A stretch of 43,031 nucleotides of DNA from an uncultured Opitutia bacterium (GTDB lineage: Bacteria > Verrucomicrobiota > Verrucomicrobiia > Opitutales > UBA953), in NCBI GenBank assembly GCA_903924185.1, contig CAIYAN010000038.1, positions 1 through 43,031 of the forward strand, given 5' to 3'. Both the position numbers and the translations under genes were made by a program. How positions within the stretch are numbered: the stretch's first letter is position 1; the number at the start of each line of letters is the position of its first letter. Shown one piece after another: positions 1-43,031 of the stretch. The notes under the pieces were generated by a model that saw nothing but the letters and a program-made list of their open reading frames with translations, ran no database searches and was not told where the DNA came from.

Positions 1-202
1 CGATGGTCGCGAGGCCCGAGAGCAGCAGCAGGGCCAGGCCGTAGCCTTCGGGGTTCGGGCTGAGGTCAAAGGTCAGCGGACCGTAGAGCTTGTTCCAGAG
101 CGACACCCGCTGAGGTTGGCCGCTCGCCATCCAGCCTAACAGCAGGTAGAGGTCCGTGCAGCCGTAGGCCACGCAGAGCGCAGCAATCTTCAGCTGTTTC
201 AT
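1..202 (-). CDS. Hypothetical protein, N-terminal fragment; the gene continues beyond the left edge
   Basis: Reverse-strand ATG at 200-202 opens a frame to position 1 (MKQLKIAALCVAYGCTDLYLLLGWMASGQ...GLALLLLSGLATI). It is hydrophobic and sits 3 nt downstream of the stop of the preceding reverse-strand gene. No family recognised. Confidence 0.3.
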   Translation of the reverse strand, partial: MKQLKIAALCVAYGCTDLYLLLGWMASGQPQRVSLWNKLYGPLTFDLSPNPEGYGLALLLLSGLATI

Positions 203-205
203 GGC

Positions 206-2881
206 TTACTTTGTGGCTTTCTTAAAGACGGGCTTTTCTTTGTCGCCGCCGCTTAGGACGTAGGCCACGAGGTCGAGGATTTCATCCTGCGTGAGCATGC
301 TGAGGAGCATCGGGGGCATCGGGGAGATCGCGCTGCGCTCAATGCTCTTCACTTCCTTGCGGTCGACGTTGACGCGTTGGTCGGGGTCGGAGAGATCCGT
401 GTTCACGACGACCGAGTCACCGTTTAGGTTAACGATGACGCCGGTGAGGGTGTCACCATTGTTCTTGGTCACGATAATCGGGGCGAACTGCTCGTTGATC
501 TCCTTGCTGGGGTTAATGATCTGGTCGAGGAAGTCATGCGGGCTGTAGCGGCCCCCGGAGAGGGTGAGGTCGGGGCCCGTCATGCCGCCCGCATTGCCGA
601 AGCGGTGGCAGGTGAAGCAGGCCGCGGCGGCGAAGACCTTGCGGCCGGTGTCGAAGTTACGGTCTTTCAGGCCAGCACCGACGGCGGCGTCGAGTTCCGT
701 GAGCGTCCAGGCCTTGGGCGTGCGACCAGCGAACATGGCACCGGCGTTTTCAATGGGCGACTTGATGACAGGCTTTTGGGCGATGAGCGCGGCGTGCTGC
801 TGCTTCTCGGCGTCGGTGAAGGTCGCGAGGGAGTCGTTTCGGATGAATTGGATGAACTGGGTGAAGCTCGAGCCGCCACGGTAGTTGGCAGCCTGGAGGA
901 ACCAGTTCAGCTGGGCTTGGCGCAGGGCAGGGGTCCAGCCGGTCTTTAGGAAGCGGAGGCTACGGGCGTATTCCATCTGTGGCTCTTGGCTTTCGGCGTT
1001 AGCGATGAGCGCCATGCCCTTCGCCGCGGTGTTCGGGGCCTGGAGGAAGGCGAGCGTCTCGCAGAGGACCCAGTTGAGTTCGAAGTTGTTCGCGGGGAAG
1101 GCGGGGTCTAGGCGATCAACGATTTGCTGCACGCGGGCGGCGGCGGGCGTGCCGTAGCGGTGCAATACGATTTCGGAGATGCGGACCCACGCAATGCGCT
1201 GGCCGTTAGTGAGCTTGGCCCAGTCGAGGCGGAGCAGGGCGTCGAGAACTCCGTCGCGTGTGGCGCTCTCAGCGGCGGTTGGTTGGGCGACCATTAGGGG
1301 TACGCCCGTCCGAGGGTCAGGCTTAGCTGCGCGTGGGCTGTGGTTCGGGCACTGGGCACCGACCAAGGCGACAGCGAGCAAGGCTTCGAGGGAACGCGCT
1401 GGGTCGGTTTCCTTGAGCGCGCGGTCTTTCCACTGGGCGATTGGTTGGTGCTCTAGGATAATACGGGCGGCCCAGCGGATATTACGGTCGGCGCTGTTCA
1501 GGTGGGGCCAGGCGAGGTCGACGGACTTGGGGTCTTGGACGCCATGGTAGGCTTCGAGCTGATGGCGGAGGTTGGCTTCGTCGGTCTGGCGTGTGAGTAC
1601 ATCAACCCCCGCGGTGCTTTCCTTGCCGATATAACTCACACGGTAGAGGCCGGACTGCACCTTGCGGCCGCCGATGGCGAAATACATTGCGCCATCTTTC
1701 GGGTGAATGAAGGCGTCGGTAACGGGCAGGGGACCACCCGTCACGAATTCTTCCTTGGTGGCGGTATAGCTGGCGCCCTTGGGCGTGAGATGAACCGCGT
1801 AGATTTTTCCCCAGCTCCAGTCGAGGGCGTAGAGGGCCTGCTGGTACTTGGCCGGGAACTTCGCGCCATAGCCGAAGGTCATGCCCGTCGGTGAGCCGGG
1901 CCCAATATTAAGGGTGGCCGGCAGATTATCGGGGTAGAACTCGGGGTACTTGCCCGCACCGTTACGCCAGCCGTATTCGCCACCGCTTACGACGTGGTTG
2001 ATGCGCGTCGGGCGATACCACGGGGTATTGAAGTCATACTCCATGTCCGCGTCATAAGTGAAGAGCTCGCCGGCCTGGTTCACGGCACCGCCGTAGATAT
2101 TCCGGAAGCCCGAGGCGAAGACCTTGAATTCTTTACCGTCGGGGGTGAAGCGGTAGACGATCCCGCCGGGGGCGAGAACGTGGCGGTTGTGGCCACGGCC
2201 ATCGGGCATGCGAGGCAGGAGATGGTCATCGCCCCACACCGTCGGTACCGGTGAGTTGGCTGCGGTTTCCGGCTTCACGGCGTTGTTGCCCGTGATGAGG
2301 TAGAGGGCCTTGCCATCGGGGGTCGGTACGATGGCGTGGACGCCGTGGTCGCCGCTGGCTTGGATTTCGCGGAGGAGTTCGACCTTGTCGAGGGCGTCGT
2401 CGCCGTTGGTGTCGCTCAAGCGGTAGACGCCGCTGGGGATCTTCTTTTCGTAGTCGTTCACACCTACGTAGAGCGCGCCGAAGGCGAAGACCATGCCGTT
2501 AATGCCGCGGATGCTAACGGCTAGTTTCTGTACGTCAGTGGCCTGGAGAGGTTGGCCGGCCGCGGGGGCAGGGAAGCGGTAGAGTGCACCGTATTGGTCA
2601 CTCGCGTAGATTCGACCCTTGCTGTCGGTGCAGAGTGCGACCCAGGAGCCTTGCTCGGCATTCGGGACGGAGTAGAGGAGCTCCACTTGGAAGCCCGCGG
2701 GAACTTTGATGCGGTCGACCGGAGTGGCTTTATTCTCGCCGATGGCCGCGCCAGTCGTGCCAGCTTTCTTGGCGGCAGCTTTGGCGGGGGCCTTCTTGGC
2801 GGGGGTGGCTGGGGTGTCGGCGGCAAAGACGGGCAGGGCCGCGGCCAGCAGCAGGGCTAAGCAGGACAGGGGGAGTCGCAT
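206..2881 (-). CDS. PVC-type heme-binding CxxCH protein / membrane-bound dehydrogenase-domain protein (secreted)
   Basis: 891-aa ORF with signal peptide MRLPLSCLALLLAAALPVFA. It has a long propeller-like N-terminal part, a helical-repeat middle, and the C-terminal cytochrome c motif CFTCHRF (CxxCH). This architecture is typical of Planctomycetes/Verrucomicrobia. Confidence 0.85.
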   Translation of the reverse strand: MRLPLSCLALLLAAALPVFAADTPATPAKKAPAKAAAKKAGTTGAAIGENKATPVDRIKVPAGFQVELLYSVPNAEQGSWVALCTDSKGRIYASDQYGALYRFPAPAAGQPLQATDVQKLAVSIRGINGMVFAFGALYVGVNDYEKKIPSGVYRLSDTNGDDALDKVELLREIQASGDHGVHAIVPTPDGKALYLITGNNAVKPETAANSPVPTVWGDDHLLPRMPDGRGHNRHVLAPGGIVYRFTPDGKEFKVFASGFRNIYGGAVNQAGELFTYDADMEYDFNTPWYRPTRINHVVSGGEYGWRNGAGKYPEFYPDNLPATLNIGPGSPTGMTFGYGAKFPAKYQQALYALDWSWGKIYAVHLTPKGASYTATKEEFVTGGPLPVTDAFIHPKDGAMYFAIGGRKVQSGLYRVSYIGKESTAGVDVLTRQTDEANLRHQLEAYHGVQDPKSVDLAWPHLNSADRNIRWAARIILEHQPIAQWKDRALKETDPARSLEALLAVALVGAQCPNHSPRAAKPDPRTGVPLMVAQPTAAESATRDGVLDALLRLDWAKLTNGQRIAWVRISEIVLHRYGTPAAARVQQIVDRLDPAFPANNFELNWVLCETLAFLQAPNTAAKGMALIANAESQEPQMEYARSLRFLKTGWTPALRQAQLNWFLQAANYRGGSSFTQFIQFIRNDSLATFTDAEKQQHAALIAQKPVIKSPIENAGAMFAGRTPKAWTLTELDAAVGAGLKDRNFDTGRKVFAAAACFTCHRFGNAGGMTGPDLTLSGGRYSPHDFLDQIINPSKEINEQFAPIIVTKNNGDTLTGVIVNLNGDSVVVNTDLSDPDQRVNVDRKEVKSIERSAISPMPPMLLSMLTQDEILDLVAYVLSGGDKEKPVFKKATK

Positions 2882-2976
2882 GGGGATGACTCAACATCGG
2901 GAAGAATCCCCAGTCCGTCAACCGGACTTAGGGTTCGCTGGCTCGATAATTTGCCCGGACCTAGGCGGATGGCCCG

Positions 2977-3180
2977 CTAGGTCCGACGAAAGCCTTGGAA
3001 CGAGCGTGCTAAGACCCAAAGGAGCCCTAGGCAAAGGACGAACGCCATTGCATAGGCCAGCCGCCAGTAGCCTGCCGTGCCAGGCTCGCCAGCGGCCATG
3101 AAACCGTAGGCACTAACCGCCGCCGCTCCCAGCAACGCGGCTGCTCGGAAGATATAAAGTATCCAGAGAAAGATACGCAC
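2977..3180 (-). CDS. Possible small two-helix membrane protein
   Basis: 67-aa ORF with two hydrophobic stretches (IFLWILYIFRAAALLGAAAV; AMAFVLCLGLLWVL) in an otherwise unassigned 370-nt gap. No homology recognised. Confidence 0.3.
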   Translation of the reverse strand: MRIFLWILYIFRAAALLGAAAVSAYGFMAAGEPGTAGYWRLAYAMAFVLCLGLLWVLARSFQGFRRT

Positions 3181-3253
3181 GGAAGGGGTCTACGGTGAAG
3201 GTGTTCTTGGGTCAAGGGGCTAGCCCGCCCATCGGGCTAAGCCGCCTGGTCAC

Positions 3254-4690
3254 TTATTCGGTGAGCGTCAGAACCAATGCGCTGGCGGGGGGCAGTGAAA
3301 CCAGCGCTCGACCGTTGTGGACCGCCACGGCTTTTTCCGTGGCCAAGGTGCGCTGCCAGCGACCGTCGGCTGCTACCACCGTATTCGCATAGGTGACGCC
3401 GTCTTTCGACGACGCCTGTGGGGCCGTCAACCGGTGGACGCTGCCAGCGCGAAAGCGTGCCCCGACCTGGACGGCGGTCACTACTTCTTGGGTGAGGTCC
3501 TTGTTTACCAGCACAACGCGTACCTTGCCGCTGTCATCCAGCGTCGCGTGGGCAACGAGGTTGGCAGTGGATTTCACCTTGGTTGGCAGGAGACGCCCTT
3601 GGCCGGCGTCATGAAACAAGAGCATCGCATAATAGAGCGGATGCACCGTGTAGCTCGCCTCGCCTTTGACGGCGGAAATCGGCGAGTAGCTGCCAGGCTT
3701 AAGGTTGCAGTGAAAGTTAACCCCATCGGCGCCGTGTTCGGCGACGGAGAAGAGGAAGTCCGTGGCCCAGAGGGCGGAGACAAAGGTGTCGCTGACGCCG
3801 GTGCGACCGCCGTTGGAGACGGAGTTGAACTCGGCGAGCCGGTAGCGCATGCCGGCGGCCTTCGCGGCAGCGAGGTGTTCATCGACCATGGTTACATCCT
3901 TCGCCATGGTGGCCGGGAGCAGGAGATTTTCGATGCTGGGGAAATTGGCCGACTGCGGATTGGTGGAGCCACCGGAGAGGGCATACAGGTGGGAGGTGCC
4001 GATTTGGAGCTGACCTTTGAGTCCGGCGACGGCGTCTTCGAACCAGTGATCCGTGCGGCGGGCGGTGGCGGGACCGGCTAAGACGATGCCAGGGTTCTTG
4101 GCGCGGATGACTTTAATAGCCGCTTGGGCTTCGGGGAGGTACTGTGCGCAGTTATAGCCATTTTTGCGCGCGGCATGGTTGACGTAGAGGTTGGGTTCAT
4201 TGCCGACTTCAAAGGCCAGCACCGAGCTCGCACCGACTTTGAGCGCGTAGGCGGCTTCATCCGCAGATTGTTCGGGTGCATTGCTGGCGAGGTTAAGTCC
4301 GTGGAAGCACTTCCACTGTGTGGCCTTCAGGAAGCCGTAGAGGTCGTCGATCGTCGCGCGTCCGATGATTGCTTGCCCCGTCTTCTTATCGAGGATGGTG
4401 GCCGCGGCATCGGCTTGCCAGCGGGTGAGTTCCACCTTGTTACCGCCCAGACGCAAGGTGCCTGCCCCGAGGTTGCGGTGCAGGTTGATCAAGACGGTGT
4501 TCTCCGCCTTGAAGTGCGGTTCGACCAGCGCGTTCTTCTCGTAGCTAATGCCAAGGAAATCTGCCGGAATGGTCAGCCCGGGCACGGTCACGTCGATTAT
4601 GACCTGGGCGGGGATGTCCGCCGCGCTGAGCGAGGCGACGAGGCCTAGGGTAAATAGGCACTGCAGTATCTTGGATGACCGACCGCTCAC
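3254..4690 (-). CDS. Glycoside hydrolase, GH79-like (beta-glucuronidase/heparanase-like), secreted
   Basis: 478 aa with a signal peptide. The EVGNEPNLY motif is the NEP acid/base region of clan GH-A and GH79, and LAEFNS is a candidate nucleophile region. The GTG start overlaps the upstream sulfatase stop by 4 nt (GTGA). Confidence 0.7.
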   Translation of the reverse strand: MSGRSSKILQCLFTLGLVASLSAADIPAQVIIDVTVPGLTIPADFLGISYEKNALVEPHFKAENTVLINLHRNLGAGTLRLGGNKVELTRWQADAAATILDKKTGQAIIGRATIDDLYGFLKATQWKCFHGLNLASNAPEQSADEAAYALKVGASSVLAFEVGNEPNLYVNHAARKNGYNCAQYLPEAQAAIKVIRAKNPGIVLAGPATARRTDHWFEDAVAGLKGQLQIGTSHLYALSGGSTNPQSANFPSIENLLLPATMAKDVTMVDEHLAAAKAAGMRYRLAEFNSVSNGGRTGVSDTFVSALWATDFLFSVAEHGADGVNFHCNLKPGSYSPISAVKGEASYTVHPLYYAMLLFHDAGQGRLLPTKVKSTANLVAHATLDDSGKVRVVLVNKDLTQEVVTAVQVGARFRAGSVHRLTAPQASSKDGVTYANTVVAADGRWQRTLATEKAVAVHNGRALVSLPPASALVLTLTE

Positions 4691-6441
4691 TTGCCCATCT
4701 TGACGAACTCGTCCTTACTTAGGTCGGCCGTGTTGTCCTTGTCCATCTTGACGAAATTCTTGGCGGCTTGTTCAGGGTCTTTCTGCTTAGCCATGAATTC
4801 TTCCTTGGTGAGCTTACCGTCCTTATTCACGTCACGTCGCTCAAACATCGCAACGCGTTCGGCAACGGGGTCGGTGGCGGCGGCGGGCGGGGTGACCTTA
4901 GGTGCTGAGGCGTCTTCGTCTTTCTTCTTCGCGTCGAGGTCGACGATGTTCTTTTTGCCCTTAGCAATCTTCACCGCGTTGGGGTCGGCTGCGGGGATGG
5001 GTGGAGGGAGGAACTTGGAGAGGCGCTCAATGACTTCTTTATTTTCTGGCTTTGTAGCGAGATTCTCGGGCTCCTTCGGCGCGTTCACCTCGTCGTAGAG
5101 TTCGGTGAAGACAATCGTGTTATCGGTGAGGCTGCGCCAGAGGGTGAGGCGCCAGCGGTCGTCACGGATGCTGTAGCCCATGGCACGCTGGCTGGTAGAT
5201 TTATCACCATTCTTTTGCACGGTCTTGGGGTATTGGCTGATGGCGACGGGCTTTACGGTGACCGCAGGGTTTTCCATGATGGGTTTGAGGCTGACGCCGT
5301 CTACCTTGGGAGCTGGTAGGCCGCACAGGTCGGTGAGGGTCGGGTAGACGTCCACGAATTCGACCAGCGAGTTGCTCTTTTGGCCGGCGGTCTTCTGGCC
5401 GGGGGCGCTAAAAATCAGCGGGACGCGCGTATCGACTTCGAAGTTGGTATGCTTGCCCCACTCTTGGTGGTCGCCGAGTTTCCAGCCGTGGTCGCCCCAC
5501 AGCACGATGACAGTGTTATTGGCGAGGCCTTCTTTCTCGAGCGCATCCAGGAGCAGGCCTACGTTAGCATCGGTGTAGCTGATGGCGGCGTAGTAGCCGT
5601 GGCGAACTTGGCTGGCAAATGCCTCGGGCAAGGGTGTGAAGTCCTGCTTCTTGGCCTTCGGCGGGACATTGGTGTAGGCGTGGAATTCACCGCTATCGTT
5701 ATCGCCCACGGAGTGCGGTGTGCCGACCGGGAAGGCGCTGGCGGTGTTCGGGATCTTCGCTGGGTCGTAGAGATCCCAATATTTCTTCGGTGATACGAAA
5801 GGGAGGTGGGGTTTCGAGAGGCCGACCGCTAGGAAGAAGGGCTGACCTTTCTTTTTAAGTTCAGCGAGCGTCTGGACAGCGAGTCGGGCGGTCTTGCCGT
5901 CGGTGTAGAAGTCGTCCGGTACGTCGCCGGCCTCAAAGGCTGCACCTTTATTTTTGCCGTCTTCGGCGCCAGCGCCGGCCGAACGGCTTTCAGGTTTGGC
6001 GTAGGTTTCGGCCTTTGGCGTCGCCCAAGGCGTCGACCAGGTCGGGGCATCGTCATAGCCGCCGTGGAAGATCTTCCCCATGCCTTGGGAGAAGTAGCCG
6101 TGCTCTTTGAAGTATTGTCCGACGGTCTTGACGTCGGGGAGGGCGACGCGGAAGTGGGTGTTGAGGTCCCAGACGCGCGTGGCGTCGGGACGCCGGCCAG
6201 TCATGATTGAAGCGCGCGATGGGCTGCAGATGGCCTGCTGGCAGTAGGCCCGATTGAAGACCATGCCGCGGGCGGCGAGGCGATCGATGTTCGGGGTCTT
6301 GACGACGGGATTTCCGTAGCAACCGAGCTCGGGTCGGAGGTCATCGATGGCGATGAACAGGACGTTGGGCCTTTGGGCGTCGGCGGCCGAGAGGCTGGCG
6401 CAACTCAAGAGACCAGCGAGCAGGAGGGCGGATTTAATCAT
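4687..6441 (-). CDS. Sulfatase (iduronate-2-sulfatase-like) with a C-terminal EF-hand pair
   Basis: 584 aa with a signal peptide. QQAICSPSRASIMTGRRPD carries the C-x-P-x-R formylglycine motif in an I2S-like context, and GDHGW is present. The C-terminus has DVNKDGKLTKEE and DKDNTADLSKDE EF-hand loops. Confidence 0.88.
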   Translation of the reverse strand: MIKSALLLAGLLSCASLSAADAQRPNVLFIAIDDLRPELGCYGNPVVKTPNIDRLAARGMVFNRAYCQQAICSPSRASIMTGRRPDATRVWDLNTHFRVALPDVKTVGQYFKEHGYFSQGMGKIFHGGYDDAPTWSTPWATPKAETYAKPESRSAGAGAEDGKNKGAAFEAGDVPDDFYTDGKTARLAVQTLAELKKKGQPFFLAVGLSKPHLPFVSPKKYWDLYDPAKIPNTASAFPVGTPHSVGDNDSGEFHAYTNVPPKAKKQDFTPLPEAFASQVRHGYYAAISYTDANVGLLLDALEKEGLANNTVIVLWGDHGWKLGDHQEWGKHTNFEVDTRVPLIFSAPGQKTAGQKSNSLVEFVDVYPTLTDLCGLPAPKVDGVSLKPIMENPAVTVKPVAISQYPKTVQKNGDKSTSQRAMGYSIRDDRWRLTLWRSLTDNTIVFTELYDEVNAPKEPENLATKPENKEVIERLSKFLPPPIPAADPNAVKIAKGKKNIVDLDAKKKDEDASAPKVTPPAAATDPVAERVAMFERRDVNKDGKLTKEEFMAKQKDPEQAAKNFVKMDKDNTADLSKDEFVKMGK

Positions 6442-6543
6442 TGGAGAAGCATCCAGACTTTGAGAACGCCCGTCCTTGGCAACCTTCTCCGTCTTAATCT
6501 TTCTTAAGATTCCTAAGTGGCCCCTTTTTGGAGCAATTTAAGC

Positions 6544-7761
6544 TTACTTAAAGGCCTCTACGGCCGTCTTTTGAAACTCTCGGCGGATCTCGGAGCCATC
6601 AGAGTTCGGGAGGTCGGTGCGCTGGATGAGCAGGACGTAGGCTTGGCGACGGACGGGGTCGATCCAGGCTTGGGTACCGTAGGCGCCACCGTGGCCGAAG
6701 CTACCGGGGGAAAGGCTCTCGGTGACGCCGACGGGGGTGCCGACGAGATGGAAGCCGAGGCCCATGCGCATGCCTTCAGCGAAACTAACTTTGGGCATCT
6801 CGCCGAGCTGGTTCGTCGTCATCAGTTTGAGCGTCTCGGGACGAAGGAAGCGGTGACCGTCCAGTTCGCCGCCGCGCAGAATCATCTGGTAGAGTTGGGC
6901 CAAGTCATTCGCGGTGGAGAAGAGTCCGCCGGCTGGTATCGCCGTGCGTGCGCGATTTTGCAGAGGGTTGCTGAAGCGGCTGTTGCCCGCGGCGATGAGT
7001 TCGCCAGTAACCTTATCCTTGCGATAAGGCGTCGCGAGGCTCGCCTGCAGAGTGACGTCCGGCCAGAAGCTGGTGCTATTCATATCTAGCGGATCGAGGA
7101 AGCGCTTCTGCACGAATTCCGCATAGGGCTGGCCGCTGGCGACTTCGATGATTCGTCCGAGCGTGTTGATGCCGGTGTTGCTATAAGCCCACTTAGCGCC
7201 GGGTGCGGAGACCAGTGCGGTGCGGCCAGAGTGGTCGACCATGGCGGCGAGCGGGATGGTATCGACCGGTTGGTTGGCCGCCGTCGGCATCGCCGGGGAG
7301 AGTCCGCTGGTGTGCGTGAGGAGGTCACGGATAGTGACCGGCCGCGGGGTCGGGACGGGCCCCGTGGGCGTGGCGAGCTTTTGTGCTTTGAACGATGGCA
7401 GGTATTTTTCGACGGGATCGTCGAGGCCGAGCTTACCTTCTTCGACGAGCATGAGGACGCCCATCGCGGTGATGGGCTTAGTCATCGAAGCAATCCAGAA
7501 GACGGAGTCCTTGCGCATCGGCCGGCCGCTGGCGATGTCTGCTAACCCGAAGGCTTCCAGCGCGATGATGCGATCGGGGCCCACAACCATGGTGACGGCA
7601 CCAGCGAACTCCTGCTTCTCCTGTAGTTCCTGCAGGGCGAAGCTGAACACGGCATTATTTTCGTCGAGGCTGACCTCCTCGCGGGGAGCGGGGTGCGTGC
7701 ACCCGCTGGCGAGCACGGCCAAGATGAAGCAGATGACGGGCAGCAGGGCAGGGCGGCGCAT
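6544..7761 (-). CDS. Serine hydrolase, class C beta-lactamase/esterase family lipoprotein
   Basis: 405 aa with lipobox LASGC. Motifs present: SxxK (SMTK), YxN (YSN) and a C-terminal HGG motif. Confidence 0.85.
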   Translation of the reverse strand: MRRPALLPVICFILAVLASGCTHPAPREEVSLDENNAVFSFALQELQEKQEFAGAVTMVVGPDRIIALEAFGLADIASGRPMRKDSVFWIASMTKPITAMGVLMLVEEGKLGLDDPVEKYLPSFKAQKLATPTGPVPTPRPVTIRDLLTHTSGLSPAMPTAANQPVDTIPLAAMVDHSGRTALVSAPGAKWAYSNTGINTLGRIIEVASGQPYAEFVQKRFLDPLDMNSTSFWPDVTLQASLATPYRKDKVTGELIAAGNSRFSNPLQNRARTAIPAGGLFSTANDLAQLYQMILRGGELDGHRFLRPETLKLMTTNQLGEMPKVSFAEGMRMGLGFHLVGTPVGVTESLSPGSFGHGGAYGTQAWIDPVRRQAYVLLIQRTDLPNSDGSEIRREFQKTAVEAFK

Positions 7762-7863
7762 AGGCGTAAGGTGGGCCCCCTCTGGCCAAGTTCAAGCGTC
7801 CTGTCGGCGGGCCTCGCCCATCCTTTACATTTGGGCGAACCGACCTTTAGTCCTAACGTTCAC

Positions 7864-9903
7864 ATGCAACCTTCCCGGCTAAACTTTAAGTTAGAGGCGG
7901 TCGCCAGCGGCTCCCGGGCCCGCGCGGCGACTTTCCGGACGTTGCATAACGAGGTGAAGACCCCGCTGTTCATGCCCGTGGGCACGCAGGCCACGGTCAA
8001 GGCCCAGACGTTCGACACGCTCCTGGAATCGGGTTCACAGATCCTGCTCGCGAATACCTACCACCTGTTACTCCGCCCCGGCCCCGAGGTCTTCCGCCAC
8101 TTTGGTGATATCCACCGTTTCACCGGCTGGGAGAAATCGTTCCTGACGGATTCCGGTGGGTTCCAGATTTTCTCCCTGCCACATTCGCGTTCCATCGAGG
8201 AAGAGGGCGCCGAATTCCGCAGCTACGTCGATGGTAAGAAGATCCTGCTCAGCCCTGAGGTCAGCATCGGTACGCAGATGGCCATTGGGAGCGATATCAT
8301 GATGGTGCTCGACCAGTGCATCCCCTCCACGGCCGATGAAGCTACGGCCCGTCGCGCACTCGAGATCACCCAGCGCTGGGCGGTGCGCAGCCTCAAGGCC
8401 CGCGGCGAGTCCCCGCAGTCGATGTTCGCGATCGTGCAAGGCGCCCTTTATCCACACTTGCGCAAGCAGAGCGCCGATGGGCTCACGCAGCTGCCCTTCG
8501 ATGGTTTCGCTATCGGCGGGCTCGCGGTCGGCGAAGAGAAGCACCAGCGCGAGGATACGTGTGAGGTCGCTGCAGCCATGCTGCCGGCCGACCGACCGCG
8601 TTACCTCATGGGCGTGGGTACGCCGCTCGACCTACTCGAAGCCGTCCACCGTGGGGTCGATATGTTCGACTGCATCATCCCGAACAAAGTCGCACAGTTC
8701 GGCACGGCATTCACCTCGCGTGGGCTGCTCCAGTTACGTCGTTCGGTCTATAAGTTCTCCGACGAGAAACTTGACCCGACCTGCCTCTGTCCGGTCTGCC
8801 GCAAGTATTCCCGCGGCTACCTCCATCACCTCACCAAGACGCAGGAGCCCCTAGGTTGGACGCTGCTGGGGCAGCATAACATCGCGTTCTACCACCAGTT
8901 GATGCGCGAGATTCGCCAAAGCATCCTCGAGGATCGTTTTCTCGCGCTGTATAACGAGAAGCGCCAGTTCCTGCAGGTCGAAGACATGGATCATCCGGCG
9001 GTGCCGCCGAAGGTCGGTAAAGAGCGCCGTCCGCGCACGCTCGGTAATTACACGGTCAATATCGCGGAGGCGGGCTTCGCTAGTATTCGCCAAGTCTCTT
9101 CCGGTGAAATCATGCATTCACACACGCCCCCCATGGAGGAGGCGAAGTCGCTCTACGTTGACCAGTCCGCCTTAGCGGAACGACTGCAACTGCCTGCGGG
9201 GAAGTCGCCCGAGGAAGTCCCTGAACTCGTCATCTGGGACGTCGGCCTCGGTGCCGCTGCCAACGCCATGGCCGCGGTGCAGTGTTACGAAGCCGCCGCC
9301 GCGCAAGGCCCGGTTCGGCGCCTCAAACTCATTAGCTTTGAGAACGACCTCGATTCACTGCGCTTGGCGCTAACGCATAAGTCTTACTTTCCGTATCTCC
9401 GACACTCTGGCCCTGACGCCGTGCTGGCGCGCGGGCAGTGGACGTCTCGCCAGTTTCCGGGACTATCCTGGGAACTCTTGGAAGGCGACTTCTGGGAGCG
9501 TGCGCCGCAGGCCTCGGCCAAGCCAGACCTCGTTTTCTACGACTTCTTCTCGCACAAGACCGACACCGCCTGTTGGAAGCTAGCGTCCTTCGCGCGCCTG
9601 TTTGAGCTCGTACGCTCCGAACGTTCGACCGAGCTCTTCACGTATTCGGCGTCGACCGCCGTGCGGGCGGGCCTGCTGCACGCGGGTTTCTTCGTCGGTG
9701 CGGGCGTTGGCACAGGCGTGAAGAAGGATACTACCGTCGCCCTCACGTCGGGTTGGTCCGGTGCCCCTCGCCATACCTTGCTGGGTTCCGAATGGCTAGG
9801 GAAGTGGGACCGCTCGCAAGCCAAGTTCCCCGATGGACTGACCGAGCCGGAACGCATTGCGTTCGAGGCCAAAATCCGCCGTCATCCGCAGTTCGCGGGT
9901 TGA
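7864..9903 (+). CDS. tgt: tRNA-guanine(34) transglycosylase fused to a C-terminal MnmC/MnmD-type (DUF752-like) SAM methyltransferase domain
   Basis: Tgt motifs: DSGGFQ, MVLDQC, GGLAVGE, DMFDC, and the Zn site CLCPVCRKYSRGYLHHL. The C-terminal ~290 aa has MnmC-methyltransferase-like motifs: IMHSHTPPMEEAKSLYV, VIWDVGLGAAANA, DLVFYDFFSHKTDTACW, LFTYSASTAVRAGLLHAGFFV. The start is placed at ATG 7864 (MQPSRLNF...) because the longer ORF from 7693 overlaps the divergent gene. Confidence 0.85.
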   Translation: MQPSRLNFKLEAVASGSRARAATFRTLHNEVKTPLFMPVGTQATVKAQTFDTLLESGSQILLANTYHLLLRPGPEVFRHFGDIHRFTGWEKSFLTDSGGFQIFSLPHSRSIEEEGAEFRSYVDGKKILLSPEVSIGTQMAIGSDIMMVLDQCIPSTADEATARRALEITQRWAVRSLKARGESPQSMFAIVQGALYPHLRKQSADGLTQLPFDGFAIGGLAVGEEKHQREDTCEVAAAMLPADRPRYLMGVGTPLDLLEAVHRGVDMFDCIIPNKVAQFGTAFTSRGLLQLRRSVYKFSDEKLDPTCLCPVCRKYSRGYLHHLTKTQEPLGWTLLGQHNIAFYHQLMREIRQSILEDRFLALYNEKRQFLQVEDMDHPAVPPKVGKERRPRTLGNYTVNIAEAGFASIRQVSSGEIMHSHTPPMEEAKSLYVDQSALAERLQLPAGKSPEEVPELVIWDVGLGAAANAMAAVQCYEAAAAQGPVRRLKLISFENDLDSLRLALTHKSYFPYLRHSGPDAVLARGQWTSRQFPGLSWELLEGDFWERAPQASAKPDLVFYDFFSHKTDTACWKLASFARLFELVRSERSTELFTYSASTAVRAGLLHAGFFVGAGVGTGVKKDTTVALTSGWSGAPRHTLLGSEWLGKWDRSQAKFPDGLTEPERIAFEAKIRRHPQFAG

Positions 9904-9909
9904 GCGGGT

Positions 9910-11406
9910 TTACTTCTCGATCACGCAGCGGTCGATTTCTTCGCCCTTCTCGTTGATGGTCCGCATCTCAAACTTCTTAGCGGTGAGGTCGACGACGCAG
10001 AAGGAGTGGAGGGCCTCGTAATACTTGGCGTTGAAGGGCGCGTAGTTGTCCTTCCCGCCGTTGGGCAGCTTGGCGAGGTTCTTGTCGACCGTGCCCGTGT
10101 AGAGCTTCGCCCCGCCGCCGCCTTGTACGACGTAGATGACGCCCTTCGGGTGCGTGTTCTTGGCCCCATCAAACGTTTCATCGAGTGTGAAGGCACCGTT
10201 CACGTAACTCGGCGGCGTCTTAGGTGCTCCGGAAGGATCGACGGCCTTAGGGTCGTCGGGTACCGGTTTGGCGGCCACGGCAGCGGCTACGCCCGTCGCT
10301 GGGAGGAAGCGGAAGGGTTTGCTACGTTGAAAATTATGGACGTGGCCGGCAAAGACGACGTCGACCCCATTCGCCTCGAAGATGGGGGCGAACTTACGTT
10401 GGCGTTGGTCGCCGTAGTGAGCCACCGTGACCTGAAAGGGTGGCATGTGTAATGCGACGAACTTCCAGGGCTGCTTGGTGGCCTTCAGGTCCTGGTCGAG
10501 CCAAGCCATAACCGCAGGGTCGTCCGACTTGCCGCCACCACTGTTGTCCAGCACGACGATGTGGGCCGCACCATAGTCGAACGAGTAGAAGCCGAGGGCA
10601 GGGTAGTTCTTGCCGGCGAGGGCCCGGAACTTGGTCGCGGCTTCACTCTTGGGGAGAGCTGTATTCCAAACGCCTTCCGGCAGGCCGTTCTGCGGGGCGT
10701 TGAAGAAGTAGTAGGCCGCGTAGGCGTCGTTGAAGGTCGTCAGCTTGGCGACCAAGGCATCGTGATTCCCGAGGACGGCGTAGAAGGGGACGGTGGCCAT
10801 CATGGGCGCGCCGTTCTTTTCGCTGGGCTCAGTGGGGTTGGTATAGGTACTCCAGAAATACTTCATGTAGTGGTAAGCACGACCAGAGGGGTAGATGATA
10901 TCGCCCAGCAGTACGGTGTAGTGCGGCTTCTGTAGGCTCATCTGGTAGGCCATAACGTTTTGGCTAGCTTTACCGTCGGCGAGGTCGCCAATCATGATGA
11001 AGCGCGTCGGCTTGCTACCGCTCACGCGGGTGTGGGTGGTCTGTTCGCGCACCACCTTGCCGTCCAATTTCACGACGTAAGTGAACGAGCTATCGAGGGG
11101 TAGGCCGGGGAGGGCGGCGGTATAACGGATATAGTGCTGATCCTTCTCCTGCGTGACCGGGGTCTTGGCTGCGGGAGCGGTGAAGTCCATCGCCGCTGAC
11201 TCGACCTTCGCAGGGATGAGTTTGAAACCTTTGGGGGCGTACTCGACCGTGAAGCGACCAGGTGTCTGGTCCGTCACCCAGATGACGCGCATCTCATCCG
11301 TGGATTCAGGCGTTCCTTGCGGTCCCGGCTGCAGGTAAGGCTGCGCTAAGATCGTCTGCGCCGAGGCAGCGGCGGTCAGGCATAGCAAGGACAGCAAGGT
11401 CTTCAT
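9910..11406 (-). CDS. Metallophosphoesterase, purple-acid-phosphatase-like, secreted
   Basis: 498 aa with a signal peptide. Motifs present: GDLADG, GDIIY, GNHD and GHVHNFQR. Confidence 0.85.
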   Translation of the reverse strand: MKTLLSLLCLTAAASAQTILAQPYLQPGPQGTPESTDEMRVIWVTDQTPGRFTVEYAPKGFKLIPAKVESAAMDFTAPAAKTPVTQEKDQHYIRYTAALPGLPLDSSFTYVVKLDGKVVREQTTHTRVSGSKPTRFIMIGDLADGKASQNVMAYQMSLQKPHYTVLLGDIIYPSGRAYHYMKYFWSTYTNPTEPSEKNGAPMMATVPFYAVLGNHDALVAKLTTFNDAYAAYYFFNAPQNGLPEGVWNTALPKSEAATKFRALAGKNYPALGFYSFDYGAAHIVVLDNSGGGKSDDPAVMAWLDQDLKATKQPWKFVALHMPPFQVTVAHYGDQRQRKFAPIFEANGVDVVFAGHVHNFQRSKPFRFLPATGVAAAVAAKPVPDDPKAVDPSGAPKTPPSYVNGAFTLDETFDGAKNTHPKGVIYVVQGGGGAKLYTGTVDKNLAKLPNGGKDNYAPFNAKYYEALHSFCVVDLTAKKFEMRTINEKGEEIDRCVIEK

Positions 11407-11525
11407 GGTGGGGCCCCTTTGCAGTAGGCGGGTTTTCAGGGGCGGGCAACAGGCTTTGCACCCGCTTTGCCTTTGGAAACGTCATTATCCCTGCTTAATC
11501 CTGGCTTAACCTCGTTTTTGTTAAG

Positions 11526-13745
11526 ATGTACTTCAAACTCTTGAAATCGATGAAGCTGCCCCCTCTGCGACTCTTTCTTTGGATTCTGGCGGCGGCGGCG
11601 TTCTGCCAGCCGCTTTCCGGGTGGGCTCAAGCCGCCGACCCTGAAGGCCGACCGCCTCGTCCTGAAGACGGCGGTGGTCCGCCGCAACGTGCCGGTCAAG
11701 GTCAACGTCCGCAGCGCCCGGGTCAAGGGGGTCCCGGCGGTGGTGGTAAAGGTCCAGGTGGTGGCGGTGCGAAAGGCCGTACGGGTGGCGTTGTCGTTAG
11801 TAACCGTCCGTTGCAAGATCTCTGGATTCCTCCGCTGGTCGAAGGAAAGACCTTTAATCTAGAACTGACGCAGTCGACGCGCAAGTTCCTCGCTGGCACA
11901 ACCCCGACGATGGGCTTCAACGGCGCCAGCTTCTGGGGTCCGACGCTGGTCTTCAACAAGGGCGAAACGGTACAGGTCAATTTTAAGAACAACCTTGATG
12001 AGGTGACGACGGTCCATTGGCACGGTTTTCACTTACCCGCGACGATGGACGGTGGTCCGCATCAGACGATTGCCGCCGGAGGGACGTGGTCGCCGTCCTG
12101 GAAGGTGGCGAACAACGCCGGGACGTATTGGTATCACCCGCACCCGCATGAGCTGACGCAGAAGCAAATCGCGATGGGCGCGGGCGGTCTCATCATTGTG
12201 CGCGACCCGGAAGAGGCCAAACTCGGGCTGCCGCGGACCTACGGCGTGGACGACCTCCCCGTGGTGCTGACGAGCCGCCGCTTCACGTCGAGTAACCAGT
12301 TCAGCTACGACGGCGATAACGATAAATACGGCGATTACTTGCTCACCAATGGCGTCATGGACGCCCAGACGAAACTGCCGGCCCAGTGGGTCCGCCTCCG
12401 GATTTTGAACGCTGAAATCGAGCGCGGGTATATCTTGGGCTTCGCGGATAACCGTGAATTCTACCAGATCGCCACCGACGGTGGCCTCGTCGATAAGCCC
12501 ATCCCGATGAAGCGGGTCACGCTCGTGGTCGGTGAACGTACCGAGATCTTGGTGAACCTCGGGGGCGACAAGGTCGGCGGTTCGCTCGACCTGATGGCTT
12601 ATAACTCCAATCAGCCCTTCGGCTTTCCCGGCGGCGAGCCCGGCAGTGGCGGCGCCAACGGGAGTTTGCTGAACAACGGTGATTTCCGGGTGCTCAAGAT
12701 TAACATCGGGCCCGCAAATGCGCAGAAGCTCGCGAAGATCCCCGAGGTCCTCACGAAGAATCACTTCCCAACCGACTCCGAGGTCACAGTCCGTCGCAAG
12801 CTCACGGTGGCGGGGGGCCGCCCGACGTTTAGTTTCGATGGCCTGAGTTTCGCCATGACCAAGGTGAACCAGGTAGTGAAGCTTGGCGATACCGAGACGT
12901 GGACAGTAACAAACAATAATATCTTCGGACACGCCTTCCACATCCATGATGTGCAGTTCAAGATTGTGAGCCGGAGTGATCGCGCCGTCGGTGAGTATGA
13001 GCAGGGCTGGAAGGACACGGCGTACCTACCGCGCGGGGCTTCGGTGACGTTTATTGCAAAGTTCGACGACTTCGCCAGCGATACCGATACGTTCATGTAC
13101 CACTGCCACATGGCAAACCACGAAGACGGCGGCATGATGGGGCAGTTCCTAGTGTCCCAGAACCCGTCTGCGCTCAAGAAAGACGCCTCCGGAGCCATTG
13201 TCTTCCGTCCGAAGATGGACCACCCGTTGACGGCTCAGCTCGTCGCTACGGCGGCCAAGCAGACCGGCACGTCCGCCCCGAACTTCACGTGGACCGACGC
13301 TGCTGGTAAGCCCACGAGCCTAACGGCAAATGCCGCCGGTCGCCCAACGTTATTGTATTTCATCGAAAAGGAATGCCCGTGTTCGCGCGAGGCGGCGGCC
13401 TACATTAACCAGCTACAGTCGGCGTATGGCTCCCATCTGCGTGTCGTGGGCATTATCAATGCCGACTCCACCGTGGCCGAAACGTGGTCCGCGGCCGCTA
13501 ACGCACAGTTCACGGTCGTGGCTGATCCTAAGTTCGAGGTCATCAATGCTTACAAGGCCGAGCGCAGCGCTTCAACCATCCTGGTCTCTAGTACGGGTGC
13601 GGTCGTGAAGTCCAATCCTGGCTATAGCGCCACCGTCCTCGATGAACTCTCCCGGCTGATCTCGCGCCAAGGCCGCACGCCGCCAGCGGAGGTGAGCTTC
13701 AAGAGTGCTCCGGAAAAGCTGACCTCAGGCTGTCCCCTGAAGTAA
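11526..13745 (+). CDS. Multicopper oxidase (CueO-like) with an N-terminal Gly/Pro/Arg-rich region and a C-terminal thioredoxin-fold (redoxin/AhpC-TSA-like) domain
   Basis: 739 aa with a signal peptide. Copper motifs: HWHG, WYHPHPH, HAFHIHD, HCHMANHEDGGMM. The last ~150 aa look thioredoxin-like (PTLLYFIEKECPCSREA ... VVGIINAD ... TILVSSTGAVV). An alternative start is ATG 11550. Confidence 0.85.
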   Translation: MYFKLLKSMKLPPLRLFLWILAAAAFCQPLSGWAQAADPEGRPPRPEDGGGPPQRAGQGQRPQRPGQGGPGGGGKGPGGGGAKGRTGGVVVSNRPLQDLWIPPLVEGKTFNLELTQSTRKFLAGTTPTMGFNGASFWGPTLVFNKGETVQVNFKNNLDEVTTVHWHGFHLPATMDGGPHQTIAAGGTWSPSWKVANNAGTYWYHPHPHELTQKQIAMGAGGLIIVRDPEEAKLGLPRTYGVDDLPVVLTSRRFTSSNQFSYDGDNDKYGDYLLTNGVMDAQTKLPAQWVRLRILNAEIERGYILGFADNREFYQIATDGGLVDKPIPMKRVTLVVGERTEILVNLGGDKVGGSLDLMAYNSNQPFGFPGGEPGSGGANGSLLNNGDFRVLKINIGPANAQKLAKIPEVLTKNHFPTDSEVTVRRKLTVAGGRPTFSFDGLSFAMTKVNQVVKLGDTETWTVTNNNIFGHAFHIHDVQFKIVSRSDRAVGEYEQGWKDTAYLPRGASVTFIAKFDDFASDTDTFMYHCHMANHEDGGMMGQFLVSQNPSALKKDASGAIVFRPKMDHPLTAQLVATAAKQTGTSAPNFTWTDAAGKPTSLTANAAGRPTLLYFIEKECPCSREAAAYINQLQSAYGSHLRVVGIINADSTVAETWSAAANAQFTVVADPKFEVINAYKAERSASTILVSSTGAVVKSNPGYSATVLDELSRLISRQGRTPPAEVSFKSAPEKLTSGCPLK

Positions 13746-13764
13746 GCGCTGCTGACAGTAAATA

Positions 13765-13802
13765 AAAAGCCCCGGCTGACTCGCGTCTCCGGGGCTTTTT
13801 TT
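13765..13802. terminator. Intrinsic terminator between convergent genes, usable in both directions
   Basis: AAAAAGCCCCGG...CCGGGGCTTTTTTT: a GC stem (13769-13776 with 13789-13796) flanked by an A-run and a T-run. Confidence 0.75.
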
Positions 13803-13816
13803 ACGGTGGTGAAAGG

Positions 13817-14602
13817 TTACTTCGTGCCGAAGAGGCCCGCGAGGAAGGTCTTCATCTCGGACCACGAGGCCTTGTCCGCGGCTTCATTGTAGGCTGCACC
13901 CTTGGAGTTATCGTTGCCGGCTTCCTTGTGCGTGAAGCTGTGGACGGCGCCCGGGTACTTGATGAGCTGGTAGGTGACCTTGGCTTCCTTAAGTTCCTTT
14001 TCAAAGGCGGTGACGTCCTTCGCGGCAACGTAGGGGTCGTCGGCACCATGCAGCGCGAGGACTTTACCCTTGATGTTCTTGCCATCGGCTGGGGTCGGGG
14101 AGTCGAGGCCGCCATGGAAGCTGACAACGCCCTTGAGGTCGGCACCGCTACGGGCGAGTTCAAGGACGGACGTGCCACCGAAACAATAGCCAGTGGCGGC
14201 GAGTTTGGAGAGGTCGGTGCGGCTGTCCTGCTTGAGGACGTCGAGCGCCGCGGTGAGGCGGGCGCGGAGGAGTCCGCGGTCCTTCTTGTATTTACCAGCT
14301 TCCTGTCCGGACGCCGGTGGTTGTGGGCGCACGCCCTTACCATAGACATCTGCGACGAGCACATTGTAGCCGAGTTCAGCCAATTGATGGGCTGCGGCCT
14401 TCTCGTGTGAGCTGATCCCCGTCCACTGGTGGACGACGAGGATTGCCGGGCGCTTGCCTGTGAGTGCGTCGTCATAGGCCTGCCAGCCTTCGCAGACGAC
14501 GTCACCAGACTTATATTCGACGGGTTTTTCAACGATGGCCGCGCCGAGTGGGCTGAGGAGGGCGACCGCGGTCAGGGCAGTGCAGCAGAGACGGGAGAGC
14601 AT
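13817..14602 (-). CDS. Dienelactone hydrolase family protein, secreted
   Basis: 261 aa with a signal peptide. Nucleophile motif GYCFGG, plus HGADD and GAVHSF. Confidence 0.85.
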   Translation of the reverse strand: MLSRLCCTALTAVALLSPLGAAIVEKPVEYKSGDVVCEGWQAYDDALTGKRPAILVVHQWTGISSHEKAAAHQLAELGYNVLVADVYGKGVRPQPPASGQEAGKYKKDRGLLRARLTAALDVLKQDSRTDLSKLAATGYCFGGTSVLELARSGADLKGVVSFHGGLDSPTPADGKNIKGKVLALHGADDPYVAAKDVTAFEKELKEAKVTYQLIKYPGAVHSFTHKEAGNDNSKGAAYNEAADKASWSEMKTFLAGLFGTK

Positions 14603-14709
14603 GGTAGAATCTAATTTGAAAGAAAGGCGGGGTGTGGCAAGGGTGTGTGACGATTATTTAACCTGCGGCAGGGTCGACTTCCGCGGCTTTTTCATTATTA
14701 ATAGTGGAG

Positions 14710-15411
14710 ATGAAACTGCAGACCCGCCGTTCCGCCGAGCGCGGCCACGCCGACCATGGCTGGCTTCAGACCTGGCATTCGTTCAGCTTCGGGGAGTATC
14801 ACGATCCGAAGCACATGGGTTTCCGTTCCTTGCGCGTCATCAACCAAGACATCATCGCGGCCGGCGAAGGCTTTCCTCCGCATGGCCACCGCGACATGGA
14901 AATCTTCAGCTACGTGCTGGAGGGCACCATCGAGCACCGCGACAGCATGGGTAATCATGCGCAGGTACAGCCCGGCCAGATCCAGGTCATGAGTGCGGGT
15001 GCGGGCGTGAAGCACAGCGAGTTCAACCCTTCCGCCACCGAGCGCCTGCAGATCCTGCAGGTTTGGATTCAACCGGACCGGGCCGGCCTGAAGCCGCGCT
15101 ATGCCGAATGGACGCCGACGCCGGCCCAACTGGACGCACCTAAGGTCCTCATTATCTCTAACGACGGCCGCGAGGGCTCGGCCCACATTAGCCAAGATGC
15201 CGATGTCTATCGCGTGAAGTCCGCCAAGGCTTTGACCGTGGCGCACGACTTAGCGAAGGGCAGGGGGCTTTGGTTCCAGCTGATCACGGGCGAAGTCACG
15301 GTCGGTGGCGTGACGCTAAAGCCTGGCGATGCGGTGAGTTCCGATGAGGCTGGCCGCTTCGAATTCGTCTCCACTGGGACGGTGGAAGCGCTCTTGTTCG
15401 ACCTTGCGTAA
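14710..15411 (+). CDS. Pirin family protein (bicupin, quercetinase-like)
   Basis: Motifs HADHGWLQTWHSFSF and FPPHGHRDMEIFSYVLEG are characteristic of pirin. The ORF can also start at GTG 14704. Confidence 0.88.
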   Translation: MKLQTRRSAERGHADHGWLQTWHSFSFGEYHDPKHMGFRSLRVINQDIIAAGEGFPPHGHRDMEIFSYVLEGTIEHRDSMGNHAQVQPGQIQVMSAGAGVKHSEFNPSATERLQILQVWIQPDRAGLKPRYAEWTPTPAQLDAPKVLIISNDGREGSAHISQDADVYRVKSAKALTVAHDLAKGRGLWFQLITGEVTVGGVTLKPGDAVSSDEAGRFEFVSTGTVEALLFDLA

Positions 15412-15437
15412 GGCCTGTCGAAGGAGAGTATCTGGTC

Positions 15438-15677
15438 ATGTCCGCACCGCATATCCCGCAAAAGTCCCCGCTCCCCGTCCTCGTAGAGGCCGGCAAGACC
15501 TACTACTGGTGTTCCTGCGGCCATTCGAAGACCCAGCCATTCTGCGATGGTGCCCACAAGGGGTCGGCCTTCGCCCCGGTTCCTTATCAGGCTGAAGCCA
15601 ACGGCACGGTCTATTTCTGCGCCTGCAAGCACTCCAAGAAGGGTGCCCTCTGCGACGGCTCGCACAAGGCCCTCTAA
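15438..15677 (+). CDS. CDGSH iron-sulfur domain protein with two CDGSH motifs
   Basis: 79 aa containing CSCGHSKTQPFCDGAH and CACKHSKKGALCDGSH. AGGAGA lies about 10 nt upstream of the ATG. Confidence 0.9.
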   Translation: MSAPHIPQKSPLPVLVEAGKTYYWCSCGHSKTQPFCDGAHKGSAFAPVPYQAEANGTVYFCACKHSKKGALCDGSHKAL

Positions 15678-15706
15678 GTTTTTCCAACCATACACGCCAC
15701 CCACCT

Positions 15707-16177
15707 ATGAAACTCGCCGCTAACATCGTCGCCGCCCTCCTGGGCGCGATCTTCATCGTCTTCGGACTCAACTTCTTCTTCAACTTCATCGCCATCCCGC
15801 ACCCGCCCGAAGGCTCCCCGGCTGCCGCCTTCATCGGCGCCATGTATAGCACGGGCTACCTTAAACTCGTGAAAATTCTGGAAATCACTGGTGGCCTTCT
15901 CCTCGTCCTGCCGCGTCTCCGTTGCCTCGGCCTTATCATCATCGGGACCATCGTCTTCAATATCGCCTGCATCCATCAGTTCATGTTCGGCGGTCTCAAG
16001 GACCCCGTCGTGATCTTCTCGGCCCTCGCCTGCTTGTTCCTGGCCTATGACGCTTGGAAGAAGTGCCGTGGCTGCGGTTGCTGCGCTGCTTGCACGTGCG
16101 GTTGCCAGTCTGACAGCTCCGCTGGTTCCTGCTGCTCCACCGAGTCCAACTCGGGTTGCTGCGGCGATAAGAAGTAA
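15707..16177 (+). CDS. DoxX-like four-helix membrane protein with a Cys-rich C-terminal tail
   Basis: 156 aa. Four hydrophobic helices are followed by KKCRGCGCCAACTCGCQSDSSAGSCCSTESNSGCCGDKK, which has 11 Cys in 39 residues. Confidence 0.7.
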   Translation: MKLAANIVAALLGAIFIVFGLNFFFNFIAIPHPPEGSPAAAFIGAMYSTGYLKLVKILEITGGLLLVLPRLRCLGLIIIGTIVFNIACIHQFMFGGLKDPVVIFSALACLFLAYDAWKKCRGCGCCAACTCGCQSDSSAGSCCSTESNSGCCGDKK

Positions 16178-16200
16178 GCCGGCCGCCAAGCCGACCCCTC

Positions 16201-16227
16201 AGCCCCGGAGACCCCGGGGCTTTTTGT
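16201..16227 (+). terminator. Intrinsic terminator of the pirin/CDGSH/DoxX-like operon
   Basis: AGCCCCGG-AGACC-CCGGGGC followed by TTTTT. Confidence 0.75.
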
Positions 16228-16298
16228 TGTCCGGATAGCTGGGGAGCGAGGCTGGGCTTGCTCGTGGTCAGAACCCGTCCAATAAAGAGGGTATCCCC

Positions 16299-17339
16299 AT
16301 GAAGGCCCTGCTGCTGACGGAATATAAACAGATGTCCTATACGACGGTCGCCGACCCGGTCTGTGGCCCGTCCGACGTCCTGATCCAGGTCAAGGCCTGC
16401 GGCATCTGCGGTTCCGATATCCATGGCTACGATGGTTCGACGGGCCGGCGCATCCCGCCTTTGGTGATGGGGCATGAGGCCGCCGGGGTCATCACCGGCG
16501 TCGGTGCCGAAGTGAAGCACCTCGCGCCTGGCCAGCGCGTGACTTTTGACTCCACGGTCTTCTGCGGCGAGTGCGTCCATTGCAAACGTGGCGACGTGAA
16601 CCTCTGCGATAACCGCCAGGTCCTCGGCGTTTCCTGCGGCGACTACCGCCGTCACGGGGCCTTCGCTGAATTCGTCACCGTCCCCGCCCGTATCGTGCAC
16701 GTCCTGCCCGACGCCTTGGGCTTCAACGAGGCCGCCATGATCGAGGCTGTCTCGGTCGGCGTACACGCCGTGCGCCTCACCCCTTGCGCCCCGGGCGATA
16801 CCGCGGTGATCGTCGGCACGGGCATGATTGGCCTGTTGACGCTCCAAGCCGCCAAGATTGCCGGCTTCGCTCAGGTCATCGCCGTCGATACCGAAGATTC
16901 CCGTTTGGACGTCGCTTGCGAACTCGGAGCCACGCACCGCTTCAATGCCAAGACCGGCGGCGACCTCACGGAGTTTGTGCAGTCCCTGACGAAGGGGCAG
17001 GGTGCCGATGCGGCTTTCGAGTGTGTGGGCCTCAATGCTACGGTGCTTTCCGCCATCCATGCGGTCCGCAAGGGCGGCACGGTCACGCTCGTGGGTAACC
17101 TTACGCCCAAGACCGAACTGCCGTTGCAAGTTGTCGTCACCCGCCAGCTCCGCCTCCAGGGTTCCTGCGCTTCCGCTGGGGAGATTCCGCGCTGTATCGA
17201 GCTCCTTGCGACCAAGCAGATCAAGGTCGATAAGATTATCTCCGCTGTCGTGCCCCTTGAACAGGGTGCCGATTGGTTCGCTAAGCTCTACGCCGGCGCC
17301 CCCGGCGTCATGAAGGTCATCCTCGCCCCGCAGAACTAA
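16299..17339 (+). CDS. Zinc-dependent medium-chain dehydrogenase (sorbitol / L-idonate 5-dehydrogenase-like)
   Basis: 346 aa. Motifs present: CGICGSDIHG, GHEAAG, the structural Zn motif CGECVHCKRGDVNLC, and GTGMIG. Confidence 0.85.
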   Translation: MKALLLTEYKQMSYTTVADPVCGPSDVLIQVKACGICGSDIHGYDGSTGRRIPPLVMGHEAAGVITGVGAEVKHLAPGQRVTFDSTVFCGECVHCKRGDVNLCDNRQVLGVSCGDYRRHGAFAEFVTVPARIVHVLPDALGFNEAAMIEAVSVGVHAVRLTPCAPGDTAVIVGTGMIGLLTLQAAKIAGFAQVIAVDTEDSRLDVACELGATHRFNAKTGGDLTEFVQSLTKGQGADAAFECVGLNATVLSAIHAVRKGGTVTLVGNLTPKTELPLQVVVTRQLRLQGSCASAGEIPRCIELLATKQIKVDKIISAVVPLEQGADWFAKLYAGAPGVMKVILAPQN

Positions 17340-18136
17340 TGTCCTCCCCGTTCTTCAACCTCGCCGGCAAGGTCGCCTTCATCACGGGCACCAGCCGCGG
17401 CCTCGGCCAACATTTCGCCCGCGCCCTCGCGCAGGCCGGCGCCGATATCGCCATGTCCAGCCGCGATGCGTCCAAGCTCGATGGCTTCCGCAAGGAGATC
17501 GAAGCCCTCGGCCGGCGCACCTGTGCGGTCGCCCTCGATGTCCGTGACGGTGCTAGTATCAAGGCGGCGGTCGCCGAGGTGGAACGTCAGATGGGCCGCA
17601 TCGACATCCTCGTGAACAACGCGGGCTGCAATATCCGCAAGCCCGCCCTGGAAGTGACCTGGGAAGATTGGAATACCATCCTCGACACGAACCTGCGTGG
17701 GACGTTCTTCACGGCGCAGGCCGTCGCTCCGGGCATGATTGCCCGCGGTTATGGTCGTATCATCAATATTGGTTCGGTGACCTGTGTGGCGGGCTATGCA
17801 GGCCTCGCCCCGTATGGCGCGAGCCGCGGTGGCGTGAAGCAACTGACGATGAGTTTGGCCGACGATTGGGGTCGCCATGGCGTGACCGTGAATTGCCTCG
17901 CCCCGGGTTGGTTCAAGACCGCCCAGAATGCGGTGCTCTATGAGCAGAAGGAATGGGTCGAATACTTGTGTGACCGCATCCCGCTGAAGCGTCCCGGCGC
18001 GGCGGATGACCTCGCCGGACCAGTGGTCTTCCTCGCCTCCGAGGAAAGTCGCTACGTCACTGGTCAGACCCTCCTCGTCGATGGCGGTATCAGCACGGGC
18101 GCCACCCGCGCCACGGTTGCCCCGCCCAAGGCCTAA
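17339..18136 (+). CDS. SDR oxidoreductase, gluconate 5-dehydrogenase / 5-keto-D-gluconate reductase-like
   Basis: 265 aa. Motifs TGTSRGLG, NNAG, APGWFKT and LLVDGG resemble E. coli IdnO/Gno. The start overlaps the upstream stop (TAATG). The active-site motif reads YGASR instead of YxxxK. Confidence 0.8.
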   Translation: MSSPFFNLAGKVAFITGTSRGLGQHFARALAQAGADIAMSSRDASKLDGFRKEIEALGRRTCAVALDVRDGASIKAAVAEVERQMGRIDILVNNAGCNIRKPALEVTWEDWNTILDTNLRGTFFTAQAVAPGMIARGYGRIINIGSVTCVAGYAGLAPYGASRGGVKQLTMSLADDWGRHGVTVNCLAPGWFKTAQNAVLYEQKEWVEYLCDRIPLKRPGAADDLAGPVVFLASEESRYVTGQTLLVDGGISTGATRATVAPPKA

Positions 18137-18148
18137 GCCCTTTTCGCC

Positions 18149-19486
18149 ATGCTCTACGCGCTCCTCGCTATCGCTGTTCTGGTCGGCCTCGTCACGTGGC
18201 TGAAGCTCAACCCTTTCATCGCCTTGCTGCTGAGCTCGCTCGCGCTCGGGGCGATGGTCGTCGGCACTTCGGGTACGCTCAGCATGACCGAGGTCCTCAA
18301 GGCCTTTCAGACCGGCTTCGGTAACACCTTAGCGGGCACGGGGACCATCATCGTCCTGGGCGTCGTCTTCGGTAAGCTCCTCGCCGAATCGGGCGGCGCT
18401 GGCGTCCTCGCGAAGCGTTTCATTCAGGTGCTGGGACCTGACCGTATCGGCCTCTGCATTATCCTGCTGGCGCTCTGCGTCGGCATGACGACTTGGTTTG
18501 CGGTCGGCCTCCTCCTCATTTTGCCGATCGTGATTACCTTAGCCAAGGAGACCGGTAAGCCGTTTCTCCTGCTGGTGCTCCCGATGCTTTCATTCCTCTC
18601 GGTCATGCACGGCCTCATGCCACCGCATCCCGGTCCGGTCATCGCCATCGAGGCCCTGAAAGCCGACATGGGCAAGGTCATCCTCTGGGCGCTCGTGCTC
18701 GGCATTCCCGTCGCGGCCATCGCGGGTCCGTTCTTCGCGCGTATGGCGGTCAAACGCGTTGCCGTGGCGACGCCTGATTTTGTGCCCTCGGTCTCGGAGG
18801 GGCAGGTCTTGCCGTCCTTTGGCCTGACGTTATTCACGGTGCTGTTGCCGGTCATCCTGCTTCTGACCGGCACGCTGGTCGAGCTACTGCAGGCGAAGGA
18901 GGCGCTCTGGGGTAAGGTGGGGCTCTTCGTCGGCCACCCCGTGATTGCCCTGCTATTGTCGGTGCTCTTCGCGATGTGGGCTTTCGGTAAACGTTGCGGC
19001 CGCTCCGCTGGTGAGTTGCTAAAGTTCTCCGAACAAAGCGTGGCGGGTATCGGCATGACCTTAATCCTGGTCGGTGCGGGTGGTGGCTTTGCGTTAGTGA
19101 TGCGTACAGCCGGGGTAGACAAGCAGCTCGCCGAATTGGCGGCCTCGGCTGGTTTGCCCTTGTTGGTCTACGGCTGGCTCGTCTCGGCCTTCATCCGCGT
19201 CGCTACGGGATCTGCGACCGTGGCCATCACCGTCGCTGCGGGCTTCATCGCCCCCGTCCTGGCGGCCAACCCCGGCACGAGCCCCGAGCTCATGGTCATC
19301 TCAATTGGCTGCGGGTCACTCTTTCTGTCCCACCTTAACGATAGCGGCTTCTGGATGGTCAAGGAATGCCTCGGCCTGACCGTAGGCCAGACCCTGCGCA
19401 CTTGGACGATCACCGAGACGCTTATCGGGTTCTCGGGTTTGGCGATGGCCTTACTGGCGGAACAGTTCCTGAAGTTACTCGCCTGA
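18149..19486 (+). CDS. GntP family permease (gluconate/idonate:H+ symporter-like)
   Basis: 445-aa polytopic membrane protein. It has a GntP-like N-terminus and organisation, and lies 12 nt after the SDR gene. Confidence 0.85.
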   Translation: MLYALLAIAVLVGLVTWLKLNPFIALLLSSLALGAMVVGTSGTLSMTEVLKAFQTGFGNTLAGTGTIIVLGVVFGKLLAESGGAGVLAKRFIQVLGPDRIGLCIILLALCVGMTTWFAVGLLLILPIVITLAKETGKPFLLLVLPMLSFLSVMHGLMPPHPGPVIAIEALKADMGKVILWALVLGIPVAAIAGPFFARMAVKRVAVATPDFVPSVSEGQVLPSFGLTLFTVLLPVILLLTGTLVELLQAKEALWGKVGLFVGHPVIALLLSVLFAMWAFGKRCGRSAGELLKFSEQSVAGIGMTLILVGAGGGFALVMRTAGVDKQLAELAASAGLPLLVYGWLVSAFIRVATGSATVAITVAAGFIAPVLAANPGTSPELMVISIGCGSLFLSHLNDSGFWMVKECLGLTVGQTLRTWTITETLIGFSGLAMALLAEQFLKLLA

Positions 19487-19494
19487 TTTCGCAC

Positions 19495-20154
19495 ATGGTC
19501 TTACGACTCCTCTGCCTTTGCTTGGCCTGCGGTCTCTCTGCCGCCGAGGCCACCGCCACCCGCATCATGGCTGTCGGGGATTCAATTACTCAAGGCGGCA
19601 AGACCTTCGCGGCCTATCGGATTCCGTTGGCGGCGAAGCTCCAGGCTGCCGGGGTTCGTGTTGTCTTCGTCGGCTCGCAGAAGACGGACACCCCGCAAGG
19701 CCCGCTTTGGCATGAAGGCTACGGCGGAAAGAATGCCGAATACCTCGCCACGATTCTCGAGGCCAAGCTCAAGGCGAACCCAGCGAACGTCCTAATGCTG
19801 CAGGCGGGCCATAACCATTTCATTGAGGAGAAGCCGGTGGCTGGCATCGTGGCTGCGCACCGGGAGATGATTGCCACGGCCCGGCGGCTCAATCCGAAGG
19901 CCATTGTCTTCGTGGCACAGGTCATTCCTAGCGGAAAGTTGCCGAAGTATAGTTACATCCCTGAGCTCAACACCGCTCTCGCTGGGCTGGTCAAGGAACT
20001 GCATCGTCCGGAACAGCCCGTCTATCTGGTGGACCTCGCGACTGGTTTTGATCCGGCGAAGGACACCATCGCCGACCTCGTGCATCCCAACACCACCGGC
20101 GCCGAAAAAATCGCGCAGCGCTGGAGCGAGGCTTTGACGAAGGCGTTGCGTTGA
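19495..20154 (+). CDS. SGNH/GDSL hydrolase (esterase/deacetylase), secreted
   Basis: Signal peptide MVLRLLCLCLACGLSAAEA. Block I is VGDSITQGG, and the catalytic motif is DLVHPN. The start is placed at ATG 19495, because the longer ORF overlaps gntP. Confidence 0.8.
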   Translation: MVLRLLCLCLACGLSAAEATATRIMAVGDSITQGGKTFAAYRIPLAAKLQAAGVRVVFVGSQKTDTPQGPLWHEGYGGKNAEYLATILEAKLKANPANVLMLQAGHNHFIEEKPVAGIVAAHREMIATARRLNPKAIVFVAQVIPSGKLPKYSYIPELNTALAGLVKELHRPEQPVYLVDLATGFDPAKDTIADLVHPNTTGAEKIAQRWSEALTKALR

Positions 20155-20316
20155 GTGCTCGCAATTGGGCAAAGTCAAATTTCTGAGGTAAGGTTTAGGT
20201 CTCTAGATGGTGTCGGTTCTGTGAACTAAGTCTGTCCTGTGTCGGCCGGGAGACATCTTATGACGGGTCTTAATTGAGTATTTCCACCTAGGTCAAAGGT
20301 CGCATCTACGGCGGTC

Positions 20317-23300
20317 ATGACTTCTGGAAAAAAGTGCCCAAGTTCGCTCGGTAAGACGCTACGACTCTTGCTTGCCGCAGCGGCCATGCCGGTCGGAGCG
20401 TATGCGCAGACCACGATCACCTTTCAGCAAGGCACGGCTGGTTACCTCGGTGGCGTCGACCGGAACCTAACTGCGACTACCGCCGCCGCCAACGTTGCCC
20501 TTGGCGAAGTTGCCATGAATAACGGCACGACGGTCGCAGAGTCCCAGTATTTCCTAAAGTTTAGTAGCCTGTTTGGCACGGGGGCCGCCTTTATTCCGAC
20601 GAACGCGACGATTTTGAGCGCGACGTTGACCCTGAAGGTTGGGGCGACGACGGGCGACACTGCGGCGGCGACTTCTGCTGGAATCACCGTGGCCCCGATG
20701 CTGGCGGATTTTACCAATGCCACTTCCTTGGTCTCCTTTAGTGGGGTCAGCGCTGTCGGGACCACCTTATTGACGAACGGTCCGCTCTATGTGAACGGTT
20801 TGACCAAGTTACCCACGGCAATCACCAGTCCAGCGGTACTCAATACGTCGTATTCAGCGAACGTTACCCAAGCCGTCCAAGCTTGGTCTTCTGGTGCCTA
20901 CACGAATAATGGCTTCGTCGTCCAGTCCCAGGTCGCCGATCTCCTGCGTGTCAACGGCGATGCGGCCACGACGGTCGCCAATCGCCCGATTCTGTCGGTG
21001 ACTTACGTCACGAATGGCACGACTACTTCGTTCAAGAATGGCGTTAATGGGTATGTTGGCTTCACTGGCATCACGACCCAGCACCCTTCCGACGGTACCT
21101 TGGCTACGACGCAGATCACTGCGACATCGACTAAGGTCACCTTAGATGGGGCCACCGGAAATTCGTTACCGGGTAATGTCGCCAGTCCGGATTGGCTAGG
21201 TTTACTCAAGGTCGGGAATATCTTTGGTTCCGCTAAGTCGCAGGTTCCCACGCGTGCCACCATCTCGAAGGCTTGGGTAATCGTGAACACCGGAACCAGT
21301 TCCAATGATCAGTCGGGTGGACCTTATAACATGTATCGGATGATTACCGCCTGGGATACGACGTCGACCTATGACTCCTTGAGCACTGTGGGCGGCCCTT
21401 ACCTTGGGCCGATTTCGGGCACCGACTACCTGGCGGCTGGGGTGACGTCCTCGCCCAGTTCCTTGCCGCAGGGTGCCAACAGCCTCTTCGATATCACGGC
21501 GGACATCACGGCTTGGAAGAATGGGACGGCTAATAATGGTTGGCTATTCCGCACGCGCACCTCGACCGACGGTTGGGCGTTTAACGGCCCCGGTGCGACC
21601 GACGTCAATAAACGTCCGGAACTTCAGGTGAATTACGTCGTTGATCAGCTGCGTTGGAAAGGCGACGTCTCGGCCGTATGGGACGCGGGGACCGCCGTCG
21701 GTACGGGTGGCACGAACAATTGGATGTTAGAAACAGCGGGGACGGCCACGAACTTTATTCCGACGGACCGCGTGCTCTTCGATGATACCGCTGCCGGGAC
21801 TGGTGCGGTGACCATTAGTGTGGCGGCCGATTTGCAGCCGCAACGTGTGACCTTTAATAATGCGACCCGTGATTATTTACTCACGGGTCCGGGTGCGCTC
21901 ACCGGTGGTGGTGAGTTTTGGAAAACCGGCGGAGGGACCACTGTCATTACGACGAATGTTCTGCTCACGGGGGGCGCGCGCATTTTTGCTGGAACTTTGC
22001 AAGTCGGCACCGGCGGCACGGACGGCAATTTGGCTGGTCCGATTATCGTCGATGCAGGGGCGATGTTAATCGTCAACCGTAGCGATAATATCACGAACAC
22101 CGAATCCATCACGGGGGCTGGTAATGCCACGAAACTTGGCGCGGGGCGTTTTGATGCAGGCGCAGCTTTCAATTTGACCGGAAACTTAACGATCAACGGT
22201 GGTACCTTGGCGGTTGGTGCCGGTGCCCGTCCATCCTCCGTTTCCGTGGGTGCGGGTGCGACGTTTGCGGTGACGAGTGGCCTCACGACCACGACGATGC
22301 TCTTGCCGACCCTGACACTGGCTACTGCGGGTGCCACCCTGCAGTTCGAGTTGGCTACGCTGAGCAATCCGACGGTACCGTTACTGTCTGTGACGGGGAC
22401 CGATGGTTTGGTCTTATCGGGCGGGGCGCATCAGTTGAACATCGTATCCACGGGTTCACTCGGTCTGGGGACGTTTACCCTAGTAAACTACGTTGGGGCC
22501 GACATCGCCGCGGGGTTCACCTTGAATACGTTGCCGCAGCGCCTCATCGGTAACCTCGTCTACAATACTGCCGCTAAGTCGATTGACCTAAGCATCACTG
22601 ACCAAAACCAGATTCTTTGGAGTGGCGTGGTCGATGGCACTTGGGATGCCGGCACGGGCGTGAATTTAGGTGGTACCATGAATTGGATCGAGAAAGCCAA
22701 TACCGCTGGGTCGGCCGCGACCAATTTCTTCGCGGGCGACAAGGTTGCTTTCGATGACACCGCTGTCGTACGCGTCATCAACCTCGTGGGCGAAATTGGC
22801 CCGAGCGGGGTAAGTGTAAATAGCCAGTATGATTTCACCTTCGGCGGTACGGGTACTTTGGCTCCCACCGGTGCTTTGACCAAAGCAGGTACGGGCCGGC
22901 TTACGCTCCTAGCCAGCAAGACTTCCGCCGGTTTTACCTCCATTAACAATGGAGTCCTTCAACTGGGCGATGCTACGAACACTCCCACCTTATCGGGTAC
23001 GGTCACCATTGCCGCTGGCGCTAACCTGAACGTCGTCAACGGTACTTTGGCGGCGGTCACGACGGTTGCGACGGGTGGCAGTCTGCGCGTGGACGGCGGC
23101 ACTGTCACCGGTGCTCTCAATCTTTCAGGTAATGCCGACTTCTTTGGCGGCAACCTATCCGGCGTGGCGACGCTCGCAGCGGGTGGCCTCCTGAAGGTAA
23201 AGTCGACCTTCGCGGGCTCGTTAACCGGTAACATCATTGTCCCCACGGATGCGACGTTGCAGTTTGAGCAAGCAGCAGCCATTCGCTTCGACAAGGTCGT

Positions 23301-26300
23301 TTCGGGGACGGGTGTGCTTAACTTTAACGGCCCTGGTCGCACTACTTTCGGTGGTAGTAGCAACGGCTTCACTGGCACGGTCAACGTGAATGCGGGCGAG
23401 TTTCGCATCGACGATCCTGGGACGGGTGGTGACTTAGGTGTTACTAATATCATCGTCAATAATGGTGGCCGTTTTCAGTTCGGCGATACCTCCATCGGTA
23501 ATCCGGATTTACCGGGGACTACTTACATTACCATCAACACGGGCGGCGTCATTGCCTTTCAAGAGGCCGAAGACTTTGGCGGCATCCATCTCAATGGGGG
23601 CACGGTCCTGCTCGAGCAGAGCGGCTTCAATCTCACCGGTACCACCGCGATCATGGTCTGGAACTCTGGGACCATCAAAACCTTGGATGGTGGTACGTCC
23701 CCATACAACATCGCAGGCACTGCCGGATCCCCAGTTCTGAAGCTCACGAGCGGTGTGGTTGAGGTGAGTGGCTTAGCGGCCCTGAACTTACCCAGCGGTA
23801 TGCAGGTTGCCGAAGGCACCTTGAGACTGGTTTCCGCAGCTAATCTCGGCAGCGGTGCCATGCCGATTGCCTTGGGTAGCGACGCCACCGCGGTCACGCC
23901 CACCGTGGGCACGTTGGAATACACTGGTTTGACCGCCACCCGTTCCGGGGCTTTCATCGTGAATCAAGGGGGTGGGGTTATCTCGGTCACCACCTCTGGC
24001 GCAACGTTGACCTTATCTGGGACGCTTTCCGGGGCAGGTGATCTGAAGAAGCTGGGTGCTGGCAATCTGTCGATGGGGGATTCTTCATCCTACACCGGTT
24101 TAATCACGGTGACGGAAGGCGGTTGGACCTTGGGGGCCAACGTAGTGGGGCAGTCGCTGTCAACCATCCGCCTTGACGGTGGTAGCCTTCTCTTCGCAGG
24201 CTCGGTCAGCGGAGCGAGCCAGTTTAACCTGGGTGAACTGCAACTGGCGCCGACGGCCACACAACGCGATATCGTTTTAGTGGATACGGCTGCCTTGCCT
24301 TTGCCGGCTATCTTAAACCTGGGTGGCAAGAACGTTGACATGGTCTTTGATGGCACGTTCTCCGGGGCCGGCACGTTGGTGAAGGTCGGGACTGGTTTGC
24401 TTAAGCTCACGCAGGCGAACCCTTTGAGCGGGACGACCAAATTATCGAACGGCACGCTGACTTTAGCCCATCGCGACGCCCTTCGCTCCAGTACCTTAGA
24501 TTTGGCTGGTGGAACGCTAGTCTTCGATGCCGCCGTGACCTCCAAGGTTTTTGCTCTAGGTGGCCTGACGACTTCACTGATTACACCAGCCAATCTCGCC
24601 TTGGTGAATTCGGTGGGGGACGCGGTGACCTTGGAAATCGGCCGAGGCGACGCGAGTTCGCTCTTTACGGGGGTCGTGAGTGGACAGGGTGGCCTCACTA
24701 AGATTGGTAACGGCACTTTGACGCTGAGCGGCGCCAATACCTTTACGGGTGAGTTGAAGGTACAGGCCGGTACCGTCGCGCTCGCCGGTGTCAGTCTGCT
24801 GTCGGGCGGCGTCACCATCGATGGCGGCGTGCTGCAGGTTTCCACCGCACTGGCACTGGAAAACGTGGTGACGCTGAATGTGCCAAATAGTGGTGGAATC
24901 GCTTGGGGTGCCGGCGTTAGCGCGGATATCTCCGCTAAGTTGCCGACGCTTTTAGCTGGCACGACCTTTACGTTCGATACGAGCGGCAATAATGTGGCCT
25001 TCGCTCTTCCGTTGGCGGGCGCTGCGACCGTGCGCAAGGTAGGGGCAGGGCAATTGCTCGTCCCAGCTGCCCCAAGCTTCACGGGTAAGTGGGTGCTCTC
25101 AGGGGGAGAGTTAGGCATGGCCACGGACGCTGCTTTCGGTGCCGTTCCTACTAATATCGTCGCCGATCAGGTGGTCCTGGATGGCGGTGCTATTCAGGCT
25201 ACCTCCAGTTTTACGCTCAATGCCAAGCGTGGCTTACTCGTACGGACTGGTTCGACGGGCTACCTCAATCCGGTTGCTGGTGCCACCTTGCGCGTGGAGT
25301 CTGTGATCTCCAGCGAATCCTCCGTCGCTACGCTCGTGATCGGTGGGCCCAATGCCTTCTTTACCGGCAGCGGTACGGTCGTGCTTGCGGGGGCGAATAC
25401 CTTTGCGGGTTCCTGGTTGATTCAAGACAGCACGTTGCAGGTAGCCTCGATGGGAGACGGAACCAACCCGTCCGCCTTGGGGCTCGTGCCCATGACGCCC
25501 GCTGGCCTCAAGTTCTCGGGTGGCACCTTGCTCTATAGCGGCGCAGGTGAGTCGACGGCCCGTGGCTTCACCGTGGCTGGCAGCGGGGCCCGCTTTAGCT
25601 CGGAAGGGAATGGAGCTTTGGTGATCACTTCCTCGGCGTTGGTGGATTTCAGTAATGACTTCAGCCCGAACCGCCGTTTGACCCTGGCTGGTTCTAACTT
25701 GGGCGGAAATATATTCGCCGCCGAGATGTTCGAGTCGGATTCCTCACAGTTTGTATTCTCCGGACTAATCAAGGAAGGCGTCGGCCAGTGGTTACTCTCC
25801 GGTCCGGCGGCACGCTTCGCGCCGACGGCTGAATTCAACCTTAATGCCGGCCAACTTACTTTCACGGCGGGTGCGTTGGGCGATAATACTTACACGGGTC
25901 CGGTGGTGGTTAGCGGAACATCGACACTGGCTTGGGCCTCTGGTAATAACGATGACCTGTCGGCGCGCCTGCGCATTACTGACGGGTCGACGGCGACGTT
26001 TGATATCGCTTCGGGCGGCTTAGTCCGCCTCGGCAGTTCGTTGACGTTTGGTGCCGCGGCTGACGGTCGTATGGTCAAGCAAGGCTCAGGTGCGTTAGTC
26101 TTCGCCGCCGCCAACGCCTTTAGCGGAGGCCTGACGGTGGAGCAGGGAATTGTTAGGGTGACTGCCGCCAGCGGCCTAGGCTCCGGTGCAGTCACGGTCA
26201 ACGGAGGCACCTTGAGCGTGGAAGCGAATCTCAGCAATGCAGTCCAAGTCACGGGTGGCACTTTGACCGGCGGCGGCGCCCTAGGTGTAGTCACCATGGG

Positions 26301-26811
26301 CCAAGGTGCAATTCTCAGCCCCGGTGTGTCTGTCGGTACGCTGACTATTAGTTCCTTGATTTTACTCAATGGATCTTCGCTAAAATGGGAATTGGCTGAC
26401 GCGGCCGGTGCCATGGGGACGGGCTACGATAGCCTAGCCGTGACGGGTCAGCTCGACTTGATCAGTGCCAGCCCAGCCACCCGGATCGTGCTGAAGGCGG
26501 TCTCGGTCGGCAATACTGGCGCCCCACTCAACTTCCAACGTAACCTACCTAACAGTTTCGTCTTCGCCAACTTTGGGTCGCTGGCCTTGGGGTCGAATCA
26601 GAACGTCGCTGATCTGTTCAGTTTGGATTTCAGTGAGTTCCGCTACACCGACGGCACACTGGCCAATGCTGCGGATTGGCAGGTGACGGCTGACGCGTCA
26701 GCACTTACCTTGAGCAACATCCCTGAGCCTTCGACGTATGGCCTCGGCCTGGGTGCCCTCGCCCTCGCGCTGGTCGCTCTTCGCCGCCGTAAGCAAGCTA
26801 AGGCTATTTGA
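20317..26811 (+). CDS. Giant PEP-CTERM-anchored surface protein: two tandem N-terminal jelly-roll-like (DNRLRE-like) modules plus many autotransporter-associated beta-strand repeats
   Basis: 2164 aa with a signal peptide. Duplicated modules end in NNGFVVQS...NRPILSVTYV and NNGWLFRT...NKRPELQVNYV. Repeats of the form G.G.L.L.G.N.FTG...V..GTL recur many times. The C-terminus IPEPSTYGLGLGALALALVALRRRKQ is a PEP-CTERM sorting signal. Confidence 0.88.
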   Translation: MTSGKKCPSSLGKTLRLLLAAAAMPVGAYAQTTITFQQGTAGYLGGVDRNLTATTAAANVALGEVAMNNGTTVAESQYFLKFSSLFGTGAAFIPTNATILSATLTLKVGATTGDTAAATSAGITVAPMLADFTNATSLVSFSGVSAVGTTLLTNGPLYVNGLTKLPTAITSPAVLNTSYSANVTQAVQAWSSGAYTNNGFVVQSQVADLLRVNGDAATTVANRPILSVTYVTNGTTTSFKNGVNGYVGFTGITTQHPSDGTLATTQITATSTKVTLDGATGNSLPGNVASPDWLGLLKVGNIFGSAKSQVPTRATISKAWVIVNTGTSSNDQSGGPYNMYRMITAWDTTSTYDSLSTVGGPYLGPISGTDYLAAGVTSSPSSLPQGANSLFDITADITAWKNGTANNGWLFRTRTSTDGWAFNGPGATDVNKRPELQVNYVVDQLRWKGDVSAVWDAGTAVGTGGTNNWMLETAGTATNFIPTDRVLFDDTAAGTGAVTISVAADLQPQRVTFNNATRDYLLTGPGALTGGGEFWKTGGGTTVITTNVLLTGGARIFAGTLQVGTGGTDGNLAGPIIVDAGAMLIVNRSDNITNTESITGAGNATKLGAGRFDAGAAFNLTGNLTINGGTLAVGAGARPSSVSVGAGATFAVTSGLTTTTMLLPTLTLATAGATLQFELATLSNPTVPLLSVTGTDGLVLSGGAHQLNIVSTGSLGLGTFTLVNYVGADIAAGFTLNTLPQRLIGNLVYNTAAKSIDLSITDQNQILWSGVVDGTWDAGTGVNLGGTMNWIEKANTAGSAATNFFAGDKVAFDDTAVVRVINLVGEIGPSGVSVNSQYDFTFGGTGTLAPTGALTKAGTGRLTLLASKTSAGFTSINNGVLQLGDATNTPTLSGTVTIAAGANLNVVNGTLAAVTTVATGGSLRVDGGTVTGALNLSGNADFFGGNLSGVATLAAGGLLKVKSTFAGSLTGNIIVPTDATLQFEQAAAIRFDKVVSGTGVLNFNGPGRTTFGGSSNGFTGTVNVNAGEFRIDDPGTGGDLGVTNIIVNNGGRFQFGDTSIGNPDLPGTTYITINTGGVIAFQEAEDFGGIHLNGGTVLLEQSGFNLTGTTAIMVWNSGTIKTLDGGTSPYNIAGTAGSPVLKLTSGVVEVSGLAALNLPSGMQVAEGTLRLVSAANLGSGAMPIALGSDATAVTPTVGTLEYTGLTATRSGAFIVNQGGGVISVTTSGATLTLSGTLSGAGDLKKLGAGNLSMGDSSSYTGLITVTEGGWTLGANVVGQSLSTIRLDGGSLLFAGSVSGASQFNLGELQLAPTATQRDIVLVDTAALPLPAILNLGGKNVDMVFDGTFSGAGTLVKVGTGLLKLTQANPLSGTTKLSNGTLTLAHRDALRSSTLDLAGGTLVFDAAVTSKVFALGGLTTSLITPANLALVNSVGDAVTLEIGRGDASSLFTGVVSGQGGLTKIGNGTLTLSGANTFTGELKVQAGTVALAGVSLLSGGVTIDGGVLQVSTALALENVVTLNVPNSGGIAWGAGVSADISAKLPTLLAGTTFTFDTSGNNVAFALPLAGAATVRKVGAGQLLVPAAPSFTGKWVLSGGELGMATDAAFGAVPTNIVADQVVLDGGAIQATSSFTLNAKRGLLVRTGSTGYLNPVAGATLRVESVISSESSVATLVIGGPNAFFTGSGTVVLAGANTFAGSWLIQDSTLQVASMGDGTNPSALGLVPMTPAGLKFSGGTLLYSGAGESTARGFTVAGSGARFSSEGNGALVITSSALVDFSNDFSPNRRLTLAGSNLGGNIFAAEMFESDSSQFVFSGLIKEGVGQWLLSGPAARFAPTAEFNLNAGQLTFTAGALGDNTYTGPVVVSGTSTLAWASGNNDDLSARLRITDGSTATFDIASGGLVRLGSSLTFGAAADGRMVKQGSGALVFAAANAFSGGLTVEQGIVRVTAASGLGSGAVTVNGGTLSVEANLSNAVQVTGGTLTGGGALGVVTMGQGAILSPGVSVGTLTISSLILLNGSSLKWELADAAGAMGTGYDSLAVTGQLDLISASPATRIVLKAVSVGNTGAPLNFQRNLPNSFVFANFGSLALGSNQNVADLFSLDFSEFRYTDGTLANAADWQVTADASALTLSNIPEPSTYGLGLGALALALVALRRRKQAKAI

Positions 26812-29416
26812 AGGTCAGGAGCTTAGATGATTTCCAGATTTCGCCCTTAGGACCGACGAGCATGACGGCGAGGCCTTCGCGTTCGGCGAGGGCTTGCGCG
26901 TCTTTCCAGCCTGAGGCCATGAGCGCAGTCGACCAGCCGTCCGCTTGGAAGCAGCTGGGGTGGTAGACGCAACAGAGCTCGATGGTCGGTTCGACGGGTT
27001 GTCCAGTCTTTGGCGAGAGGATGTGGGAGATGGATTTACCCGCAGCAGCGCGCTTGGCGCGGTAAAGACCGGAGGGGCTCAGGGCCATGTCTTTGAGCAC
27101 GGGTTTGGCGATCATTGCCCGCGTATTAAAGGGGTCTTCAATGCCGACCTGCCAACTGCCAGCGGCCAAGAGTTCACCCCCGACTTCGATGAGAAATTCC
27201 TTTTGCCCAGCTTGGCGTAATACTTGGGCCACGCGATCAGCGGCGTAGCCTTGCAGCACCGAACCCAGGTCTAACTGCACGCGCGGGTGGCTCTTGCGCA
27301 GGCTCCCGTTGGTCACGTCCAAGGTGAGCTTATCCGAGCCGACAAAGGTCAAGGTCACGCGGAGTTTCTCGGCGGTAGGAACGGGTAGGTTACTTCCGGC
27401 TGGTCCGTAACCCCACAGGCTGGTTAGGGGGGCGATGGTGACGTCGTAGTTTCGCTCGGAGGCCGTCCAGAGTTTCTGGGTGAAGGCGAGTATCTCCGTC
27501 AGCTCGGCGTCGATGGCCATCGGCTGCGTCGACTCGAGTTCGTTGAAGCGGATGGCCTGCGAGCCTTTGCGCCAGTGCGAGAGCGAGAACTCCACGCGAT
27601 TAATCTCCGCTTCGATATCTTTGTGTAGGGTCGTTCGGTCGGCGATGGGGCCACGCACCTTGACCGTCCACGTCGTCCCGAAAGCTCCACCGTGCATTTC
27701 GGCGACCGGGGCCGTCGACTCACTCTGCGCCGTGATGAGGTTAAGGTTCTCCCGGGGCCGTCCGAGCGTGAGCAGGGCACCGACGAGTAGGAGCAGCACG
27801 GCGAAGGTGTCGCGTTTCGCCCAAGTCTCGTGCTGGCTTTGCGTGCGGGTGAAGTTCAGCAGTGCGCCCGTCGGGCAACCGTACTTGCAAAAGCCTTGGG
27901 GGATGAAGACAGCGACGACGAGTCCGAGGCCGGCGAGGATGAGCGAGCTCAGCGCGACGCCACTGAGCACCCAGGCATCAAAGGGCTCTATCTGCCCGAG
28001 ACTCCAACGCGGCCAGACCAAGGCCGCGAGGAAAGCGCCCCCGAGTAGGATGAACGGGATGACGCGTAGCCACTGGTGAGTCCTCGCCGAGAGGCGGATA
28101 TGTAGTTTCGGGAATCGCCCGAGGAGTTCTTGGGCGGCGCCATGCGGGCAGATTTGGTGGCAATAGGCTTGGCGGCGAGTCGACCAAGGGACGAGCAGGG
28201 CAATCGCGCCTAGGGCCACCAGACCCGTGGTCGGCCCTCCCGGCAGGCCGTAGCGGGCCCAGCCGACGAAGAGGGAGAGCGAGACCATCTGGCCGAGCCA
28301 AAGCCCCAGGCCGGCCACCAGGAGTAGCTGCCAGGCTGTCCGTACCCACGGCTTCCCGTGCAGGCTGGTAAAGGTCATCAACAGGGCACCGACTAAGAAG
28401 CACCAGATGGCTGCTTGTTGGATCAGGCCCCAGGTGCCCCTACGCTTAGCGAGCTCGCCCTTGGCGTCATCCGTGAAGCGCTGCTTGATACCTTCGGCAA
28501 TGGCATAACTCGTCAAGGTCGCCCCTGCCACGCCTTCTAGTTGCGCACTGGTAAAGTCTATCTTCGGCCATTCCTTGGTAGTCCACTTAGTGAGCGACTG
28601 CAGGTACTCACGGTCGTCATAGATCCGCTGAACGTAGTGGGTCGTGTCGTAGGTCTCGCGCAGGACAATCTTGCGAAGCGTCAACTGGTCGACGTCGACG
28701 GCGATGAGCGTCTCCGAGGGACCAGCGTAACCATTAATTTCGTCGGACGACGGCGAAGAGCGCACGGCGTAGCCGAGGGCTTTGCCTTGAGCGTCGCGCA
28801 CCAGGTTCCAGCCGAGGCGTGGGACGTTGCGCTCGAAACCCACGGCGGCAGGGAAGCCCAACTTCTTAACTTCGTCGAGCGAGAGCGGGGTCGGGAAGCG
28901 CAACGAGGCGTAGGTACCGGCGGTGCGTTGCTGGATGGATTGGACGACGGACAGGGCAGTGAGCGTGGAGCCGGCATAGCCTTCGAGCTTTGGGGACGGC
29001 TCTGAGGTCGGGCGCCAATCACGGAAAGACTTCGCGAACTTCGGGTTGTCGCGGAGCTGGTCGACGTGCCCCGGCGTATCCTCCGACGACAGGATGCGCG
29101 TGCCGACGACGCGGTCATGGTTATCGAGCGCGACGAGAATATTACTGGGTCCTTGGTAACCGACGACCTTCTCGGCCTCCGGTTGCGTCGTGAGCAGGAG
29201 GCCGATCTTGTTCTGATACTTATCACGGACAATGAGGGTGGACTGTGGGCCCGGCTTGAGGGCCACCGCTTCGGGGAAGAACGCCTGCGCATCCGCCAGC
29301 GTGAGGTGTGCGAGGGCGGAGTCTGGAGACGGCGTGGTCAGCTGCAGCAGCCACACGGCGATGCCCAGCGCCGCGAGGCGCCAGAGCCGCACCGCCCAGC
29401 CTTGCAGTCGCCCCAT
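26804..29416 (-). CDS. Fusion protein: 2x FMN-binding domain + NapH/NosR-like polytopic CxxxCP membrane domain + C-terminal ApbE FAD:protein FMN transferase
   Basis: 870 aa with an N-terminal anchor. Two FMN_bind-like domains end in YAGSTLTA (T151) and VAGATLTS (T300); compare NqrC SGATLTS. About six helices carry C419HQIC423P and C510KYGC514P. The ApbE-like C-terminus has FGTTW, DVTIAPL..LWG, LDLGSVLQGYAADR, FLIEVGGE, HILSPKTGQP and DGWSTAL. Confidence 0.8.
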   Translation of the reverse strand: MGRLQGWAVRLWRLAALGIAVWLLQLTTPSPDSALAHLTLADAQAFFPEAVALKPGPQSTLIVRDKYQNKIGLLLTTQPEAEKVVGYQGPSNILVALDNHDRVVGTRILSSEDTPGHVDQLRDNPKFAKSFRDWRPTSEPSPKLEGYAGSTLTALSVVQSIQQRTAGTYASLRFPTPLSLDEVKKLGFPAAVGFERNVPRLGWNLVRDAQGKALGYAVRSSPSSDEINGYAGPSETLIAVDVDQLTLRKIVLRETYDTTHYVQRIYDDREYLQSLTKWTTKEWPKIDFTSAQLEGVAGATLTSYAIAEGIKQRFTDDAKGELAKRRGTWGLIQQAAIWCFLVGALLMTFTSLHGKPWVRTAWQLLLVAGLGLWLGQMVSLSLFVGWARYGLPGGPTTGLVALGAIALLVPWSTRRQAYCHQICPHGAAQELLGRFPKLHIRLSARTHQWLRVIPFILLGGAFLAALVWPRWSLGQIEPFDAWVLSGVALSSLILAGLGLVVAVFIPQGFCKYGCPTGALLNFTRTQSQHETWAKRDTFAVLLLLVGALLTLGRPRENLNLITAQSESTAPVAEMHGGAFGTTWTVKVRGPIADRTTLHKDIEAEINRVEFSLSHWRKGSQAIRFNELESTQPMAIDAELTEILAFTQKLWTASERNYDVTIAPLTSLWGYGPAGSNLPVPTAEKLRVTLTFVGSDKLTLDVTNGSLRKSHPRVQLDLGSVLQGYAADRVAQVLRQAGQKEFLIEVGGELLAAGSWQVGIEDPFNTRAMIAKPVLKDMALSPSGLYRAKRAAAGKSISHILSPKTGQPVEPTIELCCVYHPSCFQADGWSTALMASGWKDAQALAEREGLAVMLVGPKGEIWKSSKLLTFK

Positions 29417-29419
29417 GCC

Positions 29420-31831
29420 TTATTTGGCGGGCACTAGCTGCACCGCGTCGGCGTGGATGTTACCGTTAGCGTTCTTTCCGCCGATCGTGAGCGTGTGGGC
29501 GCCCGACGCGAATTCGTAGGTGCCGAGGAGTTGGAAGCCGCCTTCGGGGTTGGACTTCTGGTTCGCCGTGAGCGTCACGACCTGCTTACCCGTCGGGTTC
29601 AGGGTAATGGTCGTATTGCTCGCGCGATTTTCGTGCCCGGCCCAGTAAAGACGAACTTCATAGCGGCCCGCCTGCGGAATCTTGAAGGTATAAGCGGCCT
29701 CGTTATCGCCCTTGGGAGCGTAGTGGTAGCCGGCACCGAGGTGCGGGATGCCGTGGCCAGCGCTCCATTTCCCCGTGAGCTTAGCTTGCGAGTCGTCGAC
29801 GACGATGCCCGGGAGCTTGGCGAGTTCCGCCATTTCATCGACGGAGAGTTTGTTCGGTGCGCCCGCGGCCTTGCCGAGGTCGGCGTTCATGCGACCAACG
29901 GGGAGCTGCTTGAAGTCGGCGATGGAGGTGTCGAGCGAGAGTTCACCGTCTAGCGACGTGCGGCGCATGCGGCCCGGCTGTTCCATGAGCTTGATCAGCG
30001 CCGGGAGGTGCTCCTGGTAAACGCCGCGCGGATTGGTCTTCTCGCGGACCGCGAGGTAGGCGGCCTTACCGACGACTTCGCCCATCATGCCAATGGTGCG
30101 CATGACGCGAACGGTGCCAAGGGCCTCGTGCGTGACGGAGATGTGGCGGCCCGCCATGAAGAGGTTATCGATGTTCTTCGAGTAGAAGAGGCGGTAAGGG
30201 AGTGGATAGCCGTTGCGACGGTCAACGGCAGTGACGTGCTTACCGCTCGCATCGACGTAGCCGAAGGCGGCACGGGAGATGAACGGGTTGTCCGGGAACT
30301 TCTTAGCATACTGCTCACGGGCGTAGTGGAGGTCGATGTCCCAGGTGGTCGGTACGCAACCATCGACGAAGTCCTTGCGGGCCACGATGTCTTCCTTGTT
30401 TAGGATGATGTCGCCAGTCAGGAGGCGGGATTCACGCGGGCCGCCGACGTGCGAGGCCCACTTGAGGTCAGCCAAGGCGTACTTGTCTTTTTGCTCGCCG
30501 TTTTTGAGCGCGGAGAAGGCGCCATATAACGCGCGGAGGTTCCAGTCACGGATGGTTTCGAGGTCCTTGATGGGGTCCTTGTCGAAGCCGGATTCCCAGA
30601 ACCACTCGGCTTTCATGAAGGGCTTGTCGTCGAGCTTCGAACTAGATTTCTGCAGCAGCGGGAAGTCACCGAGGGCTAAGGGCAGGGCCCACGGCGTGGC
30701 GGGCCAAGCGATGGGCGTAGCGGCGTCCTGGTAGAACCACATGTTCGACATCCCCATACGCTTGTTGGGTTCGGTGCGGTATTCGGCGCCCGCATAGGCA
30801 CCGACCCAGCCGTGGCCGGTGGTGTCGGCGACAAACTTCGCACGGAAGAGACGCTCGCGGCCGGTCTTAACGTCGATGGCCTTGACGGCGGCGATGCGGT
30901 TGCCGTCCATAACGACGCCGGTAGCGAAGTGACCGAGGAAGAGGCTGATATTCTTTTCAGCGCGGACGACCTTCTCCTTCAGCTCGTCCCCGAAGCTATC
31001 GACGCGACCAGGGCTGTCGGGCGAGCGGTCCGCGATTTCTTCGATGATCTCGCCGAGGTGCGGGTATTTGCCACGCGTGGTGCCGCCCATCGCCCAGACG
31101 CCGATTTCGGAACTGCCGTTACCGCCGAGGACAAAGCGGTCTTGGATGAAGGCGACCTTGAGCGACTGACGGGCGCCCGAGAGCGCGGCGCCGAGGCCAC
31201 CGTAGCCACCGCCGACGACGACGAGGTCATACTCACCCACGTCTTCGGGGCCGTTCGGATTGTTGAAGGAGTTACGGTAGGCGGCGAGGCCCTGGGCGGT
31301 GTCGGGCGGGACGCCCTTGTCCTTGGTCAGGACGATGGCATCGCAACGGCCATCGAACCCGGTGAGGTCATGGAGCGCGATTTTGGCTTCGCCTGCGGCG
31401 AGCGTGACCTTACCGCCTTCCTGCCAATGCCACTCCGCGCCTTTGGCACCGAACTCGGTGGCCAGGGGTTGGCCGTTGACGATGAGTTGGAAGCGGCCGG
31501 GGGAGCCAGGGGCGTTCCAGTGGCCAACCCAATCCTTGGTGCGGACCCAGACGTAGTATTCGCCCGTGCTCGGAATCTTTGCGGTGCCTTGGGCGTCAGC
31601 GACGGGCTTACCGAGGCCGTGAGCCAGCAGGTAGGGCGAGCCGACGATGTTAGTGAAGGCGGTGTCCAGCTTCCAGCCGCCATGGGAGGTGAGCGACTCG
31701 GCTTCAATGAAGACGGTCTGGGCGGAGGCAGCGGCGGAGGCGACGCAGGCGAGTCCGAGGAGGCGGAGGGCGCGGGGGAGCATGTTGGTAGGAAAAGGAG
31801 AAGGCGGGCGGCTTCCAATAGTATTATCCAT
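29420..31831 (-). CDS. Exported FAD-dependent oxidoreductase with N- and C-terminal carbohydrate-binding-like beta-sandwich domains
   Basis: 803 aa with dinucleotide motif VVVGGGYGGLGAALSGA. The Sec-type signal peptide is MLPRALRLLGLACVASAAASAQ if the start is ATG 31783; the longest ORF starts at 31831. The stop lies 3 nt before the start of the downstream gene. Confidence 0.78.
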   Translation of the reverse strand: MDNTIGSRPPSPFPTNMLPRALRLLGLACVASAAASAQTVFIEAESLTSHGGWKLDTAFTNIVGSPYLLAHGLGKPVADAQGTAKIPSTGEYYVWVRTKDWVGHWNAPGSPGRFQLIVNGQPLATEFGAKGAEWHWQEGGKVTLAAGEAKIALHDLTGFDGRCDAIVLTKDKGVPPDTAQGLAAYRNSFNNPNGPEDVGEYDLVVVGGGYGGLGAALSGARQSLKVAFIQDRFVLGGNGSSEIGVWAMGGTTRGKYPHLGEIIEEIADRSPDSPGRVDSFGDELKEKVVRAEKNISLFLGHFATGVVMDGNRIAAVKAIDVKTGRERLFRAKFVADTTGHGWVGAYAGAEYRTEPNKRMGMSNMWFYQDAATPIAWPATPWALPLALGDFPLLQKSSSKLDDKPFMKAEWFWESGFDKDPIKDLETIRDWNLRALYGAFSALKNGEQKDKYALADLKWASHVGGPRESRLLTGDIILNKEDIVARKDFVDGCVPTTWDIDLHYAREQYAKKFPDNPFISRAAFGYVDASGKHVTAVDRRNGYPLPYRLFYSKNIDNLFMAGRHISVTHEALGTVRVMRTIGMMGEVVGKAAYLAVREKTNPRGVYQEHLPALIKLMEQPGRMRRTSLDGELSLDTSIADFKQLPVGRMNADLGKAAGAPNKLSVDEMAELAKLPGIVVDDSQAKLTGKWSAGHGIPHLGAGYHYAPKGDNEAAYTFKIPQAGRYEVRLYWAGHENRASNTTITLNPTGKQVVTLTANQKSNPEGGFQLLGTYEFASGAHTLTIGGKNANGNIHADAVQLVPAK

Positions 31832-31896
31832 AGGACGGCTGCCATTTTAAGGCATTTAGAGGATGCCATCCTCGGGATTAGGGATACTTTACCCGC

Positions 31897-32700
31897 ATGC
31901 TTCGCCCCGTCTTGCTCCTCGCCTCCGCTGTTTTGGCCGTCGCCGCCGACCTGCCCCGTGAGAAATTACTCGTGGACCTCGATGCCCGGGTGGGCCTCAC
32001 GGTGGATGCGCAAGGCCGTGTGACCAAATGGGTCAACCAAGCCGGCCCCGCCGAGGTGCGTGATTTTGTGGGGCAGGACCAAGGTCGCAAGGTTCCTGGC
32101 TCTGGTCTGCCGACTGCCCCGAAGGATGCCACGGAGGGTGTGGGCTTTGCAGCTCAGGAACTCGTCTGCCACGAGGAGAAAGCGCTTGATGGCGTGGTGA
32201 GCGGCGATGGCTGCACGTGGATCGCGGTGCTGCGTCCCGCCGTCCAAGCGAAGGGTGGCCTCAAGGACGTGAATTCCTTTTTTGGTAATCTCCGTAACGG
32301 TAGTAAATATGAAGGCCTGTGGGGCTGTCTCGATGACGACAACACGGTCTGGTGGGGCGCCCGCAATGGGCTGACCTTCGGCCGGTTCGACGTGAACAAT
32401 CCCAAGGTCGCTGGCCCCAAACTCACCGCCGGTAAATGGGTGGTCGTGGCGGGCCGTCTGGGCGCCGGCACGGGAGAGGTCAGCGCTGAACTTTTTGTCG
32501 ATCAGCCGAAGGCCGTGGCGACAGCTAAGTTCCCCGTGAACCCTAAGGCCGACGCTTCGAAACTTTGCATTGGGCAGGAACGCGACGCGATTAATCACCC
32601 GGGCTTCGAGTCCTTTGATGGGTCCATCCGCCGCTTCCTGCTGTGGAATCGGCCGCTCACGGACGAGGAACTCCAGCAGGCCCTAACGGCCGTTAAGTAG
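31897..32700 (+). CDS. LamG/concanavalin-A-like jelly-roll domain protein, secreted
   Basis: 267 aa with a signal peptide. The ending (GQERD...FDGSIRRFLLWNRPLTDEEL) is typical of LamG-like domains. Confidence 0.65.
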   Translation: MLRPVLLLASAVLAVAADLPREKLLVDLDARVGLTVDAQGRVTKWVNQAGPAEVRDFVGQDQGRKVPGSGLPTAPKDATEGVGFAAQELVCHEEKALDGVVSGDGCTWIAVLRPAVQAKGGLKDVNSFFGNLRNGSKYEGLWGCLDDDNTVWWGARNGLTFGRFDVNNPKVAGPKLTAGKWVVVAGRLGAGTGEVSAELFVDQPKAVATAKFPVNPKADASKLCIGQERDAINHPGFESFDGSIRRFLLWNRPLTDEELQQALTAVK

Positions 32701-33214
32701 TCTTCTTCTTCGCAGCATCTTCCGCGGCGGGCGCCTTTTCGGCGGCCTTCTTCTTCTTGGAGTTGTCCATCACCTTGGTGCGCTGGGTGTCCATGGCGTC
32801 CATCACTTTCTCGAGCGACATCATCTTGATGCTGGGGTCGTTCGTGCTAATCGCAGTCATGAGGGTGCTGCGGACCTCGTCCACGGCGCGGCGGGCGTCG
32901 GCAACGATATCCTTCTTCTCGGCACCGGTCGCAAATTCCAGACGGCTACGGGTTTCCACCATGCGTTCGCGAGCGGCCTTCACGGATTCATCCTGGTAGG
33001 CTTTCAGCGCGGCGACCTTAATCTTCGCGAGCTCCTCCTTGGAGACTCCGTCGACTTCATCGGGTACGACAGCCTGACGTTGGGCACCGCCCGCGGCGGC
33101 GGCGCGCTTCGCGGCTTTCGTCGCCGGCTCCGTTGGAGTCGTGGCGGTGGGCTTGGCAGCGTCGGCGGCGAAAGCGAGGCTGGCGGCGAAGAGGAGGAAG
33201 AGGAGGGGTTTCAT
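32693..33214 (-). CDS. Secreted Ala/Lys/Glu-rich helical protein, paralog family member 1 (one module)
   Basis: 173 aa with a signal peptide. The module is VPDEVDGVSKEELAKIK...AARERM...DPSIKMMSLEKVMDAMDTQ. It is a paralog of the two genes upstream. Confidence 0.7.
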   Translation of the reverse strand: MKPLLFLLFAASLAFAADAAKPTATTPTEPATKAAKRAAAAGGAQRQAVVPDEVDGVSKEELAKIKVAALKAYQDESVKAARERMVETRSRLEFATGAEKKDIVADARRAVDEVRSTLMTAISTNDPSIKMMSLEKVMDAMDTQRTKVMDNSKKKKAAEKAPAAEDAAKKKTT

Positions 33215-33220
33215 TGAAGA

Positions 33221-33260
33221 TAGGGGTTAGGGGATAGGGGGTAGGGGATGGGGGATCGGG
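33221..33260 (+). repeat. Five tandem TAGGGGN heptamers; G-quadruplex-capable on the + strand and C-rich in the reverse-strand transcript
   Basis: TAGGGGT TAGGGGA TAGGGGG TAGGGGA TGGGGGA TCGGG fills the whole 50-nt gap between two paralogous genes. Confidence 0.9.
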
Positions 33261-33264
33261 AGTC

Positions 33265-34122
33265 TTATTTACCGCGGCCGTTACGCATGCCCTGTTCCAT
33301 GGCTTCGCTGATCTTGGCGATGGTTTCAGCGGAGAGTGAAGGGTCGATCTTGGCGACGGCGGCACGCATCGCGGCACGCATGGTGGTGGCGGCTTTTTCG
33401 AAGTCAGGTTGCATGTCGGCGCGCTCGCTGCCGGTGAGGAACTGCGTCTTCGCGGTCAGCTCCTGCAGCTTGGTACGCGCGGCTTTCCAGTCGGCGTCTT
33501 GGTAGGCGCGGCCCAGGGCGGCTTTAAACTTGGCGGTATCTTCGGGGCTGATGCCGTCGATCTGTGGGACCTGTACGGCACCGCGGACGGCCGGCGTTGC
33601 CGGCAGGGTCTTCTTGTCGGCCTGCGGGTCGCGTACCGCCGGCTTGGCGTCCGTGCTGCCGGGGAAGGCTTTGCCGTTACCGGTTACCGCCTTCTTGTTG
33701 GCGTCTTGCGCACGGCTGCGTTGCTGCTTCTCAAAGGCATCGCTGACCTTGCTGATGGTCTCCTTGGAGAGGGAAGGGTCCGCCTTAGCTATGGCCGAAC
33801 GGGTGAGTTGGACGAGTTTGTCGACGATGGCTTCGAGTTCACTGCGCATGGACTTCTTTTCGTCATCGCTGGCGAATTCAGCCTGCTTGCGGATTTCTTG
33901 GATCTTTTCGCGCGCGGCCTGGATTTCTGGGTCGGCGGCGATCTTGGCGGCGGCACGGCGGAACTTCAGGAGGTCTTCTCGGGAGACCCCTTCGACTTCC
34001 GGCATGCCGGGCACGCTGGCGGAGGTGGCGGGCTTGGCCGTCGACGGCGTCGTCGGGGCTGGGGCATCCGCGGCGGTCAGCGCGGTGGCGGCGAGGAAAA
34101 AGGCAAGTAAAGGGCGGGGCAT
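33265..34122 (-). CDS. Secreted helical protein, paralog family member 2 (two modules)
   Basis: 285 aa with a signal peptide. Two copies of the module are present: MPEVEGVSREDLLKFR...DPSLSKETISKVSDAFEKQ and VPQIDGISPEDTAKFK...DPSLSAETIAKISEAMEQG. Confidence 0.75.
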   Translation of the reverse strand: MPRPLLAFFLAATALTAADAPAPTTPSTAKPATSASVPGMPEVEGVSREDLLKFRRAAAKIAADPEIQAAREKIQEIRKQAEFASDDEKKSMRSELEAIVDKLVQLTRSAIAKADPSLSKETISKVSDAFEKQQRSRAQDANKKAVTGNGKAFPGSTDAKPAVRDPQADKKTLPATPAVRGAVQVPQIDGISPEDTAKFKAALGRAYQDADWKAARTKLQELTAKTQFLTGSERADMQPDFEKAATTMRAAMRAAVAKIDPSLSAETIAKISEAMEQGMRNGRGK

Positions 34123-34181
34123 GGGCTTAGTCTTTATACACCGAAAGTGGCGGGAAGTTCAATTATTCGGGAGATGGACGC

Positions 34182-34210
34182 AAAAAAAAGACCCCGGCGA
34201 ACCGGGGTCT
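34182..34210 (-). terminator. Intrinsic terminator downstream of the 34235..34738 gene
   Basis: On the reverse strand: AGACCCCGG-TTCG-CCGGGGTC followed by TTTTTTTT. Confidence 0.8.
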
Positions 34211-34234
34211 GATTGGAGCCGGGTAATCCGAAGA

Positions 34235-34738
34235 TTACTTGGCGGCCGGAGCGTCGGCAGGCTTTTCGCCCTTACCTTCGCCCTTGCCCTTACCTTCGCC
34301 ACCCTTGCCGCCCTTGCCGCCTTGGCGGTTCTTCATGGCTTCGTCGGCTTTCTTGATGACTTCAGCGAGGGAAGCGTCAGCCTTAAGGATCGCGGCGTTA
34401 GTGGCTTCGCGGACGGCGAGCATGGCCTTCTGGACGTCGGCACGAGCGGCTTCCTTGTCTTCAGCCTTGGCAGCCTTTTCGCGGGCAGCGGTGGCAGCTT
34501 CGTTAGCCTTCTTCACTTCAGGGGATTCCTGGGCGGCCTTGCGGGCTTCCTGGTATTTCTTCATGTCCTCGGCGGAGACGCCGGGGATCGCGAAGTTACC
34601 ACCCTGGGGGCGGCCTTCGCCTTTCTTGGCTTCGCCCTTCGGGGCATCAGGCTTCTTAGCGTCGCCGGCAGGGGCGTCGGCGGCCACGAGGCCAGCGGCG
34701 GCGATGAGGGCGAGGAGGAGGGGGAATTTGAGTTTCAT
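34235..34738 (-). CDS. Secreted helical protein, paralog family member 3 (one divergent module plus a GKG-repeat tail)
   Basis: 167 aa with a signal peptide. The module is IPGVSAEDMKKYQEARKAA...ADASLAEVIKKADEAMKNRQ, followed by the tail GGKGGKGGEGKGKGEGKGEK. Confidence 0.7.
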   Translation of the reverse strand: MKLKFPLLLALIAAAGLVAADAPAGDAKKPDAPKGEAKKGEGRPQGGNFAIPGVSAEDMKKYQEARKAAQESPEVKKANEAATAAREKAAKAEDKEAARADVQKAMLAVREATNAAILKADASLAEVIKKADEAMKNRQGGKGGKGGEGKGKGEGKGEKPADAPAAK

Positions 34739-34855
34739 AGGTGTATATTGGGTACGCCTATGAAACCCCCGGAGCCGAGGGTTGTTTCAGTTATTTATTA
34801 GTTTTATGACACTGTGCTCCAATGACTTAAGTCTTAACTCGGGTAGGCTGTCTAA

Positions 34856-35617
34856 ATGAGCTCCCCGCTTTTCCTCCATCTGCCACATGCTTCGTCCGTG
34901 ATTCCGGAGGGTTGTCGGAGGGATTTCCTGATTGGGGTGGAGGAACTGGCGAGCGAGCAGCTGCGCTTAGAGGATCGATTCACCGATGAGCTCTTTGGGT
35001 CGGGTTGGCCAGCCGCCCAAGCTTGGACAGCCCCCGTCTCTCGGCTGGTGGTCGACGTCGAGCGGTTTCGGTCCGACGAACAAGAGGCCTGTGCGGCGGT
35101 GGGCATGGGCGCGGTCTACGTGCGCGGGACCCGCGGGCAAGCCTTGCGCCGACCCGATCCGGAGCGCCGTGAGGTGTTGTTGAAAACCTATTACGACCCA
35201 CACCATCGGGCCTGCGAAGCTGCGACCGCCCAAGCCTTGGCCACGTGGGGTCGCTGCGTGGTCCTAGACGCGCATAGTTACCCAACGGGTCCTTTGCCGA
35301 CGCAGCGATCCGATGCGCCGCAGCCCGAGATTGGGCTGGGGACGGATGCCTTCCACACCCCGGCCGTCCTGCGCGAACTGGCCCGAAATTACTTTGCCGA
35401 CCATGGGCTCGAGGTGGGCGTGGACGAGCCGTTCAATGGCACCTTCGTGCCGACGTGTTTCTGGCGGCAGGAACCACGCGTGCATTCCTTGATGGTCGAG
35501 GTGCGACGCGACCTCTATATGAATCAAGCGACGGGCGCGAAAATCGCGGGCTTCACTCGGATCCAGGATTTACTCAGTGGCTTCCGCACCGTCTTGGCCG
35601 CCTATGCCGTGGCTTGA
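34856..35617 (+). CDS. N-formylglutamate amidohydrolase family (FGase-like) protein
   Basis: 253 aa. Motifs LFLHLPHASSVIPEG, VVLDAHSY and VGVDEPFNG are typical of PF05013-type proteins. Confidence 0.75.
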   Translation: MSSPLFLHLPHASSVIPEGCRRDFLIGVEELASEQLRLEDRFTDELFGSGWPAAQAWTAPVSRLVVDVERFRSDEQEACAAVGMGAVYVRGTRGQALRRPDPERREVLLKTYYDPHHRACEAATAQALATWGRCVVLDAHSYPTGPLPTQRSDAPQPEIGLGTDAFHTPAVLRELARNYFADHGLEVGVDEPFNGTFVPTCFWRQEPRVHSLMVEVRRDLYMNQATGAKIAGFTRIQDLLSGFRTVLAAYAVA

Positions 35618-36124
35618 TTACTTCGCGGCCGGTAGGCCAGCCGGGGTTTCCGCATACTTCTGGCGCAGCGTACGCATGCCTTCTTCGTAGAGGGCTTCCG
35701 CTAAGGGTAACCGGGCTTCCTGTGACTCTGGGGCTAAAGTGGGGAAATCCTTGTTGATTTGCTGAATCATCTCGAGGACTTTCTTGTTGGCGGGCACTTC
35801 GACCCAAGAGCGCAGGGCAGCGGCGAAGCGTTCGTGGTCGACCTCGTTCATCTCCTGGACCTCGCGGACGACGCTGGCCCAGGCGAACTTCTGGCGTTCC
35901 GCTGGCGGGAAGGAATCGGGAAAGACGTTACGCGCTGGGTCGAGCTTGAGTCCTGCGGCGGAGCGCGGTGCGGCCGCGAGGACGGGGCGGGGCTTAGCCC
36001 CAGGAGCGGTGGGCTTTGCGACGATCGGGACTGACTTCGCGATGGGCGTCGGCGTCCAGAACCACGCAATCACGGCAACCGTGAGGACGGCGGTGATGCC
36101 GACGATGAGTCCAGACCGATTCAT
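35618..36124 (-). CDS. Hypothetical membrane-anchored protein
   Basis: 168 aa with N-terminal helix LIVGITAVLTVAVIAWFW, a Pro/Ala linker, the motif AGLKLDPARNV, then a helical domain. Its stop abuts the stop of the convergent gene. Confidence 0.6.
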   Translation of the reverse strand: MNRSGLIVGITAVLTVAVIAWFWTPTPIAKSVPIVAKPTAPGAKPRPVLAAAPRSAAGLKLDPARNVFPDSFPPAERQKFAWASVVREVQEMNEVDHERFAAALRSWVEVPANKKVLEMIQQINKDFPTLAPESQEARLPLAEALYEEGMRTLRQKYAETPAGLPAAK

Positions 36125-36154
36125 GAGGGCCAGCGCTCAACGCGCCAGCGGCCG

Positions 36155-36799
36155 TTACATGATGATGACGGGAGCCGGAGCCGGGGCGGCGGGCTGTTCG
36201 CCGGCTGGCTTGGTGCCGGCGGGGACGATGGTCGCGCCGTCGACGGTCACGGTCGGCTGGACGGGGGCGGCGGGCGGAGCGTCCATCTTGGCGAGTTCCT
36301 GCTTGGCGATGCCCAGACCCTTGTTCCGCAGCGCGGACAATTGATCCATCAGCGCTGGCTTTTCGCCGTCACTCGCGGTGCGCCACTTCTCCGAGATTTC
36401 CCGGGAGCTCTGGAAGATTTGCTGGAATTCCGGATTGGCGAAGGAGCTCCGGAAGAGGCGGCCCATCTTTTCGCGGTCACCGCCGACGAGGTCTTCAAAC
36501 TGCTTGCGGCCGTCTTCGCGGAAGCTGCGGAAGCGCTGTTCGAGCTGTTCACGGGCGCCGCTATCGACGGCTTGGTCGGCGGCCACGAGCTCGGGCTGGA
36601 CGTTGGTCGACTTATCGAGTTGGAGCCCTTTGACGCTGCGACCAGGCGCAGTGGGACGGGTCGTGGTGGTGGTGACTTCGTCGGAGGACTTGGTCGTGTT
36701 GGCCGCAAGCTCAGGGGCTTGGTTCGAGTAGTTGGCGATGACCACGCCACCGGCGACGCCGATGAAGAGGGTTAGGAAGAGGAAGGCTTTCTTATTCAT
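36155..36799 (-). CDS. Hypothetical membrane-anchored protein, distant paralog of 35618..36124
   Basis: 214 aa with an N-terminal helix, the motif [11 protein letters not shown], a helical Arg/Glu/Phe-rich domain and a Pro/Ala-rich tail. Confidence 0.6.
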
Positions 36800-36921
36800 G
36801 GGAGGAAGGTTACCTTAATAAACTCCGCAGGGAAGGGGGAAGTTCCAGCGTTTTCTGCGTTTGGGCCTCGGTGGACGGGCTTCCCCCTCGACTTTTAAGT
36901 GGTTTTGAGAGGCAATGCGGC

Positions 36922-37872
36922 ATGTCTAGTTCCACCGCTCCCACCGCGCTCCGCGTCATCGACTCCCATACGGGGGGCGAGCCGACCCGGGTGGTGGTTT
37001 CGGGCGGACCGGACCTGGGTGCCGGGCCGCTGTCCGAGCGTCTGCAGGTGTTTCGTCGCGACCATGACCGGTTCCGTTCGGCGGTGGTGAGTGAGCCGCG
37101 GGGTTCGGATGTCGTCGTGGGCGCCTTGTTGGTCCCACCGCACGATCCATCGTGTCGCTTCGGGGTAATTTTCTTTAATAATGTCGGGACGCTCTGGATG
37201 TGCGGGCACGGGACCATCGGGTTGGTGGTGACGCTCGCGCATCAGGGTCTCATCCAGCCGGGTGAGGTCCGCATCGATACCGCGGTTGGTCCGGTCACCG
37301 CGACGCTGCACGCCGATGGTTCCGTGACCATCGCGAACGTCCCGTCTTACCGTCACGCCAAGGCCGTCGCGGTCGACGTGCCAGGCCTCGGAATCGTCCG
37401 CGGCGATATCGCTTGGGGCGGTAACTGGTTCTTCCTTATCGAGTCGCATGGGTTGGAGGTTTCCTTGGCGAACATCGAAGCGCTGACTGATTACGCGTGG
37501 AAGGTTCGCCAAGCTTTGACTCAGACCGGTGTGACGGGCGCCGATGGTGGGGAGATCGACCATATCGAGCTCTTTGCGGCCACACCCACGGCCGATAGCC
37601 GGAACTTCGTGCTTTGTCCTGGTAAGGCGTACGACCGCTCGCCCTGTGGCACGGGCACGAGTGCTAAACTCGCCTGTCTCGCGGCCGACGGTAAACTCGC
37701 GCCTGGCGCCCTCTGGCGGCAGGAGAGCGTTATCGGCAGCGCCTTTGTCGGTTCGTATGAAATTCTCACCGACGGTAAGATTTGTCCGTCCATCACCGGC
37801 ACTGCGTACGTGCAGTCCGAGGCAGTCTTCCATTTCCATCCGCAAGACCCTTTTGCTTGGGGTATCCGCTAA
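36922..37872 (+). CDS. 4-hydroxyproline 2-epimerase (proline racemase family, Cys/Cys type)
   Basis: Motifs [22 protein letters not shown] and SPCGTGTSA; both catalytic Cys are present. The start is placed at ATG 36922. Confidence 0.85.
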
Positions 37873-37877
37873 ACAAC

Positions 37878-39131
37878 GTGTCCGCGCCGGTCGTCATCGT
37901 CGGAGGAGGTATCGTCGGCTTGAGCGCCGCCTATGAGTTGCTGCGTCGCGGTCGTTCGGTGGTGCTGCTTGAGAAGGGTGCGCCTGACCACGATTCGTGT
38001 TCGCTCGGCAACGCCGGGATGATTGTCCCGAGCCACTTCGTGCCGCTGGCCGCACCGGGCATGGTGATGCTCGGCCTGAAGTGGATGTTTGACCGTGAAA
38101 GCCCCTTCTCAGTGCGCCCGCGGCTCGACCTCGACCTCGCCCGCTGGGGCTGGAAGTTCTGGCGTTCTTCCACCCAGCGTCACGTCGATCGCTGCACGCC
38201 GGTCCTGCGCGACCTCAACTTGCGCAGCCGCGAAATCTTCCTGCGTCACCGCCAAGAACTCCCGGGCTCGTTCGCCCTCGAGACTGTTGGACTACTTGCG
38301 TTGTGCCGCACGCAGGAGACCCTCGACCATGAGGCCGTCTTCGCCGCGAAGTCCAACGCCGTCGGCGTCCCGACCGAAGTCTTGTCCGCCGCTGAGGTCC
38401 GCCGTCGCGACCCGGGCATCGACTACGCCATCGCGGGCGCAGTGATGTTCACCAAGGACGCGCACCTCGACCCGCGTGAGTTGGTCAAATTACTTACGTC
38501 CGAAATCCAACGCCTCGGCGGCCGCATCGTCTGGAACGCCGAAGTCACCGATTGGCGCAAGGAAGGCACCCGCCTTAAGGCTGCCGTCACAACCGCGGGC
38601 GAATTCGTCGGTGAGACCTTCGTGCTCGCCGCGGGTGCTTGGTCGCCGGCCGCCGCGGAAGCCTTGGGCCTCCGGATCCCGATGCAGGCTGGAAAGGGCT
38701 ATAGCATGCGCCTACCCCATCCGGTGCAGCGTCCCAAGTATTGCTCGCTCCTGATGGAAGCCCGCGTGGCCGTCACCCCGATGGGCGATGCGCTGACCGT
38801 TGGTGGCACCATGGAGATCACCGGCAACGACCTGTCCGTGAACCCCGCCCGCGTGCGCGGTATCCGCAAAGCCTTCGTTAAATATTACCCTGCATTCAAG
38901 GAGTCCGATTTCACTGAATTGCCCGTCTGGTCGGGCCTGCGGCCCTGTCCGCCGGACGGTATGCCGTACCTCGGCCGCACGCGGGCGGCGGAAAACCTCG
39001 TCGTCGCCACCGGTCACTCCATGATGGGCCTCAGCCTCGGCCCGGTCACCGGCGAAATCGTCGCCCAGCTCGTCTGCGGCGAAGCTACCTCGGTCGCACT
39101 GTCTGAGGTTGACCCCGATCGCCACGCCTAA
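37878..39131 (+). CDS. FAD-dependent D-amino-acid (cis-4-hydroxy-D-proline) dehydrogenase-like oxidoreductase
   Basis: VVIVGGGIVGLSAAYELLRRGRSVVLLEKG is a DAO-family Rossmann motif. GTG 37878 is the only start that does not overlap the epimerase gene. Confidence 0.8.
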   Translation: MSAPVVIVGGGIVGLSAAYELLRRGRSVVLLEKGAPDHDSCSLGNAGMIVPSHFVPLAAPGMVMLGLKWMFDRESPFSVRPRLDLDLARWGWKFWRSSTQRHVDRCTPVLRDLNLRSREIFLRHRQELPGSFALETVGLLALCRTQETLDHEAVFAAKSNAVGVPTEVLSAAEVRRRDPGIDYAIAGAVMFTKDAHLDPRELVKLLTSEIQRLGGRIVWNAEVTDWRKEGTRLKAAVTTAGEFVGETFVLAAGAWSPAAAEALGLRIPMQAGKGYSMRLPHPVQRPKYCSLLMEARVAVTPMGDALTVGGTMEITGNDLSVNPARVRGIRKAFVKYYPAFKESDFTELPVWSGLRPCPPDGMPYLGRTRAAENLVVATGHSMMGLSLGPVTGEIVAQLVCGEATSVALSEVDPDRHA

Positions 39132-39156
39132 ACTTTCACCTCCTATTATCCATACC

Positions 39157-40086
39157 ATGAAGAAGAAATCCTCCGCTAAACTTAAAGTCCGCGCCCAGTG
39201 GGAAGGCGTGATCCCAGCGATCACGACCCCTTTCCGTAAGGACGGCGAACTCGACCATAAGGAGATCACGCGTCACTGCCGCTGGATGGCAGAGTCCGGT
39301 AGCATCGGCATCGTGCCCTGCGGTTCCCTCGGCGAAGGCGCCACGCTGACCTTTGACGAGAAGGTCCGCCTCATCGCGACCTGCGTCTCCGCGGTCCCTG
39401 GCCTGCCCATCATCCCCGGCATCGCTTCACTTTCGACCGACGAAGCCGTCGCCCTGGCCATCGCCTCCAAGCAACTCGGTTGCGGCGGCCTGATGGTCCT
39501 CCCGCCCTACGTCTACAGCACCGATTGGCGCGAGATGAAGGCCCACGTCTCCGCGGTGATCGGCGCGACCGACCTGCCGTGCATGCTCTACAACAACCCG
39601 CCGGCTTATAAGACGGACTTCCTCCCCGAGCAGGTTGCTGAGCTCGCTGCTGCGCACAAGAACCTCGAGGCCATCAAGGAATCCTCAGGCGACGCCCGTC
39701 GCATCACCGCACTGAAGAACCTCCTCGGTAATCGCCTGACCGTCCTCGTCGGCATGGACGACTGCATCGTCGAAGGCGTCGCCGCGGGTGCCCGCGGTTG
39801 GATCGCTGGTCTCGTCAACGCCTTCCCCGAGGAATCTGTCGAGCTCTACGAAGCCGCCATGTTCGGCGACCAAGAGCGCGCCGATGAACTCTACGCCTGG
39901 TTCCTGCCGCTGCTGCGCCTGGATACCGTTCCTAAGTTCGTCCAGCACATCAAGTGGATCCAAGCGGAAGTCCGCGGTGGTAATCCCGCCGTCCGCGGCC
40001 CGCGTCTGGCCTTGGCTGGCGCTGACCTCGCCTTGGCTGCTTCGACCCTGAAGAAGGCCCTTAAGAACCGCCCGAAGATCCGCTAA
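39157..40086 (+). CDS. DapA/DHDPS-family lyase, likely 1-pyrroline-4-hydroxy-2-carboxylate deaminase
   Basis: Motifs PAITTPF, GSLGEG, MVLPPYVY and the Schiff-base Lys region AIKESSGD. The gene context is hydroxyproline catabolism. Confidence 0.8.
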   Translation: MKKKSSAKLKVRAQWEGVIPAITTPFRKDGELDHKEITRHCRWMAESGSIGIVPCGSLGEGATLTFDEKVRLIATCVSAVPGLPIIPGIASLSTDEAVALAIASKQLGCGGLMVLPPYVYSTDWREMKAHVSAVIGATDLPCMLYNNPPAYKTDFLPEQVAELAAAHKNLEAIKESSGDARRITALKNLLGNRLTVLVGMDDCIVEGVAAGARGWIAGLVNAFPEESVELYEAAMFGDQERADELYAWFLPLLRLDTVPKFVQHIKWIQAEVRGGNPAVRGPRLALAGADLALAASTLKKALKNRPKIR

Positions 40087-40087
40087 G

Positions 40088-41680
40088 ATGTCCGCCCTTA
40101 CTGGCCTCTCCTACCTGGGTTTCTCGCGTGGTCGCGTTGGCGGCCGCACGTGGAAAGCCTTCGACAGCGCGCTGTGGAACGACATCCCCGAGGTCTTCCA
40201 TTCGGCCACGGCGGCTGACGTCGCCACGGCGATGAAGCTCGCCGCGCAGGCGACGCCCGTACTCGCTGCGTTGTCCGGCAAAGCCAAAGCCGCGTTCTTA
40301 CGCGACCTTGCGACCCGCATCGAAGCGGCGACGCCGGCTCTCGCCGCACGTGCGCAGCAAGAGACCTCGTTGCCCGAGGCGCGTTGCCTCGGTGAGATCG
40401 GCCGCACGATGGGTCAGCTCCGTCTCTTTGCGGACCTCGTGGAGAAGGGCGATTGGCTCGACGCGCGTCTCGAGCTTGCGAACCCCGACCGCAAGCCCTT
40501 GCCCAAGCCTGACCATCGCTCGATGTGCCGTCCCCTCGGCCCAGTCGCGGTGTTCTGTGCCAGCAATTTCCCCTTCGCCTATTCCGTTGCCGGTGGCGAC
40601 ACCGCCTCCGCGCTCGCCGCGGGTAATCCTGTCGTCGTGATGGCGCACCACGCTCATCCGGGTACCGCCGAAATTATGGGTGGCCTCATCGTCGACGCCG
40701 TGCGTGCTGCGGGTCTTCCGGAAGGCACCTTCTCGATGCTTATGGGCGACGGTAAAGACGTCGGCCAGCTCTTGGCCCAGCATCCCGCCTTACGCGCCAT
40801 CGGTTTCACCGGTTCCCGCACGGGCGGTCGCGCCCTCATGGATATCGCCGCCGAGCGTGAAGTCCCTATCCCGGTCTACGCGGAGATGAGTAGCCTCAAT
40901 CCGGTGGTTCTACTCGAAGGCGCCCTTGCGGCGCGTGGCGAAGCCATCGCCACGGGCTTGGCGGCTTCCTGCACCTTGGGCGTCGGCCAGTTCTGCACGC
41001 AGCCGGGCTTGCTCTTGATGGTGAAGACCCCGGCCGCGGAAGCCTTCGTCGGTCAACTCGCGGCGCATTTCCGCAACGCCCCGGAAGGCGTCATGCTCAC
41101 GCCGGCGATTCAGAAGGCGTATGTCACTGTGCTCGCTGCGCGCGAGACTCGTGGTGGTATTCAATCCTTCTCGCATGGTAAGGGCAGTGGTAAGCCAGGC
41201 CGTGCGTTGCCGACCCTGCTCGCTGTTGGTGCCAAGACCTTCCTCTCGGATCGCAAGCTGCAGGCCGAGCTCTTTGGTCCGAGCTCGCTCATCGTCTGGT
41301 GCGACGACCTCGCTCAGCTCAGCAAAGTCCTCGAGTCGCTCGAGGGCAACCTCACCGCCACCTTGCACGGTACCGATGAGGAAGTCGTCGCCCAAGTCGC
41401 TCTCCGCGCGCAGCTCGAAGCCCTCGCGGGTCGCGTGGTCGTCAACGGTTTCCCGACCGGCGTGGAAGTCTCGCATGCCATCGTGCACGGCGGCCCGTAC
41501 CCCTCGCTCTCGGATGGACGTAGTACCTCGGTGGGCTCGAACGCGATCTATCGCTTCACCCGCCTCGTCTGCTACCAGAACCATCCAGACGCCGCTTTGC
41601 CGGTCGAACTCCAGAACGCCAACCCCTTGGGCCTATCCCGTTTGGTCAATGGAGTGCGGAGTAGTGATGCGGTGAAGTGA
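40088..41680 (+). CDS. Aldehyde dehydrogenase, 2-oxoglutarate (alpha-ketoglutarate) semialdehyde dehydrogenase-like
   Basis: 530 aa with EMSSLNP and the catalytic Cys region GVGQFCTQPG. It starts 1 nt after the upstream stop. Confidence 0.85.
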   Translation: MSALTGLSYLGFSRGRVGGRTWKAFDSALWNDIPEVFHSATAADVATAMKLAAQATPVLAALSGKAKAAFLRDLATRIEAATPALAARAQQETSLPEARCLGEIGRTMGQLRLFADLVEKGDWLDARLELANPDRKPLPKPDHRSMCRPLGPVAVFCASNFPFAYSVAGGDTASALAAGNPVVVMAHHAHPGTAEIMGGLIVDAVRAAGLPEGTFSMLMGDGKDVGQLLAQHPALRAIGFTGSRTGGRALMDIAAEREVPIPVYAEMSSLNPVVLLEGALAARGEAIATGLAASCTLGVGQFCTQPGLLLMVKTPAAEAFVGQLAAHFRNAPEGVMLTPAIQKAYVTVLAARETRGGIQSFSHGKGSGKPGRALPTLLAVGAKTFLSDRKLQAELFGPSSLIVWCDDLAQLSKVLESLEGNLTATLHGTDEEVVAQVALRAQLEALAGRVVVNGFPTGVEVSHAIVHGGPYPSLSDGRSTSVGSNAIYRFTRLVCYQNHPDAALPVELQNANPLGLSRLVNGVRSSDAVK

Positions 41681-41718
41681 GGTCGTCGCAAGGGAGGGCA
41701 AGGGTGCAGGAAGAGGCA

Positions 41719-41750
41719 GTGCAAAGGTGCAACGGTGCAAACGTGCACAG
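41719..41750 (+). repeat. Four tandem 8-bp GTGCAMNN repeats
   Basis: GTGCAAAG GTGCAACG GTGCAAAC GTGCACAG, with an extra GTGCA at 41704. Confidence 0.9.
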
Positions 41751-41846
41751 GTAAAGCCATGAAGAGGCCATCGCGTGGACAAGGGGTTGTGTTGCGGCCG
41801 CTGTTAACTTCCCGGTCTCCGGTCCCCCTTGGGTTCGATTGTTATC

Positions 41847-42079
41847 TGGGTAGGGTCAGCACTGCGTGCTGACCTAGTTGTCTCAGGTAGGGGCGCGACT
41901 GCGTCGCGTCCGTTTGACCGTGCATGGAGAAGGCCCACCACGCAGGGCTATCCTGCATTGGGTAGGGGCGTGGTTTACCGCGCCCTCCTGTGCCGGAGGA
42001 CGTGACGCAGTCGCGCCCCTACCTGAGTTCGCCCTGCGGCGAACGGACGCGACCGTATCTTCGTTCTGGGTAGTATATC
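41847..42079. repeat. Cluster of REP/MITE-like palindromic units with a GGTAGGG head plus GC hairpin
   Basis: GGGTAGGGTCAGCAC-TGC-GTGCTGACC is a perfect 9-bp stem. A 30-bp inverted repeat lies at 41882-41911 and 41998-42027 with one mismatch. Further GGGTAGGGGCG units occur at 41959 and 42068, and hairpin GTTCGCC-CTGC-GGCGAAC at 42027-42044. Confidence 0.85.
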
Positions 42080-42164
42080 TTTAAGGCAATCCTTGCAACG
42101 CATGGTCGTCTCGTGAGACTTACAGCCAGAGTCCAAGCGTGCGCATGACGTGCGTGCGGACTCC

Positions 42165-42872
42165 TTAGGGGCTGCCGAAAGGCGGCCTCTTCCTTTTTCT
42201 AGTCAGTTTGGTAAGACGTTTTGCGATCCTAATGAGTTGCCGGGGTTTGGGTTCGTTAAAGAGGTGATTCGGGTGCAGAGCCTGTCTGCATAGGTAAGCG
42301 ATGAGGTCGGTGAGCTGGAGAAGGCGCGAATCTCGTGAATCGCTATGGATGGGATTCTCGACTAGTTTGGCGTGCCACGGATGCGTCGGTTGCGGCTGGG
42401 CGCATTCATCTCGGCTCCATCGATAGTCCAAGGCCTTCTGCAGGGTTACTCTATCGGTCGTATCGGTGATTATCAATGCACGGCCTGTGAGTACTTTATC
42501 GAACTGGTTTATCAGTTTATGCCAAGCGTCCTTAAAGACGGAAGTACTTTGGTCTTTGTGCTGGATCACAACGATAAACCTAGCTTCGGTTTGGCGCTGA
42601 ACCTCCTTGAGCATCCATCTGATTGCTCTGACGCGATTCCAGGCTGGAAGGCCGAGATGGAGGCGCGCCCCGCCGAGAAAATCGACGGCATGGATTTCTT
42701 TGTCATAGCTAAGACCTAGATGTTTCTGCATGCGTACCCGTGTGCGATGGATGCGCCAGTCGAATTCGTGCCAGATCGACTCCGGGATTATCAGTGCAAC
42801 GAGGATATACTCTTTGGTCGGCGAGTTCCTAGTGCCAGGGTCGCCGCTTTCGTCCACGTAAATCAAATCCAT
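42165..42872 (-). CDS. DUF3800 domain protein
   Basis: 235 aa. The N-terminus MDLIYVDESGDPG is the hallmark start of DUF3800 proteins. By eye the gene has lower G+C and different codon choice from its neighbours. Confidence 0.75.
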   Translation of the reverse strand: MDLIYVDESGDPGTRNSPTKEYILVALIIPESIWHEFDWRIHRTRVRMQKHLGLSYDKEIHAVDFLGGARLHLGLPAWNRVRAIRWMLKEVQRQTEARFIVVIQHKDQSTSVFKDAWHKLINQFDKVLTGRALIITDTTDRVTLQKALDYRWSRDECAQPQPTHPWHAKLVENPIHSDSRDSRLLQLTDLIAYLCRQALHPNHLFNEPKPRQLIRIAKRLTKLTRKRKRPPFGSP

Positions 42873-42997
42873 GCTTAGAGCCTGGCATTGCTTGCATGAA
42901 TTTCACAACACCCTGTGGCTAGGCGCCTTCTACTGAGGTTATGTCCTTTGGGACGGATGGGGTAAGTCGCTAACCATCCCTTTATACTTTTTCAGGG

Positions 42998-43012
42998 TTT
43001 GCACGTTTGCAC
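42998..43012 (-). repeat. Two tandem GTGCAAAN octamers in inverted orientation relative to 41719..41750
   Basis: The + strand reads TTTGCACGTTTGCAC, whose reverse complement is GTGCAAACGTGCAAA. It shares the 13-mer GTGCAAACGTGCA with the left array. The window ends 19 nt later. Confidence 0.8.
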
Positions 43013-43031
43013 AGGCCAACGGCCGATTTGC

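Follow-up and report, generated by a model that had tools for sequence, protein, structure and literature searches.

A conserved gene pair encoding an exported FAD-dependent oxidoreductase and a NapH-like membrane protein with two predicted covalent flavins in Verrucomicrobiota and Planctomycetota

Background

NapH-like proteins with N-terminal FMN domains form an established class of extracytosolic electron-transfer proteins, which combine with various oxidoreductases (PMC8238504). In the work of Méheust et al. (2021; PMC8238504) such systems are defined by a membrane protein of PF12801 or K19339 whose gene is clustered with an FMN_bind or ApbE gene. The partners named there are NosZ, PceA, NirS and ExaA; most partners are stated to be unknown, and so are the reactions served by most of the systems. 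PF12831 is mentioned neither in the main text of that paper nor in those of its supplements that were searched.

Two members of this wider group are described in more depth. The RdhC/PceC proteins (Buttet et al. 2018; PMC5928378) have six helices, one FMN domain between helices 1 and 2 with a covalent-FMN threonine, and two CX3CP motifs after helices 4 and 6; a C-terminal ferredoxin domain is absent, and the rdhC gene adjoins rdhA. NosR, which is matured by NosX/ApbE, combines a periplasmic flavinylated domain with a CX3CP core, serves a periplasmic redox enzyme, and ends in a cytoplasmic C-terminal domain with two [4Fe-4S] motifs.

Here we describe two genes, A and B, from a freshwater Verrucomicrobium (an Opitutia bacterium), and compare them with these systems. 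The stretch of DNA that was analysed, referred to below as the window, is 43,031 nt in length.

Results and Discussion

The gene pair in the window

Both ORFs lie on the minus strand, and the stop codon of A is separated from the ATG of B by 3 nt. The two reverse-strand ORFs of 803 and 870 aa given in the initial annotation were thus confirmed in the sequence, and the domain architecture proposed there for both proteins was matched by the Pfam domain searches (Table 1). The real start of A is probably M17 at position 31783, giving a protein of 787 aa, because many orthologues are 787 aa in length and begin with MLPRALRLL.

Table 1. Positions of genes A and B and of their features in the window
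Feature	Position	Strand	Basis or remark
Gene A, exported FAD-dependent oxidoreductase	29420..31831	-	803-aa ORF; PF12831 and Golvesin_C in Pfam
A: Sec-type signal peptide, MLPRALRLLGLACVASAAASA, cleavage before QTVF	31721..31783	-	Sequence and 20 aligned orthologues
A: N-terminal beta-sandwich, residues 39-175, CBM6/35-like	31307..31717	-	AlphaFold model, weak profile matches
A: FAD_oxidored (PF12831) catalytic domain, GGGYGG Rossmann motif	30008..31228	-	Pfam
A: C-terminal Golvesin_C/CBM84-like module	29432..29803	-	Pfam, PDB, Foldseek
Gene B, signal anchor, two FMN_bind domains, RdhC/NosR/NapH-like core and ApbE	26804..29416	-	870-aa ORF
B: N-terminal signal-anchor helix, residues 8-27, after an Arg-rich N-terminus	29336..29395	-	Hydrophobic stretch and AlphaFold
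B: FMN_bind domain 1, predicted acceptor T151 (codon 28964-28966) in EGYAGST	28928..29161	-	Pfam
B: FMN_bind domain 2, predicted acceptor T300 (codon 28517-28519) in EGVAGAT	28481..28732	-	Pfam
B: six-helix membrane core, residues 328-555, two Fer4_5 matches	27752..28435	-	Pfam, hydropathy, AlphaFold
B: first CxxxCP, CHQICP, residues 419-424, in a K/R-rich loop after helix 4	28145..28162	-	Predicted cytoplasmic
B: second CxxxCP, CKYGCP, residues 510-515, at the end of helix 6	27872..27889	-	Predicted cytoplasmic
B: ApbE (FAD:protein FMN transferase) domain, after helix 7	26861..27682	-	Predicted periplasmic

Protein B combines two FMN domains, a NapH-like core and ApbE

PF12801 was found in B with 39-46 bits against a cutoff of 22, on the same polypeptide as FMN_bind and ApbE, which is the combination in the definition of Méheust et al. 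(2021). The A/B pair therefore belongs with the NapH-like flavinylated systems for extracytosolic electron transfer, whose general principle is already established. The initial annotation had treated the design as one that it did not recognise; it belongs to the NapH-like flavinylation-associated systems (Méheust et al. 2021, PMC8238504), with a core of the RdhC/NosR-like kind (PMC5928378).

When the two FMN_bind copies were scanned singly, they scored 29.4 bits (domain 1) and 26.1 bits (domain 2) against a cutoff of 22, and both acceptor motifs, AGSTLTA (T151) and AGATLTS (T300), are present. The consensus for flavinylation is D-x-x-[S/T]-G-A-[S/T] (PMC12052999), which EGYAGST151 and EGVAGAT300 fit with conservative changes; the planctomycete orthologues of B have the canonical DAVSGAT at the acceptor site. 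Both threonines, all four cysteines and the ApbE catalytic motifs are kept in every one of the 76 full-length genomic homologues, which come from two phyla. Judging from these motifs, B probably carries covalent FMN on T151 and T300.

The membrane core was matched twice by Fer4_5 (Pfam E 3.6e-12). The more specific models were not reached, namely NosR NF046105 of NCBIfam (28.7 bits, cutoff 1000) and, for NapH, TIGR02163 (23.2 against 213) and PRK09477 (20.8 against 234). Only four Cys occur in the membrane region, and the protein ends in ApbE. Foldseek searches with B gave only ApbE and weak NqrC matches, and no solved structure of a NapH/NosR-type core was among them.

Residues 579-852 of B match the Pfam ApbE profile over positions 1-265 of 266, with E 5e-63 and 213.5 bits against a cutoff of 25.6. 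The PDB relatives 3pnd, 2o18 and 6nxi were matched with E values from 1e-41 to 1e-46, the motifs DLGSVLQGYAAD, SHILSPKTG and ADGWSTAL align with those of 3pnd and 2o18, and Foldseek gave a TM of 0.87 with 6nxi. By this similarity the C-terminus is a full-length ApbE, with predicted flavin transferase activity; the assignment is made at family level because the score for the NCBIfam ApbE equivalog, 183.9 against 498, was not reached.

Topology of protein B

Hydropathy and the AlphaFold model gave one N-terminal anchor and six further helices, which supports the count of 1 + 6 in the initial annotation. The anchor is hydrophobic in sequence but falls under the threshold of the hydropathy scan; AlphaFold models it as a helix over residues 2-27. 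Since an even number of helices (six) lies between the FMN domains and ApbE, these are placed on one side of the membrane, and both Cys motifs are placed on the opposite side to the FMN domains because they come after helices 4 and 6. In the short loops, 10 K/R residues fall inside and 1 outside. The homologous FMN domain of PceC was found by experiment to be exoplasmic and covalently flavinylated at the equivalent Thr (PMC5928378). On the basis of helix counting, the positive-inside rule, the AlphaFold helices and the homology to PceC, we predict that the FMN domains and ApbE are outside and the Cys motifs inside; helix parity and the positive-inside rule thus support the periplasmic FMN domains and ApbE and the cytoplasmic Cys that had been proposed initially. 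The accompanying claim of electron transfer across the membrane through the CxxxCP motifs was overstated, as this is the standard hypothesis for the family and has been demonstrated for none of its members (PMC5928378). No membrane-spanning cofactor is evident in B, and even for NosR and RdhC the CxxxCP motifs have been given no assigned role (PMC5928378).

Protein A is an exported PF12831 enzyme with CBM-like modules

A short Sec-type leader lacking an RR motif is found in all 20 aligned orthologues of A, in agreement with the Sec-type, non-twin-arginine signal annotated initially. In this respect A differs from the cofactor-containing periplasmic enzymes exported by Tat, which have a twin-arginine signal. 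A lipoprotein signal was considered and rejected, for the lipobox is absent and Cys is not conserved.

Residues 202-608 match FAD_oxidored (PF12831) with E 7e-54 and 184.1 bits against a cutoff of 27. Membership of the family is given by this passing of the gathering score and by the N-terminal dinucleotide-binding motif VVVGGGYGGLGAA, which is present in the sequence. Matches in the PDB sequence and profile searches with A were confined to the Rossmann N-terminus and the CBM84 module. AlphaFold modelled A with mediocre confidence (pLDDT 65.6; below 50 in the loops of the catalytic domain), and Foldseek searches with this model gave generic two-domain FAD folds that do not tell oxidase, reductase and monooxygenase apart; the best matches of the FAD domain were the halogenase CndH, geranylgeranyl reductase and group A monooxygenases, with TM 0.25-0.45. 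No heme motif, conserved Cys or flavinylation motif was found in A. Flavinylation of A by ApbE was rejected, as A has no flavinylation motif.

The catalytic domain is flanked by two modules. AlphaFold builds the N-terminal one entirely from beta strands, with a pLDDT that is mostly 70-94, and its conservation is very high. It gave 18.6 bits with Golvesin_C, below the cutoff of 31.6, and it matched CBM_35 weakly (E 0.099). Residues 677-800 match Golvesin_C with E 1.4e-21 and 77 bits against the same cutoff of 31.6. This C-terminal module also matched the C-terminus of the xanthan lyase in PDB 6f2p (E 1.4e-10 by sequence, 9e-16 by profile), and Foldseek superposed it on CBM84 of 6f2p with rmsd 1.9 A and 32% identity. 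In the Paenibacillus xanthan lyase (6f2p; PMC10049358), the module sits on a PL8 lyase. By these comparisons the C-terminal module of A is homologous to CBM84, and carbohydrate binding by it is putative.

A search of the literature on PF12831, FAD_oxidored and Golvesin yielded no functional data for bacterial members. The name 'FAD_oxidored' in flavoproteome papers is that of an unrelated clan, and a paper on xanthan in Thermogutta was set aside as irrelevant to enzyme A. PF12831 proteins with CBM-like modules are very abundant in PVC bacteria; in one search, more than 7,500 of the 8,000 candidates scored were hits at E <= 1e-10.

Comparison with described systems

With the NapH-like systems (PMC8238504) B has in common a multi-helix PF12801 protein and an N-terminal FMN_bind domain, predicted to be extracytosolic, and the pair as a whole has in common with them an ApbE in the cluster and the modular pairing with a periplasmic oxidoreductase. 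Three things set it apart from them: the fusion of ApbE to its own predicted substrate, the presence of a second FMN domain, and a partner flavoenzyme that belongs to PF12831 and carries CBM-like modules. B resembles RdhC/PceC in the position of an FMN domain after helix 1, the threonine (a predicted acceptor in B), the placing of the two CX3CP motifs and the absence of a C-terminal ferredoxin domain, but it differs in having seven helices, a second FMN domain and an ApbE fusion, and its gene does not lie near one for a dehalogenase. The features shared with NosR, at the level of prediction for B, are the flavinylated periplasmic domain, the CX3CP core, the maturation by ApbE and the service to a periplasmic enzyme; the [4Fe-4S] domain is absent from B, and no nos genes occur at the locus.

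Fusion of ApbE to the protein that it flavinylates, as predicted in B, is also found in the trypanosomatid fumarate reductase, where ApbE is N-terminal (PMC12052999). The trypanosomatid enzyme is a soluble eukaryotic protein of the glycosome or cytosol and is its own flavinylation target, whereas the target in B is a membrane carrier on the periplasmic side. For A, the nearest parallels are FccA/UrdA of Shewanella and FrdA of Listeria (PF00890), which are likewise Sec-exported extracytosolic FAD enzymes dependent on periplasmic flavin supply and gain access to the membrane pool through covalent-FMN or heme carriers (PMC8238504). Those enzymes usually carry their FMN_bind or cytochrome domain on the same polypeptide, whereas A is a PF12831 protein with no carrier domain of its own.

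Co-conservation of the pair

The loci were counted by tblastn in place of a crude ORF clustering, which lumped A, B and antisense ORFs together in GC-rich loci. In 68 of the 76 informative loci of Verrucomicrobiota and Planctomycetota, A immediately precedes B on the same strand, with gaps of 4-129 nt; in 3 further cases it lies elsewhere in the same locus. Conservation of the pair across PVC genomes, which the initial annotation had named as its own test, was thus upheld. The pair occurs in roughly 500 species-level genomes, including the cultured Planctomycetes Symmachiella dynata, Allorhodopirellula and Anatilimnocola, and A is 49-80% identical across the two phyla.

In many Planctomycetes, a B without ApbE occupies the same position behind A. 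In the cultured Symmachiella dynata and Allorhodopirellula heiligendammensis, the start of this unfused B overlaps the stop of the A orthologue, which is 49-50% identical to A of the window. Because the ApbE-less B is paired with the same enzyme there, the conserved unit consists of A and the membrane core with its two FMN domains; the fusion with ApbE is a lineage variant.

The pairing has exceptions. Close homologues of A (60% identity) have no adjoining B at three loci, and three homologues of B have no A within the flank. At another locus the gene order is inverted and the pair is retained. In three loci the gene after A is a DUF7133 beta-propeller gene instead of B; its product (486 aa) was considered as a cytochrome substitute for B and rejected, the CxxCH motif being absent.

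Only the pair is conserved, since its neighbours are wholly different between lineages. In the window, B has as neighbours the PF12831 enzyme and two proteins of the LamG and PATR/PEP-CTERM kinds. Neighbours of the LamG, FGase, PATR/PEP-CTERM and hydroxyproline types were rejected as defining parts, as they are kept only within Opitutae-type loci, with the exception of Pro_racemase and DHDPS, which one planctomycete has. Outside the Opitutae, no carbohydrate-active genes were consistently linked to the pair in the loci surveyed. The 'periplasmic carbohydrate redox system' of the initial annotation therefore draws on the CBM-like folds, with no consistent carbohydrate-gene linkage outside one order.

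Proposed mechanism and alternative explanations

We infer that A and B make up a self-contained two-gene periplasmic redox module. B would insert with its N-terminus in the cytoplasm and its two FMN domains and C-terminal ApbE facing the periplasm, where the ApbE domain, using periplasmic FAD, would place FMN covalently on T151 and T300 of the same or a neighbouring B. A would be exported unfolded via Sec, fold in the periplasm and bind FAD there non-covalently. As A has no heme, conserved Cys or flavinylation motif, and there is no NAD(P)H in the periplasm, it would require an external electron partner. The two covalent FMNs may carry electrons between the FAD of A, which they would have to contact, and the RdhC/NosR/NapH-type core, which in turn may exchange them with the (mena)quinone pool, the CxxxCP pair at the cytoplasmic face being somehow involved. 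Leaving the direction of flow aside, we estimate a probability of about 0.7 that B acts as the electron partner through which A is connected to the membrane pool.

It is very unlikely that the adjacency is mere synteny with no direct coupling, B serving another periplasmic partner and A using O2 or a cytochrome. Such a view can draw on the A genes with no adjoining B, the B genes with no adjoining A, and the three loci in which the DUF7133 gene takes the place of B; however, adjacency in 68 of 76 loci in two phyla while all other neighbours change, the short gaps, the stop/start overlap in Planctomycetes, and the survival of the pair through both the inversion of gene order and the loss of the ApbE domain all speak for coupling. 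It is also unlikely that B is chiefly a factor for activation or maintenance of A, as has been proposed for NosR with NosZ. NosR is required for activity and maturation of NosZ as well as for electron donation to it (PMC12052999, PMC5928378), a Sec-exported A must acquire its FAD in the periplasm, and ApbE binds FAD according to the title of PDB 3pnd, so that in one version of this idea ApbE would handle the FAD loading of A too. Against it, the motif recognised by ApbE is absent from A, and the doubled, invariant FMN acceptor sites speak for electron transfer. Moreover, ApbE is not the conserved partner, because many Planctomycetes keep A and the FMN/core protein with no ApbE in the locus; the initial suggestion that ApbE supplies flavin to A is hence unsupported.

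If B is the electron partner, flow may take either direction. The dehydrogenase direction, in which A would oxidise its substrate and electrons would run from FAD through both FMNs and the core to menaquinone, is slightly favoured over the reverse, since the hosts include aerobic heterotrophs (the cultured Planctomycetes of these lineages) and menaquinone is a thermodynamically favourable acceptor for electrons from low-potential flavins. It is favoured further by the homology of the C-terminal module of A to CBM84, a xanthan-binding module (PMC10049358); the flanking CBM-like modules would then hold the putative substrate, a carbohydrate-like compound of the periplasm or envelope. Counting against this direction, the studied relatives of the core, NapH, NosR and PceC, are all thought to send electrons outward to reductases (PMC8238504, PMC5928378, PMC12052999). 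The complete scheme with A as dehydrogenase is accordingly tentative, its odds lying a little short of even. The opposite scheme, in which B would oxidise (mena)quinol and its FMNs would reduce the FAD of A, is somewhat less likely; A would then be a periplasmic reductase, an O2-dependent enzyme of the hydroxylase/halogenase kind, or an envelope-repair enzyme analogous to MsrPQ. It accords with the proposed role of NapH, NosR and PceC/RdhC as conduits from quinol to periplasmic reductases (PMC8238504, PMC5928378, PMC12052999). The best fold matches of the FAD domain are enzymes that need their flavin reduced first, but these matches have low TM and come from a low-confidence model. With no NAD(P)H in the periplasm to reduce the flavin, A would need a supply of this kind, and a stand-alone pair in varied contexts with so well conserved an A resembles housekeeping rather than substrate-specific catabolism. 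On the other hand, transfer from menaquinol to a low-potential flavin is thermodynamically unfavourable unless the acceptor pulls it or the membrane potential drives it, and the genomic context suggests no acceptor substrate.

A more far-reaching view, that A is the catalytic subunit of an enzyme system not recognised before and widespread in PVC bacteria, in which it oxidises (or reduces) periplasmic glycans or envelope carbohydrates and exchanges electrons with menaquinone through a heme-free, self-flavinylating, all-flavin wire, is doubtful.

Conclusions

For most NapH-like flavinylated systems the reaction has yet to be identified (Méheust et al., PMC8238504), and the A/B pair offers a compact, strongly co-conserved two-gene case of such a system, which can be studied in cultured, genome-sequenced Planctomycetes that carry it. 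As the general principle is already established, the advance is incremental unless the substrate of A proves unusual. The fused B brings its own maturation enzyme, so that a membrane carrier with two covalent flavins should be easier to produce in a heterologous host. The pair bears on the role of the CX3CP motifs in NapH/NosR/RdhC proteins and on that of PF12831 enzymes with CBM-like modules. Should the glycan reading be true, the pair would represent a flavin-based equivalent to the flavoprotein-cytochrome c sugar dehydrogenases and would give PF12831 its first defined periplasmic function.

Gene layout and neighbouring genes

The two genes lie in a GC-rich window (~61% GC) that closely matches freshwater Opitutae/Verrucomicrobiota MAGs, the best loci sharing 88-95% protein identity. 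Both reverse-strand ORFs were recovered at exactly the positions in the initial annotation. Gene A encodes an exported FAD_oxidored (PF12831) protein and gene B a membrane protein with two FMN_bind domains, a NosR/RdhC/NapH-like core and ApbE; the ATG of B comes 3 nt after the stop of A. Since many A orthologues are 787 aa long and begin with MLPRALRLL, the true start of A is probably M17, at 31783.

Coordinates of the A/B pair and of other features in the window and in homologous loci (L-numbers)
Feature	Sequence	Position	Strand	Product
A	window	29420..31831	-	803-aa ORF
B	window	26804..29416	-	870-aa ORF
PATR/PEP-CTERM gene	window	20317-26811	+	2164 aa; PATR autotransporter-passenger repeats, C-terminal PEP-CTERM sorting signal
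Laminin_G_3 gene	window	31897-32700	+	secreted 267-aa concanavalin-like protein
Tandem paralogues	window	32693-34738	-	173, 285 and 167 aa; secreted Ala/Lys/Glu-rich helical proteins
Multicopper oxidase-Redoxin	window	11526-13745	+	739 aa; Cu-oxidase_3/_2, C-terminal AhpC/TSA-Redoxin
	L001	21187-22616		
Hydroxyproline-catabolism-type set	window	36871-41680	+	Pro_racemase-like, DAO, DHDPS-like, aldehyde dehydrogenase
	L001	1-2575		
	L090	2065-4118		
Glycan-degrading and redox genes	window	3254-6441 and 206-2881	-	protein with GH79 C-terminal domain, adjoining sulfatase with C-terminal EF-hand pair; 891-aa protein with cytochrome c domain near C-terminus
DUF7133 beta-propeller gene after A-like gene	L083/L084	8451-9911		
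	L088	7401-8867		
	L086	10196-12319		

The PATR/PEP-CTERM gene is convergent with B, the two 3' ends sharing 8 nt; giant homologues lie downstream of B in ~23 Opitutae-type loci. The Laminin_G_3 gene is divergent from A. It adjoins the pair in 28 loci, every one of them Opitutae-type; Planctomycete loci lack it. The three tandem paralogues share a ~70-aa repeat (…GVSxEDLxKxxxA…AAREK…) with no Pfam match, and a cluster of antisense ORFs suggests that they are conserved in ~16 related loci. The multicopper oxidase-Redoxin fusion, an unusual combination, also occurs in an 80%-identical relative (L001). The hydroxyproline-type set is ~5 kb from the pair, and in Allorhodopirellula heiligendammensis Pro_racemase and DHDPS genes are directly beside it; this proximity may be coincidence. 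The GH79/sulfatase and cytochrome c genes are typical PVC glycan-degrading and redox content.

Protein A

Pfam matched FAD_oxidored at residues 202-608 of A (E 7e-54) and Golvesin_C at residues 677-800 (E 1.4e-21), and NCBIfam gave only weak N-terminal Rossmann matches. The sole informative PDB match was between the C-terminal module and the C-terminus of the Paenibacillus xanthan lyase 6f2p (E 1.4e-10 by sequence, 9e-16 with a 20-sequence profile), where this module is the xanthan-binding CBM84 (PMC10049358). In an AlphaFold model from 20 orthologues, of moderate quality (pLDDT 65.6), both flanks of the FAD domain are beta-sandwiches. By Foldseek, 6f2p and the C-terminal module superpose at 1.9 A with 32% identity, and CBM6 and CBM35 modules were also returned; the N-terminal sandwich scored 18.6 bits against Golvesin_C, below the threshold of 31.6. 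Matches to the FAD domain of this moderate model were limited to generic two-domain FAD enzymes, all at low TM scores (for CndH halogenase, geranylgeranyl reductase, group A monooxygenases, FrdA and MnmG).

In 20/20 aligned orthologues the signal peptide is short and of the Sec type, none of these peptides contains a twin arginine, and a conserved T-x-F-[VI]-E-A-E marks the start of the mature protein. No CxxCH motif, conserved cysteine or flavinylation motif ([S/T]-G-[A/S]-[S/T]) was found in A. This leader and the lack of heme, cysteine and flavinylation motifs make A a plain FAD protein, exported through Sec and flanked by CBM-like modules. The initial annotation thus went too far in letting ApbE serve A, which lacks the flavinylation motif, and it also overstated a carbohydrate role for A. 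A literature search turned up nothing on what bacterial PF12831 enzymes do.

Domains and topology of protein B

The architecture first described for both proteins proved largely right in the Pfam matches. ApbE covers residues 579-852 of B (profile positions 1-265 of 266, E 5e-63), FMN_bind was matched twice (29.4 and 26.1 bits against a gathering score of 22, each scanned alone), and so was Fer4_5; NCBIfam matches to NosR, NapH and RnfG were weak and all far under the curated cutoffs. Salmonella and E. coli ApbE align end to end with the ApbE domain, its model resembles V. cholerae ApbE (TM 0.87, Foldseek on AlphaFold model), and the ApbE motifs DLGSVLQGYAAD, SHILSPKTG and ADGWSTAL are conserved. 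The predicted acceptor sequences, E-G-Y-A-G-S-T151 and E-G-V-A-G-A-T300, differ by conservative changes from the motif that ApbE recognises, D-x-x-[S/T]-G-A-[S/T] (PMC12052999), and planctomycete orthologues have the canonical D-A-V-S-G-[SA]-T. T151, T300, the ApbE motifs and all four Cys in CHQICP (419) and CKYGCP (510) are kept in 76/76 aligned full-length genomic homologues.

Hydropathy analysis placed core helices at ~328-350, 364-385, 391-409, 448-471, 479-512 and 533-555; the N-terminal anchor, evident in the sequence as a hydrophobic segment at ~8-27, scored under the scan threshold. The AlphaFold model has seven helices (2-27, 300-349, 356-389, 397-412, 444-467, 481-504 and 534-551). 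Because six helices separate the FMN domains from ApbE, they share one membrane side in any orientation, and the Cys motifs, coming after helices 4 and 6, lie opposite. The absolute orientation is a prediction from three lines: an Arg-rich N-terminus with 10 K/R in putative inside loops vs 1 in outside loops, homology to the FMN domain of PceC, which is exoplasmic and covalently flavinylated by experiment (PMC5928378), and the exported partner A. These lines and the helix count agree with the topology proposed at the outset, in which the FMN domains and ApbE are periplasmic and the Cys motifs cytoplasmic.

Co-conservation of A and B

Full-length B homologues number in the hundreds. When 185,579 species genomes were scanned by pattern, 511 loci emerged. 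Of these, the 80 best are all PVC, from Opitutae, Chthoniobacteraceae/Spartobacteria, Roseibacillus, Pirellulales, Planctomycetaceae and the cultured Anatilimnocola sp. NA78. Three clearly verrucomicrobial loci (L020, L074, L065) come from public MAG records titled 'uncultured Klebsiella sp.' or 'Bifidobacteriaceae', which are probably mislabelled.

The position of A was scored by tblastn in the 76 loci with upstream DNA. A was directly upstream of B on the same strand in 68/76 (67 plus one split hit; gaps 4-129 nt), bearing out the expected coupling across PVC genomes. It was elsewhere in the locus in three (two Chthoniobacteraceae with unrelated genes between A and B, one with inverted order) and absent from the available flank in five, mostly Chthoniobacteraceae/Spartobacteria. 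A exceeds B in conservation in 66/67 pairs (median identity 75% vs 59%). The remaining neighbours are not conserved outside Opitutae; in Anatilimnocola the pair sits among proteases, a transposase and GcvT. The reverse test was less clear-cut: one A homologue (L086, 61% identical) was followed by fused B, and three others had no B behind them, two having a DUF7133 beta-propeller there and one neither. The coupling is tight and survives order inversion, domain loss and complete neighbour turnover.

The DUF7133 proteins in place of B in three loci are of 486-488 aa and contain no CxxCH heme motif; a 1194-aa DUF7133-HEAT-cytochrome c protein stands behind an A-B pair in one locus. The A enzyme family may have a second recurrent partner in DUF7133 proteins.

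When 1.84 billion cluster representatives were searched exhaustively, ~30 proved to be full-length B fusions, and >100 of the best 150 representatives were proteins of ~545-600 aa matching only residues 3-550, that is, the two FMN domains and membrane core without ApbE. Such unfused B is common in Planctomycetota. In three such loci, from Symmachiella dynata (CP036276.1), Allorhodopirellula heiligendammensis and a Tara Oceans MAG, the B start and the A stop overlap, the A orthologue shares 49-50% identity with the window's A, and no ApbE gene was found. Unfused B proteins retain helix 7 at the C-terminus as well as both pairs of motifs. What is conserved, then, is A together with a double-FMN membrane protein; the ApbE fusion is a variant, in which some lineages have added the domain behind helix 7.

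Comparison with known systems

B shares its mode of working with RdhC, NosR and NapH but not family membership: RdhC was ruled out by seven helices vs six, two FMN domains and no rdhA, NosR by the missing ferredoxin domain and 28.7 bits vs a cutoff of 1000, and NapH by 23 bits vs 213. By the operational criteria of Méheust et al. 2021, the pair belongs to the NapH-like flavinylation-associated systems. Their paper counts 2,465 such clusters, the greater part having an FMN domain at the N-terminus, describes the reactions of the majority as unknown, and names NosZ, PceA, NirS and ExaA as partners (PMC8238504). Novelty of principle had therefore been overstated; specialists already expect modularity within the framework to which the system belongs. 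A PF12831 partner or an ApbE-fused bacterial membrane carrier is unmentioned in that paper's main text and searched supplements (PMC8238504), in its 2024 follow-up and in a 2025 ApbE review, which has the trypanosomatid fumarate reductase as its sole fusion of ApbE with a target (PMC12052999).

Proposed mechanism and direction of electron flow

A would take up FAD in the periplasm after Sec export; a periplasmic ApbE would itself presuppose a periplasmic FAD pool. The ApbE domain would flavinylate T151 and T300 there, and the covalent FMNs could ferry electrons between the FAD of A and a membrane core coupled to the quinone pool. With no further cofactor in A and no NAD(P)H in the periplasm, A needs an external electron partner, for which B is the obvious candidate. 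We put the probability that B links A to the membrane pool at roughly 0.7.

This is divided between two directions. That A is a dehydrogenase feeding menaquinone is a tentative reading, favoured only slightly; for it speak the CBM-like modules, favourable thermodynamics and the aerobic heterotrophic lifestyle attributed to the hosts. Outward supply through B to A as a reductase, hydroxylase or repair enzyme is somewhat less probable; it is backed by the enzymes that the FAD domain resembles in fold, by a pair that stands alone and is highly conserved, much like a housekeeping system, and by the direction proposed for every studied relative of the B core (NapH, NosR, PceC). For the whole family, transmembrane transfer via the CxxxCP motifs is a hypothesis: Buttet et al. 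point out that these motifs have no assigned function and that ferredoxin-type clusters account for the iron content of NosR (PMC5928378); B lacks such clusters. The A/B pair constitutes a clean, widespread module that is experimentally tractable.
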